From Candidatus Uhrbacteria bacterium (GTDB lineage: Bacteria; Patescibacteriota; Patescibacteriia; UBA9934), in the NCBI GenBank assembly GCA_018673485.1, contig JABHCP010000015.1, positions 25,529 to 89,528 of the forward strand: a stretch of 64,000 nt of DNA, written 5' to 3'. A model generated the notes under the pieces. That model worked only from the letters and a program-made list of their open reading frames with translations, searched no databases and was not told the origin of the DNA. Position 1 is the first letter of the stretch; every line of letters begins with the position of its first letter. A program made the translations under genes and the position numbers. Shown here piece by piece: positions 1 through 64,000 of the stretch.

Positions 1-2295
1 TTTGCTGATGCTCGACGTGGTGAGGTTTTGGAGTACGTTAAGCAGAAGTACGGGGAAGATAAGGTTGCTGGGATTATTACTTTTGGAACAATGATGCCGC
101 GATTGGCAGTGCGTGATATGGCCCGTGTTTTGGGGCTTGAGTATGAAGAGGCTGATTTGATCGCGCGGTGCATCCCAGAGCCAGTGCAGGGCCGTCACAC
201 GCCGTTGAAGGTAGCTGAGGTGGAGCATGCTGAGCTTCGGGATCTGCTTAAATCAAATCCAATGGCTCGCAAGGTTATTGATTTAGCAAAGAAGGTTGAG
301 GGTAATCCGCGTCACACATCGCAACACGCCTGTGGAATTGTGATTGGAGACGTACCGCTTGTTGAGAGGATCGCGCTTAAGGAAGGTCAAAAGGAGGACA
401 TGGCTTATGTATCTCAGTTTTCTTTGGACTCAGCCGAGGCTGCTGGTTTGGTGAAAATGGATTTCTTAGGGCTATCAAACCTAACCATTATTCAAGACGC
501 GCTCGAGATCATCAAGGCGGTTCACGATGTGGATATCGATATTGAGAATGTTCCGCTTGATGATGAGCAGACCTTTGAGCTTTTAGGACGCGGTGAGACG
601 ACCGGTGTATTCCAGCTTGAGTCAGATGGAATGAAGCGCTACATTCGTGATCTTCAACCAACTCAGTTTGAGGACATTATTGCGATGGTTTCATTGTATC
701 GCCCTGGGCCGATGCAGTTTATTGAAAGCTTTATTAAAAGAAAGCACGGTAAGGAAAAGATCACGTATGAGCATCCGCTCATGGAAAATGCTTTCCGTGA
801 GACATATGGAATTCCGGTTTATCAGGAGCAGGTGATGCAAGTCTCCAAAGACATGGCGGGATTTACTGGAGGAAAAGCTGACACATTGCGAAAGGCGATG
901 GGAAAGAAGATCGTAGAGTTGATGGCCAAGATGCGGATTGAGTTCATTGATGGTGCTGTAGAGAAGGGGGTTCAAAAAAAGATTGCTGAGAAGGTGTTCC
1001 AAAAACTAGAAGACTTTGCCGCGTATGGATTTAACAAGTCTCACGCCGCATGTTACGCGATGATTGCTTATCGCACAGCTTATTTGAAGGCGCGCTATCC
1101 GTCTGAGTTTATGGCTGCGGTTATGAATTCGGATATTGGTACAATCGAGCGGATTACTATTGAGGTTGAGGAGTGTAAGCGAATGGGGATCGAGGTGCTG
1201 GCACCTGACGTTAATGAGTCATACCCTGGTTTCGCGGTTGTGCCTGGAACTGGAAACATTCGTTGGGGGTTAGCTGCAATTAAAAATTTTGGATACGAGA
1301 TCGGTAAAGCAATTCAGCTTGAGCGAAAGGAAAACGGTCAGTATGAGGACTTAGCTGACTTTGTTGCGCGCGTTCCTTCTAAGTATTTTAATAAAAAAGG
1401 GTTGGAGTCATTGATTAAAGCCGGTGCGCTTGATCGTTTTGCAGACCGTGGGCAGTTGGTGTCGAATATGGATCAGTTATTGCTTTTAAATAAGCAATCG
1501 CAAAGAGACAAGGAGCAGAATCAGGTTTCTATGTTTGATTTTGCGCCAGATGTTGCTGAGCAGAAGATTACGCTTAGGCCTTCACCACCACTGACAAAGG
1601 AGCAGATTTTGGACTGGGAACGAGAGTTGCTTGGTATTTATATTTCAGATCATCCGGCAAAGATTATTAAGGAAAAGATTGGTGACTTGGTGGTGATGAC
1701 AAATCAGATACCGGACAAGCAAAAAGACGATCTTGTGCGCATGGCTGGTGTAATTGTTGGTGTACGCAAAATTTTAACAAAGAAAAAACAGGAGCCAATG
1801 GCATTTGTGAGGTTTGAAGATGCTAGCGGACCTATCGATATTGTAGTTTTTCCTAAACTTTATAAAACAGTCGCGCATTGGCTTGATGCGGGAAAGATGG
1901 TGTTGATTGACGGAAAGGTGTCGATTCGTATTTGGGATGAACGAGAAGAGTATTCGGTGTTAGCTGATAAGATTAATGTCTTCACCGAAAAGGATTTCGA
2001 CGAGGTCGTGGTTCACCTTAGGCAAGGATCGTTGTGGGACGGTAAAGAAAATAATGGGTCCGTAGAAGAAGAGGAGGACAACGGAGTATATATCACGGTT
2101 CCTGAGAGCCCAGATCACAATATGATCGTTGAGCTTAGGGCATTACTTAAAGACAGTCCTGGCCGTGAGCAGGTTTACTTATTGGTTGAGTCAGGGAGCG
2201 AGGTGAAAAAGGTCTCAACTGAATATTCAGTAACTAAGGACAGACAGTTGCTTGAGCGGATTGCAGAGATTGTCGGTCCGGGCAATGTGCGATAA
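1..2295 (+). CDS. dnaE: DNA polymerase III alpha subunit, C-terminal portion (5' end lies outside the window)
   Basis: ORF 28..2295 is open to the window edge; DnaE-typical motifs FGYNKSHAACYAMIAYRTAYLKARYP and C-terminal OB/tau-binding region. Confidence 0.9.
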   Translation, partial: FADARRGEVLEYVKQKYGEDKVAGIITFGTMMPRLAVRDMARVLGLEYEEADLIARCIPEPVQGRHTPLKVAEVEHAELRDLLKSNPMARKVIDLAKKVEGNPRHTSQHACGIVIGDVPLVERIALKEGQKEDMAYVSQFSLDSAEAAGLVKMDFLGLSNLTIIQDALEIIKAVHDVDIDIENVPLDDEQTFELLGRGETTGVFQLESDGMKRYIRDLQPTQFEDIIAMVSLYRPGPMQFIESFIKRKHGKEKITYEHPLMENAFRETYGIPVYQEQVMQVSKDMAGFTGGKADTLRKAMGKKIVELMAKMRIEFIDGAVEKGVQKKIAEKVFQKLEDFAAYGFNKSHAACYAMIAYRTAYLKARYPSEFMAAVMNSDIGTIERITIEVEECKRMGIEVLAPDVNESYPGFAVVPGTGNIRWGLAAIKNFGYEIGKAIQLERKENGQYEDLADFVARVPSKYFNKKGLESLIKAGALDRFADRGQLVSNMDQLLLLNKQSQRDKEQNQVSMFDFAPDVAEQKITLRPSPPLTKEQILDWERELLGIYISDHPAKIIKEKIGDLVVMTNQIPDKQKDDLVRMAGVIVGVRKILTKKKQEPMAFVRFEDASGPIDIVVFPKLYKTVAHWLDAGKMVLIDGKVSIRIWDEREEYSVLADKINVFTEKDFDEVVVHLRQGSLWDGKENNGSVEEEEDNGVYITVPESPDHNMIVELRALLKDSPGREQVYLLVESGSEVKKVSTEYSVTKDRQLLERIAEIVGPGNVR

Positions 2296-2298
2296 AAT

Positions 2299-3486
2299 GT
2301 GTATATCAACCTAGGAGGCTTGAACAATAAAAGTATTCATATGACTGCCAAAACATCAGGAAAGCCACTTTCACGATCATTGAGGATTTATCAAAAGATT
2401 GCTATAGCATTTGTGATCGTTTCGTTCATTTTGCTACTTTTTGTTCTCTATCTTTCAATATCTTCAGCAACAATTAGAATCACCCCAGTTCCACAAGTAG
2501 CGAGCTCAAATTTTTCTGTTGAAGTAGTTCCTGAGGCTTTGCAAGAAGGGCAGATTAGCGGATATGTGTTAAATGCAGATTTTCAGAAAGCTCAAGAGTT
2601 CTATCTTCCAGAAGAGGGAGCTGATCCAGTTGAGGGTAGCGCTGGCGGGATTGTAACTTTAATAAACGAGACTTCAAATGATCAGGCATTAGTAGCTACA
2701 ACTCGAGTACTTTCAGAAGAAGGTATTTTGTTCAGGCTCGATGAGGCAATATCGGTACCAGCTGGCGGACAGGTTGATGCGATTGTTCACGCAGATGAGA
2801 CGGGGTTGGCTGGCGAGGTTGGTCCAACACAGTTCACGATCCCGGGACTTTCACTGTCATTGCAAGATGTTATTTACGCAGTGAGTATCGATTCAATGAC
2901 GGGCGGAGTTAAGTACGTGCGCGTGCTAACTGATTCTGATTTAGAGGATGCCGCTGCAACGCTGGAGGCTGAGATATTGGAAGGTGCGAAAACAGAGCTT
3001 GCAGAGCTCGTAGACGTAGATGAGTTTGACGGAGTAACTTATCTTATTGAAGAGATCGAGCGAGTGGTAGATCAGGAGCTTGGAGTTGAAGTAGGATCGT
3101 TCACCGCTTCGCTGACACTAAGCGTGACGGCCGTATATTACAGCGGTGAGGCATTGCAGGATTATGCAGTAGCCGATTTACAATCAAGAATTTCTGAAAA
3201 TTATGACTTAGCGCAAGTTAGCGAAGACGGAGCTCAGGTCGAAATCCGTTCAGCTGACATAGAGAGTGAAGAGGCAACGTTGAACGTATATATTGATGGA
3301 ACTGCAGTTATATCATCATCGAGTGATGTGCTCGATAAAGATCGACTGGTAGGCCGATCGCCAAGCGAGGTAATAACAATTTTGCAGGCCTCAGAGCTCA
3401 TTGAGGACGTATCGGTAGCATTCACTCCGTTCTGGTTGAAGCGTGTGCCAACGCTCAAGGATCATATTAAGATTATAATTGATTAA
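2299..3486 (+). CDS. hypothetical membrane-anchored protein (single N-terminal TM, extracytoplasmic domain)
   Basis: 395 aa ORF 3 nt after dnaE stop; hydrophobic segment IAIAFVIVSFILLLFVLYLSI; no recognisable catalytic motif. Confidence 0.45.
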   Translation: MYINLGGLNNKSIHMTAKTSGKPLSRSLRIYQKIAIAFVIVSFILLLFVLYLSISSATIRITPVPQVASSNFSVEVVPEALQEGQISGYVLNADFQKAQEFYLPEEGADPVEGSAGGIVTLINETSNDQALVATTRVLSEEGILFRLDEAISVPAGGQVDAIVHADETGLAGEVGPTQFTIPGLSLSLQDVIYAVSIDSMTGGVKYVRVLTDSDLEDAAATLEAEILEGAKTELAELVDVDEFDGVTYLIEEIERVVDQELGVEVGSFTASLTLSVTAVYYSGEALQDYAVADLQSRISENYDLAQVSEDGAQVEIRSADIESEEATLNVYIDGTAVISSSSDVLDKDRLVGRSPSEVITILQASELIEDVSVAFTPFWLKRVPTLKDHIKIIID

Positions 3487-3503
3487 TTAGTAATAAATTT
3501 TGT

Positions 3504-3887
3504 ATGGGAACAGGAGATGTTCGAACGAGTTATGAACCTAGAGTGGAATCTAGCGGTGGTGGTATGTGGGATGCGACTCCCGAAGTTGGTTCGCTCACTA
3601 GAGATCAGGTTGAGGCAGTTTACAGTGGAGACACCACTGTCGTGTTGGATAAATTTAAAGAAATGACACCAGAGGTAAGAGACAGAGCGATAATTGGGCT
3701 CAGTACAGACATATCAGAGGCTATTATGGGATTGTGCGAAATGACAGCTGCTCTTGAAAGTTTCAGTGATCCAGAAAATGAAAAGTTGGTCCGTCAAGCA
3801 CTTGATAGTATTGATAAACTTTCAGCGTTAGATAATGAAGCTATGGGCCTTTTTGAAGGTGCAGGCTTTGACATGGGAGACGAGTAA
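3504..3887 (+). CDS. hypothetical small acidic protein
   Basis: 127 aa ORF, same strand, tightly packed after previous gene. Confidence 0.35.
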   Translation: MGTGDVRTSYEPRVESSGGGMWDATPEVGSLTRDQVEAVYSGDTTVVLDKFKEMTPEVRDRAIIGLSTDISEAIMGLCEMTAALESFSDPENEKLVRQALDSIDKLSALDNEAMGLFEGAGFDMGDE

Positions 3888-3903
3888 AGATTTTGTGTAA
3901 TTT

Positions 3904-3931
3904 AAAGCCTGGCTTTACAAGGTCAGGCTTT
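3904..3931 (+). terminator. hairpin AAAGCCTG-12 nt loop-CAGGCTTT; weak intrinsic terminator, member of a 3-copy hairpin motif family
   Basis: perfect 8 bp stem read directly; similar hairpins at 15950-15990 and 23885-23911. Confidence 0.35.
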
Positions 3932-4039
3932 GTGATTTAGATGAGCAACTTGAACACTTTGAACCTTTTGGTGTACTATATATCTACGCAATGAAGAGGC
4001 TTCACTAACCTTTGAGCTGTGGTTCTACAGCGCTTCTGT

Positions 4040-4180
4040 AGAGAAAAGAGATGCTCTTAATCGAGACTGGTTAAGTAGCAAGCTCGGGTGGAACCGTTTC
4101 GATCGTTTGATCGGAGCCCCGGGGCTGGTCTATATGGATCAGGCTCGGTTATTTATTTGTCCAATCACTCGGCGTTGCCT
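4040..4180 (+). promoter_or_regulatory. candidate T-box leader upstream of thrS
   Basis: GGGTGGAACCG at 4086-4096 matches the conserved T-box core AGGGTGGNACCGCG; ~350 nt untranslated leader before an aminoacyl-tRNA synthetase gene; palindrome AGCCCCGGGGCT immediately downstream. Confidence 0.3.
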
Positions 4181-4189
4181 TTGCTTGTT

Positions 4190-4254
4190 GAAAATGTTTA
4201 AGTTGTTTATTTCGAAATAAACACTTTAAGCATTTTAGACAATTTAAACATCCT
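4190..4254 (+). promoter_or_regulatory. conserved 5' motif copy 1 (contains 18 bp perfect palindrome GTTTATTTCGAAATAAAC) directly upstream of thrS start
   Basis: TGTTTAAGTTGTTTATTTCGAAATAAACACTTTAAGCAT...TTTAAACAT; near-identical copies at 60607-60680 and 63916-64000. Confidence 0.4.
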
Positions 4255-6069
4255 ATGAACAAAGAAGAACTACAAAAAATGAGACATAGTTGTGCGCATT
4301 TGCTTGCTGCGGCTGTGCAAAAAATGTATCCAGACGCAAAGTTTGGAGTTGGTCCCGCGGTGGATAACGGATTTTATTATGATATTTCATTACCTCAGAC
4401 GATTTCTGAATCTGACTTGAAGTCGATCGAGAAAACGATGAAAAAACTCACCAACCATAAGTTGGAGATGGTGCGTGAGGAAATGTCGCTTGATGATGCT
4501 GTTAAGTTTTTCCAAGATAAGGATCAAGATTTTAAAGTTGAGCTTCTTAAAGATCTTAAAGAACGTGGAACTACAAAAGTGGGTGAGGACTTATCAGATG
4601 AGGTTGACCTTGAGAACCCTGATCAAGTGTCGATTTATCACACTGGTGAGTTTGCTGATTTGTGTCGTGGTCCGCATGTTGATCACATTGGTGAGACGGG
4701 AGTCTTTAAGCTTATCAAGGTAGCAGGTGCTTATTGGCGCGGTGATGATAGTAAAGCACAGATGCAGCGTATTTATGGAGTGTGCTTTACAACCAAGGAG
4801 GAGCTTAGTGAATACCAGGCAATGATTGAGGAAGCGAAGAAGCGTGATCATAGAAAAATAATTAAGGATTTGGATTTGGTCACATTTTCAGAGCTCGTAG
4901 GTCCTGGTCTGCCACTTTGGACTCCAAGAGGAACTATTGTGCGAAATGCACTTAATGATTTTGTATGGAGCCTCAGAAAACAGTATGGATATGAGGAGGT
5001 TACCATTCCACATATTACTAAAAAAGATTTGTACGAAACTAGTGGGCATTGGGAGAAATTTAAAGACGATCTTTTCAAGATTGTTACCCGTGAAGGTCAT
5101 GAGTTTGCAATGAAGCCAATGAACTGCCCGCATCACACTCAGATTTTTGCCGCTCAACAACGTAGTTATCGCGATTTACCACAGCGCTATGCAGAGACAA
5201 CGATGGTTTATCGTGACGAGCAGACAGGTGAGCTGTCAGGTTTATCTCGAGTTCGGAGTATCACACAAGATGATGCACATGTATTTTGCAGAGAGTCACA
5301 GGTTCGCACTGAGGCGTTTAAAATTTGGAATATCGTTGAAGCATTTTATGGACAGTTCGGTTTTGATCTTCGTATTCGTCTCTCTGCTCACGATCCAGAA
5401 AACATGAAAGCTTACTTGGGTTCAGTAGAGCAGTGGGATAATAATGTCGAGATTCTTAAAACTTGGATGGATGAACGTGGTACTAAGGATTATGAGTATG
5501 GAGTAGGTGAGGCTGCCTTCTATGGTCCAAAGGTAGACTTCATCGCTAAAGATGCGATCGGTCGTGAGTGGCAGGTAGCAACAATCCAGGTTGATCGGCA
5601 TATGCCAGAGAGGTTTGGTCTGAAGTGTATTAACGAAGATGGAGCAGAGGAGCCTGTTGTTATGGTGCACGCTGCGATCATGGGAGCGATCGAGAGATTT
5701 GCTGCAGTGCTAATCGAACACACTGCCGGGTCGTTACCAATGTGGGCAATGCCAGAGCAAGTTCGATTGGTGCCAGTTAGTGATGACTTTGTTAAGTACG
5801 CAAGCGAGATTGAGCGCCAGCTTAAGGAAGTTGATGTACGCGTGATGATTGACGCTAGCGCTGAGGGAGTCGGTAAAAAGATTCGCAAAGCAGCAATGGA
5901 GAAGGTGCCGTGGACTGTAGTCATTGGAGAAAAGGAAGAGCAGGGAGGTAGCTTTGTGGTGAATGTGTTTGGAGACGAGAAGGACCTAGGTATTGCTCAA
6001 GATGTATTCGTAGATGAGGTCTTGAAATGCTCAAAAATACCACAAGTAGATTTGCCCGAAGTCGAATAG
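4255..6069 (+). CDS. thrS: threonyl-tRNA synthetase
   Basis: N-terminal HSCAHLLAAAV editing-domain motif, class II core FAMKPMNCPHHTQIF, 604 aa. Confidence 0.95.
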   Translation: MNKEELQKMRHSCAHLLAAAVQKMYPDAKFGVGPAVDNGFYYDISLPQTISESDLKSIEKTMKKLTNHKLEMVREEMSLDDAVKFFQDKDQDFKVELLKDLKERGTTKVGEDLSDEVDLENPDQVSIYHTGEFADLCRGPHVDHIGETGVFKLIKVAGAYWRGDDSKAQMQRIYGVCFTTKEELSEYQAMIEEAKKRDHRKIIKDLDLVTFSELVGPGLPLWTPRGTIVRNALNDFVWSLRKQYGYEEVTIPHITKKDLYETSGHWEKFKDDLFKIVTREGHEFAMKPMNCPHHTQIFAAQQRSYRDLPQRYAETTMVYRDEQTGELSGLSRVRSITQDDAHVFCRESQVRTEAFKIWNIVEAFYGQFGFDLRIRLSAHDPENMKAYLGSVEQWDNNVEILKTWMDERGTKDYEYGVGEAAFYGPKVDFIAKDAIGREWQVATIQVDRHMPERFGLKCINEDGAEEPVVMVHAAIMGAIERFAAVLIEHTAGSLPMWAMPEQVRLVPVSDDFVKYASEIERQLKEVDVRVMIDASAEGVGKKIRKAAMEKVPWTVVIGEKEEQGGSFVVNVFGDEKDLGIAQDVFVDEVLKCSKIPQVDLPEVE

Positions 6070-6079
6070 TTGACATTGA

Positions 6080-6107
6080 AATCCCCTCGAGCAATCGAGG
6101 GGTTTTT
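6080..6107 (+). terminator. intrinsic terminator after thrS
   Basis: AAATCCCCTCGA-GCAA-TCGAGGGGTTTTT hairpin plus U-run. Confidence 0.6.
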
Positions 6108-6298
6108 GTATCCATCACTCTCTTCCATCTCGAGGAGTGTACGACGAGAGATCTGCTCAGTTCGAAAAGATCTCTCCCCATCGACAAGCTCAGGATCTAA
6201 CAACTGGACGTCGAGATGGAAGTTCTGGCAGGGGTTTTTCTATCCCCATGGTTGTTTTTTAGCACTCTGCGATGATATAATATAACCACAATTCAAAC

Positions 6299-7666
6299 AT
6301 GAAAAATATGAAGACAAGATCACTTGCCTTATTGCTTTGTAATGTTTCAATCATTGCAATGGTTTTGGTTCCATTCACCTTTATGGTGCATGTTCCAGAG
6401 GCACAAGCTGCAACCATAACCGCATACTGTGATGGTACGGCAGCTTCTCCGGTTGTGCCAACAGATGCACCAGGTGGTTCCGAGCTTGATGAAGGATCCT
6501 GGACAACATCGGACAACGTAACTTTCCTAAATGGAAACAATGATGGGTACTGTGTTTTAGATAAAGAAATAGATGTAGCGTCAGTTACAATCGGTAACGG
6601 CCTAGCAGATGGATTTGACTATGCATTCCTAACTCACGCTGCAGCAGGTTGGGACAACGATCCCACTGGAGGTTTCGATATGCAGGGGGTGCTTATATCT
6701 ACATCGGGTAATTTTACAATTTATGCCGGTAACGGGATTAGTGCAGATAGTAAGGGGTGTGTAGGTGCTGGGACTTATAATGGCTATGGTCCAAATGGAT
6801 CAAATGTTTGTACATTGGGTGCAACTGGCTATGGTCCCGGTTTTAACTCTACTGGTAAAGGAGTTGCAGGTGCTGGTCATGGAGGAGCTGGTGGTGCTGG
6901 ATCGAGTGCAAACGGGACTGGAGCGTATTATGGATCTAATACAGCACCTATATTATTCGGCTCTTCTGGAGGAAATGTAACTTCAGCGGCATTGGGAGGC
7001 TCTGGAGGAGGACTTGTCAGGCTAGATGTTTCAGGAAGTTTCACACACAACGGATCTATTACGGCAGATGGCGGAGATGGTGGCGTGGTTGATGTTGGAG
7101 ATAAGGCTGCAGGTGGAGGATCTGGAGGATCTATTTATGTGACTGTTGTGGGGGCATTTGCTGGTAGTACAGGAACATTCTCTGCAGATGGTGGCGCTGG
7201 TGCTAATGATGATGCTCAAGATGGTGGTGGAGGTGGAGGAGGACGTGTTTCACTTAACTATGGATCCAGTACTTTTTCTGGATTGGGAAGTGAAGATTTT
7301 ACTGTAACGGGTGGAACAGCTACAGGTACAGCGGTAGCTGGTGACCTTGGAACTGTTTATGTAAAAGATACAACTGCAAGTGCAGTAACTATCTATCATG
7401 GGTTTACGTATGATTCAGATTTTAGTGAGACGACTTGGACCGTGGATTCATCTGCTACGGGTCAATACTGCGATGGTGCTTCAGATGCAACACCTTCGAT
7501 TACAGTCTCAGGAGCCCTTACTCTTGCAGGTACTTTAGACTGTACACACGCATCTGTCACAGGTTTTGACACCGCTGCAGGTACTAGTGTTACTTTGAGC
7601 AGTCTTACTTATACAATGAATGCTACAGCTGCAGGGGGAGTCCCCAGATATTTGGACAATGAATGA
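6299..7666 (+). CDS. secreted glycine-rich surface protein, N-terminal part (probably the 5' portion of one larger gene interrupted by a frame change at a G5 run)
   Basis: signal peptide MKNMKTRSLALLLCNVSIIAMVLVPFTFMVHVPEAQA; Gly-rich module CVGAGTYNGYGP...GGGGGGGRVSLNYG; TATAAT box at 6275-6280. Confidence 0.6.
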   Translation: MKNMKTRSLALLLCNVSIIAMVLVPFTFMVHVPEAQAATITAYCDGTAASPVVPTDAPGGSELDEGSWTTSDNVTFLNGNNDGYCVLDKEIDVASVTIGNGLADGFDYAFLTHAAAGWDNDPTGGFDMQGVLISTSGNFTIYAGNGISADSKGCVGAGTYNGYGPNGSNVCTLGATGYGPGFNSTGKGVAGAGHGGAGGAGSSANGTGAYYGSNTAPILFGSSGGNVTSAALGGSGGGLVRLDVSGSFTHNGSITADGGDGGVVDVGDKAAGGGSGGSIYVTVVGAFAGSTGTFSADGGAGANDDAQDGGGGGGGRVSLNYGSSTFSGLGSEDFTVTGGTATGTAVAGDLGTVYVKDTTASAVTIYHGFTYDSDFSETTWTVDSSATGQYCDGASDATPSITVSGALTLAGTLDCTHASVTGFDTAAGTSVTLSSLTYTMNATAAGGVPRYLDNE

Positions 7667-10331
7667 CGCTGTGCCAGTTACGCTTGCAAGCTCTACAATA
7701 AATTCAAATGTTCAATGGACGAACATGACTACTCTTTCCATTGATGCTAGTTCAACTATTAATGCAAATGAAAGAGGTTGTGTAAGTGCTGGGACTTATA
7801 ATGGTTATGGTCCAGATGGATCAAATGTTTGTACACTAAGCACAGCTGGATATGGTGCCGGTTTTAACGCTACTAGTAAAGGAGTCGAAGGTGCTGGTCA
7901 TGGAGGAACCGGTGGTGCCGGATCGACTACAAGCGGGGCTGGAGCTACTTATGGATCTAATACAGCACCTGTATTACTTGGATCTTCTGGAGGAAATGTA
8001 ACTGCAGCGGCATTGGGAGGTTCTGGAGGAGGACTTGTTAGGTTGGATGTTTCGGGAAGTTTCACACACAATGGATCTATTACGGCAGATGGTGGGGATG
8101 GTGGCGTGGTTGATACTGGTGATAAGGCTGCAGGTGGAGGATCTGGAGGATCTATTTATGTAACGGCTGGTTCAGTTATCGAAGGTGGTGGCGCAACAGG
8201 AACATTTTCTGCAGATGGTGGTGCTGGTGCTAATGACAATGTCACAGATGGAGGTGGAGGTGGAGGAGGACGTGTTCGTGTAGGATATGGAGCGGATGCA
8301 GACTCTCTCGTAGCTGGACTCTCGGCAGGTGGCGTGGCGGCTGGTGGTGCAGCTACAGGCACAGCAGTAGCAGGTTCAACGGGAACCCTTTCAACCGCTG
8401 ATATATACGGCCCATCAATCTCAACAGCCGTAACAAATGACGCAGACGCAGACGGTCAGATAGATACTATTGTCCTAACACTCTCAGAAGACGTAACAGG
8501 CGGCACAGTCGCCGGTGCTGACTTTACATTGTCAGATAGTTATACGGTGGCCTCAGCCTCGCGTACGGCAGATTCACAAATTACAATTGTTGTTACAGAA
8601 AAGAGCAACGATGGTGACACAGAAGTCGTTCCAACAGTAACCATCGCCGGCTCTATTGACGACACTTCAGCAAACTCAACAACGTCAGGCTCAAAAGCAT
8701 CAACAGACGGAGCTAAGCCTCGCATTAGTGCAATCAAGTACAGAGACCAAGATGCCGATGGAAAGATAGATGTGGTTACATTAAACTTTTCAGAATCCCT
8801 TGACGCAGCGTCAAGCATATCTCAAAATGATCTACTCGTTTATGCTGTAGGAGATTTCACAGGAGCGGCGTTTAATAGTGAAACAAATGATCTCTTCATG
8901 TCTCCAGACTGGACCATTCAGATTCCTTTGGCTACCGAAGCGACCGTGGTAGATACTAAGGATGATTCCGGCACCTTCGAGATTCGTCCACAAAAGTCTT
9001 TCTCAATCACAGACGGAACAAATACAAACACAGACACAGGTGAGCTTACACACATCTCTCCTGGAAGCTATGGAGACGAGGCCCAGCCTGTTATTACCTC
9101 GATAGCACCAGCTGACGCCGAGACAAGTGTTTCGGCCTCAGAAGATATCGTTGTAGTATTTTCAGAAGCAATGAATACAGGCTCAACTACCTATACAATT
9201 ACAGCTGACCCTGGCGGAGCATCTGAAGCATGGACAGTGAGTGATACAACTCTTACTATTTCTCATGACCAATTCCAGGGTTCCACTGATTACATTTTTG
9301 AAGTAACAGCAGCACCCGACGTCGCAGCGAATGCTCTTGCAGGTACAGTCTCTGGAGTAACCAACCCCGCAACATTCTCCATAGCGTCCGCTGGAGGAGT
9401 ATCTGTCTCTTCATCTGCCCCAGACCCATCCATTGGTTCAGGCTCAGAGGACAATCCAGTAGATTCAATCTCAGAGTCCTCAAGTGCATCTGGAACATGC
9501 GAAGAAGGTTTCAACCCTGGAGAGAACATCGCCCTTGCATGGGCTTCAAACTCAAGCGTGAATCTCGTCAACTTATACTATTCGACAGACGATGGAGATT
9601 CTTACACGCTCATTGAAGGTCCAATAACCAACACAGAAAACTACACTTGGACAATCCCAACAGACATCGTAGGCTCAACATTGCAGTTTAAGATAGAAGG
9701 AACGGACTTAGCTGAGATCACTGCCACCTTCGAGACCGAGAGTTGCGCCCTCAACGGTGCGGACGACGGCACAGAGGATGATACGATCGAAGACCCAACC
9801 TCAGAGGTCACAGAGCCAACCACAGGCGAGCAAGGCTATTCACCAGTGACAGGAGAAGTCGAGGACATCTCAGTGACAGAGGTAGGAGATTACATCCGAT
9901 CATCTTACTTCAGCACTGTCTACTATCTCGACACTGACACAGAAACAAACGAGATAGTTCGACGTCCTTTCATGGACGCACAGACATTCTTTACATACCA
10001 AGATAATTTCGACAACGTAAAGACGGTTACGGATGCAACACTTACAACAATAACTCTAGGATATCCAATGCTACCCAATCCAGGAGTTGTACTCATTAAG
10101 ATCCAATCTGACCCTAAGGTATATGCAATAGACTCAGACGGAACCACTATCCGCTGGATAGCCTCAGAAGAGGTCGCAAACACACTCTACGGCGATGATT
10201 GGAGCCAATACATCATAGACATCGAAGCAACGTTCTTCCCGAGGTTTACGCAAGGAGGTGATGTTGACGAAGCCGATGATATCGATCTTATGGATAGGGT
10301 GATGAAGAGGAGAAGCGAGCTTTCACAATAA
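7620..10331 (+). CDS. glycine-rich surface protein, continuation; carries a second copy of the Gly-rich module and a C-terminal ~110 aa domain shared with two other secreted proteins in the window
   Basis: overlaps previous ORF by 47 nt in another frame; module 7776-8282 ~90% nt identical to 6757-7262; C-terminus STVYY...KIQSDPKVYAI...FFPRF. Confidence 0.6.
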   Translation: MLQLQGESPDIWTMNDAVPVTLASSTINSNVQWTNMTTLSIDASSTINANERGCVSAGTYNGYGPDGSNVCTLSTAGYGAGFNATSKGVEGAGHGGTGGAGSTTSGAGATYGSNTAPVLLGSSGGNVTAAALGGSGGGLVRLDVSGSFTHNGSITADGGDGGVVDTGDKAAGGGSGGSIYVTAGSVIEGGGATGTFSADGGAGANDNVTDGGGGGGGRVRVGYGADADSLVAGLSAGGVAAGGAATGTAVAGSTGTLSTADIYGPSISTAVTNDADADGQIDTIVLTLSEDVTGGTVAGADFTLSDSYTVASASRTADSQITIVVTEKSNDGDTEVVPTVTIAGSIDDTSANSTTSGSKASTDGAKPRISAIKYRDQDADGKIDVVTLNFSESLDAASSISQNDLLVYAVGDFTGAAFNSETNDLFMSPDWTIQIPLATEATVVDTKDDSGTFEIRPQKSFSITDGTNTNTDTGELTHISPGSYGDEAQPVITSIAPADAETSVSASEDIVVVFSEAMNTGSTTYTITADPGGASEAWTVSDTTLTISHDQFQGSTDYIFEVTAAPDVAANALAGTVSGVTNPATFSIASAGGVSVSSSAPDPSIGSGSEDNPVDSISESSSASGTCEEGFNPGENIALAWASNSSVNLVNLYYSTDDGDSYTLIEGPITNTENYTWTIPTDIVGSTLQFKIEGTDLAEITATFETESCALNGADDGTEDDTIEDPTSEVTEPTTGEQGYSPVTGEVEDISVTEVGDYIRSSYFSTVYYLDTDTETNEIVRRPFMDAQTFFTYQDNFDNVKTVTDATLTTITLGYPMLPNPGVVLIKIQSDPKVYAIDSDGTTIRWIASEEVANTLYGDDWSQYIIDIEATFFPRFTQGGDVDEADDIDLMDRVMKRRSELSQ

Positions 10332-10338
10332 GATAAAA

Positions 10339-10372
10339 CAAAAAACTCAGTTCGATTGAACTGAGTTTTTTT
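10339..10372. terminator. bidirectional intrinsic terminator (A-run, hairpin, T-run)
   Basis: AAAAAACTCAGTTCGATTGAACTGAGTTTTTTT. Confidence 0.7.
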
Positions 10373-10378
10373 ATTGAA

Positions 10379-10537
10379 CTATTCTACTGTTGGAGTGTCC
10401 TCTCCTACAACAGGTACCTCTGGAGTCTCAGGTTCAGTTGTAGAATCAGTAGCTGGGTCCATTTCTTGCTTCTCATCACCACAGCAAGATCCGCTATCAT
10501 CGCAGCACTTGCCGAAAAGTTTGTTAAACCATGACAT
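10379..10537 (-). CDS. candidate small Cys-rich protein (52 aa), below the ORF-track size cutoff
   Basis: AGGAGG Shine-Dalgarno ~14 nt upstream of ATG at 10537; translation MSWFNKLFGKCCDDSGSCCGDEKQEMDPATDSTTEPETPEVPVVGEDTPTVE; ends at the bidirectional terminator. Confidence 0.3.
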   Translation of the reverse strand: MSWFNKLFGKCCDDSGSCCGDEKQEMDPATDSTTEPETPEVPVVGEDTPTVE

Positions 10538-10655
10538 ATATAAAAACGTAAAGAATAATGTTCCTCCTAACTTCAGCTTACCTTGGTGGTACTAAGGCGT
10601 CAAAGTAGTTATCCATAGGGTTGATTAAAACACATTTTTTGGCTAGTATAAGCCC

Positions 10656-11402
10656 ATGCACAAGCCAAAGATAATAGTTATAGTTGGACCAACAGCAAGC
10701 GGGAAGACCTCGCTCTCAATTTCGGTCGCAAAGCAGTTTAATGGTGAGATTATCTCAGCAGACTCACGAGCCATATATCGAGGCATGGGAATTGGAACAG
10801 CGAAGCCGGGGAGGGACAGTATGCAGAATGCAGAAGGCAGTAGGCAGTATCTCGTTGAAGGGATCGTTCATCACGGATTTGATATTGTTAATCCTGATGA
10901 GCATTTTCAAGCATTTGATTTTAAGGAGTTTGCAGAGATGAAGATTGAAGAGATTATATCGAGAGGTAAGTTGCCGATCATTGCTGGAGGGACTGGATTG
11001 TATGTTTCTGGGCTTGTTGATAATTTTGACTTCGATGGTGGTACAGCGGGGGAACCAAAGTTTGATGCTTTGCAGATTGGTATAACTAGAGAGCGCGAAG
11101 TTCTCTACAGTCGTATAAACAAACGAATTGATGAAATGGTTGATGAAGGTTTGGTTGACGAGGTTCGAAAGCTCAATGATGAATATGGCTGCGAGATTAA
11201 ATCAATGACCGGAATCGGCTATCGGCAGATCTGTGAATATTTAAATGGTAAAGTTTCGCTCGATGAAGCAGTTGAAAATCACAAACGCGATTCACGTCAC
11301 TACGCAAAACGCCAAATGACCTGGTTCAAACGCGACAAGCGAATTCATTGGATCGAAAAGCCTGAGGAGGCGATCGAATTGATCGAAAAGTTTCTTAAAT
11401 AA
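10656..11402 (+). CDS. miaA: tRNA dimethylallyltransferase
   Basis: P-loop GPTASGKT, ISADSRAIYRGMGIGTAKP motif. Confidence 0.9.
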   Translation: MHKPKIIVIVGPTASGKTSLSISVAKQFNGEIISADSRAIYRGMGIGTAKPGRDSMQNAEGSRQYLVEGIVHHGFDIVNPDEHFQAFDFKEFAEMKIEEIISRGKLPIIAGGTGLYVSGLVDNFDFDGGTAGEPKFDALQIGITREREVLYSRINKRIDEMVDEGLVDEVRKLNDEYGCEIKSMTGIGYRQICEYLNGKVSLDEAVENHKRDSRHYAKRQMTWFKRDKRIHWIEKPEEAIELIEKFLK

Positions 11403-11500
11403 AAAACAGCCCGTCACACATTCCATCCCGAACGCAGTGAGGGATCTTCTAGAAGATATCTCGTGCACTCGATATGGTGGGTGAAGAGGGCTGATTTTTT
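11403..11500 (+). ncRNA. structured element A: ~95 nt candidate small RNA / elaborate terminator, homologous to element B at 20633-20740
   Basis: closing helix CAGCCC/GGGCTG followed by T6; internal CCATCCCGAACG block; palindromic GGGATCTTCTAGAAGATATCTC; ATGGTGGG block; shared blocks with element B. Confidence 0.3.
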
Positions 11501-11534
11501 ATTCTGCGTACTGCGAACTGAGCACTGCGTACTA

Positions 11535-13064
11535 TTACTTCAATTTATCTTTCAAAACTTTTGCGCTTGTGGCGGGGTCGGCGTTGCCTTTTGTGATTTT
11601 CATGATTTGTCCGAGGAAGAATTGCATTAGTTTTTGTTCTCCGTTTCGGAATCGTTCAGCCTCGGCTGGGTTCTCTTCGATTACTGTATCGACGATTGAT
11701 AGCAATGCGTCCATGTCGTCCATGCGTGATGCCCCAAGATCCTCTACGACGTGTTCTGGGTCAGCTCCTGAGTCGAGCATCGCACCGAGCACCTCAAGCC
11801 CTTTAGTTCCAGTAACCTTGCCCTCGGCAAGCATTACGATGAATTCAGCAAAGTTTTCAGTAGTTACTTTCATTGTACGAATATCGATCTTTCGTTCAGT
11901 TAAAAGCCCCATGAGCTTGTTGAGCAACCAACTAGAAAATAGCTTATTGAGCTTCTTTCGATGTTCAAGGACATTGTCTTCGTTAACATCTTCACGTGAT
12001 TGCAACCACGACGCAAGCTCACTCATGGCGTTTTCTGTGTAGTCAGCAAGTGCTGGATCATCGATCATCTGCTTAATGTCTTCTTTTTTGAAGCCATACT
12101 CTGTTGCAAAGCGCTTTTTGCGATCCCATGGAAGTTCAGGAATGGTCCGCCTAATCTCCTCAGTCATTTCGGTCAGATCAAGTGGTGGTATATCTGGCTC
12201 GGGGAAGTATCGGTAGTCAGCAAAGCCCTCTTTTATTCGTTGTTCGTAGGTCATCTGCTTCACATCATTCCAACCACGAGTTGTGGTTTGTGATGGTGGA
12301 GTTCCCATTTTCCAAAGTTTAGTTTGACGTTGAATTTCGTGTTCAATAACGCGACCAATTGCTTTAAATGAGTTTACGTTTTTGATTTCAGTTTTAGGAT
12401 GCAGTATGTCGTCAAGCGGCTCGCCGTTATCATCAACCTCGCGCATCGAAATGTTTACGTCGCATCTAAGCTGACCTTTTTCCATATCACCATTGGAAAC
12501 TTGCAGACTTCTTACAAGAAGACGTATCTCTTGGGTGTATGCCTTTGCTTCCTCAGCGCTGTGAATGTCGGGTCGAGTTACGATTTCGCATAGCGGAGTT
12601 CCACCGCGATTAAAGTCGACATATGTTTTTCCGTCATCGCCGTGAATGTTCTTGGCGGCGTCTTCTTCTAAGTGAAGTCTTTCAAGCCGTACAATGCTTG
12701 ATCCTTCTCGCCCTGGTATTTCAATTTCAACCTCACCATTTTCCATGACAGGCAGGTCGAACTGAGAAATCTGATAAGCCTTGGGAAGGTCAGGGTAGAA
12801 ATAGTTTTTGCGATCAAATTTAGATCGTGTTGCAATTGTTCCGCGAAGTGCTAGTCCAACAAGGATGGCCCACCTTACAGCTTGTTCATTTGGCACAGGC
12901 AAAACTCCTGGGTGACCTAGGCAAACCGGACACACGTGCGTGTTTGGTGCTTCATCTTGGCCACGCGCTGAACAAGCACAAAACATCTTTGTGTTTGTTT
13001 TTAATTGTACGTGAGTTTCTAGTCCAATTACTGGTTGTAAGTTCATACGAGGCGATATTATCAC
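11535..13064 (-). CDS. gatB: Asp/Glu-tRNA(Asn/Gln) amidotransferase subunit B
   Basis: N-terminal PVIGLETHVQLKTNTKMFCACS typical GatB; 509 aa. Confidence 0.93.
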   Translation of the reverse strand: MIISPRMNLQPVIGLETHVQLKTNTKMFCACSARGQDEAPNTHVCPVCLGHPGVLPVPNEQAVRWAILVGLALRGTIATRSKFDRKNYFYPDLPKAYQISQFDLPVMENGEVEIEIPGREGSSIVRLERLHLEEDAAKNIHGDDGKTYVDFNRGGTPLCEIVTRPDIHSAEEAKAYTQEIRLLVRSLQVSNGDMEKGQLRCDVNISMREVDDNGEPLDDILHPKTEIKNVNSFKAIGRVIEHEIQRQTKLWKMGTPPSQTTTRGWNDVKQMTYEQRIKEGFADYRYFPEPDIPPLDLTEMTEEIRRTIPELPWDRKKRFATEYGFKKEDIKQMIDDPALADYTENAMSELASWLQSREDVNEDNVLEHRKKLNKLFSSWLLNKLMGLLTERKIDIRTMKVTTENFAEFIVMLAEGKVTGTKGLEVLGAMLDSGADPEHVVEDLGASRMDDMDALLSIVDTVIEENPAEAERFRNGEQKLMQFFLGQIMKITKGNADPATSAKVLKDKLK

Positions 13065-13080
13065 ATAGGAGCATCAGCGT

Positions 13081-13824
13081 CTATGATCGTGTTTCTTTGG
13101 CATTTTTGTAAAAAGTAACACCAAAAATTATGAATACTGGAATGAAGAATACATCAATTACGCGAAGCATAATTTGTTCCATTAGAGTTGCTGGATTGCT
13201 TATGAGAGCATCTACGCTTCCCCCGCTTAGCATTAATAGTAGTCCTGCGATGATAAGCATCGCTGCAGCGTATGGTATGAAAATTATTATATTACCCGCA
13301 AAGAGCCTGCCTAGTATCTTCCAGAATCGTCCCTTCACAAGCTCAAAACTCGCCCGTATCGCTTCTTTGATACTTTTCCGCTCTAGTACTAGTATCACCG
13401 ATGAAAAAGTGGCATAGACAGTAAATGCAACACCAGGGACAATCAGCAGTAAGAGTCCTAGTCCCGTGATTATCGAAAGTATTATGCTAAGTAGTAGTAG
13501 GGATACAGACACACCCCACGAATACGAGCTAATTTTACGAGCATCAATTCGTTTATTTGCTTGCACTAGCGCGGTGACTTGGATGATGGATGCCATTACC
13601 CAAATCACCATCAATAGATCAAGCGTCAGAACTACCGTTGTTATAATGTCTGCATAATCTGAGCCAAAGGTTATGGTCAGCAGCACATTGATTATCATCG
13701 GAATTAATAGCCAGGCACTGTAGCCAATAAAAAGACCTACATGGGAACGATATAGTTCCCATGTGGTTTTGACTAATTCAATAATAGATTTCATGTTCTT
13801 ATTTTGTTTTGAGGAGATTGTCAT
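13081..13824 (-). CDS. polytopic membrane protein, uncharacterised family (tandem paralogue 1)
   Basis: multiple TM helices; shares LVKGRFWKILGRLFAGNIIIF-type block with the next gene. Confidence 0.5.
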   Translation of the reverse strand: MTISSKQNKNMKSIIELVKTTWELYRSHVGLFIGYSAWLLIPMIINVLLTITFGSDYADIITTVVLTLDLLMVIWVMASIIQVTALVQANKRIDARKISSYSWGVSVSLLLLSIILSIITGLGLLLLIVPGVAFTVYATFSSVILVLERKSIKEAIRASFELVKGRFWKILGRLFAGNIIIFIPYAAAMLIIAGLLLMLSGGSVDALISNPATLMEQIMLRVIDVFFIPVFIIFGVTFYKNAKETRS

Positions 13825-14683
13825 AGATTATGTAATCAACAATGACAAATATCGGAGTAGATAGCACTAATACGCCGGTTCCCAAAAATAGTGAAAAGAT
13901 TGCGCTGGCCGCTTCCTGAGTTTCGCTTAGCGGGAAGAATGCATACTCGATGCCCAAAATTATCAAAGCGATAATGACATGCAAAAGAGCTACCCCAATG
14001 CCAAATACTATTTTTGATATGAGCAGTCTCCAGAGTGTTGCCCAGAATCGCCCAGTAACTAATTGGTACGATCCCTTCACAGCTGACATCCCTTTCTTTT
14101 CAGCGATCAGTCTTTCAAAGGCTGAGAATCCCAATTTTATCCCAAGTAAGATTAGTAGAACCAGAGCCGCCACAACGCCAATGAGCATGGTTAGGTTGCT
14201 AAATGCCCCCCAAAAGCTTCCGCCGTTGTAATAAATGTTTGTAAAAATTAAGATCATTCCGGGAACAAGTAATAGTAGGGGAAGTGCGGTAAGTACTGAC
14301 TTCAAGATCGCCACCCAAAAGTATGAGAAAAAGTTCGTCCAACCGTATTTGCGCAATGCCTTGAGTGAAGTTGGCTTTTTCTTATCTTGAGATTCGACTG
14401 CTTTAACTAAGTTTATATAAATCCAAATTGTTAAAACAGGTACGGCAATTAATGAAATTAGTACCCCAAGAATTAAGCCGATAACCAGCATTGCATCACC
14501 TTGGCCATTGAATAGAGAGGCGAGTGACATGATTTCACCACTCGGGACAATCAAGATTCGTAGCAAGACGAGTACAGGAATGATGAGTGCCCATAGTGAG
14601 ATTTTCATCAGTGGCTTAAAAAATGCGCTGTAGTGATCCCAGCTTCGGTCAATGATCTGTCCGATTGAAATTAGTTTACCCAT
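13799..14683 (-). CDS. polytopic membrane protein, uncharacterised family (tandem paralogue 2)
   Basis: LVTGRFWATLWRLLISKIVFG block similar to paralogue 1; 294 aa. Confidence 0.5.
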   Translation of the reverse strand: MGKLISIGQIIDRSWDHYSAFFKPLMKISLWALIIPVLVLLRILIVPSGEIMSLASLFNGQGDAMLVIGLILGVLISLIAVPVLTIWIYINLVKAVESQDKKKPTSLKALRKYGWTNFFSYFWVAILKSVLTALPLLLLVPGMILIFTNIYYNGGSFWGAFSNLTMLIGVVAALVLLILLGIKLGFSAFERLIAEKKGMSAVKGSYQLVTGRFWATLWRLLISKIVFGIGVALLHVIIALIILGIEYAFFPLSETQEAASAIFSLFLGTGVLVLSTPIFVIVDYIIYDNLLKTK

Positions 14684-15422
14684 AGTTTTTGTTTAAAATC
14701 GAAGTTATTATTTTTGTAATATGTTCTTCCATCTGTGCCTTTGGTTGATCGGTGCTAAAGTCATGCACACAGGTTCCGCGGGAAGTGAAGAGTTGTGAGA
14801 ACCATTCTGAGCGGAAGCGTTGATCAACTTTTTTTAGATAGTCGATATTCTCAAACACACCTTTTGAATCATCGTCTCTGGTGTCGAGTCTAGTCTGCAG
14901 TTTTTCAGGATCAATGTGCGTAAGGATCAGGTGGTCAGGTGGGTAGGTGAGCGCTAGGGCGTTTCCTGGTAGCGCTATTAGATCTTCAAGCGATGGTGCT
15001 TCTTTCATAATCGGCTGGTAGACGATCGAGGACGATACTGATCTGTCTTGGATGATGATTTTACCAGCGGCAAGCGCTGGAGCGATAAGACGTACGTATT
15101 GAATGTGTCGATCGAGCGAGAACGCTTGCGCGACAATATCACCGCTAGCACCGGAATAGGAAAGTTCGTGCCGTATCGCTGCACCTACCCAATACTTCGT
15201 TGGTTCAAATGTGAAATAAACGTCGTAGTCTGCAATGTCTTTGAATTTTGGTGGTTTATCATTCTCCCGCGTCCAATCATTCAAATCAAATATTTTCAAC
15301 CCTTTTTCTTCTAGTTTGGCTTTTATAGCGCGAATAAGCGTGGATTTTCCACTACCTGCCACTCCATCGATTACTATAAATTGACCAGTGTCATTGCGCA
15401 TAAAGTATTTACAGTATAGCAA
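14676..15422 (-). CDS. thymidylate-kinase-family (d)NMP kinase
   Basis: P-loop FIVIDGVAGSGKSTL, FTFEPT and IIQDRSVSSS (DRx) blocks resembling Tmk. Confidence 0.6.
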   Translation of the reverse strand: MLYCKYFMRNDTGQFIVIDGVAGSGKSTLIRAIKAKLEEKGLKIFDLNDWTRENDKPPKFKDIADYDVYFTFEPTKYWVGAAIRHELSYSGASGDIVAQAFSLDRHIQYVRLIAPALAAGKIIIQDRSVSSSIVYQPIMKEAPSLEDLIALPGNALALTYPPDHLILTHIDPEKLQTRLDTRDDDSKGVFENIDYLKKVDQRFRSEWFSQLFTSRGTCVHDFSTDQPKAQMEEHITKIITSILNKNYG

Positions 15423-15460
15423 AACAACGCTCCTTTCAGAACGTTGCTTGTTAATGAAAA

Positions 15461-15892
15461 TTATTGTCCAGTTGTACCGAATCCACCACGATCTTTTGCG
15501 ATCATTTCATCGACCTCCTGGAACTCTGGACGGGTAACAGGAGTGAATAGCCCTTGAGCGACTCGATCTCCTGCTTTTAGCTCGATAGGCTCATCGGTTA
15601 TATTTTTAACGAGCAATGCCAACTCATCATTCGGGCCACAATAATCAGAGTCGATTACGCCAACACTGTTTGCTAAGTCGATCCCTTTTTTAAACGGGTT
15701 GGACGATCGTGAAATGATTAAGAGAGCGTGATCATCCGGGACATTGATTACCAATCCAGTTCTGATTTTTGTTATTGATCGAGCCTCAATCATCGCATCT
15801 TCCACGATCGCAATATCAAAGGCGGCAGCACCAGAAGTTTTGTATTCCGGGATCTGGGCCAATGGATGGTTTCGTTTGAATTCTATTTTCAT
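15461..15892 (-). CDS. dut: trimeric dUTPase-family nucleotide pyrophosphatase (dUTPase or dCTPase/dUTPase)
   Basis: motif 3 GVIDSDYCG (Arg replaced by Cys) and C-terminal motif 5 RGGFGTTG; start taken at internal MKIEFK. Confidence 0.75.
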   Translation of the reverse strand: MKIEFKRNHPLAQIPEYKTSGAAAFDIAIVEDAMIEARSITKIRTGLVINVPDDHALLIISRSSNPFKKGIDLANSVGVIDSDYCGPNDELALLVKNITDEPIELKAGDRVAQGLFTPVTRPEFQEVDEMIAKDRGGFGTTGQ

Positions 15893-15949
15893 ATGAGGCC
15901 ATGTTATCAGAGGGGTTGAGTAGAGTGAAGGGATAAAGGGGATGAATTC

Positions 15950-15990
15950 AAAGCCTGACTTTACAAAGCCAGGCTTTGTCTCATTTTTTT
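15950..15990 (+). terminator. terminator-like hairpin plus T-run in the thyA-like 5' region (copy 2 of the AAAGCCTG...CAGGCTTT family)
   Basis: AAAGCCTG-ACTTTACAAAGC-CAGGCTTT followed by GTCTCATTTTTTT; ~65 nt upstream of the 16057 start. Confidence 0.35.
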
Positions 15991-16056
15991 GCGAACTTAG
16001 ACTAGATGTCCACACCTTGCTCTTGAGCACTTTTCTAGTTCTGTTAAAGTCGGAGT

Positions 16057-16908
16057 ATGACAGAGTTTGATAAAGCTTTTCGAGATGCTATTGCCCAGAT
16101 CATGCTTGAGGGCTATGACATATTTTCTGAGCGCTCCCAGATTGATACTAAAGCGTTTCCAGGAATTACCTATGAGTTAAACCCAAGTAAAGGTTTTCCG
16201 CTTTTAACTCTGCGCAGAATTCCGATTCAGATTTTTGTTTCCGAAGTTGTTTGGATGATCACGGGAGAAAAGGATATATCGTTCATGCAGGAGTTTACGA
16301 AGATTTGGGATGCTTTTGCAGAAGAGGATAATACGATGGCAGCAGCTTATGGCTACAGGTGGCGCCATCATTTTGGTCGCGATCAGTTGTTGGACCTTGT
16401 TGAGCATCTAAAGCGAGAGCCGACTTCTCGGCAAGCAGTAGTTATTATGTGGGATCCAGCAGATGATGGGCTTTTGTCTCCAAAAAAGAAAAATGTACCG
16501 TGTCCTTTTACTTTCAGTGTTAATACCATTGGAAACAAGTTGAACTTTCATCTGGGTGTCAGGTCCAATGATATGATGCTTGGAAACCCGCATGATACTG
16601 CTGGTTTCGCGCTCTTGCAGGCCATGCTTGCGCAAGAGATTGGTATGGAGGTTGGGCGGTATATTGTTTCTATTTCTCATGCACACATCTACGGAAATCA
16701 TTATGAGCAGGCGCACACCATGCTTGAGCGCATGCCACATATGCATGATGAGATTGTGTTACAATTGCCCGAGAGGTCTTTTCAAAGAGCGCTTCAAAGA
16801 GATGTTAGTTTAGTTCATGAAATAACGGATTCTCTAAAGGCTCAGTATAAACCTATGAAGAAATTAAAGAAGATGAATATCATTGTGGGAGAACATAGCA
16901 CTAAGTAA
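16057..16908 (+). CDS. thymidylate synthase (ThyA) family enzyme with Asp at the uracil-specifying Asn position; candidate dCMP methylase/hydroxymethylase or divergent TS
   Basis: alignable by eye to E. coli ThyA through GFPLLTLRR, YGYRWR, catalytic Cys in NVPCPF (PCH equivalent), VRSNDMMLGNPHDTAGFALL versus RSCDVFLGLPFNIASYALL (Asn177 -> Asp); unrelated C-terminal extension. Confidence 0.7.
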   Translation: MTEFDKAFRDAIAQIMLEGYDIFSERSQIDTKAFPGITYELNPSKGFPLLTLRRIPIQIFVSEVVWMITGEKDISFMQEFTKIWDAFAEEDNTMAAAYGYRWRHHFGRDQLLDLVEHLKREPTSRQAVVIMWDPADDGLLSPKKKNVPCPFTFSVNTIGNKLNFHLGVRSNDMMLGNPHDTAGFALLQAMLAQEIGMEVGRYIVSISHAHIYGNHYEQAHTMLERMPHMHDEIVLQLPERSFQRALQRDVSLVHEITDSLKAQYKPMKKLKKMNIIVGEHSTK

Positions 16909-17416
16909 TATGAACGTATTATTATTAGCAGCAGTCAGTGCTGACGGTCGGATTGCAAAGTCAGCGGATCATTTGGCTGACTGGACTAGCAAAGAAGACA
17001 AGCGTTTTTTTGTTTCCAAAACAAAAGAGGTTGGTGCTTTGATTATGGGTCGTAAGACTTATGACACAATCGGACGTCCACTTCCAAATCGGCTGAACAT
17101 GATTATGACGCGCGAGGCAGATGCTTCGAAGAATGTTCAAGGTGAGCTTGAGTACACATCTAAATCTCCGCGTGAACTCATCGATGAACTAAAAGAGCGT
17201 GGTTATGATTCTGTGGTAATTGGTGGTGGAACATCTATCTACTCATTGTTTTTGAAAGAAGGGTTGGTGACGGATTTGTATCTTACGGTTGAATCGTTGT
17301 TGTTTGGATCGGGTATTCCATTGGTTGACGGTGTACCTCAGTTGATCCTTGACCTTCAATCAGCGGAGAAGATTGGCGAGCAGTCAGTTTTATTGCATTA
17401 TAAAATGACACAGTAG
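16883..17416 (+). CDS. folA: dihydrofolate reductase
   Basis: LLAAVSADGRIA ... LIMGRKTYDTIGRPLPNRLNMIMTRE matches the DHFR signature; overlaps the TS-family gene. Confidence 0.8.
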   Translation: MWENIALSNMNVLLLAAVSADGRIAKSADHLADWTSKEDKRFFVSKTKEVGALIMGRKTYDTIGRPLPNRLNMIMTREADASKNVQGELEYTSKSPRELIDELKERGYDSVVIGGGTSIYSLFLKEGLVTDLYLTVESLLFGSGIPLVDGVPQLILDLQSAEKIGEQSVLLHYKMTQ

Positions 17417-17516
17417 TGTCATCCCGGCCCCCGAGCCGGGATCTATCGTTTATCGAATTCGATAGTTGATAGATTCCTGCTTTCGACCCGTCTGACGGGT
17501 TTCGCAGGAATGACAA
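17404..17516 (+). ncRNA. structured intergenic element: three hairpins enclosed by TGTCAT/ATGACA
   Basis: CCCGGC-CCCCGA-GCCGGG; ATCTATC...TATCGAATTCGATA...GATAGAT; TCCTGC-TTTCGACCCGTCTGACGGGTTTC-GCAGGA; outer TGTCAT...ATGACA. Confidence 0.3.
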
Positions 17517-17529
17517 GAAATATAATTAT

Positions 17530-18453
17530 ATGAATTTAGAGGCCCCACAAATTGAATATCCATACTTACCAGAAGGTAGAGTTTTGAAATATGTTGCCCA
17601 TGATCATCCGATGATGATTGAGGCTCGTAAGGCTCAAGAGGAATTTAGTGGAGACCCAAGCTATCCGGTCGGGTCTGTATTAGTTAAGGATGGCAAGATT
17701 ATCGCAAGCGCTGGAAATGGTTTTAATCGTGGCAGGCAGGTGCATATTTGTCCACGCCTTGTCTTAGACGTTCCAACAGGAACGCAATATGAATTATGTT
17801 CATTGCATTTAAATCAAGGACATTCTGAGCAGATGTGTGTAGATCAGGCTTGTGAAGCTGGAGCGGATACAGAGGGTGCTGATTTATATATGTACGGACA
17901 TTGGTGGGCGTGTGAGCCGTGTTGGAAGAAGTTGCTTGATGCAGGAATTCGAGATGTGTATGTTACCGATGACGCTCATATTCGATTTGCACGCGATAAA
18001 GTTTATTCAGCATTTTTAACACCTTCATCGAAATCGGTGTATATCGCAGGAACTATTTCAAGTTTACCTCAGAAAGATCGATATGAATATTTACGCTTGT
18101 ACGAACGATTTGATGAGACTGCGCGAGAGATGGGGCTTGAAAGTTTTGTACCACATATTCATTCTGATATTGAAAAGAGTGAGGGTCAGGACGTGAAGAG
18201 TGTTTTTGATGTGGGGGAGGGTGAGATTGCCAAGCGTGATGCATTTGTAGCTGAGGTTACACATCCATCACACGGTGTAGGAATGGAGCTCATGAGTGCA
18301 TATAAACTTGGTAAGTCGATAATATTATTGTCAAAAAAGGGAAGTGACGTCGGGCGATTTGTGAAAAGTATCCCCACCGTGGTTTATCATGCCGAGTACG
18401 AAGATTTTGATGAGGCGTGTAAGTTTTTGAAAAACATTTTGAAACAGCTCTAG
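17530..18453 (+). CDS. dCMP/cytidylate deaminase fused to a nucleoside 2-deoxyribosyltransferase / Rcl(DNPH1)-like domain
   Basis: zinc deaminase motifs HSEQMCV and CEPCWKKL in the N-terminal half; C-terminal half has NDT/Rcl-like THPSHGVGMELMSAYKLGKSIILL with the conserved Glu. Confidence 0.65.
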   Translation: MNLEAPQIEYPYLPEGRVLKYVAHDHPMMIEARKAQEEFSGDPSYPVGSVLVKDGKIIASAGNGFNRGRQVHICPRLVLDVPTGTQYELCSLHLNQGHSEQMCVDQACEAGADTEGADLYMYGHWWACEPCWKKLLDAGIRDVYVTDDAHIRFARDKVYSAFLTPSSKSVYIAGTISSLPQKDRYEYLRLYERFDETAREMGLESFVPHIHSDIEKSEGQDVKSVFDVGEGEIAKRDAFVAEVTHPSHGVGMELMSAYKLGKSIILLSKKGSDVGRFVKSIPTVVYHAEYEDFDEACKFLKNILKQL

Positions 18454-18455
18454 CT

Positions 18456-18878
18456 ATGAGTGCAGAGCGTCCAATGTATTGTGTTGGAGTGAACGTTTTT
18501 GTGATGCGTGATGGTAAGTTGCTTTTAGGACAACGAAAGCATTGTTCAGGTGAGGGATCGTGGGGTTTACCTGGTGGTCACTTAGAGCATGGTGAATCGA
18601 TGGAAAGTGCGGGTTTGCGTGAACTGATGGAAGAGACGGGGCTTCAGGCAGATTCGTTGACATTTGTGAATATTGTTAATGATCGTAGTAGGGGGCAGCA
18701 TTACATTCAGACAGGATTTTTGGCGAACAATATTTCTGGGGAGGTTGGTGTTATGGAGCCAGATCGGTGTGAATGTTGGGAGTGGTTTGATGTTGATTTA
18801 TTACCTAAGAATCTTTTTCACGGACATGAAGCTCAGATAGAAATATTTAGACAGGATAAAATATTTAGAGATAATTAA
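18456..18878 (+). CDS. Nudix (MutT-like) hydrolase
   Basis: Nudix box GGHLEHGESMESAGLRELMEETGL. Confidence 0.8.
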   Translation: MSAERPMYCVGVNVFVMRDGKLLLGQRKHCSGEGSWGLPGGHLEHGESMESAGLRELMEETGLQADSLTFVNIVNDRSRGQHYIQTGFLANNISGEVGVMEPDRCECWEWFDVDLLPKNLFHGHEAQIEIFRQDKIFRDN

Positions 18879-18881
18879 AAC

Positions 18882-18907
18882 ACAGCTCTAATCAAGCTGT
18901 TTTTTTC
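18882..18907 (+). terminator. intrinsic terminator after the Nudix gene
   Basis: ACAGCT-CTAATCA-AGCTGTTTTTTT. Confidence 0.6.
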
Positions 18908-20178
18908 TTGGAAAAGCATGAAGCGCGTAGACGAGTGTCGTACGCGCTTCTTACGAGGAGGGAGTCAGACGAAGCCCTCCTTGAGAATGTGGCCCATGTT
19001 ACCTCCGTGAGGTTAGAGGCCTGATTGTTTGGCAAATGCCATGCTCGCTTACCAGTCGTGTGACTGCGAGCGTTGGGTTTTGACGAGATTGATTACCGAG
19101 GCCCTCGTCATCTGGCCCCATATCGCGCATGATGCACCTCCTTGAAGGGGCCTAGCGATTTCATTGCAGCGCATTACCTAGCGCTGCGTTAGGACAGATT
19201 ATCCGATCTGCACAGGGATCTAAGTTAACCGCGTTTTGTCTCTGGGTGGCCAAGGTTGACGTCTCATGGCGACCTTGCGGGGCGGTGCTTCTGCACCCGA
19301 GCCAGCATGATACTTTTACGCACACTTACTGTGCACCTGCTACCAACGCTGCAACGCTGATTCAGGGGGAGCTATACTGTACTCCGTGTTTCGAGAGATG
19401 GCGAGTCTCCCATTTTTCATCTTGGGCGCCTTACTTCCCTTAAGGTGTCCGAGACACCAAGTATCAGATGAGGTACTTGTGCGTTGTGGCCCTGGTAGGC
19501 CTTAACGACATATCTGTAACTTGAGTACTTGCAGTGACTCATGAAACAGTGAGGTCTCCGTACTAATTTCCATTTCTCAAAGAGTTGAGCCATTTGCCCG
19601 CAGGCATATGATTCTTCTTGGATTGGCCTAAATGTTGGTTTGGCCCCAAATGCCCGTTCGAGACATTCTTGAAAAATCCTACTATTAATACGTTCTTCTC
19701 TCGCATTGTCGACTGGCGCAGTGCCTCTATTCGAGGACTTCTTCACGCGTGGAACCAGTTACCGTGTTATCCCTTCCCAGGGCACGGCCTCCACACGCTG
19801 TTTAGTATTCATCTTCCATCGGGGGGTTGGGGAAGAACATCTCTTCCTCCTGTGTGAGTTGTTCTGGCGCCTTTTTATGCGCCGTGTATGTGCCTACATT
19901 TTTACGCCCCGTTTCATTGGGGTGGGTTTGAGGGTTGTTGTGGTACCTGCCTTGCGGCAGGTGCTTGCTGCCGGTTGGCCCGGGCGGGCCAGTTACGTGG
20001 CAGCTCCTCAACCGAAGTGCGAAGAATACATAATTCCTCTCCTCCTTGTGTAGGATGAACAATATAGCACAAAAAAGACCTTTTGTCAAGGTAAAGTGCT
20101 AATTTTCGCGCTAAAATTAGGTGCAAAACAAGGGCCGCTCCGGCCCAAAGGGCGGAGCGGAAGTGCTGTGTGGGCCAT

Positions 20179-20568
20179 CTAGACCATGAGTGTTTTGACT
20201 GCCTCGACGATCTCTGGGAGAGATGAGTCGCCGGCAATGAAGGCTTTGGTTGCGTGACGCGCAACAAGCTCCATGCCAGCAGGATCACATCGGTCTGAGG
20301 CGATGAAGATGGGGATGTCGATCTCCATCACTCGGAGTGCAGCAGCAATGATGACACCAGCTTCGCCACGTACGTCGTGATGAATGTTTTCGCATTCGGT
20401 GAACATCATTCGTGTGATGATGAGGCCGGGTTGTGGGATTTGGAGTATCGCCTGTATACCTGCATAGGGGTTGAATGCCACCATGACTTCAGTGCCTTCG
20501 ATGGTGTCAATGTGGTGCTCAAGGCTTTCACGCCAGGGCAGATTCGAGGCGATGATAAGGATGCGCAT
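20179..20568 (-). CDS. hypothetical protein, possibly a degenerate CheY-like receiver domain
   Basis: 129 aa; beta-alpha pattern MRILIIASN...GLIITRMMF but no acidic pocket DD. Confidence 0.3.
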   Translation of the reverse strand: MRILIIASNLPWRESLEHHIDTIEGTEVMVAFNPYAGIQAILQIPQPGLIITRMMFTECENIHHDVRGEAGVIIAAALRVMEIDIPIFIASDRCDPAGMELVARHATKAFIAGDSSLPEIVEAVKTLMV

Positions 20569-20632
20569 GGATTCCTCCAGGAGTAGGTTGTACGCAGATG
20601 AATTTAATCATCGACAATGTTTCTTGTCAATC

Positions 20633-20740
20633 ACAAAACCGCATCCATATCATCATCCTGAACGAGGCCGATAGGCCGATGGGGGATCTTTTGAGAAGAT
20701 TTCTCCCTGCGGTTGAATGGTAGGAGAATGCGGTTTTTGT
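20633..20740 (+). ncRNA. structured element B: homologue of element A, ends in a hairpin plus T-run
   Basis: closing helix AAAACCGCAT/ATGCGGTTTTTG; CCATATCATCATCCTGAACG block; GGGGGATCTTTTGAGAAGATTTCTCC; GAATGGTAGG; T-run at 20735-20744. Confidence 0.3.
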
Positions 20741-20745
20741 TTTCT

Positions 20746-20783
20746 GACTTCACATAAGGTCCGATCGGACCTTATGTGAAGTC
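20746..20783. repeat. 38 bp perfect palindrome GACTTCACATAAGGTCCGATCGGACCTTATGTGAAGTC
   Basis: read directly; lies between dcd stop and element B. Confidence 0.6.
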
Positions 20784-20788
20784 ATTGA

Positions 20789-21442
20789 TTAGAGTGAAAA
20801 TTTGTCTTTTAGGGCTTGTAGGTTTCCTCTTGTGAGTAGGTCTCGTTCTTCAGATTTATCAACTTTATATTTTGGTTCACCTGAGTTTGAGTATTTCGCT
20901 TCTGACAGCCCGTGCATTTGTGCTTCTTCACTCGTGAGAGGTTCGGACAACTCTTCGAAAATCACCTGGCAGATTCGTTCACCTGGGAAGATTCGTAGTA
21001 CTTGGTTTCCAGCCTCGTTTTTCATTGGGAATATCAAGTTGCCGTTATATCCGGTGTCGATGATTCCTGAGAGTGATAGGTTTATTCCTCTTCGGTTCGT
21101 GGAAGTTCGGGGGAAGAGGATTGCCATAAGGTCAGGCGCGTTCATTTCGATTCGTTCAAGACTTGTTGCTATAACGAATTCGTTTGGAAGAAGATCGAAA
21201 TATTGTCCGGGCTTGAGGGTTACTTCATCAAACTGTTCAGAGTGAATGTCGGTATCTTCTATTGAAACTTTGAGAGCTGCACGACCTTTTTCGGTTATGG
21301 TCCAGTTTTTTGGAATCAAGAACTTATATCCGAGCCTCAAATCAATAGCGTGTGGTTGCAATTGGAAATGATCGAGTCCTGGATCAAAAACGATATCATT
21401 GGATTTGATCCGTTCTAAAATTGCTTTTCGCGTTAAAATCAT
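20789..21442 (-). CDS. dcd: dCTP deaminase family protein
   Basis: MILTRKAILERIK...AIDLRLG...GIIDTGYNGNLIFPMKNEAGN...PGERICQVIFEEL matches Dcd; start taken at the Met aligning with the Dcd N-terminus (the 276 nt GC-rich ORF extension upstream is not credited). Confidence 0.8.
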   Translation of the reverse strand: MILTRKAILERIKSNDIVFDPGLDHFQLQPHAIDLRLGYKFLIPKNWTITEKGRAALKVSIEDTDIHSEQFDEVTLKPGQYFDLLPNEFVIATSLERIEMNAPDLMAILFPRTSTNRRGINLSLSGIIDTGYNGNLIFPMKNEAGNQVLRIFPGERICQVIFEELSEPLTSEEAQMHGLSEAKYSNSGEPKYKVDKSEERDLLTRGNLQALKDKFSL

Positions 21443-21892
21443 ATGCCAATAGATTATCATATTGAGCGATTTGCCTCCAGGTGCGAGAACACCGCAGCTC
21501 AAGTGTTGCGGTGTAGTGAGGCGTTGAGCCACGTTTGACGTAATACGCGTCGTATTTGTTCGAGCGAGAGAACTTCGGGGCGCGTATTGCCAATCCGCAC
21601 ACAGACCATGATGACGCCGGCGCGTACCCAGGAGCAGGGGATTGAGCGTGAGCGCATGAAAAGCTCTAGCTGATTTGGCGTTGGAAGCGTAGCCGCGTTT
21701 ATAGAGATTGTGATGCAATACTCTGTTTGATAACCGTGGAGCTCCATTAGGCGTTCACGGTCAATATTGCTCAAATCTCGAAGCGTGATGCCCATAGGGC
21801 TCTCCTGTGCAAAGGTTGGACATTCACCTTAGCAGATTTATAGGAAACACAAAACCGCCCTTACGAGCGGTTTATTTGTTTCGTGTTTTCGA

Positions 21893-22591
21893 TTACAGAC
21901 TTCCAGTATCAAGTTTGATTGCTGGCCCCATTGTTGAGGTGAGCGTTGCAGACTTTATGAATGTTCCTTTTGTTTTTGCAGGTCGAGCTTTTTTGATGGC
22001 CTCGATTGCAGTCTGAGCATTCTCCATGATCTTAGTCTCATCAAATGAGATCTTTGCCACGGTCATGTGGATGTTTGATGTGTTGTCGTTTTTGAATGAT
22101 ACTTTTCCAGCTTTCTGTTCTTTAATCATTTTCTCCACGTTTGTACCAACAGTATCAGTCTTTGGGTTTGGCATTAGTCCACGTGGCCCTAGGATACGTG
22201 CTGCTTTTGCAAGCTTGGCCATCATAGTTGGTACCGCTACTGCAACGTCGAAGTTTATTTCACCTTTTTGGATGATCTGCGCGATTACCTCTTCTGTTCC
22301 TACAATGTCTGCTCCTGCATCTTTTGCAACGGTTTCATTAGCTGAGTCTACGAACGCAATCACTCGTACTTTCTTACCACTTCCATGAGGAAGGGTGATG
22401 GTTGGTCGAATCTGTTGTTCAGATTGCTTTGGATCGATTCCTAGCAACATGTGGATCTCTACAGATTCATCAAACTTTGCATTTGCTACTTCCTTGAGTA
22501 ATGTAATCGCTTCATCTAACTTGTAGTTTTTAGTCTTATCAACTTTACTTACAGCTTCAACGAAGCGTTTGCTTGTTTTTTGTTTTTTCAT
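21893..22591 (-). CDS. rplA: 50S ribosomal protein L1
   Basis: full-length match to L1 (LLKEVANAKFDESVEIHMLLGIDPKQS...LGPRGLMPNPKTDTVG). Confidence 0.95.
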   Translation of the reverse strand: MKKQKTSKRFVEAVSKVDKTKNYKLDEAITLLKEVANAKFDESVEIHMLLGIDPKQSEQQIRPTITLPHGSGKKVRVIAFVDSANETVAKDAGADIVGTEEVIAQIIQKGEINFDVAVAVPTMMAKLAKAARILGPRGLMPNPKTDTVGTNVEKMIKEQKAGKVSFKNDNTSNIHMTVAKISFDETKIMENAQTAIEAIKKARPAKTKGTFIKSATLTSTMGPAIKLDTGSL

Positions 22592-22639
22592 ATTTGCTTT
22601 AGTGGTATTAGCGCCAGTTCAGGCTCCCACGATTATTAT

Positions 22640-23074
22640 TTATTTTTTGATCAGATTTTTCCAATCTCGATATACGATTCTGAAGTGAATCAGGAATAGT
22701 GGCAGAGCAATGAGTATTAGTGATAGGTTGCGCACCGCATCACTAGCCTTGGTTCGGTGATAATTATCAATTGATTCTTGATTGTAAGTTTCGCACTCTG
22801 CAAGGATCTCTTCACTTGTAAGCCCCTCGTCTTCATACATATATTTTGCTGAGCGAGTCTCTGAACAGCTTTGCAACCATTCTGGTGTATCTGCTGCAGG
22901 GAAGACGTAAGTCTTTAACCCCATGTTGAGCAGGTCAGCTGTGCCGAACATTAGTGTGAAGAATGTTACTGCCGCTACAACTGCGAAGTACAATCTAATA
23001 ATAAATGAACTTGCCTCCTTCATATATTGATAATTATTTTTGATTACTTGATATCTACTCCCATCTGTCGACAT
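22640..23074 (-). CDS. hypothetical membrane protein inserted between rplK and rplA
   Basis: 144 aa with two hydrophobic helices; position unusual for this conserved cluster. Confidence 0.4.
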   Translation of the reverse strand: MSTDGSRYQVIKNNYQYMKEASSFIIRLYFAVVAAVTFFTLMFGTADLLNMGLKTYVFPAADTPEWLQSCSETRSAKYMYEDEGLTSEEILAECETYNQESIDNYHRTKASDAVRNLSLILIALPLFLIHFRIVYRDWKNLIKK

Positions 23075-23466
23075 GTTCCAGCAACAATGTTCATTGCCAT
23101 CTCAACGTCATCAGTATTAAGGTCGGGAATTTTCACCTCAGCGATTTCTGCAAGCTGAGCTTTTGTGATTGAACCAATTTTTTCAGTATTTGGCTTTCCA
23201 GAACCCTTTTTAATTCCAGCTGCTTTTTTGATTAGTTCTGCAGTTGGAGCGGTCTTGAGCTCAAAGCTATATGATCGATCTTCATAGATTGTAAGCACTG
23301 CTGGAACAACTTCACCGCGACGATCTTGTGTTGCGTTGTTAAAGTCATTTACGAACTGTGCAATGTTTACACCATGCTGTGATAGTGCTGGTCCAAGAGG
23401 AGGCGCCGGAGTTGCAGCCCCTCCCATTGCCTGAACCTTCATTACTGTAAGGATTTTTTTTGCCAT
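23044..23466 (-). CDS. rplK: 50S ribosomal protein L11
   Basis: MAKKILTVMKVQAMGGAATPAPPLGPALSQHGVNIAQFVNDFN; start at the MAKK Met rather than the longer ORF. Confidence 0.93.
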   Translation of the reverse strand: MAKKILTVMKVQAMGGAATPAPPLGPALSQHGVNIAQFVNDFNNATQDRRGEVVPAVLTIYEDRSYSFELKTAPTAELIKKAAGIKKGSGKPNTEKIGSITKAQLAEIAEVKIPDLNTDDVEMAMNIVAGTCRQMGVDIK

Positions 23467-24012
23467 ACATTTAGTATTTAAGTAGATTCCCGCAATTGCG
23501 AGCAACTACTGTATGAATAAGTGCCGTAAGTGTGCCAGAATTGCACTTTTGTGTCAAGATTAGCGGTTTAACTGCGCTGGAGGTGTTTCACCCTCCAGAC
23601 CTCCTGACATACTTTCTTTGTTGGCTCAAAGAAAGTATGCAAAGCCATGGCGGAGCCAGGTCCGGCTCCGCCGGAAAAGAGCCCTGTCAGGGCGTCCCAC
23701 GGCCGAACAGAATGCCGCGGCCTGCAGTCAATGTTTTTGGGTGACTATGAATGGACTGATTGCCAGTTCGGTCGGCAGGCTCCCTCTCAGACGGAGTGGT
23801 TTGACAATGAATGGACGGGGGCTAACTACTTAAACATTGACGGGGGACTGAGAGGGGAAGATGGGGTATGATATTTGATTAGTAGGCCTAGCTTTATAAA
23901 GCCAGGCCTAGGGTCATGCTTATCAAAAAAAGCGGAATCCCCGACCAGTTGATCGGGGCACGGGGCTGTGGATAGAGGTTGAACATCTGTCCACAGGACG
24001 GATTGAGTTGTA

Positions 24013-24402
24013 TCAGGGGCCCTCGGGCTCGTCGGGTTCAGGTTTATCGACCTCAGGTGCCGGGTCGAAGCCATTGTCGAGCTCACGGATCTTGTGTTCA
24101 AGCCATGACACAACGGCACCAGGATCTCTCCTATGTTCCAAGTTGATGATGACGGTGCGCATCTGATCAAGCGCGTAGTTGAGCTGGCGTGCGAGCTTGC
24201 GCTCGCTGGCGGAGGGGACGGTCAGATTCGAGGTCTTGCATCGCTGCTTCTTGATCGTTTTACCACCCAACAGTAGACCGAAAGTAAACAGACACATAGG
24301 GCCTATTAGGTGTGCCATGTCGGGCATTTCCGGCTTGAAGATGGTGTTGAGCAGGGAAGCGAATGCAATTGCGATAAGAACGAGGATTTGAACAAGGATC
24401 AT
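24013..24402 (-). CDS. hypothetical small membrane protein inserted between nusG and rplK
   Basis: 129 aa, N-terminal TM pair, acidic proline-rich tail. Confidence 0.35.
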   Translation of the reverse strand: MILVQILVLIAIAFASLLNTIFKPEMPDMAHLIGPMCLFTFGLLLGGKTIKKQRCKTSNLTVPSASERKLARQLNYALDQMRTVIINLEHRRDPGAVVSWLEHKIRELDNGFDPAPEVDKPEPDEPEGP

Positions 24403-24493
24403 GCTTGCCTCATGTGATATGGAATGAACAGATACACTCGGGAATGAGCGGTAAGTTAAAGTTAGATTGATAGAGGGGGATTGTCAAGTTGAC

Positions 24494-24529
24494 GGCAACC
24501 TCCCCTAGCCCCTCCTTGGGAAGGAGGGG
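24494..24529 (+). repeat. REP-like GC-rich element, copy a (GGCAACC + CCCCTCCTTGGGAAGGAGGGG hairpin)
   Basis: sequence read directly; family of 5 copies. Confidence 0.5.
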
Positions 24530-24544
24530 AATCGAGAAGTGAAA

Positions 24545-24583
24545 CCAAAAGACCGAGCTGTGAGGCTCGGTCATTTTTATTTG
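24545..24583. terminator. bidirectional intrinsic terminator downstream of nusG
   Basis: GACCGAGC-TGTGAG-GCTCGGTC flanked by A-rich and T-rich runs. Confidence 0.6.
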
Positions 24584-24592
24584 TGTTCTGTT

Positions 24593-25138
24593 CTAGGTTT
24601 TCTTCACCTGCAAGAAGTCAAGCTCCACAGGGGTCTCTCGTCCAAACATGGAAACAAGGACTTTAACCTTTCCACGTTGTTCGTCGATTTCTGAGATTTT
24701 ACCTTGCTGACCTTTGAATGGCCCGTCTGTAATAACCACTGGATCATTTTTCTGAATATCAAATGTAAATTCTGGCTCGTCAACTCCCATTCGTTTCATT
24801 AGGGCATCAATCTCTTCTTGAGCAATTGGGGTTGGAGTTGTTCCAGTTCCAATAAATCCTGTTACGTTTGGTGTGTTCCGGACACAGTACCAAGAGTCGT
24901 CTGTTACGATCATTTCTACAAGTACGTAACCGGGGAAGATCTTCTCTTCTACAATTCGTCGTTTTCCGTTTTTGATTTTAATCTTCTTTTCTTTTGGAAC
25001 CAGGATTGCAAAAATCTTCTCGTCCATGTCCATTGTATCTACACGCTGCTCAAGGTTTTCGTATACGTTCTCTTCGTAACCTGAGTATGTATGGATTGCG
25101 TACCAGCGCCTTCCATAGTTCGCGGTTTGTTTAGCCAT
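24593..25138 (-). CDS. nusG: transcription termination/antitermination factor NusG
   Basis: NGN domain WYAIHTYSGYEENV and KOW domain GPFKGQQGKISEID. Confidence 0.93.
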   Translation of the reverse strand: MAKQTANYGRRWYAIHTYSGYEENVYENLEQRVDTMDMDEKIFAILVPKEKKIKIKNGKRRIVEEKIFPGYVLVEMIVTDDSWYCVRNTPNVTGFIGTGTTPTPIAQEEIDALMKRMGVDEPEFTFDIQKNDPVVITDGPFKGQQGKISEIDEQRGKVKVLVSMFGRETPVELDFLQVKKT

Positions 25139-25141
25139 AGA

Positions 25142-25351
25142 TTATGAAGTTAGGTAAATTAGACCTTCAAGACCAAGATTTAGAATGTAATCAAGAACTC
25201 CAAAGTATACAGCCAAAGCCACTACAAAGATCACAACGATGATTGAGTATCGAGTGGTCTGTTGCTGTGTTGGCCAAGCAACCTTCTCAAGCTCTTGTTT
25301 TGACTCGCGCAAATACTTAACGAGTTTGTTGTTTGTTAGAAAGTTTGTCAT
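25142..25351 (-). CDS. secE: preprotein translocase subunit SecE
   Basis: 69 aa, KYLRESKQELEKVAWPT plus a single TM, directly upstream of nusG. Confidence 0.85.
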   Translation of the reverse strand: MTNFLTNNKLVKYLRESKQELEKVAWPTQQQTTRYSIIVVIFVVALAVYFGVLDYILNLGLEGLIYLTS

Positions 25352-25483
25352 ATTATTTAAGTTTTTTAAAAAGCCCTTCCGGGCCGTCTGTGGAAAGAAT
25401 ACTAAGATTCGCGTGGTGTGTCAAGTGCTAAATAGCGAAGACCCGACGCCGATGCGCCGGGAGGAGTAGAGGTTGGCTGATTG

Positions 25484-25933
25484 CTAGCCGTCATTTTGGT
25501 AGACGGTGTACACCAGGTAACAATCGCCGGTCTGATCATGGATCTTTTCTTCAACCGCGACATCGAGCTCAGATCCATAGTAGAGGTCAGTGAACAAAAT
25601 GGTAAGGTTGGCAGACTCACAGATCGAGTGAATTTCGGTATCGGCGGCGGTGGAGCTGTGGAGCCAGCCACTGATTTCGACGTCAGCTTCACGAATTTCG
25701 CATGCGAACTTTAGGTTTGAGACGCCTCCACTCTCGATGTAGGCGTAGTTGGTGTTGCTCAAACCTGTGACATTAAGACGCAGGTAGTAGGAACTCCACT
25801 CTTCGTCTGGAGCAAGCTCGACTGTGAACAGTGTGTGGTCTGGGGGGTCGTTGCATCCCAGGATGATCGACACGAAGAGGATGTATAGTGTGCCGTGATG
25901 ACGCATGGTGCCTCCAGCCATACTTTGCGTCAT
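25484..25933 (-). CDS. hypothetical lipoprotein / small secreted protein (GC-elevated)
   Basis: LYILFVSIILGC lipobox-like signal; start codon uncertain. Confidence 0.4.
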   Translation of the reverse strand: MTQSMAGGTMRHHGTLYILFVSIILGCNDPPDHTLFTVELAPDEEWSSYYLRLNVTGLSNTNYAYIESGGVSNLKFACEIREADVEISGWLHSSTAADTEIHSICESANLTILFTDLYYGSELDVAVEEKIHDQTGDCYLVYTVYQNDG

Positions 25934-26041
25934 TTGATTATGCGCAAGAGTCTAGTTTTGTTTTAGCACATTGTGATTATAAAAGCGAGGACCCCCGTTC
26001 CGGAGAACGGGGGTCGAGGCGTTCGAGCAGAGCGAGGTCTG

Positions 26042-26725
26042 CTAGATGCGCAGGAGTTCCACCTTCACGATGGCCGTGAGGGTGCCCTGGTCGGTGACGT
26101 CGAGGATCGGGCAGTAGCCGCTGCCTTCGAGAGTCGTGAGCTTGTTGGTCACGGCCATGTACGTACCGTTGTCCTGGACTTCGCAGGAGACTCCGATCCA
26201 GTCCGAGCCGTCGTCGAGCTTGGCCTGGTAGGTGCCGTTGACGAAGCTGTGGCCAGACAGCAGTGGCAGGACCGTGAGGCCGTCATGGTCGGGAGAGCTG
26301 TAGATCAGCGTGCTCTCGTAGGCGTACCAGGCGTTGGCACGTTCCCAGCAGGCCATGTCCGAGGCCTCGCGCAGGACGGGGTGCACATAGAGGATGTGCA
26401 CGTTGCCGATGGAATCCTGAGCAGTACAGGTGGCCGTGTCCGGCACCTGGGTCAGCGGGTAGGACTCCTCTGGGATCGTGGTGACGATGGTCAGGCTGCT
26501 GCCCTCGATCTCGCAGGTCAGGTAGTCCCAGTCGCTCTGGACTACGGTGTGCTCGTCGGGCTGTTCCGGGGTCGGGATGATGCCTTTCCAGCCGCGGAAG
26601 GTGATGGTCTGCTCGGTGCCTTCGAAGACGAGGGTCGGGCAGAGGTTGATGTCAATGTGGCGCTTGCGCACCTCAGCCTGGGCGGAGGAGGCGAACACGA
26701 TGGTGAACAGGATGAAGGCCTTCAT
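26042..26725 (-). CDS. hypothetical secreted protein (high-GC)
   Basis: clean signal peptide MKAFILFTIVFASSAQA; 227 aa; the opposite-strand 435 aa ORF looks like a GC-driven artefact. Confidence 0.5.
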   Translation of the reverse strand: MKAFILFTIVFASSAQAEVRKRHIDINLCPTLVFEGTEQTITFRGWKGIIPTPEQPDEHTVVQSDWDYLTCEIEGSSLTIVTTIPEESYPLTQVPDTATCTAQDSIGNVHILYVHPVLREASDMACWERANAWYAYESTLIYSSPDHDGLTVLPLLSGHSFVNGTYQAKLDDGSDWIGVSCEVQDNGTYMAVTNKLTTLEGSGYCPILDVTDQGTLTAIVKVELLRI

Positions 26726-26782
26726 GGTTCCTCTGAGACTTGTGTGTTGGGGTGGTTCGATGTTGATGAAGGAGCAGAAGGG

Positions 26783-27199
26783 CTACTCGTACGAATAGTC
26801 GCTGCCGGTGGGGTCGGTGGTCTGGACGTAGCCGCGACAGTCGCACGTGGAGTAGGCTGCGCAGCCATCCTGCGATTCGCAGAAGAAGACCGCATCGGAG
26901 AAGCCGAGCGCTTCACAGTGTGCGATACACATCTCATGGTGGTCGTCACAGGTCTCGCACTCGCACCCCGCGGCCTTGGCCGAGATGGTCACGGTGAGGA
27001 TCATCGCAGTGGCGAGACGCAGGATCCAGATCTTCTTGTCGAGGATCGTAGCGCCGATGCGACGCAGGATCCAGGTCTGCTTGCTGAGGATTGCAGCAAT
27101 GGTGCATTGCAAGGTCCAGATCTTTTGGTCGAGCATCGCGGAGCCGATGATGCGCAGGGTCCGAAGCCGTTCTCTCCAGGTCATCTTCTCGGGGAGCAT
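26783..27199 (-). CDS. hypothetical Cys-rich protein containing three 15-aa repeats encoded by a 45 bp tandem repeat
   Basis: repeats LDQKIWTLQCTIAAI / LSKQTWILRRIGATI / LDKKIWILRLATAMI; C-terminal CECETCDDHHEMCIAHCE. Confidence 0.3.
   Translation of the reverse strand: MLPEKMTWRERLRTLRIIGSAMLDQKIWTLQCTIAAILSKQTWILRRIGATILDKKIWILRLATAMILTVTISAKAAGCECETCDDHHEMCIAHCEALGFSDAVFFCESQDGCAAYSTCDCRGYVQTTDPTGSDYSYE
27016..27165. repeat. ~45 bp tandem repeat, about 3.3 copies
   Basis: GACGCAGGATCCAG(A/G)TCT(T/G)CTTG... repeated at 27016, 27061, 27106. Confidence 0.6.
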
Positions 27200-27353
27200 A
27201 CGCTCTCCTATACCTGCTCAAAGATTGAGCTAGGCGTTTGGGTTAAGCCGATGTTGGCCCGCGGATTTAACTACATTTAGCGGAATTTGTCAATGGTATA
27301 TACCAAAACAACTGCCTTGCGGCAGTCGTTATTGATCGATTTGTGTATTTTAT

Positions 27354-29420
27354 CTAAACATCCAAATTTGCAACATCCTTTGCATGGGTTTGGATGAACT
27401 TTTTACGTGGGGCGACTTCTGAGCCCATTAGTATTTCGAAAGTTTCATTCGCGATTTCTGCATCCTCGATCGTCACCTGCTTCATTAATCTGGTTTCAGG
27501 ATTCATGGTTGTGTCCCACAATTGGTCTGGGTTCATTTCTCCAAGACCCTTGTAGCGCTGGATATTAACCTTGACTCCGGCAGTTTCTACAACCTCAGCT
27601 TCAATCGCGTCATCGCCTTCGCTTGCTTCTGACTTGGCCGCCTTCGCACCCTTGCCTTTGGTCATCTCGATGATTACTTCTTCCTTTTCTTCGTCAGTGT
27701 AAACGTACCTTGCATCTTTACCAACCTGGATTCGGTACAGTGGAGGCATGGCAATGTAGATGTGACCTTGTCGAATAAGTTCTTGGAAGTGACGGAAGAA
27801 TAGTGTTAGTAACAATGTTCTGATGTGCGCTCCATCAACGTCCGCGTCGGTCATTATCACGATTTTGTCATAACGCAGGCTTTCAATCTCGAACCCCTCA
27901 CCAATATTGGTTCCCAGTGCAATAATGAGATTTTTGATTTCATTGTTTGATAGTAGTTTATCCAGTCGCGCACGTTCAACGTTTAGGATTTTTCCACGCA
28001 AAGGTAAGATAGCCTGATAGTTTCGATCACGCCCTTGCTTTGCTGAACCTCCCGCAGAATCTCCCTCCACAATGTAAAGCTCACCAATTGACGCATCCTT
28101 AGAAGAGCAGTCAGCGAGCTTTCCAGGAAGCATGAGTCCCTCAAACGCACCTTTGCGCAAAACTGTATCACGCGCTGCGCGTGCAGCTGCGCGAGCTCTT
28201 GCAGAGAGCAAACACTTTCCAATAATCTCTTCTGCGTCTTTAGGATGTTCTTCTAAGTAAACTCGTAGCGCTTCACCAAATACAGCCTCGACTGCAGTTC
28301 GAGCTTCTGGGTTTCCTAGTTTTCCTTTGGTCTGTCCTTCAAATTGTGGTTCTGGAACCTTAACACTGATTACGGCAGTCAGTCCTTCACGGGTATCATC
28401 ACCTGACAGGTTTCCGTCTTTTTCCTTTAAATAACCCTTATCACGAGCGTGAGTATTCAAGCTTCTTGTAAGTGCTGATCTGAATCCTGCTAAGTGAGTA
28501 CCACCGTCTGGGTTTGTAATGTTGTTTGTAAAGCAGTGAACGCTGTCGTGGTAGTCGGTTGTGTATTGCACCGCAACTTCTACTTGAACATCCTCATGTT
28601 GCTTGTTTATGTAAAATACATTTTGGTGCTTTACGTCATTGTTCGCATTTAAATGCCGAACATATGAAGAAACTCCACCTTCAAAATAGAAGCCATAAAC
28701 CTTCACATTTTCTGCATCGCGTTCATCTATGATTTCTACCTCAACACCGGCAGTGAGATAAGTTTGTTGTCGAAGGTGGTCGATTACAGTTTTGTAGTCA
28801 AAGTCAATTGTTTCAAAAATATCAGGATCGGGATGGAAGCGAATTATACTTCCAGTTTTTTTACTTTTTCCAACAGCTTTGATTTTTGCCTTTGCAACTC
28901 CGCGCTTGTAAGCCTGAAACCATTCTTTACCATCACGGTGAATTTTTGCTTCAAGTTCTGTTGAAAGCGCATTAACCACAGAGACTCCCACACCGTGCAA
29001 ACCTCCTGAGATTTTGTATCCACTTTCATCTCCTCCAAATTTACCTCCAGCGTGTAGTTTAGTTAGAACTAACTCTAGTGCTGATACTTTTTGCTCAGGG
29101 TGCACGTCGACTGGAATTCCACGTCCATCGTCTTCAACTTGAATCCAGTTGTCAGGTTGCATGCGGATCACAACTTTTGTTGCATGTCCTCCCATAACTT
29201 CGTCAAATGAGTTGTCCACGACTTCCCAAATAAGGTGATGCAGTCCTGTTGGTCCGGTTGAACCAATGTACATTCCTGGGCGCTTTCGAACAGGCTCTAA
29301 ACCTTCCAAAACGCTAATGCTTTTTGCACTATATTCTCCTTTTTTAGTTTTCTTTGCAGCCCCTCCTTCGCTTTTTGAGCTTCGGTGGGCAGGCTTTTTA
29401 GCTGGTATTGTTTTTGCCAT
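27354..29420 (-). CDS. gyrB: DNA gyrase subunit B
   Basis: ATPase N-terminus LEGLEPVRKRPGMYIGS and Toprim/C-terminal domains, 688 aa. Confidence 0.95.
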   Translation of the reverse strand: MAKTIPAKKPAHRSSKSEGGAAKKTKKGEYSAKSISVLEGLEPVRKRPGMYIGSTGPTGLHHLIWEVVDNSFDEVMGGHATKVVIRMQPDNWIQVEDDGRGIPVDVHPEQKVSALELVLTKLHAGGKFGGDESGYKISGGLHGVGVSVVNALSTELEAKIHRDGKEWFQAYKRGVAKAKIKAVGKSKKTGSIIRFHPDPDIFETIDFDYKTVIDHLRQQTYLTAGVEVEIIDERDAENVKVYGFYFEGGVSSYVRHLNANNDVKHQNVFYINKQHEDVQVEVAVQYTTDYHDSVHCFTNNITNPDGGTHLAGFRSALTRSLNTHARDKGYLKEKDGNLSGDDTREGLTAVISVKVPEPQFEGQTKGKLGNPEARTAVEAVFGEALRVYLEEHPKDAEEIIGKCLLSARARAAARAARDTVLRKGAFEGLMLPGKLADCSSKDASIGELYIVEGDSAGGSAKQGRDRNYQAILPLRGKILNVERARLDKLLSNNEIKNLIIALGTNIGEGFEIESLRYDKIVIMTDADVDGAHIRTLLLTLFFRHFQELIRQGHIYIAMPPLYRIQVGKDARYVYTDEEKEEVIIEMTKGKGAKAAKSEASEGDDAIEAEVVETAGVKVNIQRYKGLGEMNPDQLWDTTMNPETRLMKQVTIEDAEIANETFEILMGSEVAPRKKFIQTHAKDVANLDV

Positions 29421-29488
29421 AACGGACTATATTTTACCACAGAGGGTGGGTGTTCACAAGCGGTTTTATGGTATCATATGGTTATATA

Positions 29489-30405
29489 TGGGGGATCAAA
29501 ATACAGGCGGTACATCTGCCGAATTGCAACACATTGAAAAGGAATATAAGCGCGAGGTAGCGATCACTGAAGCTCGTCCGCTTTTGCATAAAATATTTTT
29601 TATTCTGTGGGTAGTATTCGATGTTGCCCTCGTTGGTCTTTTGATTTTAGTAACCGTTGGTTATCTCATTTCAGGGCAATGGAAGGATAGGGCTAGCACT
29701 GCAGGGTTGGTGCAAAATCTATCTTCTATTCATTCCGCGGCCGAAAGTCAGTCCGCATCATCAATTTTTGTTGGCGAAACAGTTGTTATAGGCTCGGGTG
29801 ATGGTTATGATTTTTATGTTGAGCTTGAGAACTCAAACGAAGACTGGTATGCCAGCTTTGATTACGCATTTGAATTTGGGTCAGAGAAAACTAGCCAGCA
29901 TCACGGATTTATTCTTCCAGGCGAGAGTAGGGTATTTGTGGCGCTCAATGAGGAGTTTGAAGGGGGAGCTTCTGGTGCTGAAATGATTGTTAGTGATATA
30001 GAGTGGCAAAGAGTTGACGCGCATAGTGTTGATGATTACAGTCAGTGGTATGCAGATCACATTGATTTTCAAATTGTTGATTCAGAGCACGGTACAGTTA
30101 AGGTCGGTAGTGAAAATATAGTTCGCTCATCATTTACAATAAAAAATAATACACCTTATAGTTATTGGTCTGCACCGTTTGTTTTGATTCTGGAGCGTAA
30201 TGGCACACCGGTTGGTGTAAATCAGATCTCAATTGCTGGATTTGAAACAGGAGAGACTCGTGAAATTGATATTAATTGGTTTGACAACACACCTTCGAGT
30301 GGGGATTTGGTCATTCAACCCGCAATTGATTATTTGGACGACGATGTTTACATGCAAGAGAGCGTAGAGGCGCAAGTCGACGTGCGGGATATTGAGATTG
30401 ATTAG
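29489..30405 (+). CDS. hypothetical membrane-anchored protein
   Basis: start moved to MGDQNTGG because the longer ORF overlaps gyrB; TM IFFILWVVFDVALVGLLILVTVGYLI. Confidence 0.45.
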
Positions 30406-30425
30406 TTAATAGATAAAATTTGAAT

Positions 30426-31535
30426 TCAAAACCCCGTGTATTAGCGAGGGTTCTTGCATTCTAAGTCAAACCGCAATACCTTTAAAAACTTCTAATGGGG
30501 TGAGATAGTTGTGACGTTTTCTTGGCCTGGTATTTATGAGCTTCACATAGCGATCTAATTTTTGTTTAGTTATATTTTGGAATGGACTTCCTTTTGGAAT
30601 AAATTGTCTTAGAAGCCCGTTGGCATTTTCATTAGTTCCTCGTTCCCATGAACGGTATTGGTGTGCGAAATAGACAGCAATTTGTAGGTCTCTTTCAAGA
30701 GTTTCGTGCTCAGCAAACTGTACGCCATTGTCATAGGTGATTGTATGGCATTTTTTCTTTGCAATCTTTTTAAATCGTCTTGTTGTTATCTTTCGTACCT
30801 GTTCTGCTGTTGCCCGTTCAACCTTATCCGCCAATAACAATCCACTCTTTCTATCTACATGAGTAAGGATATGTTTTATCTTTTCTTTTCCAACAATAGT
30901 ATCTCCTTCCCAGTCTCCAATGCGGGAACGATATTCTACAATAGCTGGACGTACATCGATACGTTTCTTTTTAGCCTCTTCTCTGCGTTTTTCACGAATC
31001 TTTGTACCATATCTACGACGATACTTTCCTTTTCGACAACGTAGATACTTTTTTAATTCAGGTTGTTCTTTGTAGATATATTTATAGATGGTTTCATGGC
31101 AGACGCTTGGTTTATTTGGATGGTCTCTTTTCATGCGTCCTGAGACTTGTTCTGGTGACCAATACTTTTTAATCCCCTCCTCAATATATTTTGCAAGGTC
31201 AGATCCAGCTAAAATCTTTCTTCGTGTAGCATTTGAGGCCCTTCTTACTTCAATACGCCTACGTTCTGCAGGTAGGGCTTTATATAGGTTCCCATTTCTT
31301 TTAAGTTCTCGCCCTATAGTTGAACGGCTTCTACCGAGGAATCTAGCAATGTCTCCATTGCTTTCTCCTGCCTGCTTCCAGGCTTCTATTTTTACACGTT
31401 CCTCACGTGTGATATGTTGGTATGGCATCTCTTTGTAGGTTTAGATGAATTGCTTTGACACAACCATCTTACCCACAGGAGATGCTTTTGTTTAAAGGGG
31501 TGTTGCACTTTGAGATAGAATACAGGGTTTTTTGA
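30426..31535 (-). mobile_element. IS30-family insertion sequence (~1.1 kb) with imperfect terminal inverted repeats
   Basis: ends TCAAAACCCCGTGTATT (30426-30442) and AATACAGGGTTTTTTGA (31519-31535, reverse complement TCAAAAAACCCTGTATT); single full-length transposase ORF inside. Confidence 0.85.
30466..31428 (-). CDS. IS30-family transposase
   Basis: N-terminal HTH ITREERVKIEAWKQAGESNGDIARFLGRSRSTIGRELKRN and DDE region DNGVQFAEHE...ERGTNENANGLLRQFIPKG. Confidence 0.9.
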   Translation of the reverse strand: MPYQHITREERVKIEAWKQAGESNGDIARFLGRSRSTIGRELKRNGNLYKALPAERRRIEVRRASNATRRKILAGSDLAKYIEEGIKKYWSPEQVSGRMKRDHPNKPSVCHETIYKYIYKEQPELKKYLRCRKGKYRRRYGTKIREKRREEAKKKRIDVRPAIVEYRSRIGDWEGDTIVGKEKIKHILTHVDRKSGLLLADKVERATAEQVRKITTRRFKKIAKKKCHTITYDNGVQFAEHETLERDLQIAVYFAHQYRSWERGTNENANGLLRQFIPKGSPFQNITKQKLDRYVKLINTRPRKRHNYLTPLEVFKGIAV

Positions 31536-31567
31536 TTGACTAGCAAAAAGGCCTGTGTTAGGTTGAA

Positions 31568-32002
31568 TTGTCAGAAATCAACCCATGTCAGCCGAAGCGT
31601 TATGCGACGGCGGGCCAACCTCTCATGGAGGCTACTGTGAAGCAAGTTCTTTCGATTCTCGCCGTTATGGCTGCTGTTCTGATCGCTGGTAGCTCTACCA
31701 TGATTGGTTTCACTGCGATCATTTCGGGTGCTGCGAGTTCGGTGCAGGCATATCGAATGTTCGACATCTTGTCCGAAGGTCCGATGCGGTACTGTATGAC
31801 CATGGAACCCACCGACGCCTTCATGTGTCAGGTCCGCATGGTTCCTGACGAGCACAACGAGAGTGTCACACTGGTAGTCTTCACAGCTTATGAGCTTGTT
31901 GATGATGGTTCCTATCAGCCTATTCCCAATATGATCGAGGAGTTCGAGTGGAGAAGGATGTGGTCTGGTGGTTGGGTGCGGCGCCTCACGTCTGATCATT
32001 AA
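31568..32002 (+). CDS. hypothetical protein, possibly secreted (GC-elevated)
   Basis: 144 aa; internal signal-like VLSILAVMAAVLIAG. Confidence 0.35.
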   Translation: MSEINPCQPKRYATAGQPLMEATVKQVLSILAVMAAVLIAGSSTMIGFTAIISGAASSVQAYRMFDILSEGPMRYCMTMEPTDAFMCQVRMVPDEHNESVTLVVFTAYELVDDGSYQPIPNMIEEFEWRRMWSGGWVRRLTSDH

Positions 32003-32023
32003 TTGTCCCGTACATCTCGCTTC

Positions 32024-32059
32024 TGCCGCGCCTCGCTAAGGCGTGGCGCTTGTTTTTTT
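32024..32059 (+). terminator. intrinsic terminator
   Basis: GCCGCGCC-TCGCTAAG-GCGTGGCGC TTGTTTTTTT. Confidence 0.6.
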
Positions 32060-32084
32060 ATCCCGTTTTTGAAACAATCAACAC

Positions 32085-33236
32085 ATGCAAATCGGTAAGG
32101 CTTTTAGACATTTACAGCGCTTTGACTGGCTTTTAATCCTGGGAGTATTGGTTTTGTTTGTTTTTGGTGTATCGGCAATTTATTCCGTTGAGTTGTCACG
32201 TGAAGGGTCTGAGTTTATTTTAGTTAAAAAACAGACGATCGCTTTTGTGCTGGGGTGCATTGCAATGATTGCGCTTGCTAGGTTTAATTATTTAATGTTG
32301 CGCAACTGGGGTAGGGCATTGTATTTATTTGGCGCGATTCTTTTGGTGCTTGTATTAATTTTTGGAACTACGATTAACGGAACGACTGGTTGGTTTGTTA
32401 TTTTTGGAATCTCATTTCAGCCAGTGGAGTTTATGAAGATCGCGCTGGTCATTCAGTTGGCGCGATATTTTGGCGAGCATGCCAGTCGAAAGTTTGGTTG
32501 GAAAGAAGTTTTTGGTAGTGGGTTTTTAGTAATGGTGCCTGTCGTTCTTACCATGTTACAACCAGACCTTGGTAGCGCCGCGATACTTTTGGGTCTGTGG
32601 GGTGTCATGTTGTTTTTTGCTGGATTAAGGTGGTTGCACGCAGGAGCCTTATTTGGAGGTGTGACATTGATGGGTATTTTAGGTTGGATATTTGTGATGG
32701 CTGATTACCAAAAACAAAGATTGGAAGTTTTCTTAAATCCAGACCTTGATCCTTTAGAGACTGGGTATAATATAACGCAGGCGAAAATTGCGATTGGATC
32801 AGGCGGATTCTTTGGAAGAGGATTAGGATTTGGGTCACAAAGCCAGCTTCAGTTTTTACCAGAGAGTCAAACAGATTTTATTTTTTCAGTAATTGCCGAG
32901 GAGCTTGGATTTTTTGGAGTGTGTATTTTGTTCTTAGCTATACTTTTGGTGCTTTGGCGCATTTTGCGTTCCGCAAAGCTTGCGAAAGATCACTTTTCAA
33001 AGTTTGCAATTCTAGGCATATTTGGCCTTCTAACAGTTCAGTACGTTGTTAATATTGGTGTGAATCTTTCTTTACTTCCGGCAACGGGTATTGCACTTCC
33101 ATTTGTGAGCGCTGGGGGTACATCTTTGCTTATTTCCCTTGCAATGATAGGTATTTTGCAAAGTATTGCAGTTCGGCGTCGGCCTGGAGATGAAAAGATT
33201 GGCCAAATGTTGTATAATCGCCAGGCTAATTCTTGA
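32085..33236 (+). CDS. SEDS-family peptidoglycan glycosyltransferase (RodA/FtsW)
   Basis: PVEFMKIALVIQLARYF, GSAAILLGLWGVMLFFAG, DFIFSVIAEELGFFG. Confidence 0.85.
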   Translation: MQIGKAFRHLQRFDWLLILGVLVLFVFGVSAIYSVELSREGSEFILVKKQTIAFVLGCIAMIALARFNYLMLRNWGRALYLFGAILLVLVLIFGTTINGTTGWFVIFGISFQPVEFMKIALVIQLARYFGEHASRKFGWKEVFGSGFLVMVPVVLTMLQPDLGSAAILLGLWGVMLFFAGLRWLHAGALFGGVTLMGILGWIFVMADYQKQRLEVFLNPDLDPLETGYNITQAKIAIGSGGFFGRGLGFGSQSQLQFLPESQTDFIFSVIAEELGFFGVCILFLAILLVLWRILRSAKLAKDHFSKFAILGIFGLLTVQYVVNIGVNLSLLPATGIALPFVSAGGTSLLISLAMIGILQSIAVRRRPGDEKIGQMLYNRQANS

Positions 33237-33286
33237 CATTTTTCCTGAAATAAGGTGAAATACTGCCGAATTTCAATAACACTTTT

Positions 33287-33958
33287 ATGGTAGACATTAT
33301 TACACTAGTAGCGAACGCTCGAGATTTGATGGGTCGAAAGACAGACGGGCTTCGCGCAGAAAACTTTGTACCGGCTGTGATGTATGGATTTGAAACAGAT
33401 CCAGTTAATATCAAGCTTAGCCGCGGTGATTTTGGCCGTGCGTATGAGAAGGCTGGTTCAAGTTCAGTTATTCAATTAGACATTGAAGGAACTGCTCATC
33501 CTGTTTTGATTCAGGCTATTCAGTACGACCCACTAACAGACTATGTTACGCACGTTGACTTTAGACGCATTAACATGGCAGAGAAGGTTGAGACTTCTAT
33601 CACAATTGTGCTTGAAGGAATCGCGCCTGCTGTTAAGGATCTAAACGGAGTCCTTGTTCAAAATATCGAGGAAGTGGAAGTGGTAGCATTGCCAACAGCA
33701 CTTGTTCGTGAATTCACACTTGACCTTATTGCACTAGCAACATTCGATGACGTGTTGCGTGTTTCAGACATCAAGGTTCCAGAAGGAATCGAGATTCTTA
33801 CAGACCCTACGCGAACTATTGCTATTGTGCAGGAGCCACGAGTTGAAGAAGAGCCTATCTCGGTTGAGGGAGAAGAGGTCGATGATGGCAGTGAGCTAGC
33901 AGAAGGCGAAGAAGGTGCAGCAGCACCTGACGATGCAGAAAATAAGAAGGAGGAATAA
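33287..33958 (+). CDS. rplY: 50S ribosomal protein L25 / general stress protein Ctc
   Basis: L25 N-terminal beta-barrel domain plus acidic C-terminal tail. Confidence 0.85.
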   Translation: MVDIITLVANARDLMGRKTDGLRAENFVPAVMYGFETDPVNIKLSRGDFGRAYEKAGSSSVIQLDIEGTAHPVLIQAIQYDPLTDYVTHVDFRRINMAEKVETSITIVLEGIAPAVKDLNGVLVQNIEEVEVVALPTALVREFTLDLIALATFDDVLRVSDIKVPEGIEILTDPTRTIAIVQEPRVEEEPISVEGEEVDDGSELAEGEEGAAAPDDAENKKEE

Positions 33959-33960
33959 AT

Positions 33961-35064
33961 ATGAAAAAAATCCGCAAGCAAGACAAGCGGGTACAAAAGA
34001 AAGCCGAGCAACGAAAGGGGCTCGCTTCTTTTGTATCTTTCGCTAAGCAAAAAGAGATATTGGTTGGTGTGGGAGCTTTGATCCTGGTGGGCGCTATCGC
34101 GCTATTGGTTTTTGGACTCACAGTTGATGGGCCAGTGGACATTGTTGAAGAAATTTTTGAAGAGCAGATTCCCAGACATCCGCTAACAGGCGCTGTTTTG
34201 GATGAAGAGTTGGAAGAGCTTCCGCAAGTGTTTGGCGTGATGGTTGAAAACGCAGCTGACGCTTGGCCACTTTCAGGTATCGATGAAGCATTTTTAGTAA
34301 TTGAAGCTCCGGTTGAGGCAAGTATCCCACGGTTCATTGCTTTCTTTGGTTCAGATTCTGAAGTGGAAAAGATTGGTCCGGTTCGTTCGGCTCGACCATA
34401 TTACATTGATTGGAATGATGGATTGCAGGCAATCTACACACACGTTGGTGGTTCTCCAGAGGCATTAGAGCTTATTAAGAGTACATACGACACATTGGAC
34501 CTGAATCAGTTCTGGTACGCAGATTATTTCTACAGAGAAAATGGTACGCGTTACGCGCCTCATAACGTTTTTACTGACATTGAAATGTTGGTCGAGGCAT
34601 GGGCCGATGTGTTTGGCGATGTTGACGAGCCTGATTATGATGTGTGGGAGTTTGCAGATGATGCTCCTGTAGGTGTAGGAAAGTCTGTATCGATTGATTG
34701 GACTGATGGTACGACTTATGATGTTTCTTGGGAGTATCAACCTGAGACCAATGATTATTTACGATATCAAGGCTTGTCAGTTATGACACTTGAAGATGGT
34801 GATACTGTTGAAGCGAATAATATTGCTGTAATTGCAACCGACATTCGTGTGATTGACAACGAAGGACGACGTAGCATTGTTACAGAAGGAGGGGGTGATG
34901 CGCTAATTATTCAAAACGGAGAGATGTATTTGGCACGTTGGAAAAAGAGTGACCATGATGATCGATTGAAGTTTTATACCGCAGACGGTTACGAAATTTC
35001 ATTCAATGCCGGAAGCACATGGATTGAGATCGTCTCAAGCCTAAGCCAGGTCGAAACTGAATAG
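33961..35064 (+). CDS. membrane-anchored protein, DUF3048 (YerB)-like
   Basis: N-terminal TM; GPVRSARPYYIDW block reminiscent of DUF3048. Confidence 0.45.
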   Translation: MKKIRKQDKRVQKKAEQRKGLASFVSFAKQKEILVGVGALILVGAIALLVFGLTVDGPVDIVEEIFEEQIPRHPLTGAVLDEELEELPQVFGVMVENAADAWPLSGIDEAFLVIEAPVEASIPRFIAFFGSDSEVEKIGPVRSARPYYIDWNDGLQAIYTHVGGSPEALELIKSTYDTLDLNQFWYADYFYRENGTRYAPHNVFTDIEMLVEAWADVFGDVDEPDYDVWEFADDAPVGVGKSVSIDWTDGTTYDVSWEYQPETNDYLRYQGLSVMTLEDGDTVEANNIAVIATDIRVIDNEGRRSIVTEGGGDALIIQNGEMYLARWKKSDHDDRLKFYTADGYEISFNAGSTWIEIVSSLSQVETE

Positions 35065-35068
35065 AAAA

Positions 35069-35108
35069 TAAAAAACACTAGCATTTTCAAGCGCTAGTGT
35101 TTTTTTAA
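35069..35108. terminator. bidirectional intrinsic terminator between convergent genes
   Basis: AAAAAACACTAGC-ATTTTCAA-GCGCTAGTGTTTTTTT. Confidence 0.6.
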
Positions 35109-35983
35109 ATGCTAATTTTTACAATTCGTGCTTTGTGGTTGAGATCAGGGATTATTTTGATTTGTGCTTGAGGGAAGATTTCAAGAATCAAGGCTTGGAT
35201 TGACCGTTCTTGTCTTGGATCGATTTCAAAGTATAGGTCAAGTTCCGCGGGGAAGAGGTTTCGATTATTCGCAACTTGTTGCAGGAGTTGATCGTAAAGA
35301 TCGAGCCCGTCTATTCCACCTACTAGCGCGTGCTTTGGTTCGTATTCTTTAACATCGGGGTCTGAGAGCTCCCACTGCGTTGGAGTTAGGTAGGGAAGAT
35401 TGGCAAGTATTATTCCGTGCCCAGTTTCGCGGATATTTTTTTGAATATAAGGTTCAAGCAATGATCCGTGTTGGAATGCTATTAGATGATCAACTGTGTG
35501 TGATCGCGCATTACGTCGCGCAACAGACAACGCTTGAGGATCAATATCGATCGCAATTACAGGTTGTTGAAGCTCTGCAGCAAGTGTTACTGCAATTGCA
35601 CCGGAGCCTGTTCCAATTTCAATTAATGTTGATTCAGGAGATATGGCGCTCATCGCATTCTCTACCATGATTTCTGTTTCTGGTCTTGGAGTTAGAACAA
35701 ATTGATTAATAAAAAACGGTCGCCCAAAGAATTCTTTTTGTTGCAAAATGTGCGAGATCGGTTCGTGTCGTTGCCGTCTCTCGATTAGCCTTTGATAGGC
35801 CTCACATGTCGCAGGTGTTAGTTCATCTTCACCGTGCGCAAAAAGATAAGATGTTGGTTTGTCTAGATAGTGAGAAAGCAATACCTGCGCATCAAGCATT
35901 GGATTTGCTTGCATAATGCGTTTTTGATCTGCGGTGCTCTTGAGTTGTCCTTGCGCCCAATTAAGCGCTTCTAAGATGGTCAT
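35105..35983 (-). CDS. prmC: release factor glutamine N5-methyltransferase
   Basis: SAM motif EIGTGSGAIA and NLPY substrate motif; directly downstream of prfA. Confidence 0.85.
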   Translation of the reverse strand: MTILEALNWAQGQLKSTADQKRIMQANPMLDAQVLLSHYLDKPTSYLFAHGEDELTPATCEAYQRLIERRQRHEPISHILQQKEFFGRPFFINQFVLTPRPETEIMVENAMSAISPESTLIEIGTGSGAIAVTLAAELQQPVIAIDIDPQALSVARRNARSHTVDHLIAFQHGSLLEPYIQKNIRETGHGIILANLPYLTPTQWELSDPDVKEYEPKHALVGGIDGLDLYDQLLQQVANNRNLFPAELDLYFEIDPRQERSIQALILEIFPQAQIKIIPDLNHKARIVKISI

Positions 35984-36076
35984 ATTTTTGTCATTCTGAG
36001 CGAACGGAGTGAGTCGAAGAATCTGTTTGAGAGATCCTTCGACTTGGCCTTCGGCCTCGCTCAGGATGACGAATTA

Positions 36077-37147
36077 TTATTTTTCAAGCACGTCGTCGAT
36101 ATTTCTGTCAGCCAATCGAAGTTTGGTAATAATTTCTTCAATTTGTCCGTCGAGGATGCCTGGCAAGTTGTGCCAAGACTCTTTTATTCTGTGGTCAGTA
36201 ATCCTGTCTTGTGGAAAGTTGTATGTTCTAATTTTCTCAGAGCGATCTCCAGTTCCAATTTGGCTTAGGCGTTCTTCTGATAGTTCCTTTTGCTTCTTTG
36301 CCTGTTCATGAGCGAAAATGCGAGCGCGCATTATGTTTAGCGCCTTTTCCTTGTTTTGGTGCTGCGATCGTTCACTTTGGCAGTAAACCTGAATCCCAGT
36401 TGGTTTATGTGTCATTCTGATCGCTGACTCTGTTTTGTTCACGTGCTGACCACCAGCGCCCTGAGCTGTTGTTGTTTCAATTTCAAGTTCTGATGTATCA
36501 AGGTGAAATTCTTTTTCTTCCACCTTTGGCAAAACCGCAACTGTAACCGTTGAGGTGTGCACTCTTCCTTGTTTTTCAGTTTCAGGAACACGTTGTACGC
36601 GGTGTACTCCTGATTCATATTTCATATCTCCATAACTTCCTAGTCCACGAATTTCAAAGACTACTTCTTTAAATCCGCCAATATCATTTTGGCTTTGTGA
36701 AACAAGGTCGGTTTTACGTTCGGTTGTTTCTGCGAATCTGCTATACATTCTAAAAAGGTCTGTTGCAAAAAGTGCGGCCTCATCCCCACCTGCCCCGGCG
36801 CGAATTTCGATGATCGCGTCGTTGTCATCTATTGGGTCTTTAGGTATGAGCGCTAGTTCCAGTTTTTGCTTTTGCTCAGGAATTGATGTTTCAAGCTCGC
36901 TGATTTCACTTTTTGCTAGGTCTTGGACTTCTGCGTCTGGATCACTAAGTGCATTTTTTGCAGCCTCAAGATTTTTCTCACTTTCCAATATTTTAGCTGA
37001 GAGTTCGAGTATGTGGTTGGCATGCTGAAAATCACGGTTAGCCTGAGATAATTTTTCTTGATCACCAATAACGCCCGGGTCCATTAGTAGGGCGTTTAGT
37101 TCTTTGATTTTATTGGCGTAGGTGTCGTGAATTTTCTGTATATCCAT
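36077..37147 (-). CDS. prfA: peptide chain release factor 1
   Basis: GGQ motif [25 protein letters not shown]. Confidence 0.93.
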
Positions 37148-37228
37148 ATAGATTAATTATAGCATTGTATGAGATTACTTTTGCATAAATAAAACACCCG
37201 GGCTCCGGGTGCTATATTTAAATTTGAT

Positions 37229-37525
37229 TTACTCTTCAGTTTCCTTGAGTTTCTTTTCTGCCTTTTTTGCTGCTCGAGCTGCTTTTTTAACTGCCTTTGC
37301 CTTACTATCAAGTATTTCTGTTGATTTTTTGTCTTGTCGTGCTTTGAATTTTTCAACTCGACGAGCAGTGTCCACAATTTTTTGCTTACCTGTATAAAAC
37401 GGGTGGCACAGTGAACAAAGCTCAATGTTGATTTTTTCAACAGTTGAACCGATTTTTACTTCGTTTCCACAGGCACATTTGATAGTAGCTTGTGCGTGGT
37501 AGGTTGGGTGAATAGCTTTTTTCAT
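37229..37525 (-). CDS. rpmE: 50S ribosomal protein L31 with a Lys-rich C-terminal extension
   Basis: [23 protein letters not shown]...[12 protein letters not shown]; start at the internal Met. Confidence 0.85.
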
Positions 37526-37706
37526 AGCACTGAATTTCGTCGAGATTGTAGCATGAGCCCTTTTTGCTGTCAATAAACGATCCTGGCCTATGGACAGGAT
37601 GCTTGGTATGGTGTACTTTAGAGCGTTCTGCGCGGAAAATCGTGCGGTACGACACGTCCCTTTTACCCCAATGTTCGAGAAAACCCACGCACGGAGGAGC
37701 AATTCA

Positions 37707-39902
37707 ATGCGTACGATTTATCTGATCCTGGTCGCTATTCTGGTGGCCGGCTGTCTCCCCGCTCTTCCGGAGTATGACCCTTCGGTAGAGAAGTACGATC
37801 TGCCACCGGCAGACGCTGATGGTGATGGCTACGAGTCTGATGTCGACTGCGACGATGACGATGCCAGCATCTATCCTGGCGCAGAAGAGATCTGCGACGG
37901 CCAGGATAACGACTGCGACGAGCTCACCGACGAGGATGTGGCTCAGAGCTTCTACCTCGACAGCGACGGTGACAGCTATGGCGATCCCAACATGATCATT
38001 CAGGCCTGCGAGGCCTCAAGCGACTACGTTGACAACGCTGACGACTGCGACGATGATGATCAGGACACCTACCCGGGTGCACCTGAGCGCTGCGACGGCG
38101 ATGACAACGACTGCGACGAGCAGATCGACGAGGACCTGGTGGAAACCTGGTATCTCGATTCCGACGGCGATAGCTTCGGCAACGTCGAGGAATCGATCGA
38201 ATCCTGTGATCCGTCAAGCGCCTATGTCGCGAATCCTGACGATTGCGATGACGCTGACGCCGAGGTTTACCCCGAGGCTGATGAGTATTGCGATCTGATC
38301 GACAACGACTGCGACAGCATGGTCGACGAAGACGATGCACTCGATGCCCAGACCTGGTACTTCGACGAGGATGGCGATGGCTACGGGCTCGACGATGAAT
38401 CGATCCAGAGTTGTCAGTGGCCTGAGGGCTATGCTCGCCACAGTGGTGACTGCGATGACGGCGACATAGCCTTCAATCCCGCAGCACTCGAGGACGATTG
38501 CACCGATCCCAACGACTACAACTGCGATGGCTCAACCGGCTATGCCGACGATGACAGCGATGGTTTCGCAGCCTGTGAGGAGTGCAATGACTCAGATGCG
38601 AGCATCAATCCCGCCGCGACCGAGATCTGCGACGAGCTCGACAACGACTGTGATGGCCTCATCGACGATGAGGATGACAGCCTCGACGCATCGACCGGTT
38701 CGATCTTTTACCTCGACGGCGACGGCGACGGCTACGGCGACTCAAGCGTGGCCGACGATGCCTGCGAGCCCTTGTCTGGCTACGTGGCCGACGCGACCGA
38801 CTGCGACGACACCGATGCGGACATCAACCCTGACGCGACTGAGGTCTGCGACGAGGACGATGTCGATGAGGACTGCAACGGCTACGCTGACGACGATGAT
38901 GTCAGTGTGGATGTGTCCACGCAGACAGATTGGTTCGATGACGGCGACGGCGATAGCTACGGTGACGCCGCTTCGCTCGTCACTGCGTGTGAGTCCCCGG
39001 ACGCACATGCAGTCACCAACGATTCGGACTGCGATGATACCGACTCCACAATCAACCCCGATGCGACCGAGGTCTGCGACGAGGATGATGTCGATGAGGA
39101 CTGCGACGGTCTGATCGATGACGACGACCCCAGTGTCGATGTTTCGACCGGCCCCACCTTCTACCTGGACTGGGATGGCGACGGCTACGGTGCCGATGAC
39201 TACACGGTCACGGCTTGCGACGCTCCTTCTGGGTACGTTGAGGACAGCACAGATTGCGATGATGCTGACGTAGACGTGAGTCCCGCTGCGACCGATGAGC
39301 AGGCCACGGCCTGGGATGAGGACTGCGATGGAGACGATGGACGCGCAGACGGTTACGAGTACGTCACCAGCTATTATGGTAACTGGTATGCCTCGGGCAG
39401 CAGCTTGGTGGAGGAGTCCACCTCCAATGAGTTTTCCACTCTCGAAAGTGGAATTACTAGTTGGTACGATGTTGCTGGTTCCAGCCTCGTGGTTTCCACG
39501 CATGTGTTCTCTTCGGTCTATTCCGGTGAAATGGATGTGATCGAGTTTCCTGAGAACACGGGGACACATCCGCTCGATGGATGTGTACGCGCGGATGATC
39601 TTTCCACTAGTCTGAGCGCAGGAGTGGATTACGGGTTCGTCTTTGTGGTGGCCAATACCAGTACCACTGGTTCGACAACCATCTTCGTAGCCGAAGGTGA
39701 TGGATACGAGTACCATGTCTCTGGAGAGGGGGATTACATCATGGGTGCGCTTGCGCTCAATGCTGGTGATGAGGTCTTGGTGGGCGAGGCTTTCACTGCC
39801 TCGGACAGCTCTGAAGATCTGTTGATCTGTGCCTTGGGTAACAGTGGCGCTGATGAGATGGACTTGCGGATTAGCCACTTTGGTATCTACTCGGTGAACT
39901 AG
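37707..39902 (+). CDS. high-GC lipoprotein built from Cys/Asp-rich putative metal-binding repeats (myxobacterial-type DxDxDGYxxxxDCDDxDxxxxPxAxExCDxxDNDCD modules)
   Basis: lipoprotein signal [16 protein letters not shown]; at least 8 repeat modules; GC content far above flanking genes. Confidence 0.6.
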
Positions 39903-40189
39903 AGCGATGGCTCAGAAAACAACGAAAACCCCCTGATTCAGGGCCTAGCGGTGCTCCGCAAAGGTTGCTGGATTGGGGGATTGTGCTTTGGGCAATGTTG
40001 AGCTTCCAAGGTAGCTATTGACAAAATAGCTAAAATTTGGTAAAAAAAGGCGTTATTTTGTAGTGTTTTTTGTTTTATGTAAGTGGTATCTTTCCTTTTA
40101 CATAAGGCCAAAAGCTTCTTTCACATCTACACTTTCCCCCATTGCCACGCTGGCCTGCGTGACAATAAACCCCCAGCAAGGAGAATGTC

Positions 40190-42058
<1,869 letters not shown>

Positions 42059-42157
42059 ACCCAGCCCCAGACACGGCCCTCGAGCCGGCAGATGGAAAGC
42101 ATGCACTGCATGTGGACCTCTGCCGGCTCTTCTGCTTTTCTGATACAATATAGGTGA

Positions 42158-43687
42158 ATGATTAATCTGAAGGAGACTTATCAAGCAAGTGATCAATACG
42201 CACGCTTTGCCGCGTTTGTTCTTTTTGGTATTTCACTCGCAGCTTTGGTTGGCTCAATAGTATTCTCCCCATCTCTTATTTTGGGAGTTGTGTTTGCGAT
42301 AGCGGTTTTGGTGATGAGTTTTGTGCGGCCAACTTGGTCATTAGCGTTCCTGCTTGTTTATCTGCCATTTGAGCCATTTCTGCTGAAGTGGATTTCAGAT
42401 GACATTTATTTATATGCCCGTTATTTTTCAGAGTTATTAATTTATTTGCTCGTTGTTGTTGTTTTTTGGAAGTTTGCCAGTGGTCAGCTTAAGTTAAAAC
42501 AGTCGCCAATCGACGTTATATTCATCCTATTTTTAATTGCATTATTAACATCAGCGCTTGTAAATTTTGTTGATCCAACAGTCGCAGTGCTAGGAATTCG
42601 TCAGATCATTCGCTTTATTCTTTTGTTCTTTGTGACGATTTATTTAAATCCAACAGACAAATGGATCAAGTCTTTGGTTTATATAATGTTTATTATTTTA
42701 GGATTTGAGGTTTTGCTCGGAGTAGGGCAAGTGTTTTTTGGAGAAATGCTAGATAGCTTTTTACTACCATCAGAAGCCCGAGCTTTTGGTGAGATTCAGC
42801 TTACATCAGGAACTGTACAATTTTGGGACCATGGACAGCGGATTTTTGGAACTCTTGGTCGTTATGACAGGCTGGGAACTTTTATGGCATTTTTTATGCT
42901 GATCGGAGTTTCAATGCTTTATGAGCCGAGACTGCGTAAGTATCGATCGCTGTTGATTTTCTTACTAGTTCTTTCTATTTTTACGTTAGCAATGACATAT
43001 TCTCGCTCGGCGTGGTTTGGTTTTGTTTTGGGATTTTTGTTTATTGCCATATGGGCCAAGAAAGATAGGCGAGTAGTATGGGCCGTAGGAGTGGCTTTGG
43101 GCGCGATCGCTGTATATCTAGCTATATCTGGGCTTATTGTAAGCAATTTATTTGACGTTGCCGATCAAACCGTAATTGAAAGGTTTTTTGAAGCGTTTTC
43201 TTATGAAAGGTGGCGAGGTGAGTATTATGGATTAGGGCGACTTTATTGGATTGTGCAGACTGTCATTACCGTAATTCCGGCAGCGTTTATTTTTGGATTT
43301 GGTCCAGCAACATATGGTGGAGGTGCAGTGGCAGCATTGGGAAATACAGAAGTTTATGATCAGCTAGGATTGTCATTTGGTGTTTATGGAACAGAGGGTT
43401 ACATTGATAACAATTGGTTTAGTTTGTGGGGTGAGACTGGAACACTTGGATTAACAATATACATAGTGATGTATGTGACTTTGTTTTTGATATGTTTAAA
43501 AGTATGGCGAAGGTCAAAAAAATCATTTACTAGAGCTTTAGCACTTGGCGTAGCAGCAGCAATGATTGCTATTGTACTTAATTCATTTTTAGCTACTTTT
43601 TTGGAAGTGAGAACCCTAGCTCCATACTTGTGGGTATTTACTGCATTGGTAGTTATCATGGGGGTACGCGAAAAATTAATTGAGTAA
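42158..43687 (+). CDS. O-antigen ligase / Wzy-like polytopic membrane protein
   Basis: ~12 TM helices; block [25 protein letters not shown] typical of O-antigen ligase family. Confidence 0.55.
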
Positions 43688-43695
43688 GTTTTATT

Positions 43696-44919
43696 ATGAA
43701 GATAATACATGCTCACAAATATTATTATCCACGTGCAGGCGCTGAGCGCTACATGTTGGATTTAATGAAGATGCAACAAGAAGACGGGCATCAGGTTGTG
43801 CCATTTTGTATGCATTATCCAAAAAATTTAGAGTCCACTTGGTCGGAATATTTTGTATCTGAACTTAAAACTGAAACTGGAACAAGTAGTCCTTGGCATG
43901 CCTTGAAACAAACTTGTCGATCTTTATGGTCGCTTGAAGCTAAAAGAAAGTTTGAGGCTTTGGTTGATGTGATCGATCCTGACGTTGTTCATGTTCATAA
44001 TATTTACACACACATTTCGCCTTCAATGCTCAAGGTTTGTCAGAAGCGGGGGATTCCAGTTGTAATGACTGTGCATGATTACGCTCCGGTGAGTGCGAAT
44101 TATTCGCTGTGGGACCATGGTCGCACAATGAATCTAGAAAAAATCGGACTGTTTGCAACGGCCCGTACCAAATTTATTAAAGGTTCTTATCTTAAGACTT
44201 TGGTGTTAGATGTAATTTTGACTTGGCAGAGATTCTTGAAAATGTACGAGAAACGCGTTGATAAGTTTTTAGCAAATTCAAAGTTTACAGCAGCAGTATT
44301 AGTTAGAGCTGGTTTTAATCAAGATAAAGTAAAGACGCTGTATCCATTTACACAACTTCCAACAGAGACTGATTATAAGGATGATGGTTATGTTTTATTT
44401 TTTGGCAGACTTGAAGATTATAAAGGGGTGCAGTTATTGATCGAAGCAATGAAGAAGTTTCCTAATACGAAGTTAAAAATTGCAGGAACTGGAACTTACG
44501 AGCATGAACTTCGAGAATTATCAAAGGGAATGGCTAATGTAGAGTTTTTAGGATTTGTGTCCGGTCAGGCTCGTGAAGATTTAATTAGAAAGGCAAGGGT
44601 GTGTGTGGTGCCATCAATTTGGTATGAGCCATTTGGTTTAGTTGCGGTGGAGGCCATGATTCGCAAGACTCCAGTTATAGTCTCAGACATCGGAGGGCTC
44701 AAAGAGATTGTTGAGCCTGGTGTTAGTGGTGAAATATTTAGAGCAGGGGACAGTGAAGATCTTGTGGATAAGATAAGGTTGTTCATACAGGATCCAAACT
44801 ACGCTGAGTCTTTTTCACATGGCGCGCACGATAGAGCATGTGAGATTTCAGATCCTCAGGAGCATTACGCAAATATTATGCAAGAATATGGATGGTTGAT
44901 AGAGAATGGGGAATTGTAG
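43696..44919 (+). CDS. glycosyltransferase family 1 (GT4-type)
   Basis: C-terminal EPFGLVAVEAMIRKTPVIVSDIGGLKEIV. Confidence 0.8.
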   Translation: MKIIHAHKYYYPRAGAERYMLDLMKMQQEDGHQVVPFCMHYPKNLESTWSEYFVSELKTETGTSSPWHALKQTCRSLWSLEAKRKFEALVDVIDPDVVHVHNIYTHISPSMLKVCQKRGIPVVMTVHDYAPVSANYSLWDHGRTMNLEKIGLFATARTKFIKGSYLKTLVLDVILTWQRFLKMYEKRVDKFLANSKFTAAVLVRAGFNQDKVKTLYPFTQLPTETDYKDDGYVLFFGRLEDYKGVQLLIEAMKKFPNTKLKIAGTGTYEHELRELSKGMANVEFLGFVSGQAREDLIRKARVCVVPSIWYEPFGLVAVEAMIRKTPVIVSDIGGLKEIVEPGVSGEIFRAGDSEDLVDKIRLFIQDPNYAESFSHGAHDRACEISDPQEHYANIMQEYGWLIENGEL

Positions 44920-45074
44920 AAACTGTGTATAACTTTAAAAATCGACCAATATTGGTCGATTTTTTGGTACCGAATCTGTATCAATAGCATTGACAGTTCG
45001 AGTATATTTTGCTAAGGTTCGTCGTTATCAAATCAAAGCTAAGCTTTGAAATAAAATCATTCGAAACATTTATT

Positions 45075-46235
45075 ATGCATATTGCATTTATTGGACAAAA
45101 GGGAATTCCAAGTAAATACGGTGGAATCGAAACGCACGTTGAGGAGCTTGCAACACGTTTGGTTCGATTTGGTCACCACGTGACTGGATACACTAGAGGC
45201 TGGTACACACCAGCTGACACGGATAAATATAATGGAATTGAACTTAAGTCATTGCCATCAATTAATACTAAGCACTTGGATGCGATCTCTCATACATTTA
45301 TCGCAACGATTCATGCATGTTTATTTTTACGTCCTGACGTGATTCATTTTCACGGTGTTGGACCGTCATTGCTTTCATGGATTCCAAAGATTTTGCGACC
45401 TCAGGCAGTAGTGATTAACACATTCCATTGTATTGATAGAGAGCATGCCAAGTGGGGCCGAGTTGCACAGTGGGCATTGCACATTGGTGAAAAGGCTTGT
45501 GCTAAGTTTGCGCATGAAGTTATTGCGGTAAGTAGGACGCTCGTAAATTACATTGGAGTTGAATATGGTGAGCGCGTTAATTACATTCCAAACGGGATTA
45601 CTCCACGCAGAGTTGTAGTTGATGATGTGATTTTAGCACCTCTAGGATTGGAACCTTACAAGTACATCGCCATGGTTTCACGCTTGGTACCACACAAGGG
45701 ACAGCACACACTAATCGATGCTTGGAAGTTGGCACGCGAAAAGAATCCTTCAATTTTAGCTGGTACAAAATTGGCAATTGTTGGAGGCTCGGCATTTACC
45801 GACGATTACGTTGAGCAGCTTCACGCTCAAGCGCAAGGTGATGATTCAATTGTTTTCACAGGATATCAAAGAGGCGATGCCTTAAAGTCATTATTTGCAG
45901 GTGCGCGATTTATGGTGCACCCAAGTACATCAGAAGGTTTGCCAATTGCGGTCCTCGAGGCAATGAGCTTTGGAAAGACAGTGATTGCGTCTGACATTCC
46001 AGAGAACATGGAGGTAGCCGCTGAATACGGAATCCCATTTGCAACTGGAGATATAGATGAACTTTCAGATAAAATCATTGAGCTTGCAAGTGATGATATG
46101 AAGGCAGCTTCAATCGGTCACGCTGCTCGAGAGTTTGTAGAAACAGAATACAACTGGGACGACATCGCCCGCGAGACACACGAGATTTACGAAAAGCGCT
46201 TAGCACTTCGTGATGGAGTATTGGCGATAAGATAA
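45075..46235 (+). CDS. glycosyltransferase family 1 (GT4-type)
   Basis: MHIAFIGQKGIPSKYGGIETHVEEL N-terminus; EGLPIAVLEAMSFGKTVIASDIPEN. Confidence 0.8.
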   Translation: MHIAFIGQKGIPSKYGGIETHVEELATRLVRFGHHVTGYTRGWYTPADTDKYNGIELKSLPSINTKHLDAISHTFIATIHACLFLRPDVIHFHGVGPSLLSWIPKILRPQAVVINTFHCIDREHAKWGRVAQWALHIGEKACAKFAHEVIAVSRTLVNYIGVEYGERVNYIPNGITPRRVVVDDVILAPLGLEPYKYIAMVSRLVPHKGQHTLIDAWKLAREKNPSILAGTKLAIVGGSAFTDDYVEQLHAQAQGDDSIVFTGYQRGDALKSLFAGARFMVHPSTSEGLPIAVLEAMSFGKTVIASDIPENMEVAAEYGIPFATGDIDELSDKIIELASDDMKAASIGHAAREFVETEYNWDDIARETHEIYEKRLALRDGVLAIR

Positions 46236-46292
46236 AGGTAATTAAAATTTCAAAATATCCAACATTCGATGTTGGATATTTTGTTTTGGGCC

Positions 46293-47489
46293 CTATTTAC
46301 TGATTAGGTCTGGAGTTTTTACGTATGAAAGGTCTAGGTGTTTTATTGTATCGAGGTGGTGCAGGCCGATGTTTCCAGCGAATAGTAGTTTTTGAACGTC
46401 AGGATTTTCAATGTCGGTCTTGCGGATCTTTTCAAGCCCGGATCTGTATATGTGATCCTTACATGTCCCCAGTCCTGGTTTGTTTGGATTTGTAATTCCT
46501 CTGTAGGCGCGCATGCAAAGTTTCCATACACGACTTTGTTGCTCTTCTTTGGTGACAGATCGCCCAACCAATTTATCAAGTGCCATTCGAGCTTTTAACA
46601 ACTTTTGAAATGTTTGATTGAAATCATGCTCCTGTGTAAGTGCACAGGCGTAGCTTCCCCAGAAGCCAGAATCAAATTGCCTTGGCTTATCTCCTTGCTT
46701 CATTTGAAAGTAAAGAGCCAAGCCTTCGTCGGTTTCTATATAACTGTCGAGTCCAATTCTTAAAATGTGCAAAGGGCTGTTCATTCCATTTTGAGTACGC
46801 AGGGCGTGGATTTCGATTTCATGTATGAGTAAACGTTTTGCACGTCCATGCGAGGCTTTAAATTTTCTAGGGATCCAGATGGTGGCTGTATTTTTACTGC
46901 GACCTCGACTGAGCTTTACATTTGGTTGATCTGTGAATTTTATTTTCCAGTTTTGCATTTCATAATAATCCAAAACTGTCTGTACTTGCTGCGCAAACAT
47001 TTCAGCATTAATAGGTTTCTGTTTAGCTTTAAAATTTGAGCTTGGTGAAATCATCCTACTTAATTCATTCTCAAGTTCAGTTTTATCGCATTGGTGAGTT
47101 CCAAATAATTCTCTGGCTATCTTTTCTACTGTGCGGTCATCACTGGCCTTGATTGCCACGATCATGTTAGCCCTTGTTTTTAGCTCTGACAATTTTGCAA
47201 TGTAAAGGTCACGAATCCAATCTTCTGTTTCCATTTTTCCAATATCTGTTTTGCACTCTTCTAGTTCTTTCAGATAATTTTCAATGTCAAAATCCATTGC
47301 CCGCGTATAAGAAAAAACAGGGTTTTTACCACTTAGTAAAAATTCCTGCTTTTGCACCTTTGTATCTTGCGGATCAGGTTTTATTAGCTTGAAAAATGGA
47401 AAAATTGGCAGCTTGTAAAAGCGCTCAAAAAGTTCTTGGTCAAGTTTAGTATGTGACAATCCCGCCATATGAAGAAGCCTTTGTATCAT
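46293..47489 (-). CDS. DUF1704-like protein with HExxH and xEGLA motifs (putative metallopeptidase)
   Basis: HEIEIHALR and ETDEGLALYFQ. Confidence 0.5.
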   Translation of the reverse strand: MIQRLLHMAGLSHTKLDQELFERFYKLPIFPFFKLIKPDPQDTKVQKQEFLLSGKNPVFSYTRAMDFDIENYLKELEECKTDIGKMETEDWIRDLYIAKLSELKTRANMIVAIKASDDRTVEKIARELFGTHQCDKTELENELSRMISPSSNFKAKQKPINAEMFAQQVQTVLDYYEMQNWKIKFTDQPNVKLSRGRSKNTATIWIPRKFKASHGRAKRLLIHEIEIHALRTQNGMNSPLHILRIGLDSYIETDEGLALYFQMKQGDKPRQFDSGFWGSYACALTQEHDFNQTFQKLLKARMALDKLVGRSVTKEEQQSRVWKLCMRAYRGITNPNKPGLGTCKDHIYRSGLEKIRKTDIENPDVQKLLFAGNIGLHHLDTIKHLDLSYVKTPDLISK

Positions 47490-49296
47490 AAGGAATGGAA
47501 GTTGTCACCCCTGAGGCCCAAGAAGAAATAAAGCTCTGTGTCCATGCATCTGTAGCATTTACTGATGTTTGACCAAGTAATATTGGGGTTGTTTCAAGCT
47601 GATCTTCACTTGGAGTTATAGCTACTTCAAAAGCAATTCCCACCACCGTGCTTGTTGGTGGTAAGGTTGGATTGAGGGAATTGATAGTCCACGTGACGGT
47701 CCCGTTTTCTGAGTCTATAGAACTTCCTGTGGACACACTCTGCCTGCCAGTTAGCTCAACGTTCGTTCCTAAGTCAGCGTTAATCGAAAGGTTCTCAAGG
47801 TCATTGGTTGTTCCGCTTATATTCCAGAAGATCCAATATTTTGTAACCTCATCAACGGCAGGTGGAATAGGTCCACGCCCCAACTGATCTCCATTTGGTC
47901 CCCAGTAACGCCCAAATGAACTCAACGTAATTGGTGAAGTGAGAGGGGAGTCAAAGCTTGAGCCAAATGTATTTACTGTAATGAGCTCATCATTTGGTGT
48001 GAATGAGAATTGTGCCGAAGCTGTTGTGGTTATGTTTATTGATTCGTAAATATCAGTAGCTGATCGTGAAAGAGAGCTATTGTTTGGCAAGATCATAGTT
48101 ATCGATCCATTAGCGCCAGCATTTAAATTTTCGATTTGATTATCAAAGTAGTAATACCCATCATTGTAAGATCCACCTTCTATTCCAGATGTACCGAAGA
48201 TATTTATATCATCTGATATTCGAAGTTCAATATTGGAAAGTTCGTAATCGCTCACGTTCTCATATTGAAGTTCAATCGTTGTTGACTCTCCTGGTATGAT
48301 CGAGCTTTCTTTAACTGCATGCGATAGTTGCAGTGGAGTTGGTAGAATTCCAATAACATCAGTCAGCTTTGATTGATTATATTGCGCTGTGTCAAAAATA
48401 AATGATGGATAAAAATCAAATGTTGAATCATCTGCAGATCCGAGTTGGCCGGTGAATTCTATCACTCCAGTTTCTCCAGGTTCGATTCCATCAACGTAGA
48501 ATTTTGCGTTTGATTGAAGGGCGGGGGCGCTCGATATCAATGAAAAGCTTTCTGGCCAGTCAGGCTCAATGATTAATTCAGGAAAGGTGACTGAACCAGT
48601 GTTCGTGTAGCTGATCGTTCCTTCAACTAGTTGATAGGCAACGAGGTGTTCGGGCAGCGATAGTTCCAGGGCAAGTGCTGAGCGAATTGGTTGGAAGATA
48701 TGTTCTTTGACTTTTGTGTCTTCAATTTCATCCTCTGAATATATATAGTTTAACGTTGTTGTAAAAATCTGATCACCACCAACGTTGCCAAACATTGTTC
48801 CTTGCACGTGAATGTATCCATACTGCGTTGGTGCAATATCTCCGATGTCGAATGTTAGCGTGCTAACTTCTTCTACATCGGTATCGATATTTGCCAATTC
48901 AAAATGTTCTGGCAGCTCAAACATGAGACGAGTATTTTTAATAGTCTCATCACTATTATTTTCGTATCTAAAGGTTAGTGTAGATAGATCCCCGGTGATT
49001 ACCTGCTCTGGTGCGACTGATGCATCGATTACAATTAAGTCAGGTGTATTTTTTGGAAAGACGAGATATGCGACAGCTGTGATTGTTAAGATAAGAAATC
49101 CAATTCCCACAATATCCAATGCTTTGTGCAATCTCCCACGATGTTTAAGGTAGTTGCCTTGCATGAGTAGCTTGATGGGGTCAGATACATGCTTACCTGC
49201 TTGTCGGCGAACATTTAGAGAACAAACAAGCAGGTGCTTTTTTGTTTTTGGGTCAATTGTATCCTCGCAAATCAGTTGCGGATCTTTTGTGGTCAT
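47446..49296 (-). CDS. large membrane-anchored surface protein with beta-rich repeat domains
   Basis: start moved to MTTKDP because upstream codons are read through a REP-like element; TM IVGIGFLILTITAVAYLVF. Confidence 0.45.
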   Translation of the reverse strand: MTTKDPQLICEDTIDPKTKKHLLVCSLNVRRQAGKHVSDPIKLLMQGNYLKHRGRLHKALDIVGIGFLILTITAVAYLVFPKNTPDLIVIDASVAPEQVITGDLSTLTFRYENNSDETIKNTRLMFELPEHFELANIDTDVEEVSTLTFDIGDIAPTQYGYIHVQGTMFGNVGGDQIFTTTLNYIYSEDEIEDTKVKEHIFQPIRSALALELSLPEHLVAYQLVEGTISYTNTGSVTFPELIIEPDWPESFSLISSAPALQSNAKFYVDGIEPGETGVIEFTGQLGSADDSTFDFYPSFIFDTAQYNQSKLTDVIGILPTPLQLSHAVKESSIIPGESTTIELQYENVSDYELSNIELRISDDINIFGTSGIEGGSYNDGYYYFDNQIENLNAGANGSITMILPNNSSLSRSATDIYESINITTTASAQFSFTPNDELITVNTFGSSFDSPLTSPITLSSFGRYWGPNGDQLGRGPIPPAVDEVTKYWIFWNISGTTNDLENLSINADLGTNVELTGRQSVSTGSSIDSENGTVTWTINSLNPTLPPTSTVVGIAFEVAITPSEDQLETTPILLGQTSVNATDAWTQSFISSWASGVTTSIPYDTKASSYGGIVTY

Positions 49297-49312
49297 ATGT
49301 GATGCGGTTTGT

Positions 49313-49419
49313 CCCTCCCCCTTCCCAAGGGGGAGATGGAGGGGGTTGCCAGTGAACTTAATTTGATCGAATTTGATCAAATGGCAACCACCCCTTACCC
49401 CTCCTTGGGAAGGAGGGGG
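49313..49419. repeat. inverted pair of REP-like GC-rich elements (copies b and c) separated by ~30 bp
   Basis: CCCTCCCCCTTCCCAAGGGGGAGATGGAGGGGGTTGCC ... GGCAACCACCCCTTACCCCTCCTTGGGAAGGAGGGGG. Confidence 0.5.
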
Positions 49420-49424
49420 TTAGA

Positions 49425-51398
49425 TTAAAAAATCGATAAGGTAAAAACGTCTTGTGTGAATGCGATGATTTCAGCGATGCCGTCGCCATCAAGGTCGGCC
49501 GTTGAGACTTCGGCGCCAAGGCCGTCGTATGTGTCAAAAGCCCAGAATGAATCCATTACTTCCTCACCCTCGTTGTTGAAGGCTTTTATTTCTGGCGCGC
49601 CTCCAAGTCCTGGACCAGTAATTATTTCATCTATTCCGTCGCCATTAATATCACCAGCGGCAACATTCACACCTCCACGGAAGTCTGGGTCATACGCAAA
49701 GAATCCAGGATTAATTAATGCACCGTCTTTATTGAACATTCGAACATGTGGTCCACCCTCTGTTCCGGCTCCACAGATGATTTCATACCAGCCATCGCCA
49801 TTTAAATCACCAATTGAAACATTAACACCTCCTCGATAAACTTCGTCGTATGCAAAGAAGCCAGGATTAATTAACACGCCGTCTGAGTTGAATATTCTGA
49901 CGTGTGCACCTCCACCGTCTTCAGTACCAGTTACAATCTCCACCGTTCCGTCACTTTCCAGGTCTCCAACTGAAATATTTATTCCGCCAGTATAATTTTG
50001 AGTGTAAGGATAAAAGCTAGCATGCAAGCTACCATCGTTGTTGTAGATAAATACTTGGTTGATGTCAGCTACTACCGTTTCACTAAGACCGTCGGCATTA
50101 ATGTCCGAGGTAACAACCTGAACACCACCGATGTAATCCTCATTATAGGAGAAGAATCCGGTTCTGTATGTTTCACCACCACCGTTGAATACTCTGGCAA
50201 AGGCACCATTTAAAAATACGCCCCCAATAATTTCATCAAGAGGCCTGACGAGGATTGCTCCGTCTTCTGATTCAAGTGTGATTCTGGAGATGATTGATCC
50301 ATCGTTAAAATCTGAATCTTGAGTTCCGTGCAGTTTTTCAAAATCACCATTAAGTTTTATGGTTTGCTCAGAACTTGTTGAGTTAACGATTACTTTTCCA
50401 TTTGTGAATTCTCGACTCCAAACTCCATCGTCTTCTTGTGCCCCCTCCTTAGCGGATCCGATATATGCGTCGTATTCGTCATACCACCAAAGCTGAGCGT
50501 GTGACTGGGTGCCATGGTCAAAGCCGAAAAATCCTTCACCTAAAAGTGTGCTTGATAACCCAAATCTAACTTTTTGATAGTCATCACTGTTACCCGTGTT
50601 GTTTGTGTCACTGTTTAGAATGATGACCGGGTCGTATGAGACTGTGTTACCTAAAGCTAAGTAGTTACCAATATTTGTTCCCCAGGAGCCATCTTCTTCC
50701 CACGGAGTAGGGAAGCTCTCAAACATACGACCATTCACATATGGAGCATAGTCTAAGTTTGAGCTTCCATTAGAAATGATGATTTTTTCAGACCCAATTA
50801 AAGATCTAGTTGTTGAAAAAAGATCTGCATAGGCATTGCGCCAAGAGCCATCAATGTCAGATGAGCCATTTGCAAGATCTAGATCACCAACCCAGCTAAT
50901 TGAGTCATTAACTTCATCGTAAAAAACACCATCCCAATAGTCATTATATAAAACCTCGTATGCTACAAATTCGGCTAGATAATCTCCCCAACCAGATGTG
51001 AGGTCGAGTGCTTGCGTGCCTGGCCATATGGAAACATCTGATCCATTGGTTTCATTGAGCCAATAAGGGTCTTGGATTCCGCTGTAAAGTTCGCGGTGAA
51101 GTTTGTCTTGCCAAATGTCGTTCCAACTCACAGTTGGTATGTAGGCGAGAATTTTTATGTCTGGATTGAGGTCGCGAATTTCATCTGAGAAGTTGGGATT
51201 GTACACCTGTGCTTCTGACGGTATAACGATGAGATCGTATTTTGAGAGTGATTCAAGTGTTTGGTTGTCATCAAGTGTTGTTCCAGAGAGCAAAAAATAA
51301 TTCGCCGTTTTAATGGCGTTCTGGTCTTGCGTGAAAACTGCTGCCAGGGGAACTAGCAGAAGGATTAGAAGTGCGATTGTAAGAAATGATTTTTTCAC
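49425..51398 (-). CDS. secreted protein with N-terminal glycoside-hydrolase-like domain and C-terminal FG-GAP (integrin-alpha-like) repeats
   Basis: signal MKKSFLTIALLILLLVPLAAVFT; repeated FG-GAP-like GDLNGDG..EII blocks. Confidence 0.55.
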   Translation of the reverse strand: MKKSFLTIALLILLLVPLAAVFTQDQNAIKTANYFLLSGTTLDDNQTLESLSKYDLIVIPSEAQVYNPNFSDEIRDLNPDIKILAYIPTVSWNDIWQDKLHRELYSGIQDPYWLNETNGSDVSIWPGTQALDLTSGWGDYLAEFVAYEVLYNDYWDGVFYDEVNDSISWVGDLDLANGSSDIDGSWRNAYADLFSTTRSLIGSEKIIISNGSSNLDYAPYVNGRMFESFPTPWEEDGSWGTNIGNYLALGNTVSYDPVIILNSDTNNTGNSDDYQKVRFGLSSTLLGEGFFGFDHGTQSHAQLWWYDEYDAYIGSAKEGAQEDDGVWSREFTNGKVIVNSTSSEQTIKLNGDFEKLHGTQDSDFNDGSIISRITLESEDGAILVRPLDEIIGGVFLNGAFARVFNGGGETYRTGFFSYNEDYIGGVQVVTSDINADGLSETVVADINQVFIYNNDGSLHASFYPYTQNYTGGINISVGDLESDGTVEIVTGTEDGGGAHVRIFNSDGVLINPGFFAYDEVYRGGVNVSIGDLNGDGWYEIICGAGTEGGPHVRMFNKDGALINPGFFAYDPDFRGGVNVAAGDINGDGIDEIITGPGLGGAPEIKAFNNEGEEVMDSFWAFDTYDGLGAEVSTADLDGDGIAEIIAFTQDVFTLSIF

Positions 51399-51529
51399 AA
51401 GTGTACTGGGTGGATGTTCAGATTTGGATATGATGCAAGGAAGGATTAAGGTTATGCCCGAGGCGTACTAGAGTGTACGGTGAGGGCAAAATGAAGATCC
51501 TGACAACGCAGCATACCAAATGTGGACAT

Positions 51530-51802
51530 CTACTCCTCTATTGTATCAGGGTTAGGTGAATAAAGCGTATTCTTTATCCTCCATTTTTCTACAAATTGTC
51601 CAATGCCTGCTTTGTCGCGTTTGTTGCGAACAGTGGTGCTGGTCTGTGACCATTTAAGTAAAGATTCGAATTGGATCTTATATCTGCCGTGAACCACAAT
51701 ATAGCTTACTTCGCCATTGGTGATGGCTCGGCGCACAGTGCGTGTGCTGACTCCAAAGAGCTTTGCAGCTTCTGATACAGATAGACGAACATTTGATTTC
51801 AT
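51530..51802 (-). CDS. small helix-turn-helix DNA-binding protein (excisionase/MerR-like HTH)
   Basis: LSVSEAAKLFGVSTRTVRRAITNGEV. Confidence 0.45.
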   Translation of the reverse strand: MKSNVRLSVSEAAKLFGVSTRTVRRAITNGEVSYIVVHGRYKIQFESLLKWSQTSTTVRNKRDKAGIGQFVEKWRIKNTLYSPNPDTIEE

Positions 51803-51948
51803 AAAATAGTTGTATTTGTCAACGCTAGTGTAGCCAAAAAGCCTGATTTTGTCAATTTATACTTGATCTTTTGTGCTAAAAATGCTATATTTCTTAGCCT
51901 TTTTGGGAATGTGTAACAAAAAAGGAGAATTTTCGACTAATTATACGA

Positions 51949-52473
51949 ATGCGTCGACGAAGCAAATTCTTACTGTTCCGAGTTTATAAATATAGAGATA
52001 CAGGAGCCTACGGGGAACTGTACGATTTTTATATTTCTAGAATTCGACGTTTTATTACATTCCGCGTGTCTCGTCCTGAGGATGCCGAAGAGCTTGCAGC
52101 TGAGGTGTTCTTGCGAGGATGGGAGTATGCAACCTCAAGCATTGTCAAAAACCCGGGAGCTTTATTCTATAAGATAGCGCGAAATATAGTAGCTGATCAC
52201 TATCGACAAAGAAAGCTGGAAATGGGTATAGATGAAGCGCCCGAGATCGCTGATCCGCTGGAGCTTGAAGAAAGCATTTCAAGCAAGCAAGAGCAGCAGG
52301 AGCTTATAGGTCACCTCAAATTGTTAAAAGAAGAATATAGAGATGTGCTGGTGATGAGGTACTTAGATGAGATGAATATCGCAGAGATTGCAGAAGCGCT
52401 GGAGAAAACCTCAGGAACTGTCAGGGTCACGCTGCACAGAGCGAAGAAAGCTTTACAAAAACATACAAAATAA
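51949..52473 (+). CDS. ECF-type sigma-70 family RNA polymerase sigma factor
   Basis: region 2 FLRGWEY... and region 4 HTH LDEMNIAEIAEALEKTSGTVRVTLHRAKKAL. Confidence 0.75.
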   Translation: MRRRSKFLLFRVYKYRDTGAYGELYDFYISRIRRFITFRVSRPEDAEELAAEVFLRGWEYATSSIVKNPGALFYKIARNIVADHYRQRKLEMGIDEAPEIADPLELEESISSKQEQQELIGHLKLLKEEYRDVLVMRYLDEMNIAEIAEALEKTSGTVRVTLHRAKKALQKHTK

Positions 52474-52474
52474 T

Positions 52475-53632
52475 ATGAGTCGCGAAATTATCGCACAATT
52501 GAAGGAGCTCAAGAACCACGCAGATACTGGGTGGGTGAATGATGTTGCTCAAGATGACTCTCGTGATGTGCTCATGAAGGCAATCGGTCACAATGAGGAT
52601 CGAGTTGTTTTGGATGCACAAGGCGCTTATATAAGATGGAATTTGGTTCAAACTGCCGTGCGCCCTGTGGGAGTAGGAATGTTGATGCTTATGTTCGTTT
52701 TTGGTGGTTGGTTTACAAGTGCTAAGGCAGCAGCGAACAGTCTGCCTGGTGACACTTTGTATGGAGTCAAGATAGCTACTGAGCAAGTTCAACTGTTTAT
52801 AACTTCAGATGATAATAAAGCTGTGCTTCACACACAATTTGCACAACGTAGATTATCAGAGGTTCAGGCACTGCAAACTTCCGATGATGAGCTTGCTGAT
52901 CAATATTTAGTTGAGACTGTACATGCGCTTGAGGCAGAAATGATTAAAGCTGGAGATGCATTGGCTCAGATGAAAATGGGCGGAGATGCGGCTACACTCA
53001 CGGTAGCGAGCATTCTAGATGAAAAGATTGGTTCAATTAACGCTGAGTTGGATTTGGTAAGCGGTCAAGATGAAGTGGTAGACGCAGCGCAAGATGCTGC
53101 AGATCAAGTTGCAGAAAGCGCAGTGGATACAATAGTAGAGTCACATGAGGTAGAAGAGACCCAGGAGTCTGCAACGGCAGTAGATCGATCATTTAAAAAT
53201 GAATACACATCACTTCGATCGCGACAGGAGTTTAACCTGGGACGTGTTGCCACTATCAGGTTGGTAGTTACAGAAAATGCTTTGGGGGGAATTATTACAG
53301 AAGATGAGCTTTTGCACATGGAGTTCATCGTTGAAGATGCAACTGATGAAGTTGGGCGTGCTATGGGCCTTGCGGCAGCCGGTGGATATAGAGCAGCGTT
53401 CGAGATTCTCAGAGAAGCAGATGTGACATTGTTAGGTATTGAGGCTCAACTAGTAGAGATCGAGTCAGCGATTATGGCAGTAATGAGTTCCGATTCGTCT
53501 ACTGAGGTTCCAGTGGATGAGGATATGCCTGCAGAGGTCAGCGACAACGATACTGACGACGATAGTGCTGCAGAGGAGCTTCAAAGTGATCCGGTTGCTC
53601 AAGAGATTGACGCTACAATTGATCCCCAATAA
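52475..53632 (+). CDS. putative anti-sigma factor / membrane protein with acidic extracytoplasmic domain
   Basis: immediately downstream of the ECF sigma gene; single TM VGVGMLMLMFVFGGWF. Confidence 0.4.
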   Translation: MSREIIAQLKELKNHADTGWVNDVAQDDSRDVLMKAIGHNEDRVVLDAQGAYIRWNLVQTAVRPVGVGMLMLMFVFGGWFTSAKAAANSLPGDTLYGVKIATEQVQLFITSDDNKAVLHTQFAQRRLSEVQALQTSDDELADQYLVETVHALEAEMIKAGDALAQMKMGGDAATLTVASILDEKIGSINAELDLVSGQDEVVDAAQDAADQVAESAVDTIVESHEVEETQESATAVDRSFKNEYTSLRSRQEFNLGRVATIRLVVTENALGGIITEDELLHMEFIVEDATDEVGRAMGLAAAGGYRAAFEILREADVTLLGIEAQLVEIESAIMAVMSSDSSTEVPVDEDMPAEVSDNDTDDDSAAEELQSDPVAQEIDATIDPQ

Positions 53633-53667
53633 TAACGATTCTATCTGGATGTGATCAAGACCCAGGT

Positions 53668-53700
53668 CCCCCTTCCCAAGGGGGACGACAGGGGGTTGCC
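53668..53700 (-). repeat. REP-like GC-rich element, copy d
   Basis: CCCCCTTCCCAAGGGGGACGACAGGGGGTTGCC. Confidence 0.45.
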
Positions 53701-53857
53701 ATTGGTCGCATTCGATAGAAACGTCTATACGTTTCTATCCCACTTGGTTCTTAGGAGCCTTGCGGGGCCTTAAATAAGGTTCAACCCTGAGATATCGCCC
53801 GAAAGGTCGAGGGCGCATGCCCAGTGATATCTCCTACTATTAAATAGAAAGGACTAA

Positions 53858-56800
53858 TTGATTATGCAAAAAGCATTACAAAATCGAGTATTCGCAGTCG
53901 TTACAATCGCTGCAATGTTGCTCGGTTCCTTGAGCGCAGTTCTCGTGCCATCTACAGCTTCAGCTGCTGGTGCAGGAGATCTGATCAAGAACGAGTCTCT
54001 CTCAACGGTGTATTACTACGCTCCAGATGGAACGCGGTTTATATTCCCTAACGAGAAGACTTACATGACTTGGTATCAGGACTTTGACGAGGTAGAGACT
54101 ATCTCTGACAGCGACCTAGCTGATATCGCAATGGGTGGAAACATCGTTTACCGCCCAGGAACAAGCTGGATTAAGATCCAGTCAAACCCTAAGGTTTACG
54201 CAGTAGCTACTGATGGAACAATCCACTGGATTGAGACAGAAGACGTTGCTGTTGATTACGCTGGAGCAGACTGGGCAGAATATGTTCAGGACGTACCAGA
54301 CGTATTTTTCCCAGATTACGATTCAGGAACATCTCTAACTGCAGCAACCGCATATGACGGACTGATGTACATGGATGGATCTGATTATTACATTTCATGG
54401 GGTGGCGAAAAGTTGCTAGTAAGCGACCTTGACGCTAACAACATGGTAGAAGACTTCTACCTAGCTGGAGAAGGGATCGATGACAGCGCACTAACTGCTG
54501 GTGATGAAGTCACTGGTGAGGACGCAGCTATCGTTGATGCTTCACAACAGGGTGGAGTAGAAGCAACTGAGGTTACAGGTGGAGATGTTGATTTCTCACT
54601 TTCATCTTCAAACCCAGCAGGAACTTCAGTTCCTACAAACGCTAACACTGTTGAAGTTTTGAGCTTTGACATCGAAGCAGGTGACGAGGCAACTGAGGTT
54701 GACCAAGTTGCTGTTAAGATGGTTGGTCTTTCATCAACAACAGATGTTACAAATGTTTACCTTTACGAAGGTTCAACACGATTGACTGAAGCTCGTTCGG
54801 TTAATTCATCAACTCGAAAAGCAACTTTTGGAAGCCTTAATCTAGCACTTGACGCAGGTGAAACACGAACAATTACTGTTCGCGTTACTATCGATGCTTC
54901 AGCTGGAGATGAGCTACAATTTGCTGTTTACGAGGTAGATGATGTAACTGCAGACGGAGACGTTTCAGGAAGCTTCCCACTTGAAGGAAATACTTTTGAG
55001 GTATCGGGAACAACAATCGGAACAGTTACTATTATTGATACAGGTTCAGTAAGCAACCCTTCATTGGGTGCAAATGATGCAGAAATTGGATCATTCAAGG
55101 TTACAACTGCTACTGAGGCTGGAAACGTACAGTCATTGACATTGAAGATCGCAAACGCTGACGATCACGATGACTACCGAATGTTAGCTGATGACGAAGA
55201 AGTAGCAACAGGTGAGTACATTGGTGACAAGCTTGTTGTATTCGACTTCGATGAGGATTACGAAATCAGCAAGGGTGGAAGCGAAATCTTCACAGTTACA
55301 GCTGATATTGGTGGAGATGCTGCTGACACAATCACTATGTACATGGATAACGCCATTGACGTCATGGTAGAAGGTGCTGAGTATGGCTTTGCTATGGCAG
55401 CAACTATTACCGGTTACGATCAAGGTACATGTACAACTGACGGAGATGAGTGTAACTACTCAACAATCCAGGGTGGAGAAGTAACATTTGACACTTATGG
55501 ACCAACTGCAGGTGATATCCGAACTAACAGTCAGGATCAGACCTTGCTCGAGTTCACACTTACATCAATGCAGGACATTACTGTTAAAGATCTAGACATT
55601 GTTATCGTAGCTAATGATGAAGAAGAGCTAACTAGCACTGATCCATTTAATGAGGTGGATGACGAAGATAGTGATGGAGCTGATGACGCTGGAGTACAAG
55701 ACGCAACTGGAGATGACGATGGACTTGTAAACACAGACGGAGAAGCAAACATTACTGACATCCGAATCGTTAACGCAGACACAGGCGATACTCTTATGGG
55801 GCCGCTTGAGCTTGATTCATTGGTCGCAGCAGCAGATGATGCTGGTCAAATTATTGATTTCACAGACGACTTTGATATGGATGCAGGTGAAACGTTGACT
55901 CTAGCAGTTGTGGTTGACGTTGATGACACAATTACATCTGGAACAGAAATTGGAGCTATCATTGATATCTCTGGATTCGTTGCAGAAGATGTAAATGGAG
56001 ACACTCTTACAAACTCAACAGACGTTGTTCCAACATCTGATATGTATGAGGGTGCTCAAAAGGCTACTTCCGCTTCATTGACAATTGCACTTTCTACTGT
56101 TCCTGGTGATGTAACAACTATCCACGGAATGGAAGATGTAGGTGTTGGTAAGTTCAACATTACCGGTGGAGACGCAGGTCAGGTTGATATCTCAAGCATC
56201 ACAATGGATGTTTACCTTCACGATGATGATGTAGATGGTTCTGATGATGACTTCTCACAGGCTGGAAACTGTTCAGCCGCTGAGTGTGCTGTAATCGCTG
56301 CTATTGTAACCGTTACAGACTATCTAGAATCATGTTCTATCTATGACATTGACGGAAACTTGCTTGACGGTCCTAAGTCACCATCATCTAGCGGATCATT
56401 GCTAGTATTTGATGACGTTGACTGGACAATTGAATCCGGTGAGTCTGAGGTTTTGGATCTTCACTGTGATTTCTCAAACCCAGTTCTTTCCACAACAGTA
56501 TATTTTGCATTCGACATTGACGATATGTCAGAGTTGGTTATTGCAGAGGACCAGGATGGAACAGATGTTGACCCAACAACTGATTCACCAAACGGTGATT
56601 ACTCAACGCCAACAAACGTTGTAACGCTTGCTGCTTCTGGATCAATCGCAATTACTGCAGATTCAAGCATGCCTAGTGCTGATATCTTGCTAACAGGAAC
56701 AACAGACAACCATGTTGCTTCTTACAACATTGCTGCTACAAATGAGGACTTTGAAGTTACAATTCTAACCTTCCATGAGGAGCAGTCTGAGGATGACACC

Positions 56801-58072
56801 GGAACTGCCGATGATTCAGGTTATACAAATAACATTAGTTTGGTAACTCTTGAATATCCAATTGAAGACGGAACGACAGAGACAGCTACTGCAACAATGT
56901 CTGGAAACGCAGCTAAGTTCACTTTGAGCTCAGCGCCATTGTATGTAAGTACAGAAGACGACGTTACCATTGATGTATATGTCGATGTACCAGCTACTGA
57001 TCGTACTGCCGGAGGTTCTGCAACATCTAACGAAAAGATCCGAATGGGATTCTCTGATGCAGACAATTCTGGTACTGAAAACTTCAAAGCTGTTGGAGTT
57101 GGATCTGGTACAACATTAGGTGAGGACGCTACTGGTGTAGATGATGTTGGACATGACTACTATACAACTGACGGCGTTCCAACATTCGTTGTGCAAGAGA
57201 CAAAGCCAACAATTAGCTTGAGCTCTTCAAGCCCATCTGGAACTTCTATCCCTGGAGACATTGAGGTTTACCGCTTCAACGTATCTGCAGCGAGCAACGA
57301 GGATGCAGTCCTACGTGAGTTAGTATGGAAGTTCTCATCAACTGATAACGCTTCCTCTAGCTGGAACTTCTGTGATCAGGCTGGAGTAGGAGATGGAGAG
57401 ATTGCAGCGGCTGATATGGATCTATACGATCTAACAGATCTTGGAACAGCACTTGACGATGACGCTGAGTGGTCATTCCATGATTCTGCAACTGCAGCAA
57501 CTGCTGTGGCAGGTACTAGAGAGATCTGTACTGACAGCACAGACGTTGTTGATTACATCGCGCTAGCATTTAGCACTGATGCAGAAACAATCACAGTTCC
57601 TGCTGGAGAGACAAAGACATTTGCTCTTTACATGGACTTGACCGGAGCTTCAGCTACAAACGATGATTCAGTACAGCTAACACTTGCTAGCTCAACTGAT
57701 CTAACTTGGGTTGATGACGTTAATATCGCTGACGCAGCTCTTACAATCTCTGATACAACCATTACGGTTGGAGCAGACTCAACATTTGACGCTGGTGATC
57801 AGATTTGTTTCACAGGAGCAGACACAACATGTGATGCAGGTGAAGAAATCGCTCTTATCACTGTTAAGTCGACAAATGACATTACATTGGTACGTGGTTA
57901 TCTAGGCACCGACTTTATATTGCCAGTAACAACACAGAACCTTTCATACCGTGCAGATCCACTGTATTGGGAGGATGATGGTACTGCTGGTACTCTTGCA
58001 ACAGTAGCTGCTTCATGGGGTTCATACCTCGTAGACAGCCTACCTGTTACAGGTAACGCACTACAGTTCTAA
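53858..58072 (+). CDS. very large secreted acidic surface protein (1404 aa), N-terminal shared ~110 aa domain followed by repetitive beta-rich Thr/Asp-rich regions
   Basis: signal peptide MIMQKALQNRVFAVVTIAAMLLGSLSAVLVPSTASAAG; STVYYYAPDGTRFIFPN...KIQSNPKVYAV block. Confidence 0.6.
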   Translation: MIMQKALQNRVFAVVTIAAMLLGSLSAVLVPSTASAAGAGDLIKNESLSTVYYYAPDGTRFIFPNEKTYMTWYQDFDEVETISDSDLADIAMGGNIVYRPGTSWIKIQSNPKVYAVATDGTIHWIETEDVAVDYAGADWAEYVQDVPDVFFPDYDSGTSLTAATAYDGLMYMDGSDYYISWGGEKLLVSDLDANNMVEDFYLAGEGIDDSALTAGDEVTGEDAAIVDASQQGGVEATEVTGGDVDFSLSSSNPAGTSVPTNANTVEVLSFDIEAGDEATEVDQVAVKMVGLSSTTDVTNVYLYEGSTRLTEARSVNSSTRKATFGSLNLALDAGETRTITVRVTIDASAGDELQFAVYEVDDVTADGDVSGSFPLEGNTFEVSGTTIGTVTIIDTGSVSNPSLGANDAEIGSFKVTTATEAGNVQSLTLKIANADDHDDYRMLADDEEVATGEYIGDKLVVFDFDEDYEISKGGSEIFTVTADIGGDAADTITMYMDNAIDVMVEGAEYGFAMAATITGYDQGTCTTDGDECNYSTIQGGEVTFDTYGPTAGDIRTNSQDQTLLEFTLTSMQDITVKDLDIVIVANDEEELTSTDPFNEVDDEDSDGADDAGVQDATGDDDGLVNTDGEANITDIRIVNADTGDTLMGPLELDSLVAAADDAGQIIDFTDDFDMDAGETLTLAVVVDVDDTITSGTEIGAIIDISGFVAEDVNGDTLTNSTDVVPTSDMYEGAQKATSASLTIALSTVPGDVTTIHGMEDVGVGKFNITGGDAGQVDISSITMDVYLHDDDVDGSDDDFSQAGNCSAAECAVIAAIVTVTDYLESCSIYDIDGNLLDGPKSPSSSGSLLVFDDVDWTIESGESEVLDLHCDFSNPVLSTTVYFAFDIDDMSELVIAEDQDGTDVDPTTDSPNGDYSTPTNVVTLAASGSIAITADSSMPSADILLTGTTDNHVASYNIAATNEDFEVTILTFHEEQSEDDTGTADDSGYTNNISLVTLEYPIEDGTTETATATMSGNAAKFTLSSAPLYVSTEDDVTIDVYVDVPATDRTAGGSATSNEKIRMGFSDADNSGTENFKAVGVGSGTTLGEDATGVDDVGHDYYTTDGVPTFVVQETKPTISLSSSSPSGTSIPGDIEVYRFNVSAASNEDAVLRELVWKFSSTDNASSSWNFCDQAGVGDGEIAAADMDLYDLTDLGTALDDDAEWSFHDSATAATAVAGTREICTDSTDVVDYIALAFSTDAETITVPAGETKTFALYMDLTGASATNDDSVQLTLASSTDLTWVDDVNIADAALTISDTTITVGADSTFDAGDQICFTGADTTCDAGEEIALITVKSTNDITLVRGYLGTDFILPVTTQNLSYRADPLYWEDDGTAGTLATVAASWGSYLVDSLPVTGNALQF

Positions 58073-58142
58073 TCACTACTTAGTAGAATTAGAAATTCAC
58101 ATTCGAAGAACTTGTTGCTTCACAAGAACTTCGTAACCACAA

Positions 58143-58176
58143 ACCCCCGCGTAAGCGGGGGTTTTGGTGTCTTCTT
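58143..58176 (+). terminator. intrinsic terminator after the large surface-protein gene
   Basis: CCCCCGC-GTAA-GCGGGGG TTTTGGTGTCTTCTT. Confidence 0.6.
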
Positions 58177-58233
58177 AAATTCTTATTCTTTGTCGCTTCA
58201 AAGAAATGAGATCAGATAAGGGTCGAATCTCAA

Positions 58234-58290
58234 TCCCCCTCCTTTTCCTGCCTGCCGGCAGGCACGGCAAGGAGGGGTTAGGGGTGGTTA
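58234..58290 (-). repeat. REP-like GC-rich element, copy e (longer variant with inner palindrome TGCCTGCCGGCAGGCA)
   Basis: CCCCCTCCTTTTCCTGCCTGCCGGCAGGCACGGCAAGGAGGGG ... GGTTGCC. Confidence 0.4.
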
Positions 58291-58348
58291 TTTGGTTGCC
58301 TCAAATTCCTAAATCAGCTAAAATGAAGCCATAATTAGTTTATATTTT

Positions 58349-59023
58349 ATGAAGAAAATTTCTTTAATTTTAGCTTTAATCGTTGTAGCTGTTGGTGCAT
58401 ATTTGCTTTTCCAAGCAACAAATCCATATTACGGACTTGTTACCGAGATTGAGGTTCAGTCAGACGAGGCCACTGTTGAGTACTTAGAGCAACAGCTTGA
58501 GCAGACTCTTGCCGCTATGGAAGCCGCGTATCAGTCAGGTGAAACTCCAGATTTGGATATGTTTTTAATTGCCGCAACGAATGCATATTATCTTGGCGAT
58601 TTAGCGCAAGCTCGTGAGATTTATGAAGAATACTTTGATTATAATTCCATCAACCCAGCATCTTGGAATACTTACGCGAATATTTTGTATAAAATGGAAG
58701 ATTGGGATAATGCAGAAGAAGCTTATCGCACAGCATTGGAGCTAAGCCCAATGGAGGAATTTTATATGGATTTGGTAAAAGTTATAGAAAAAGATTCAGA
58801 GCGTTATTTAGAAGTTGAAGAGCTGCTCAAAGAAGCGGTGGAGGTTCTTGGTCAGTCACGTTCACTTATGGTTGCACTGGCAAGTTGGTACGAGGAGACC
58901 GGAGATTGCGAACGTTCAATTGCGCATTATAGTGTCGCCAAAACACTTGCCGAATCAGATACCTTGGCTGACTCTGTGCAGGAGGATATAGATCGGGTAG
59001 AAGAAACTTGTGAACAAAAATAG
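58349..59023 (+). CDS. membrane-anchored TPR-like repeat protein
   Basis: N-terminal TM; helical repeat pattern. Confidence 0.4.
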   Translation: MKKISLILALIVVAVGAYLLFQATNPYYGLVTEIEVQSDEATVEYLEQQLEQTLAAMEAAYQSGETPDLDMFLIAATNAYYLGDLAQAREIYEEYFDYNSINPASWNTYANILYKMEDWDNAEEAYRTALELSPMEEFYMDLVKVIEKDSERYLEVEELLKEAVEVLGQSRSLMVALASWYEETGDCERSIAHYSVAKTLAESDTLADSVQEDIDRVEETCEQK

Positions 59024-60602
59024 TGTGATTAAAAAAGGAGGAATAACTAAACTGATAGCGGCACTACTTTTTATAAGTATGTGTCCGCTCTCTGTTTTTG
59101 CAGAAACTCCCAACGATCCGGAGTATAGCGAACAGTGGTACTTGGGCATGGTCGATGCGCCTGAAGCGTGGGACATCGAAACAGGAGATGATGACATCGT
59201 TGTTGCAGTTCTTGATACTGGAGTTGATCTTGATCACCCGGACTTGGAAGATAATATTTGGGTGAATGCTGACGAGGTTCCTGACAACGGAATTGACGAC
59301 GATGGCAACGGGTACGTCGACGATTATTATGGTTGGGATTTTGTCGATGATGATAGTACGCCGATTCCAGATGTATCTAGTGGTGCTAATGAAGATGCGA
59401 TTTCGCACGGTACGGTTATTGCTGGGATCATTGCGGCTGTTGGTGATAACAATGAAGGTTTGACAGGAGTAGTTTGGGACGCGCAAATAATGGCCGTGCG
59501 CATGCTCGACAAGGTTGGTTCTGGTAATTCGGTTGACGCCAGGGAGGCAATTGAGTACGCGGTCGAAAATGGTGCGGATGTTATTAATTTAAGTTTTTCC
59601 GGAACAACTAATGATCCAGCGCTAAAGGCTGCGGTCCAAGAAGCGTATAATAATGGTGTGGTGATTGTGGCAGCATTAGGAAATGATGGAGTTAGCGTAA
59701 ATGATAATCCAGTTTATCCAGCATGTTACAGAAATGGCGCAAATGATTGGGTAATTGGCGTTGCGGCATCGAACAAATACGACAAGCACTCATTATTTTC
59801 TAATTATGGAAATTGCGCTGATTTGTCAGCCCCAGGCGAGGAAATGTATGGGCTCTTTTATTATGATCCAGCTAATGGGTTCACAGATCCATACGGAGAT
59901 GATTGGGCTGGAACATCAGTTGCGTCCCCAGTGGTAGCGGGAGCGGCTGCACTTTTGTTGTCAAAGTATCCAAGCTTAGACCCTGCCGCGATTAGAAATA
60001 TTTTGAAACTATCAGTGGATCCGATGGCTCTTTCAGGTGTTTATCGTGGGCAGTTTGGAGCAGGTCGACTCAATCTTAATCAGGCAGTCGAGATGGCTGC
60101 CAGTTATGCGTCAGAGGCTGATGATTCAGATAGTTCGGACGATTCAGAGTTTACCGAAACCTACATAACATCACCATCATTTTCAACGGTTTACTATATA
60201 ACAGAGGGTGGTGCACGCAGGCCATTTATGAATACTGATGCGTATTTTTCGTGGTCAGATACGTTTGGTGATATTGAGGAAGTGCTAGATGGTGATTTGG
60301 CAGATTATGCAATTGACGGAATTATGTTACCAAGAGCTGGAGTTGTTCTGGTGAAAATCCAAAGCGATCCAAGCGTTTATATGCTTGAGGAGGGTGATGA
60401 TCAATTGGTTCCGGTCTTGCGTAAGATCGCAACAGAAGAGATTGCAATAGAAATGTATGGTAGTAATTGGGCGGATTATGTAATAGACGTCGAGCCAACA
60501 TTTTTCAATAAGTTTGAATCGGGTGACGAGGTGGATGAAGCGATTCCAGTAGATAAGAGTATAATGAAAACACGCGCACAGCTTGCAGCGCTCGCGCTGT
60601 AA
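59010..60602 (+). CDS. secreted subtilisin-like (S8) serine protease with a C-terminal shared ~110 aa domain
   Basis: catalytic Asp VLDTGVDLDHPDL, His HGTVIAGIIAA, Ser GTSVASPVVAGAAALL; C-terminal STVYYITEGGARRPF...KIQSDPSVYML. Confidence 0.8.
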   Translation: MNKNSVIKKGGITKLIAALLFISMCPLSVFAETPNDPEYSEQWYLGMVDAPEAWDIETGDDDIVVAVLDTGVDLDHPDLEDNIWVNADEVPDNGIDDDGNGYVDDYYGWDFVDDDSTPIPDVSSGANEDAISHGTVIAGIIAAVGDNNEGLTGVVWDAQIMAVRMLDKVGSGNSVDAREAIEYAVENGADVINLSFSGTTNDPALKAAVQEAYNNGVVIVAALGNDGVSVNDNPVYPACYRNGANDWVIGVAASNKYDKHSLFSNYGNCADLSAPGEEMYGLFYYDPANGFTDPYGDDWAGTSVASPVVAGAAALLLSKYPSLDPAAIRNILKLSVDPMALSGVYRGQFGAGRLNLNQAVEMAASYASEADDSDSSDDSEFTETYITSPSFSTVYYITEGGARRPFMNTDAYFSWSDTFGDIEEVLDGDLADYAIDGIMLPRAGVVLVKIQSDPSVYMLEEGDDQLVPVLRKIATEEIAIEMYGSNWADYVIDVEPTFFNKFESGDEVDEAIPVDKSIMKTRAQLAALAL

Positions 60603-60606
60603 GGTT

Positions 60607-60680
60607 TAAATTGATGAAATTGTTTAAGTTGTTTATTTAGAAGTAAACACTTTAAACATCTTAAACAAGTGAGGGCTCGG
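60607..60680 (+). promoter_or_regulatory. conserved 5' motif copy 2 upstream of the epimerase gene
   Basis: TTGTTTAAGTTGTTTATTTAGAAGTAAACACTTTAAACATCTTAAACAA. Confidence 0.4.
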
Positions 60681-60704
60681 CCCGAGCTATAAAACGTTAT
60701 CCAT

Positions 60705-61724
60705 ATGCCTGAAGAAAAACAAAAGAAACTCGCAGTCGTCACCGGTGGCGCAGGATTTATTGGATCGTTTTTATGCGCTGAGCTTCTAAAGAAAAATTAT
60801 CGAGTGATTTGCATTGATGATTTCACAACTGGACATGTCCGAAATATTGATCCATTTTTGCGAAGTGTTGATTTTCAATTTTTGAAAGTGAACATCAACG
60901 AGCGATTCGATCTAGAAAGGTTCCCAGAACTTGAACCTTTTAAAATTCAGTTCACTGGTGTCGATGAGATTTATCACCTAGCTGTTCCTACATCAATTAA
61001 GAACTTTGATACTTTGAAAAAGAATACATTGCTTACGAGTTCTGCTGGTACTCAAAATATTCTTGAGCTCGCTGTTAAGTACAATTCAAAAGTCTTACTT
61101 GCATCAAGCTCGGTAGTTTACGGACCGCGCACTGAGGATCATAAGATATTTAAGGAGTCCGATATCGGATGCGTTGATCACTTAAACCCGCGTTCATGTT
61201 ATGACGAAGGTAGAAGATTCGCCGAGACAATGTTCTACACATATGGCGATGTACACAAGCTTGATTACAAAATAGCAAGAATCTTCAGAACTTACGGTCC
61301 GCACATGCCACTTTTTGACGGGCATCAAATTCCTGATTTTGTACTGCAAGCATTAAACGGTGAGGATGTTGTGGTCAACGGCACAGAGGAGTTTAAGACT
61401 TCGGTTGTTTACGTGACAGACGTAGTAGACGGAATGCTTCGACTTATGGGGTACCAAGGTGAGGAAAGAGTTATGAACTTTGGAAGTGATTTAGACCTAA
61501 AATTGGTCGAGATCGCTCAGAAAGTAATAGATTTAACTGGATCAAGCTCAAAGTTACGATTTGAGGAACAATTGGCATTTTTGTCAGAGCTCGGTTTGCC
61601 AGATATCAGTTTAGCTAAAGAAAAGCTCGGATGGTTACCGGTTGTGCAATTAGAGCATGGTTTACAGAAAACAGTTGAATATATTCGTGCAAATAAAATT
61701 CTATTGACTGGAGAGGGTAATTAG
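60705..61724 (+). CDS. NAD-dependent sugar-nucleotide epimerase/dehydratase (UDP-glucuronate decarboxylase-like SDR)
   Basis: Rossmann motif VTGGAGFIGSFL; YxxxK region. Confidence 0.8.
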   Translation: MPEEKQKKLAVVTGGAGFIGSFLCAELLKKNYRVICIDDFTTGHVRNIDPFLRSVDFQFLKVNINERFDLERFPELEPFKIQFTGVDEIYHLAVPTSIKNFDTLKKNTLLTSSAGTQNILELAVKYNSKVLLASSSVVYGPRTEDHKIFKESDIGCVDHLNPRSCYDEGRRFAETMFYTYGDVHKLDYKIARIFRTYGPHMPLFDGHQIPDFVLQALNGEDVVVNGTEEFKTSVVYVTDVVDGMLRLMGYQGEERVMNFGSDLDLKLVEIAQKVIDLTGSSSKLRFEEQLAFLSELGLPDISLAKEKLGWLPVVQLEHGLQKTVEYIRANKILLTGEGN

Positions 61725-61733
61725 CGCTAACCT

Positions 61734-62417
61734 TTGGGTATGAAGACGGTTGCCATTATCCCAGCTTACAACGAGGAGTCGCGTGTGGCAGATGCTGTGC
61801 GCGATGCTTCTTGTTTTGTCGATCATGTGGTTGTTGTTGATGATTGTTCATACGACCAAACATTTGATGAGGCATATAGCTCAGGCGCATATGCTTTACG
61901 CCACGTGCTCAATCGTGGGCAGGGGGCCGCATTGCAAACTGGAACTAGTTTTGCGCTTAAAAATCTTAATCCTGATGTTATTGTCCACTTTGATGCGGAT
62001 GGACAGATGCAAGGTAGGGATATCCCCAAGATGATTGATCTGCTGAGCAATTCTGATGTGGATGTTGTGCTTGGGTCGAGGTTTTTGCATGGTTGCCCAG
62101 ATATGCCACTTTCGCGCAAAATCACTCTCAAGCTTGCGATTATATTCACACTTGTAGTTTCTGGAATAAAGCTCTCTGACGCTCATTGCGGTTTCAGGAT
62201 TCTATCAAAGAGCGCCGCAAAGAGGATTTGTATCACCCGTGATCGTATGGCGCACGCCTCCGAGATCCTTGATCTCATAAAAGTAAACCGACTTAAGTAT
62301 ACTGAATGCCCGGTGGACATAAAATATTCAGATGAAACGCTAGCCAAAGGTCAGTCATCACTTGGAGCGATAACAATTGTAAAAGATCTTATAAAAAGTA
62401 AATTCTTCGATGTTTAA
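61734..62417 (+). CDS. glycosyltransferase family 2 (polyprenyl-phosphate sugar transferase-like)
   Basis: VAIIPAYNEE...VVVDDCSYDQT...DADGQ. Confidence 0.8.
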   Translation: MGMKTVAIIPAYNEESRVADAVRDASCFVDHVVVVDDCSYDQTFDEAYSSGAYALRHVLNRGQGAALQTGTSFALKNLNPDVIVHFDADGQMQGRDIPKMIDLLSNSDVDVVLGSRFLHGCPDMPLSRKITLKLAIIFTLVVSGIKLSDAHCGFRILSKSAAKRICITRDRMAHASEILDLIKVNRLKYTECPVDIKYSDETLAKGQSSLGAITIVKDLIKSKFFDV

Positions 62418-62500
62418 TAAAACAGTATGCAGTAGGCAGTAGGCAGCATAAGTTCTTAACTACATTCTACATTCTACTTTCTACTCTCTATTCTAAAAAT

Positions 62501-62842
62501 ATGATTTTCCAAATACTACTTATCGCCTTTGCATTTTTTGCACTTGCGATTACAACCAAACAATATCGAAGGCGTAAGGTGAGTTTGTACTGGTACATTC
62601 TTTGGACATTGCTCTGGCTCGCTGTGATCATCGTCGCTTTGCTGCCACAGGCTACAGATCCACTGGCGCAATTGGTGGGAGTAGAGCGTGGTGCGGACTT
62701 ATTGGTTTACATTGCGATTGTTGTTTTGGCCTACGGACTTTATCGTGTGTTAGTTAGATTGGAGAAAGTTCAAAAAGAAATTACCGAAGTTGTACGAAAA
62801 GTAGCGATCGATAAGGTACAGGAACCAAAAAAAGATGAGTAG
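62501..62842 (+). CDS. small membrane protein (DUF2304-like, often paired with GT2 polyprenyl-phosphate glycosyltransferases)
   Basis: 113 aa, three hydrophobic helices. Confidence 0.4.
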   Translation: MIFQILLIAFAFFALAITTKQYRRRKVSLYWYILWTLLWLAVIIVALLPQATDPLAQLVGVERGADLLVYIAIVVLAYGLYRVLVRLEKVQKEITEVVRKVAIDKVQEPKKDE

Positions 62843-63914
62843 ACCAAAAGTAGCAATAATATATTTGTGCCACAACGATCTTCGGTATGTACCGGAGGTT
62901 GTTGAGTCATGGCATGATCAGACGTACCAGAAAGATAGGTTGGCAACTTTGATGATTCCAAATGGAGCAACAGACGGCGTTCAGGATTTAATTAAATCAG
63001 ATATCTTACCTCGATCAAAAAAAGATTTGCCGGAGATGGTGATGATTGATGATGGGGTTAATCATGGATTTGCAGGCGGTAACAATCTTGGTATTAAGTG
63101 GGCGATCGATCACGGATTTGATTACGTTTTTTTAAATAACGGAGATTTAAAGTTAGACCCTAAGGCGATTGAAAAGCTCGTTGAAGTGATGGAATCAGAT
63201 TCTGGCATTGGATCTGCACAGAGTTTTGTTCGATTTTGGAAAGAGCCTGAAATGGTAAATGTCACGGGTGGAGTTATGCATGTGGCAGGGTTCGGTTACG
63301 CCCGCGATAACGGATCTAACATTTCAGATGTTAAAAGAAAGAATGGTGAAGAGATAATGTACGCATCTGGCGCGGCTGTGATGTATCGACTAAGCGCACT
63401 AAAAAAAGTTGGTTTTCTTGAGGAGGGTTTTTTCATGTATCACGAAGATTTAGAGCTTGGACTGAGGCTTAGGTTCGCAGGATATAAAAACGTACTTTGC
63501 ACAGAGTCTCATGCATTTCATGACTACAGCTTTGGGAGGAATCCAAAAAAATTCCAGTGGATGGAAACGTATCGATATATAGTTTTATTCTCGTACGCAA
63601 AGTTTCGATCATTGTTGCTATTAGTTCCGATGCTAAAATTTGTTGAATGCGGTATGTGGGCGATGTCATTAAAAGGAGGTTGGCTGGGTAGTAAGCTCAA
63701 AGCAAATATTGAACTTTGCAAGCCAAGCACTCTAGGGCTTTTATGGAAAATGCGTCAGCGTGCGCAGAGTCTTAGAACAATCGATGATAAAGATTGGATG
63801 AAAATGCTTTCGCCAAAAATAGAAGCGCAGGAAGTTGAGTCTGAGATTACCACTATTGGCAACTCAATCATTTCATGGATGTGGAAAATTATTTTGCCGT
63901 TAATCCGATGGTAA
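62835..63914 (+). CDS. glycosyltransferase family 2
   Basis: KVAIIYLCHNDLRYV ... DDGVNHGFAGGNNLGIKWAI. Confidence 0.7.
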   Translation: MSRPKVAIIYLCHNDLRYVPEVVESWHDQTYQKDRLATLMIPNGATDGVQDLIKSDILPRSKKDLPEMVMIDDGVNHGFAGGNNLGIKWAIDHGFDYVFLNNGDLKLDPKAIEKLVEVMESDSGIGSAQSFVRFWKEPEMVNVTGGVMHVAGFGYARDNGSNISDVKRKNGEEIMYASGAAVMYRLSALKKVGFLEEGFFMYHEDLELGLRLRFAGYKNVLCTESHAFHDYSFGRNPKKFQWMETYRYIVLFSYAKFRSLLLLVPMLKFVECGMWAMSLKGGWLGSKLKANIELCKPSTLGLLWKMRQRAQSLRTIDDKDWMKMLSPKIEAQEVESEITTIGNSIISWMWKIILPLIRW

Positions 63915-63915
63915 T

Positions 63916-64000
63916 TATTGTTTAAGTTGTTTAAAATGCTTAAAGTGTTTATTTCGAAATAGACAATTTAAATATCTTCAACATTTAAACATTTTGGAAT
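63916..64000 (+). promoter_or_regulatory. conserved 5' motif copy 3 (rearranged variant) at the window edge
   Basis: TTGTTTAAGTTGTTTAAAATGCTTAAAGTGTTTATTTCGAAATAGACAATTTAAATATCTT. Confidence 0.35.

Follow-up and report, generated by a model that had tools for sequence, protein, structure and literature searches.

Five three-armed repeats in the window

The window, by which we mean the whole stretch of 64,000 nt analyzed here, carries five copies of a GC-rich element (c1 to c5, Table 1). They are real and lie where the original prediction had placed them, save that c4 starts at 53667 and c5 ends at 58300. All five are intergenic in the gene layout of the window, in agreement with the predicted 3' or intergenic placement: c1 sits 12 nt after the canonical nusG terminator, c5 too lies closely behind a terminator, and c3 begins 5 nt past the stop codon of a GHL15/FG-GAP gene (49425-51398), counting the extra pair at 49419. 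c2 lies, as anticipated, in an over-extended ORF (47446-49380), since the 616-aa orthologue fits an ATG at 49296, which on sequence grounds is evidently the real start. GC-rich stop-free motifs can lengthen ORF calls in this way, which matters for annotation. The inverted doublet resembling REP/BIME pairs was likewise found, composed of c2 (type B) and c3 (type A) with their third arms facing each other. In c5 the GGTTGCC tail is shifted by 4 nt. The IS30 transposase gene of the window (30466-31428) has no triplex motif nearby.

Table 1. Positions and parts of the five copies and the doublet spacer in the window; parts of c1 and c3 are read on the minus strand (Y, pyrimidine arm; R, purine arm; RH, reverse-Hoogsteen arm)
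Feature	Position	Strand	Description	Y arm	Loop 1	R arm	Linker	RH arm	Tail
c1	24494..24529	-	solo triplex motif, type A	CCCCTCCTT 24529-24521	CCC	AAGGAGGGG 24517-24509	CTA	GGGGAGGTT 24505-24497	GCC 24496-24494
c2	49315..49350	+	type B; left half of doublet	CTCCCCCTT 49315-49323	CCC	AAGGGGGAG 49327-49335	ATG	GAGGGGGTT 49339-49347	GCC 49348-49350
Doublet spacer	49351..49382	unstranded	32 nt (AGTGAACTTAATTTGATCGAATTTGATCAAAT) separating the inward-facing GCC tails of c2 and c3						
c3	49383..49418	-	type A; right half of doublet; extra base pair at 49419	CCCCTCCTT 49418-49410	CCC	AAGGAGGGG 49406-49398	TAA	GGGGTGGTT 49394-49386	GCC 49385-49383
c4	53667..53700	+	solo, type D	TCCCCCTT 53667-53674	CCC	AAGGGGGA 53678-53685	CGAC	AGGGGGTT 53690-53697	GCC 53698-53700
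c5	58236..58300	+	solo, type A	CCCCTCCTT 58236-58244	24 nt with nested hairpin, 58245-58268	AAGGAGGGG 58269-58277	TTA	GGGGTGGTT 58281-58289	GGTTGCC, displaced, 58294-58300

Read on the G-rich strand, each unit consists of a pyrimidine arm, a 3-nt loop, a purine arm, a 3-4-nt linker, a G/A/T arm and GCC, in which the G/A/T arm mirrors the purine arm. The copies had been described as a hairpin family with an adjacent GGCAACC; the intergenic family is real, but a hairpin alone misses this third arm. GGCAACC is the complement of the end of the third arm plus the GCC tail, and the 8 nt between it and the stem, together with its own AACC, make up the arm that mirrors the stem and had been overlooked. 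By itself GGCAACC is not enriched in the window (7 sites, 5.5 expected); five of the seven sites fall in the copies and the remaining two within coding sequence. The defining feature of the family is the mirror-repeat third arm, and the element belongs with intrastrand triplex motifs such as BoxC/PIT, not with plain hairpins. Since the third arm mirrors the purine arm, single-stranded DNA can fold back twice: the first fold would give a 9-bp Watson-Crick hairpin, and the second would lay the third arm antiparallel in the major groove (G.G-C, A.A-T, T.A-T).

A three-arm scanner that used the reverse-Hoogsteen code only, with neither GGCAACC nor the loop sequence as input, returned exactly the five sites in the window, all free of mismatches, and nothing in 40 dinucleotide shuffles. 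The antiparallel purine-motif code is satisfied at 8-9 of 8-9 positions in each copy, including a T opposite an A-T pair in the c3 reverse-Hoogsteen arm. Under the ITxF block rule (stems 6-15 nt, loops 1-6 nt; PMC4666352), c1 to c4 pass with arms of 8-9 nt and loops of 3 and 3-4 nt, and c5 satisfies the arm rule with a loop 1 that exceeds the loop limit. The copies are also over-represented, intergenic and multi-copy, as class II motifs are. We conclude that they are class II (purine-motif) intrastrand triplex motifs and constitute a family of new sequence, present in Candidatus Uhrbacteria as well as in other Patescibacteria.

Covariation between the arms was evaluated in two sets of loci. 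Among 41 distinct elements from Patescibacteria, comprising 8 purine-arm types each with its mirror third arm, 38 followed the mirror code perfectly; 2000 permutations of the partners gave 8.8 on average and never more than 18. The second set, 110 further loci, gave 58 perfect elements and 21 arm types (permuted mean 8.6, maximum 18), and here the third-arm base was A in 57, T in 89 and G in 3 cases opposite A, and G in 367 and A in 4 cases opposite G. This second run kept the innermost hairpin register, which lowers its sensitivity, and near-symmetric arms also score as 'direct' code (29), so we rely on the permutation contrast and not on mirror versus direct counts. Two other accounts of the upstream C-rich segment, as a direct repeat or as partner in a different Watson-Crick pairing, are excluded, because the T/A interruption obeys the mirror rule q = 8 - p across four or more arm types and not a constant shift. 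The invariant AA of GGCAA, which is TT on the G strand, stands opposite A-T pairs and fits the purine motif, not the pyrimidine motif. A third arm that changes with the base pair it would read provides, through the arm subtypes, natural evidence of selection for the triplex.

Watson-Crick analyses see less of this. Nearest-neighbour folding as DNA gave the 9-bp hairpin alone (-9.3 to -10 kcal/mol) and left the third arm free, and the folding energies were unremarkable (z of -0.9 to -2.5), which is uninformative for G/C-rich sequence. The Rfam 15 covariance models had 0 matches in the window at gathering score. At lax Rfam thresholds, only microRNA-precursor models matched, at the long hairpin of the doublet, and this was dismissed as spurious.

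Gain, loss and spread of the motifs

All four sites (c1, c2/c3, c4 and c5) are empty in syntenic relatives. A 0.95-kb segment specific to the window, missing from the corresponding loci L111-L113, has c1 at its edge, and relatives whose NusG is 88-96% identical carry no motif in 55 kb. The c2/c3 doublet (~120 nt) is missing in L114 and L115, where the two genes are 3-10 nt apart, and the same two loci have no c5 in their orthologous intergenic region. At c4, the alignment reveals a hairpin that L114, L115 and L116 all conserve, without carrying the motif, and whose loop in the window has received a clean insertion of about 41-42 nt; no target-site duplication is visible there. Copies of the family are thus gained and lost between related genomes. 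The earlier proposal of MITE-like mobility finds little in its favour, with no target-site duplication at c4 and solo copies that have no second terminal repeat.

The family is not confined to the window, as it is present in at least 8 other Patescibacteria MAGs. A scan of a 596-Gb genome collection with the pattern GGCAACC N10-16 CCTTGGGAAGG yielded at least 107 loci, about 120 chance matches being expected by our arithmetic; only matches that continue into the full hairpin were taken as real, and these cluster in Patescibacteria MAGs. The 36 nt of c1 are identical to copies in other MAGs, and arm sequences are strongly conserved across distant Patescibacteria. Viral contigs scanned for the type A and type B motifs of the window gave 0 matches. 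These results extend the triplex-motif kind to Patescibacteria, whose genomes of ~1 Mb have little room for junk, with copies seen as insertions.

Orientation relative to the flanking genes was counted across loci for confidently intergenic cases only; a crude ORF-based caller had put many copies at GC-rich loci 'in ORF', probably in over-extended ORFs like that of the window. The count was 12 opposite and 11 same. This lack of bias favours the DNA over the RNA level. Since the copies do not follow the direction of transcription and count as insertions when set against close relatives, any action would be at the DNA level.

DUF559 genes beside the motifs

In two of the related loci, L066 and L075 (the latter from Uhrbacteria), three out of three DUF559 genes are flanked on both sides by motifs, and the gene occupies the spacer position between inward-facing motifs (B-to-A or C-to-A). 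The motif abutting the 5' end of the DUF559 gene in L075 is identical to c1 over 36 nt. When 80 metagenome loci were chosen by the DUF559 protein only and motifs were scored within 250 bp, a motif was found by the gene in 63 (34 on both sides), compared with 7.0% of control positions, and the motifs were arranged in inverted fashion. The density by the strict scanner was 2.65/kb at the DUF559 loci and 0.059/kb in the control. At 70% identity the 80 loci fall into 65 clusters, of which 55 are positive, and GC contents range over 31-70%; 17 loci were without a motif by the relaxed scanner, some of which show variants by eye.

The link crosses phyla. TMECO-like arms stand beside DUF559 genes in other metagenome loci (L150, L160 and L167 among them), and viral contigs have the same DUF559-motif layout. 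In E. coli, ycjD ends in the Y arm of a BoxC copy, and behind it lie the remains of another DUF559 3' end and BoxC #9; ycjD is conserved in phylogroups A, B1 and C. In most of the sampled lineages DUF559 thus has motifs at its flanks, and ycjD of E. coli K-12 is one such case, which makes DUF559 a testable partner. No paper linking any of DUF559, ycjD and BoxC to one another was found in the literature searched, most subscription journals lying outside it.

One junction of the Uhrbacteria dcw cluster occurs in three states, namely empty (L231), solo motif plus remnant (L230) and full cassette (L229 and L075), in which L230 retains a solo motif and a 14-nt remnant of the DUF559 3' end. This one deletion derivative links cassettes to solo copies. 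The cassettes interrupt genes that otherwise abut, and in close relatives neither dcw junction is occupied. It may be the DUF559 gene flanked by triplex motifs that spreads them; alternatively, the motif pairs may be older than the gene and have served as sites for its homing, the motifs not being its ends.

Against solved structures, the DUF559 profile detected the uncharacterised DUF559 protein 3hrl and, weakly (E = 0.038), 3r3p, a mobile-intron homing endonuclease and the sole functionally characterised structure matched. A survey of PD-(D/E)xK proteins groups VSR, DUF559 and the 3r3p intron endonuclease (PMC3424549). The window itself has only gene-less copies: no DUF559 gene or remnant was found there by tblastn, by a 55-sequence profile against the six-frame translation or by local flank alignments. 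One 11-nt match lies within a leader that motif-free relatives conserve as well. The c2/c3 pair shows the geometry of a cassette, with the spacer where the gene would be.

Interpretation and comparison with known systems

We consider it probable (about 0.65) that the window copies are triplex repeats of the BoxC/PIT/TMECO kind, most likely gene-less derivatives of a small selfish DUF559 cassette. Such a cassette would consist of a DUF559 gene, encoding a predicted endonuclease of the Vsr-like PD-(D/E)xK type, between two inverted triplex motifs, and the window would hold solo ends and an 'empty' inverted pair left from it. We propose that the triplex would form transiently in vivo on DNA made single-stranded in replication or repair, that the DUF559 nuclease would recognise or cut folded or paired motifs and so drive their copying in a homing-like or REPIN/RAYT-like manner, and that gene-less copies would persist as relics able to stall polymerases and destabilise their surroundings. 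More tentatively, and at slightly under even odds, DUF559 proteins including E. coli YcjD may be the missing protein partner of BoxC/PIT-type repeats, the two together constituting an unrecognised class of selfish elements of which the window copies would be non-autonomous offspring. If so, this class would span from Patescibacteria to Enterobacteria and viral contigs, and the element ends would be DNA selected to fold as a purine-motif triple helix and copied by a structure-specific nuclease. The purpose of BoxC and the role of DUF559 are thereby open to bench work in a model organism.

The motifs might instead be structural DNA that serves the host, for instance as replication or recombination pause sites or as binding sites for nucleoid or repair factors, with DUF559 acting on them as a repair nuclease of the host, in the way that Vsr processes T:G mismatches; gene and motif would then be linked through functional coupling or local gene conversion and not by selfish spread. 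We regard this as unlikely, because the emptiness of the four window sites and of both dcw junctions in close relatives means that no site is needed, and the cassettes split genes that would otherwise abut. DUF559 is indeed related to Vsr (PMC3424549), but the other solved relative is a homing endonuclease. Likewise, the strong arm conservation among distant Patescibacteria, with the c1 identity to other MAGs over 36 nt, and the retention of ycjD across the E. coli phylogroups would suit a host function, as would the local genomic instability to which Holder et al. tie TMECO and for which they propose an adaptive role (PMC4666352), yet the relatives with 88-96% identical NusG do without any motif in 55 kb.

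Improbable, in our estimate, is that these are plain REP/BIME hairpins, acting as RNA 3'-end stabilisers or terminators or moved by a RAYT, in which the third arm would be incidental. They do share with REPs an intergenic, GC-rich, palindromic nature and the solo and inverted-pair arrangements, and in the window the G strand is sense in four of the five copies and c3 closely follows a stop codon; across loci, however, the orientation is 12 versus 11, and third arm and stem covary over 8 or more arm types, something that a function of the hairpin alone would not require. The mRNA stabiliser or terminator role of the original prediction is unlikely as well, since none of the five hairpins is followed by the T-run of an intrinsic terminator, c1 stands just past a canonical terminator, and PIT elements showed no terminator activity in E. 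coli (PMC4666352). The suggested search for a REP-associated tyrosine transposase found no Y1_Tnp match among about 38 window proteins scanned, the window copies have no GTAG-type REP head and match no Rfam family, and the gene flanked in relatives is DUF559, not a RAYT. Less probable still is selection for a G-quadruplex on the G strand, or for an i-motif or pyrimidine-motif triplex on the C strand. Each unit has several G runs (e.g. GG A GGGG cta GGGG A GG), CD alone cannot tell a triplex from a parallel G-quadruplex (Holder et al., PMC4666352), and a C+.G-C triplex is possible in principle. Nevertheless, quadruplexes and i-motifs need runs only and not an interrupting A/T at the third-arm mirror position, NMR gave a triplex and no G-quadruplex for TMECO (PMC4666352), and a triplex of the pyrimidine motif would have to place T opposite A-T, where the invariant AA stands, and would need 6 adjacent protonated cytosines. 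Hardly credible, finally, is an RNA hairpin with a self-paired SD/anti-SD stem that titrates ribosomes or the 16S 3' end. The CCUCCUU-AAGGAGG pairing on which this idea was built exists in c1, c3 and c5 (CCCCTCCTT/AAGGAGGGG) but not in c2 (CTCCCCCTT/AAGGGGGAG) or c4 (TCCCCCTT/AAGGGGGA), and the genome does make little use of SD sequences, as had been noted (only 4 of 39 genes carry so much as a 4-mer SD core at -20..-4; 11.6% in random sequence). Titration is unfounded because the pairing is not conserved among the eight stem variants of the family, most of which have no AGGAGG, and orientation is unbiased. The resemblance is incidental and arises since the triplex code requires homopurine and homopyrimidine arms.

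Repeats of the intrastrand triplex kind (BoxC/PIT) are, to our knowledge, on record since the 1990s with neither function, mode of spread nor partner protein established. According to Holder et al. [quoted passage not shown] 2000. TMECO has a 9-nt C arm, a 3-6-nt loop, a 9-nt G arm, a 3-nt loop and a second 9-nt G arm; it is always intergenic without strand bias, its inverted pairs always consist of two types, and its triplex was proven by CD and NMR for an E. coli sequence, whereas the in vivo DMS footprint was negative in E. coli and no effect on promoter, terminator or conjugation was seen (PMC4666352).

The window family resembles BoxC/PIT/TMECO in the order of a C-rich arm, a 3-6-nt loop, a G-rich arm, a 3-nt loop and a G/A/T arm on one strand, in the base code (G.G-C, and A or T opposite A-T), in size and placement (about 35 nt, strictly intergenic, no strand bias; BoxC has tens of copies per genome), in inverted pairs of two subtypes with third arms facing (B + A in the window doublet) and in presence/absence between close relatives. 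It differs in its arms (CCCCTCCTT, CTCCCCCTT, TCCCCCCTT etc.), its TT/AA foot at the loop, the loop CCC and the TTGCC tail; the TMECO pattern, 5'-CCCTCNCCC N3-6 GGGNGAGGG N3 GGGNGAGGG-3', does not describe the window arms CCCCTCCTT, CTCCCCCTT and TCCCCCTT. The host here is a member of Patescibacteria, with ~1 Mb genomes, and many arm subtypes coexist, which gives natural covariation, whereas the E. coli family is near-invariant. An association with DUF559 is unreported for BoxC, and its authors saw no link to flanking genes (PMC4666352).

REP/BIME/REPIN elements with RAYT are likewise short GC-rich intergenic palindromes in solo units and inverted doublets, and in REPIN/RAYT, too, one small nuclease-type gene lies between inverted repeat copies with many gene-less copies elsewhere; the triplex family differs in its mirror-symmetric third arm without a GTAG head and in its partner, the Vsr-like PD-(D/E)xK DUF559 (a predicted nuclease) instead of an HUH/Y1 transposase. 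I-Bth0305I, the Vsr-like EDxHD homing endonuclease of PDB 3r3p, is within reach of the DUF559 profile, and DUF559 genes resemble such endonucleases as small free-standing ORFs that fit tightly (1-15 nt) between conserved flanks and are polymorphic between relatives. Unlike them, however, the DUF559 gene is not inside an intron or intein, and its flanks are repeated structured motifs at many sites, not a unique target gene. With H-DNA the motif shares the homopurine/homopyrimidine mirror-repeat logic and a Hoogsteen-type third strand, whereas its arms of 8-9 nt are too short for typical supercoil-driven H-DNA; here one strand supplies all three strands, because the mirror repeat and the inverted repeat share the middle arm.

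Architecture of the repeat copies

All five repeat copies lie where the original prediction had placed them (table), and each of the five is intergenic; the repeat finding itself is real. The ORF that had been called over-extended across c2 proved to be so by comparison with its orthologue. GGCAACC by itself was not enriched in the window (7 sites vs 5.5 expected), five of the seven sites being inside copies and the remaining two within a glycosyltransferase gene.

Repeat copies (c1-c5, read with GGCAACC first) and other features of the window; L-numbers denote loci of other genomes, metagenomes or viral contigs
Feature	Position (strand)	Composition	State in relatives
c1	24494-24529 (-)	GGCAACC TCCCCTAG CCCCTCCTT GGG AAGGAGGGG; at edge of window-specific segment, nusG terminator to rplK promoter	motif-free in L111-L113 (NusG 88-96% identical)
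c2	49315-49350 (+)	GGCAACC CCCTCCAT CTCCCCCTT GGG AAGGGGGAG; shares ~120 nt between two genes with c3	same genes 3-10 nt apart in L114, L115
c3	49383-49418 (-)	GGCAACC ACCCCTTA CCCCTCCTT GGG AAGGAGGGG	as for c2
c4	53667-53700 (+)	GGCAACC CCCTGTCG TCCCCCTT GGG AAGGGGGA; clean ~42-nt insertion in hairpin loop	hairpin kept without insertion in L114, L115, L116 (alignment)
c5	58236-58300 (+)	like c3, with 24-nt nested hairpin in loop (58245-58268); GGCAACC shifted 4 nt	orthologous spacer without c5
Window-specific segment	23600-24540	~0.95 kb, with own terminator-like hairpins	absent from L111-L113
Orphan ORF in that segment	24013-24402	129 aa, no Pfam match
Over-extended ORF	47446-49380	crosses c2	orthologue 616 aa, consistent with ATG at 49296
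AT-rich palindromes	4185-4251, 60620-60668, 63928-63983	three, near-perfect, ~58 nt, built on TGTTTAAGTTGTTTA / TAAACA..TTAAACA
IS30-family transposase gene	30466-31428 (-)	HTH_38 + rve; gyrB to ftsW interval
GC-rich island	36000-44000	GC 0.51-0.53 vs ~0.43-0.45 elsewhere
Two large island proteins	37590-39902, 40190-42058	MopE-like Cu-binding repeats
Leader of 1404-aa surface-protein gene	53745-53857	~110 nt; long hairpin CCTGAGATATC...GATATCTCC and box AAATAGAAAGGAC	strong conservation in L114 and L116, and in L115 despite a neighbouring protein of just 57% identity

Family members were gathered by a pattern scan of the genome collection. In every member collected, the pyrimidine arm was mirrored exactly (reversed without complementing) by the segment that separates GGCAA from the stem, past a 3-nt linker, the arm variants including GGCAA-CCTCCCC-TAG-CCCCTCC, GGCAA-CCCCCTC-TAA-CTCCCCC, GGCAA-CCCCCCT-TTA-TCCCCCC, GA-CCCCTCC-CGG-CCTCCCC and GA-CCCCCTCC-CGA-CCTCCCCC. 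An interrupting T at position p of the stem arm recurred in the upstream arm at position q = 8 - p. Two other readings of the upstream arm, as a direct repeat or as part of another Watson-Crick hairpin, were rejected, since either would predict a constant shift. Read on the G-rich strand, the order is pyrimidine (Y) arm, loop, purine (R) arm (AAGGAGGGG), CTA, GGGGAGGTT and GCC. The third arm would be antiparallel to the purine arm, with G facing G-C, A or T (both found) facing internal A-T, and T facing the two loop-proximal A-T pairs, and the reverse-Hoogsteen purine-motif code is satisfied at 9/9 positions. By this layout, ‘GGCAACC’ is the complement of the third-arm end plus the conserved GCC tail. 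A triplex on the C-rich strand would need TT where AA is invariant and, in addition, six protonated cytosines.

Nested hairpin insertions are tolerated by the motifs (c5; L087 at 302-352 and 5989-6050; L229 at 2867-2927; L133, L142 and L202-L207). In some Patescibacteria copies 24-35 nt are inserted inside loop 1, and many high-GC lineages carry a 12-20-nt GC hairpin (e.g. GGCCCGAAGGGCC) within the linker ahead of the third arm.

A scanner using this rule only (purine-only R arm, perfect Y arm, loop 3-45, linker 2-5, third-arm mismatches ≤1) recovered exactly the five copies from the window, each with 0 mismatches, and zero sites from 40 dinucleotide-preserving shuffles of it. The Patescibacteria loci contained 49 elements, 41 of them distinct, with 8 purine-arm types that each had their own mirror arm; the mirror code was perfect in 38/41 distinct elements, compared to a permuted mean of 8.8 and maximum of 18 (2000 partner permutations). 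In 110 unrelated loci, gathered later, a perfect mirror arm was found in 58 hairpins of 21 arm types (permuted mean 8.6, maximum 18), and the third-arm base was A 57, T 89 and G 3 times opposite A, and G 367 and A 4 times opposite G. Selection on the triple helix itself would be expected to leave such three-way covariation. From these sequences and the published biophysics of the E. coli relative, we estimate a probability of about 90% that the copies are intrastrand triplex motifs of the BoxC kind, whose three arms are jointly conserved.

The original prediction thus saw the family and its REP-like habit, missed the third arm that defines it, and misread the stem as an SD/anti-SD self-pair. 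Since the stems differ among copies by compensatory changes, that pairing is limited to three of the five copies and is no family trait; the resemblance is a by-product of the homopurine/homopyrimidine arms. The accompanying view that genes here lack strong SDs held, a 4-mer core (GGAG/GAGG/AGGA) being present at -20..-4 of only 4/39 window gene starts vs 11.6% of random 17-mers. Shine-Dalgarno sequences are essentially absent from this genome.

Gain and loss of copies among relatives

The window NusG is 91% identical to that of Candidatus Uhrbacteria GW2011, and its DUF5667 protein has a 100% identical counterpart, HN358_02595, in a Candidatus Uhrbacteria MAG. Family members were also found in Uhrbacteria JACQSJ01, CALRGL01 and JACQWJ01, in MAG DeMMO3_34, in the Patescibacteria bins Modern_marine.mb.212 and FW215_bin.11, and in CAYVLY01 and CAZELN01, which are labelled Gammaproteobacteria and yet are syntenic Uhrbacteria relatives. 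The latter two MAGs (GCA_964452565.1 and GCA_964513275.1, ‘uncultured Gammaproteobacteria’; L114 = CAYVLY010000003.1, L231 = CAZELN010000016.1) are probably mislabelled, because they show gene-for-gene synteny with the Uhrbacteria window and locus L075 at 82-90% protein identity.

Each copy site of the window had a counterpart without the motif (table), and L111-L113 had no motif at the c1 site or anywhere across 55 kb. The genome from which L114 comes has copies at other sites; the family is therefore active in this clade, or at minimum undergoes turnover. The copies are very likely insertions whose turnover takes place at the DNA level and does not depend on transcription. Regarding an RNA-level signal, such as the mRNA stabilisation or termination proposed originally, four of the five window copies are in sense orientation; across loci, however, orientation relative to flanking genes was 12 opposite vs 11 same, so this bias is not meaningful. 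Three points argue against such a signal: this unbiased orientation, the lack of any T-run behind the hairpin, and the report that RNA does not form purine-motif triplexes (PMC4666352).

Regarding other features of the window, the AT-rich palindromes make up another family of intergenic repeats with no relation to the triplex motifs, and no triplex motif was found near the IS30-family transposase gene. The GC-rich island also has long antisense ORFs. The conserved leader, which had no Rfam match, is a candidate cis-regulatory RNA.

DUF559 genes beside the motifs

The most motif-rich loci, L075 and L066, both carry small genes of DUF559 (PF04480, Vsr-like PD-(D/E)xK), each between inverted motifs (hereafter a cassette). 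In L066, two GGCAACC tails enclose the ORF so tightly that just 5 nt are left before its start and 1 nt after its stop. Cassette 2 of L075 has a left motif of type B and a right motif of type A (arm variants), tails inward, which is the arrangement of the window doublet c2/c3 and recurs in a gene-less doublet at another L075 site. The right motif of cassette 2 is identical to c1 over 36 nt.

In a repeat-independent test, 80 metagenome loci were chosen by protein alone with a three-sequence DUF559 alignment. The strict scanner found 99 motifs within 250 bp of a DUF559 gene vs 16 in the other 273 kb (2.65 vs 0.059 per kb), and 42/68 loci with both flanks present were positive (28 two-sided) vs 3.6% of random positions. 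With a relaxed scanner, which allows longer linkers, many with a nested hairpin, 63/80 loci were positive (34 two-sided) vs 7.0% of random positions; in several apparently motif-negative loci, variant motifs were visible by eye. Clustering at 70% identity split the loci into 65 clusters, of which 55 were positive; GC of the loci ranges from 31% to 70%, and arm sequences vary by lineage, E. coli-like CCCTCTCC arms included. In the commonest layout (17/31 two-sided cases, and also thirty DUF559 loci of viral contigs), the upstream motif is on the gene strand and the downstream motif on the opposite strand, with third arms toward the gene. We are highly confident that DUF559 genes and triplex motifs are physically associated far beyond chance. 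Several small viral-labelled contigs (L202-L225; IMG/VR, 6-8 kb) have triplex-motif doublets between most genes, beyond DUF559, in a layout resembling a cassette array with the repeats as separators.

E. coli MG1655 has a DUF559 gene, ycjD (b1289), with BoxC #9 168 nt downstream. The gene itself ends in the codons TCA CCC TCT CCC TGA, which constitute a pyrimidine arm of BoxC, and a decayed purine arm comes next. The ~70-nt degenerate DUF559 3' end (GGAGACGGTGCTGGAGAATATTCGGCAAGGTCTGAACCG...) between ycjD and BoxC #9 (E. coli K-12 NC_000913.3 1351240-1351406) points to a second cassette that has decayed. The chance of a BoxC beside the single ycjD is estimated at ~1%, from 18 BoxC loci and ~3,600 intergenic regions. 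According to a 2026 study, ycjD sits in the fabI-sapF site, which holds eefRABCD in other phylogroups (PMC12817139); the ycjD locus is therefore a replacement scar.

The cell-wall cluster of Uhrbacteria (395-aa gene, PBP2, MurE) showed a graded series. In L231, genes abut at both junctions. L230 carries a solo motif upstream of PBP2, and the CTAAGAACTCATAA that precedes this motif corresponds to the final codons of the L075 DUF559 gene, CTAAGAAACTCATGA. A full cassette is present in L229 at the upstream junction only, and in L075 at both junctions. If internal deletion of cassettes yields solo copies, L230 is the intermediate that one would expect. The window copies are all gene-less, three solos and one pair with cassette geometry and a 32-nt spacer, and neither a DUF559 gene nor a recognisable remnant was found in the window.

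For DUF559, NCBIfam gives no functional annotation (name only, ‘DUF559 domain-containing protein’), and PADLOC matches were weak and domain-level. Two solved structures are related to DUF559 by sequence, 3hrl (E = 7e-31) and 3r3p (E = 0.038), the latter a mobile-intron homing endonuclease, and a PD-(D/E)xK survey places VSR, DUF559 and 3r3p in one group. This kinship, the cassette geometry and the one deletion intermediate tentatively suggest, at somewhat less than an even chance, that the DUF559 nuclease acts on triplex motifs and spreads them, and that the window copies may be non-autonomous derivatives of its cassettes. Alternatively, the gene may home into motif pairs already present, or DUF559 may be a host nuclease that processes a useful structure.

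Comparison with BoxC elements of E. coli

Triplex motifs of the BoxC kind in Patescibacteria were not found in our literature search, nor was an Rfam family for the window repeats. Synechococcus sp. H55.6 (L071) and a Bifidobacteriaceae MAG (L052), both chance matches of the pattern scan, carry triplex-motif families of their own (CCCCTCTCCC..GGGAGAGGGG..GGGGTGAGG and CCCCCTCTC..GAGAGGGGG..), which fits a wide spread of this kind of motif.

The window copies share the class II intrastrand triplex architecture of E. coli BoxC, for which PIT elements (Hoyne et al. 2000, as cited in PMC4666352) and TMECO (Holder et al. 2015, PMC4666352) are later descriptions. In MG1655, the 23 TMECO copies are always intergenic and without strand bias; the isolated strand is a triplex by CD and NMR (Tm 70-82 °C), whereas DMS footprinting in vivo was negative, neither promoter nor terminator activity was detected, and TMECO loci were more variable than control loci (PMC4666352). 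Since the window copies do not match the TMECO pattern, CCCTCNCCC N3-6 GGGNGAGGG N3 GGGNGAGGG (PMC4666352), they make up a new sequence family within a known kind of element. What is new, as far as we found, is the triplex covariation evidence and the DUF559 association, both directly testable in E. coli. The five inverted TMECO pairs each combine types A and B (PMC4666352), and the window doublet follows the same rule, type B with type A and third arms face to face, a facing geometry also seen from coordinates in 4/5 of the E. coli pairs.
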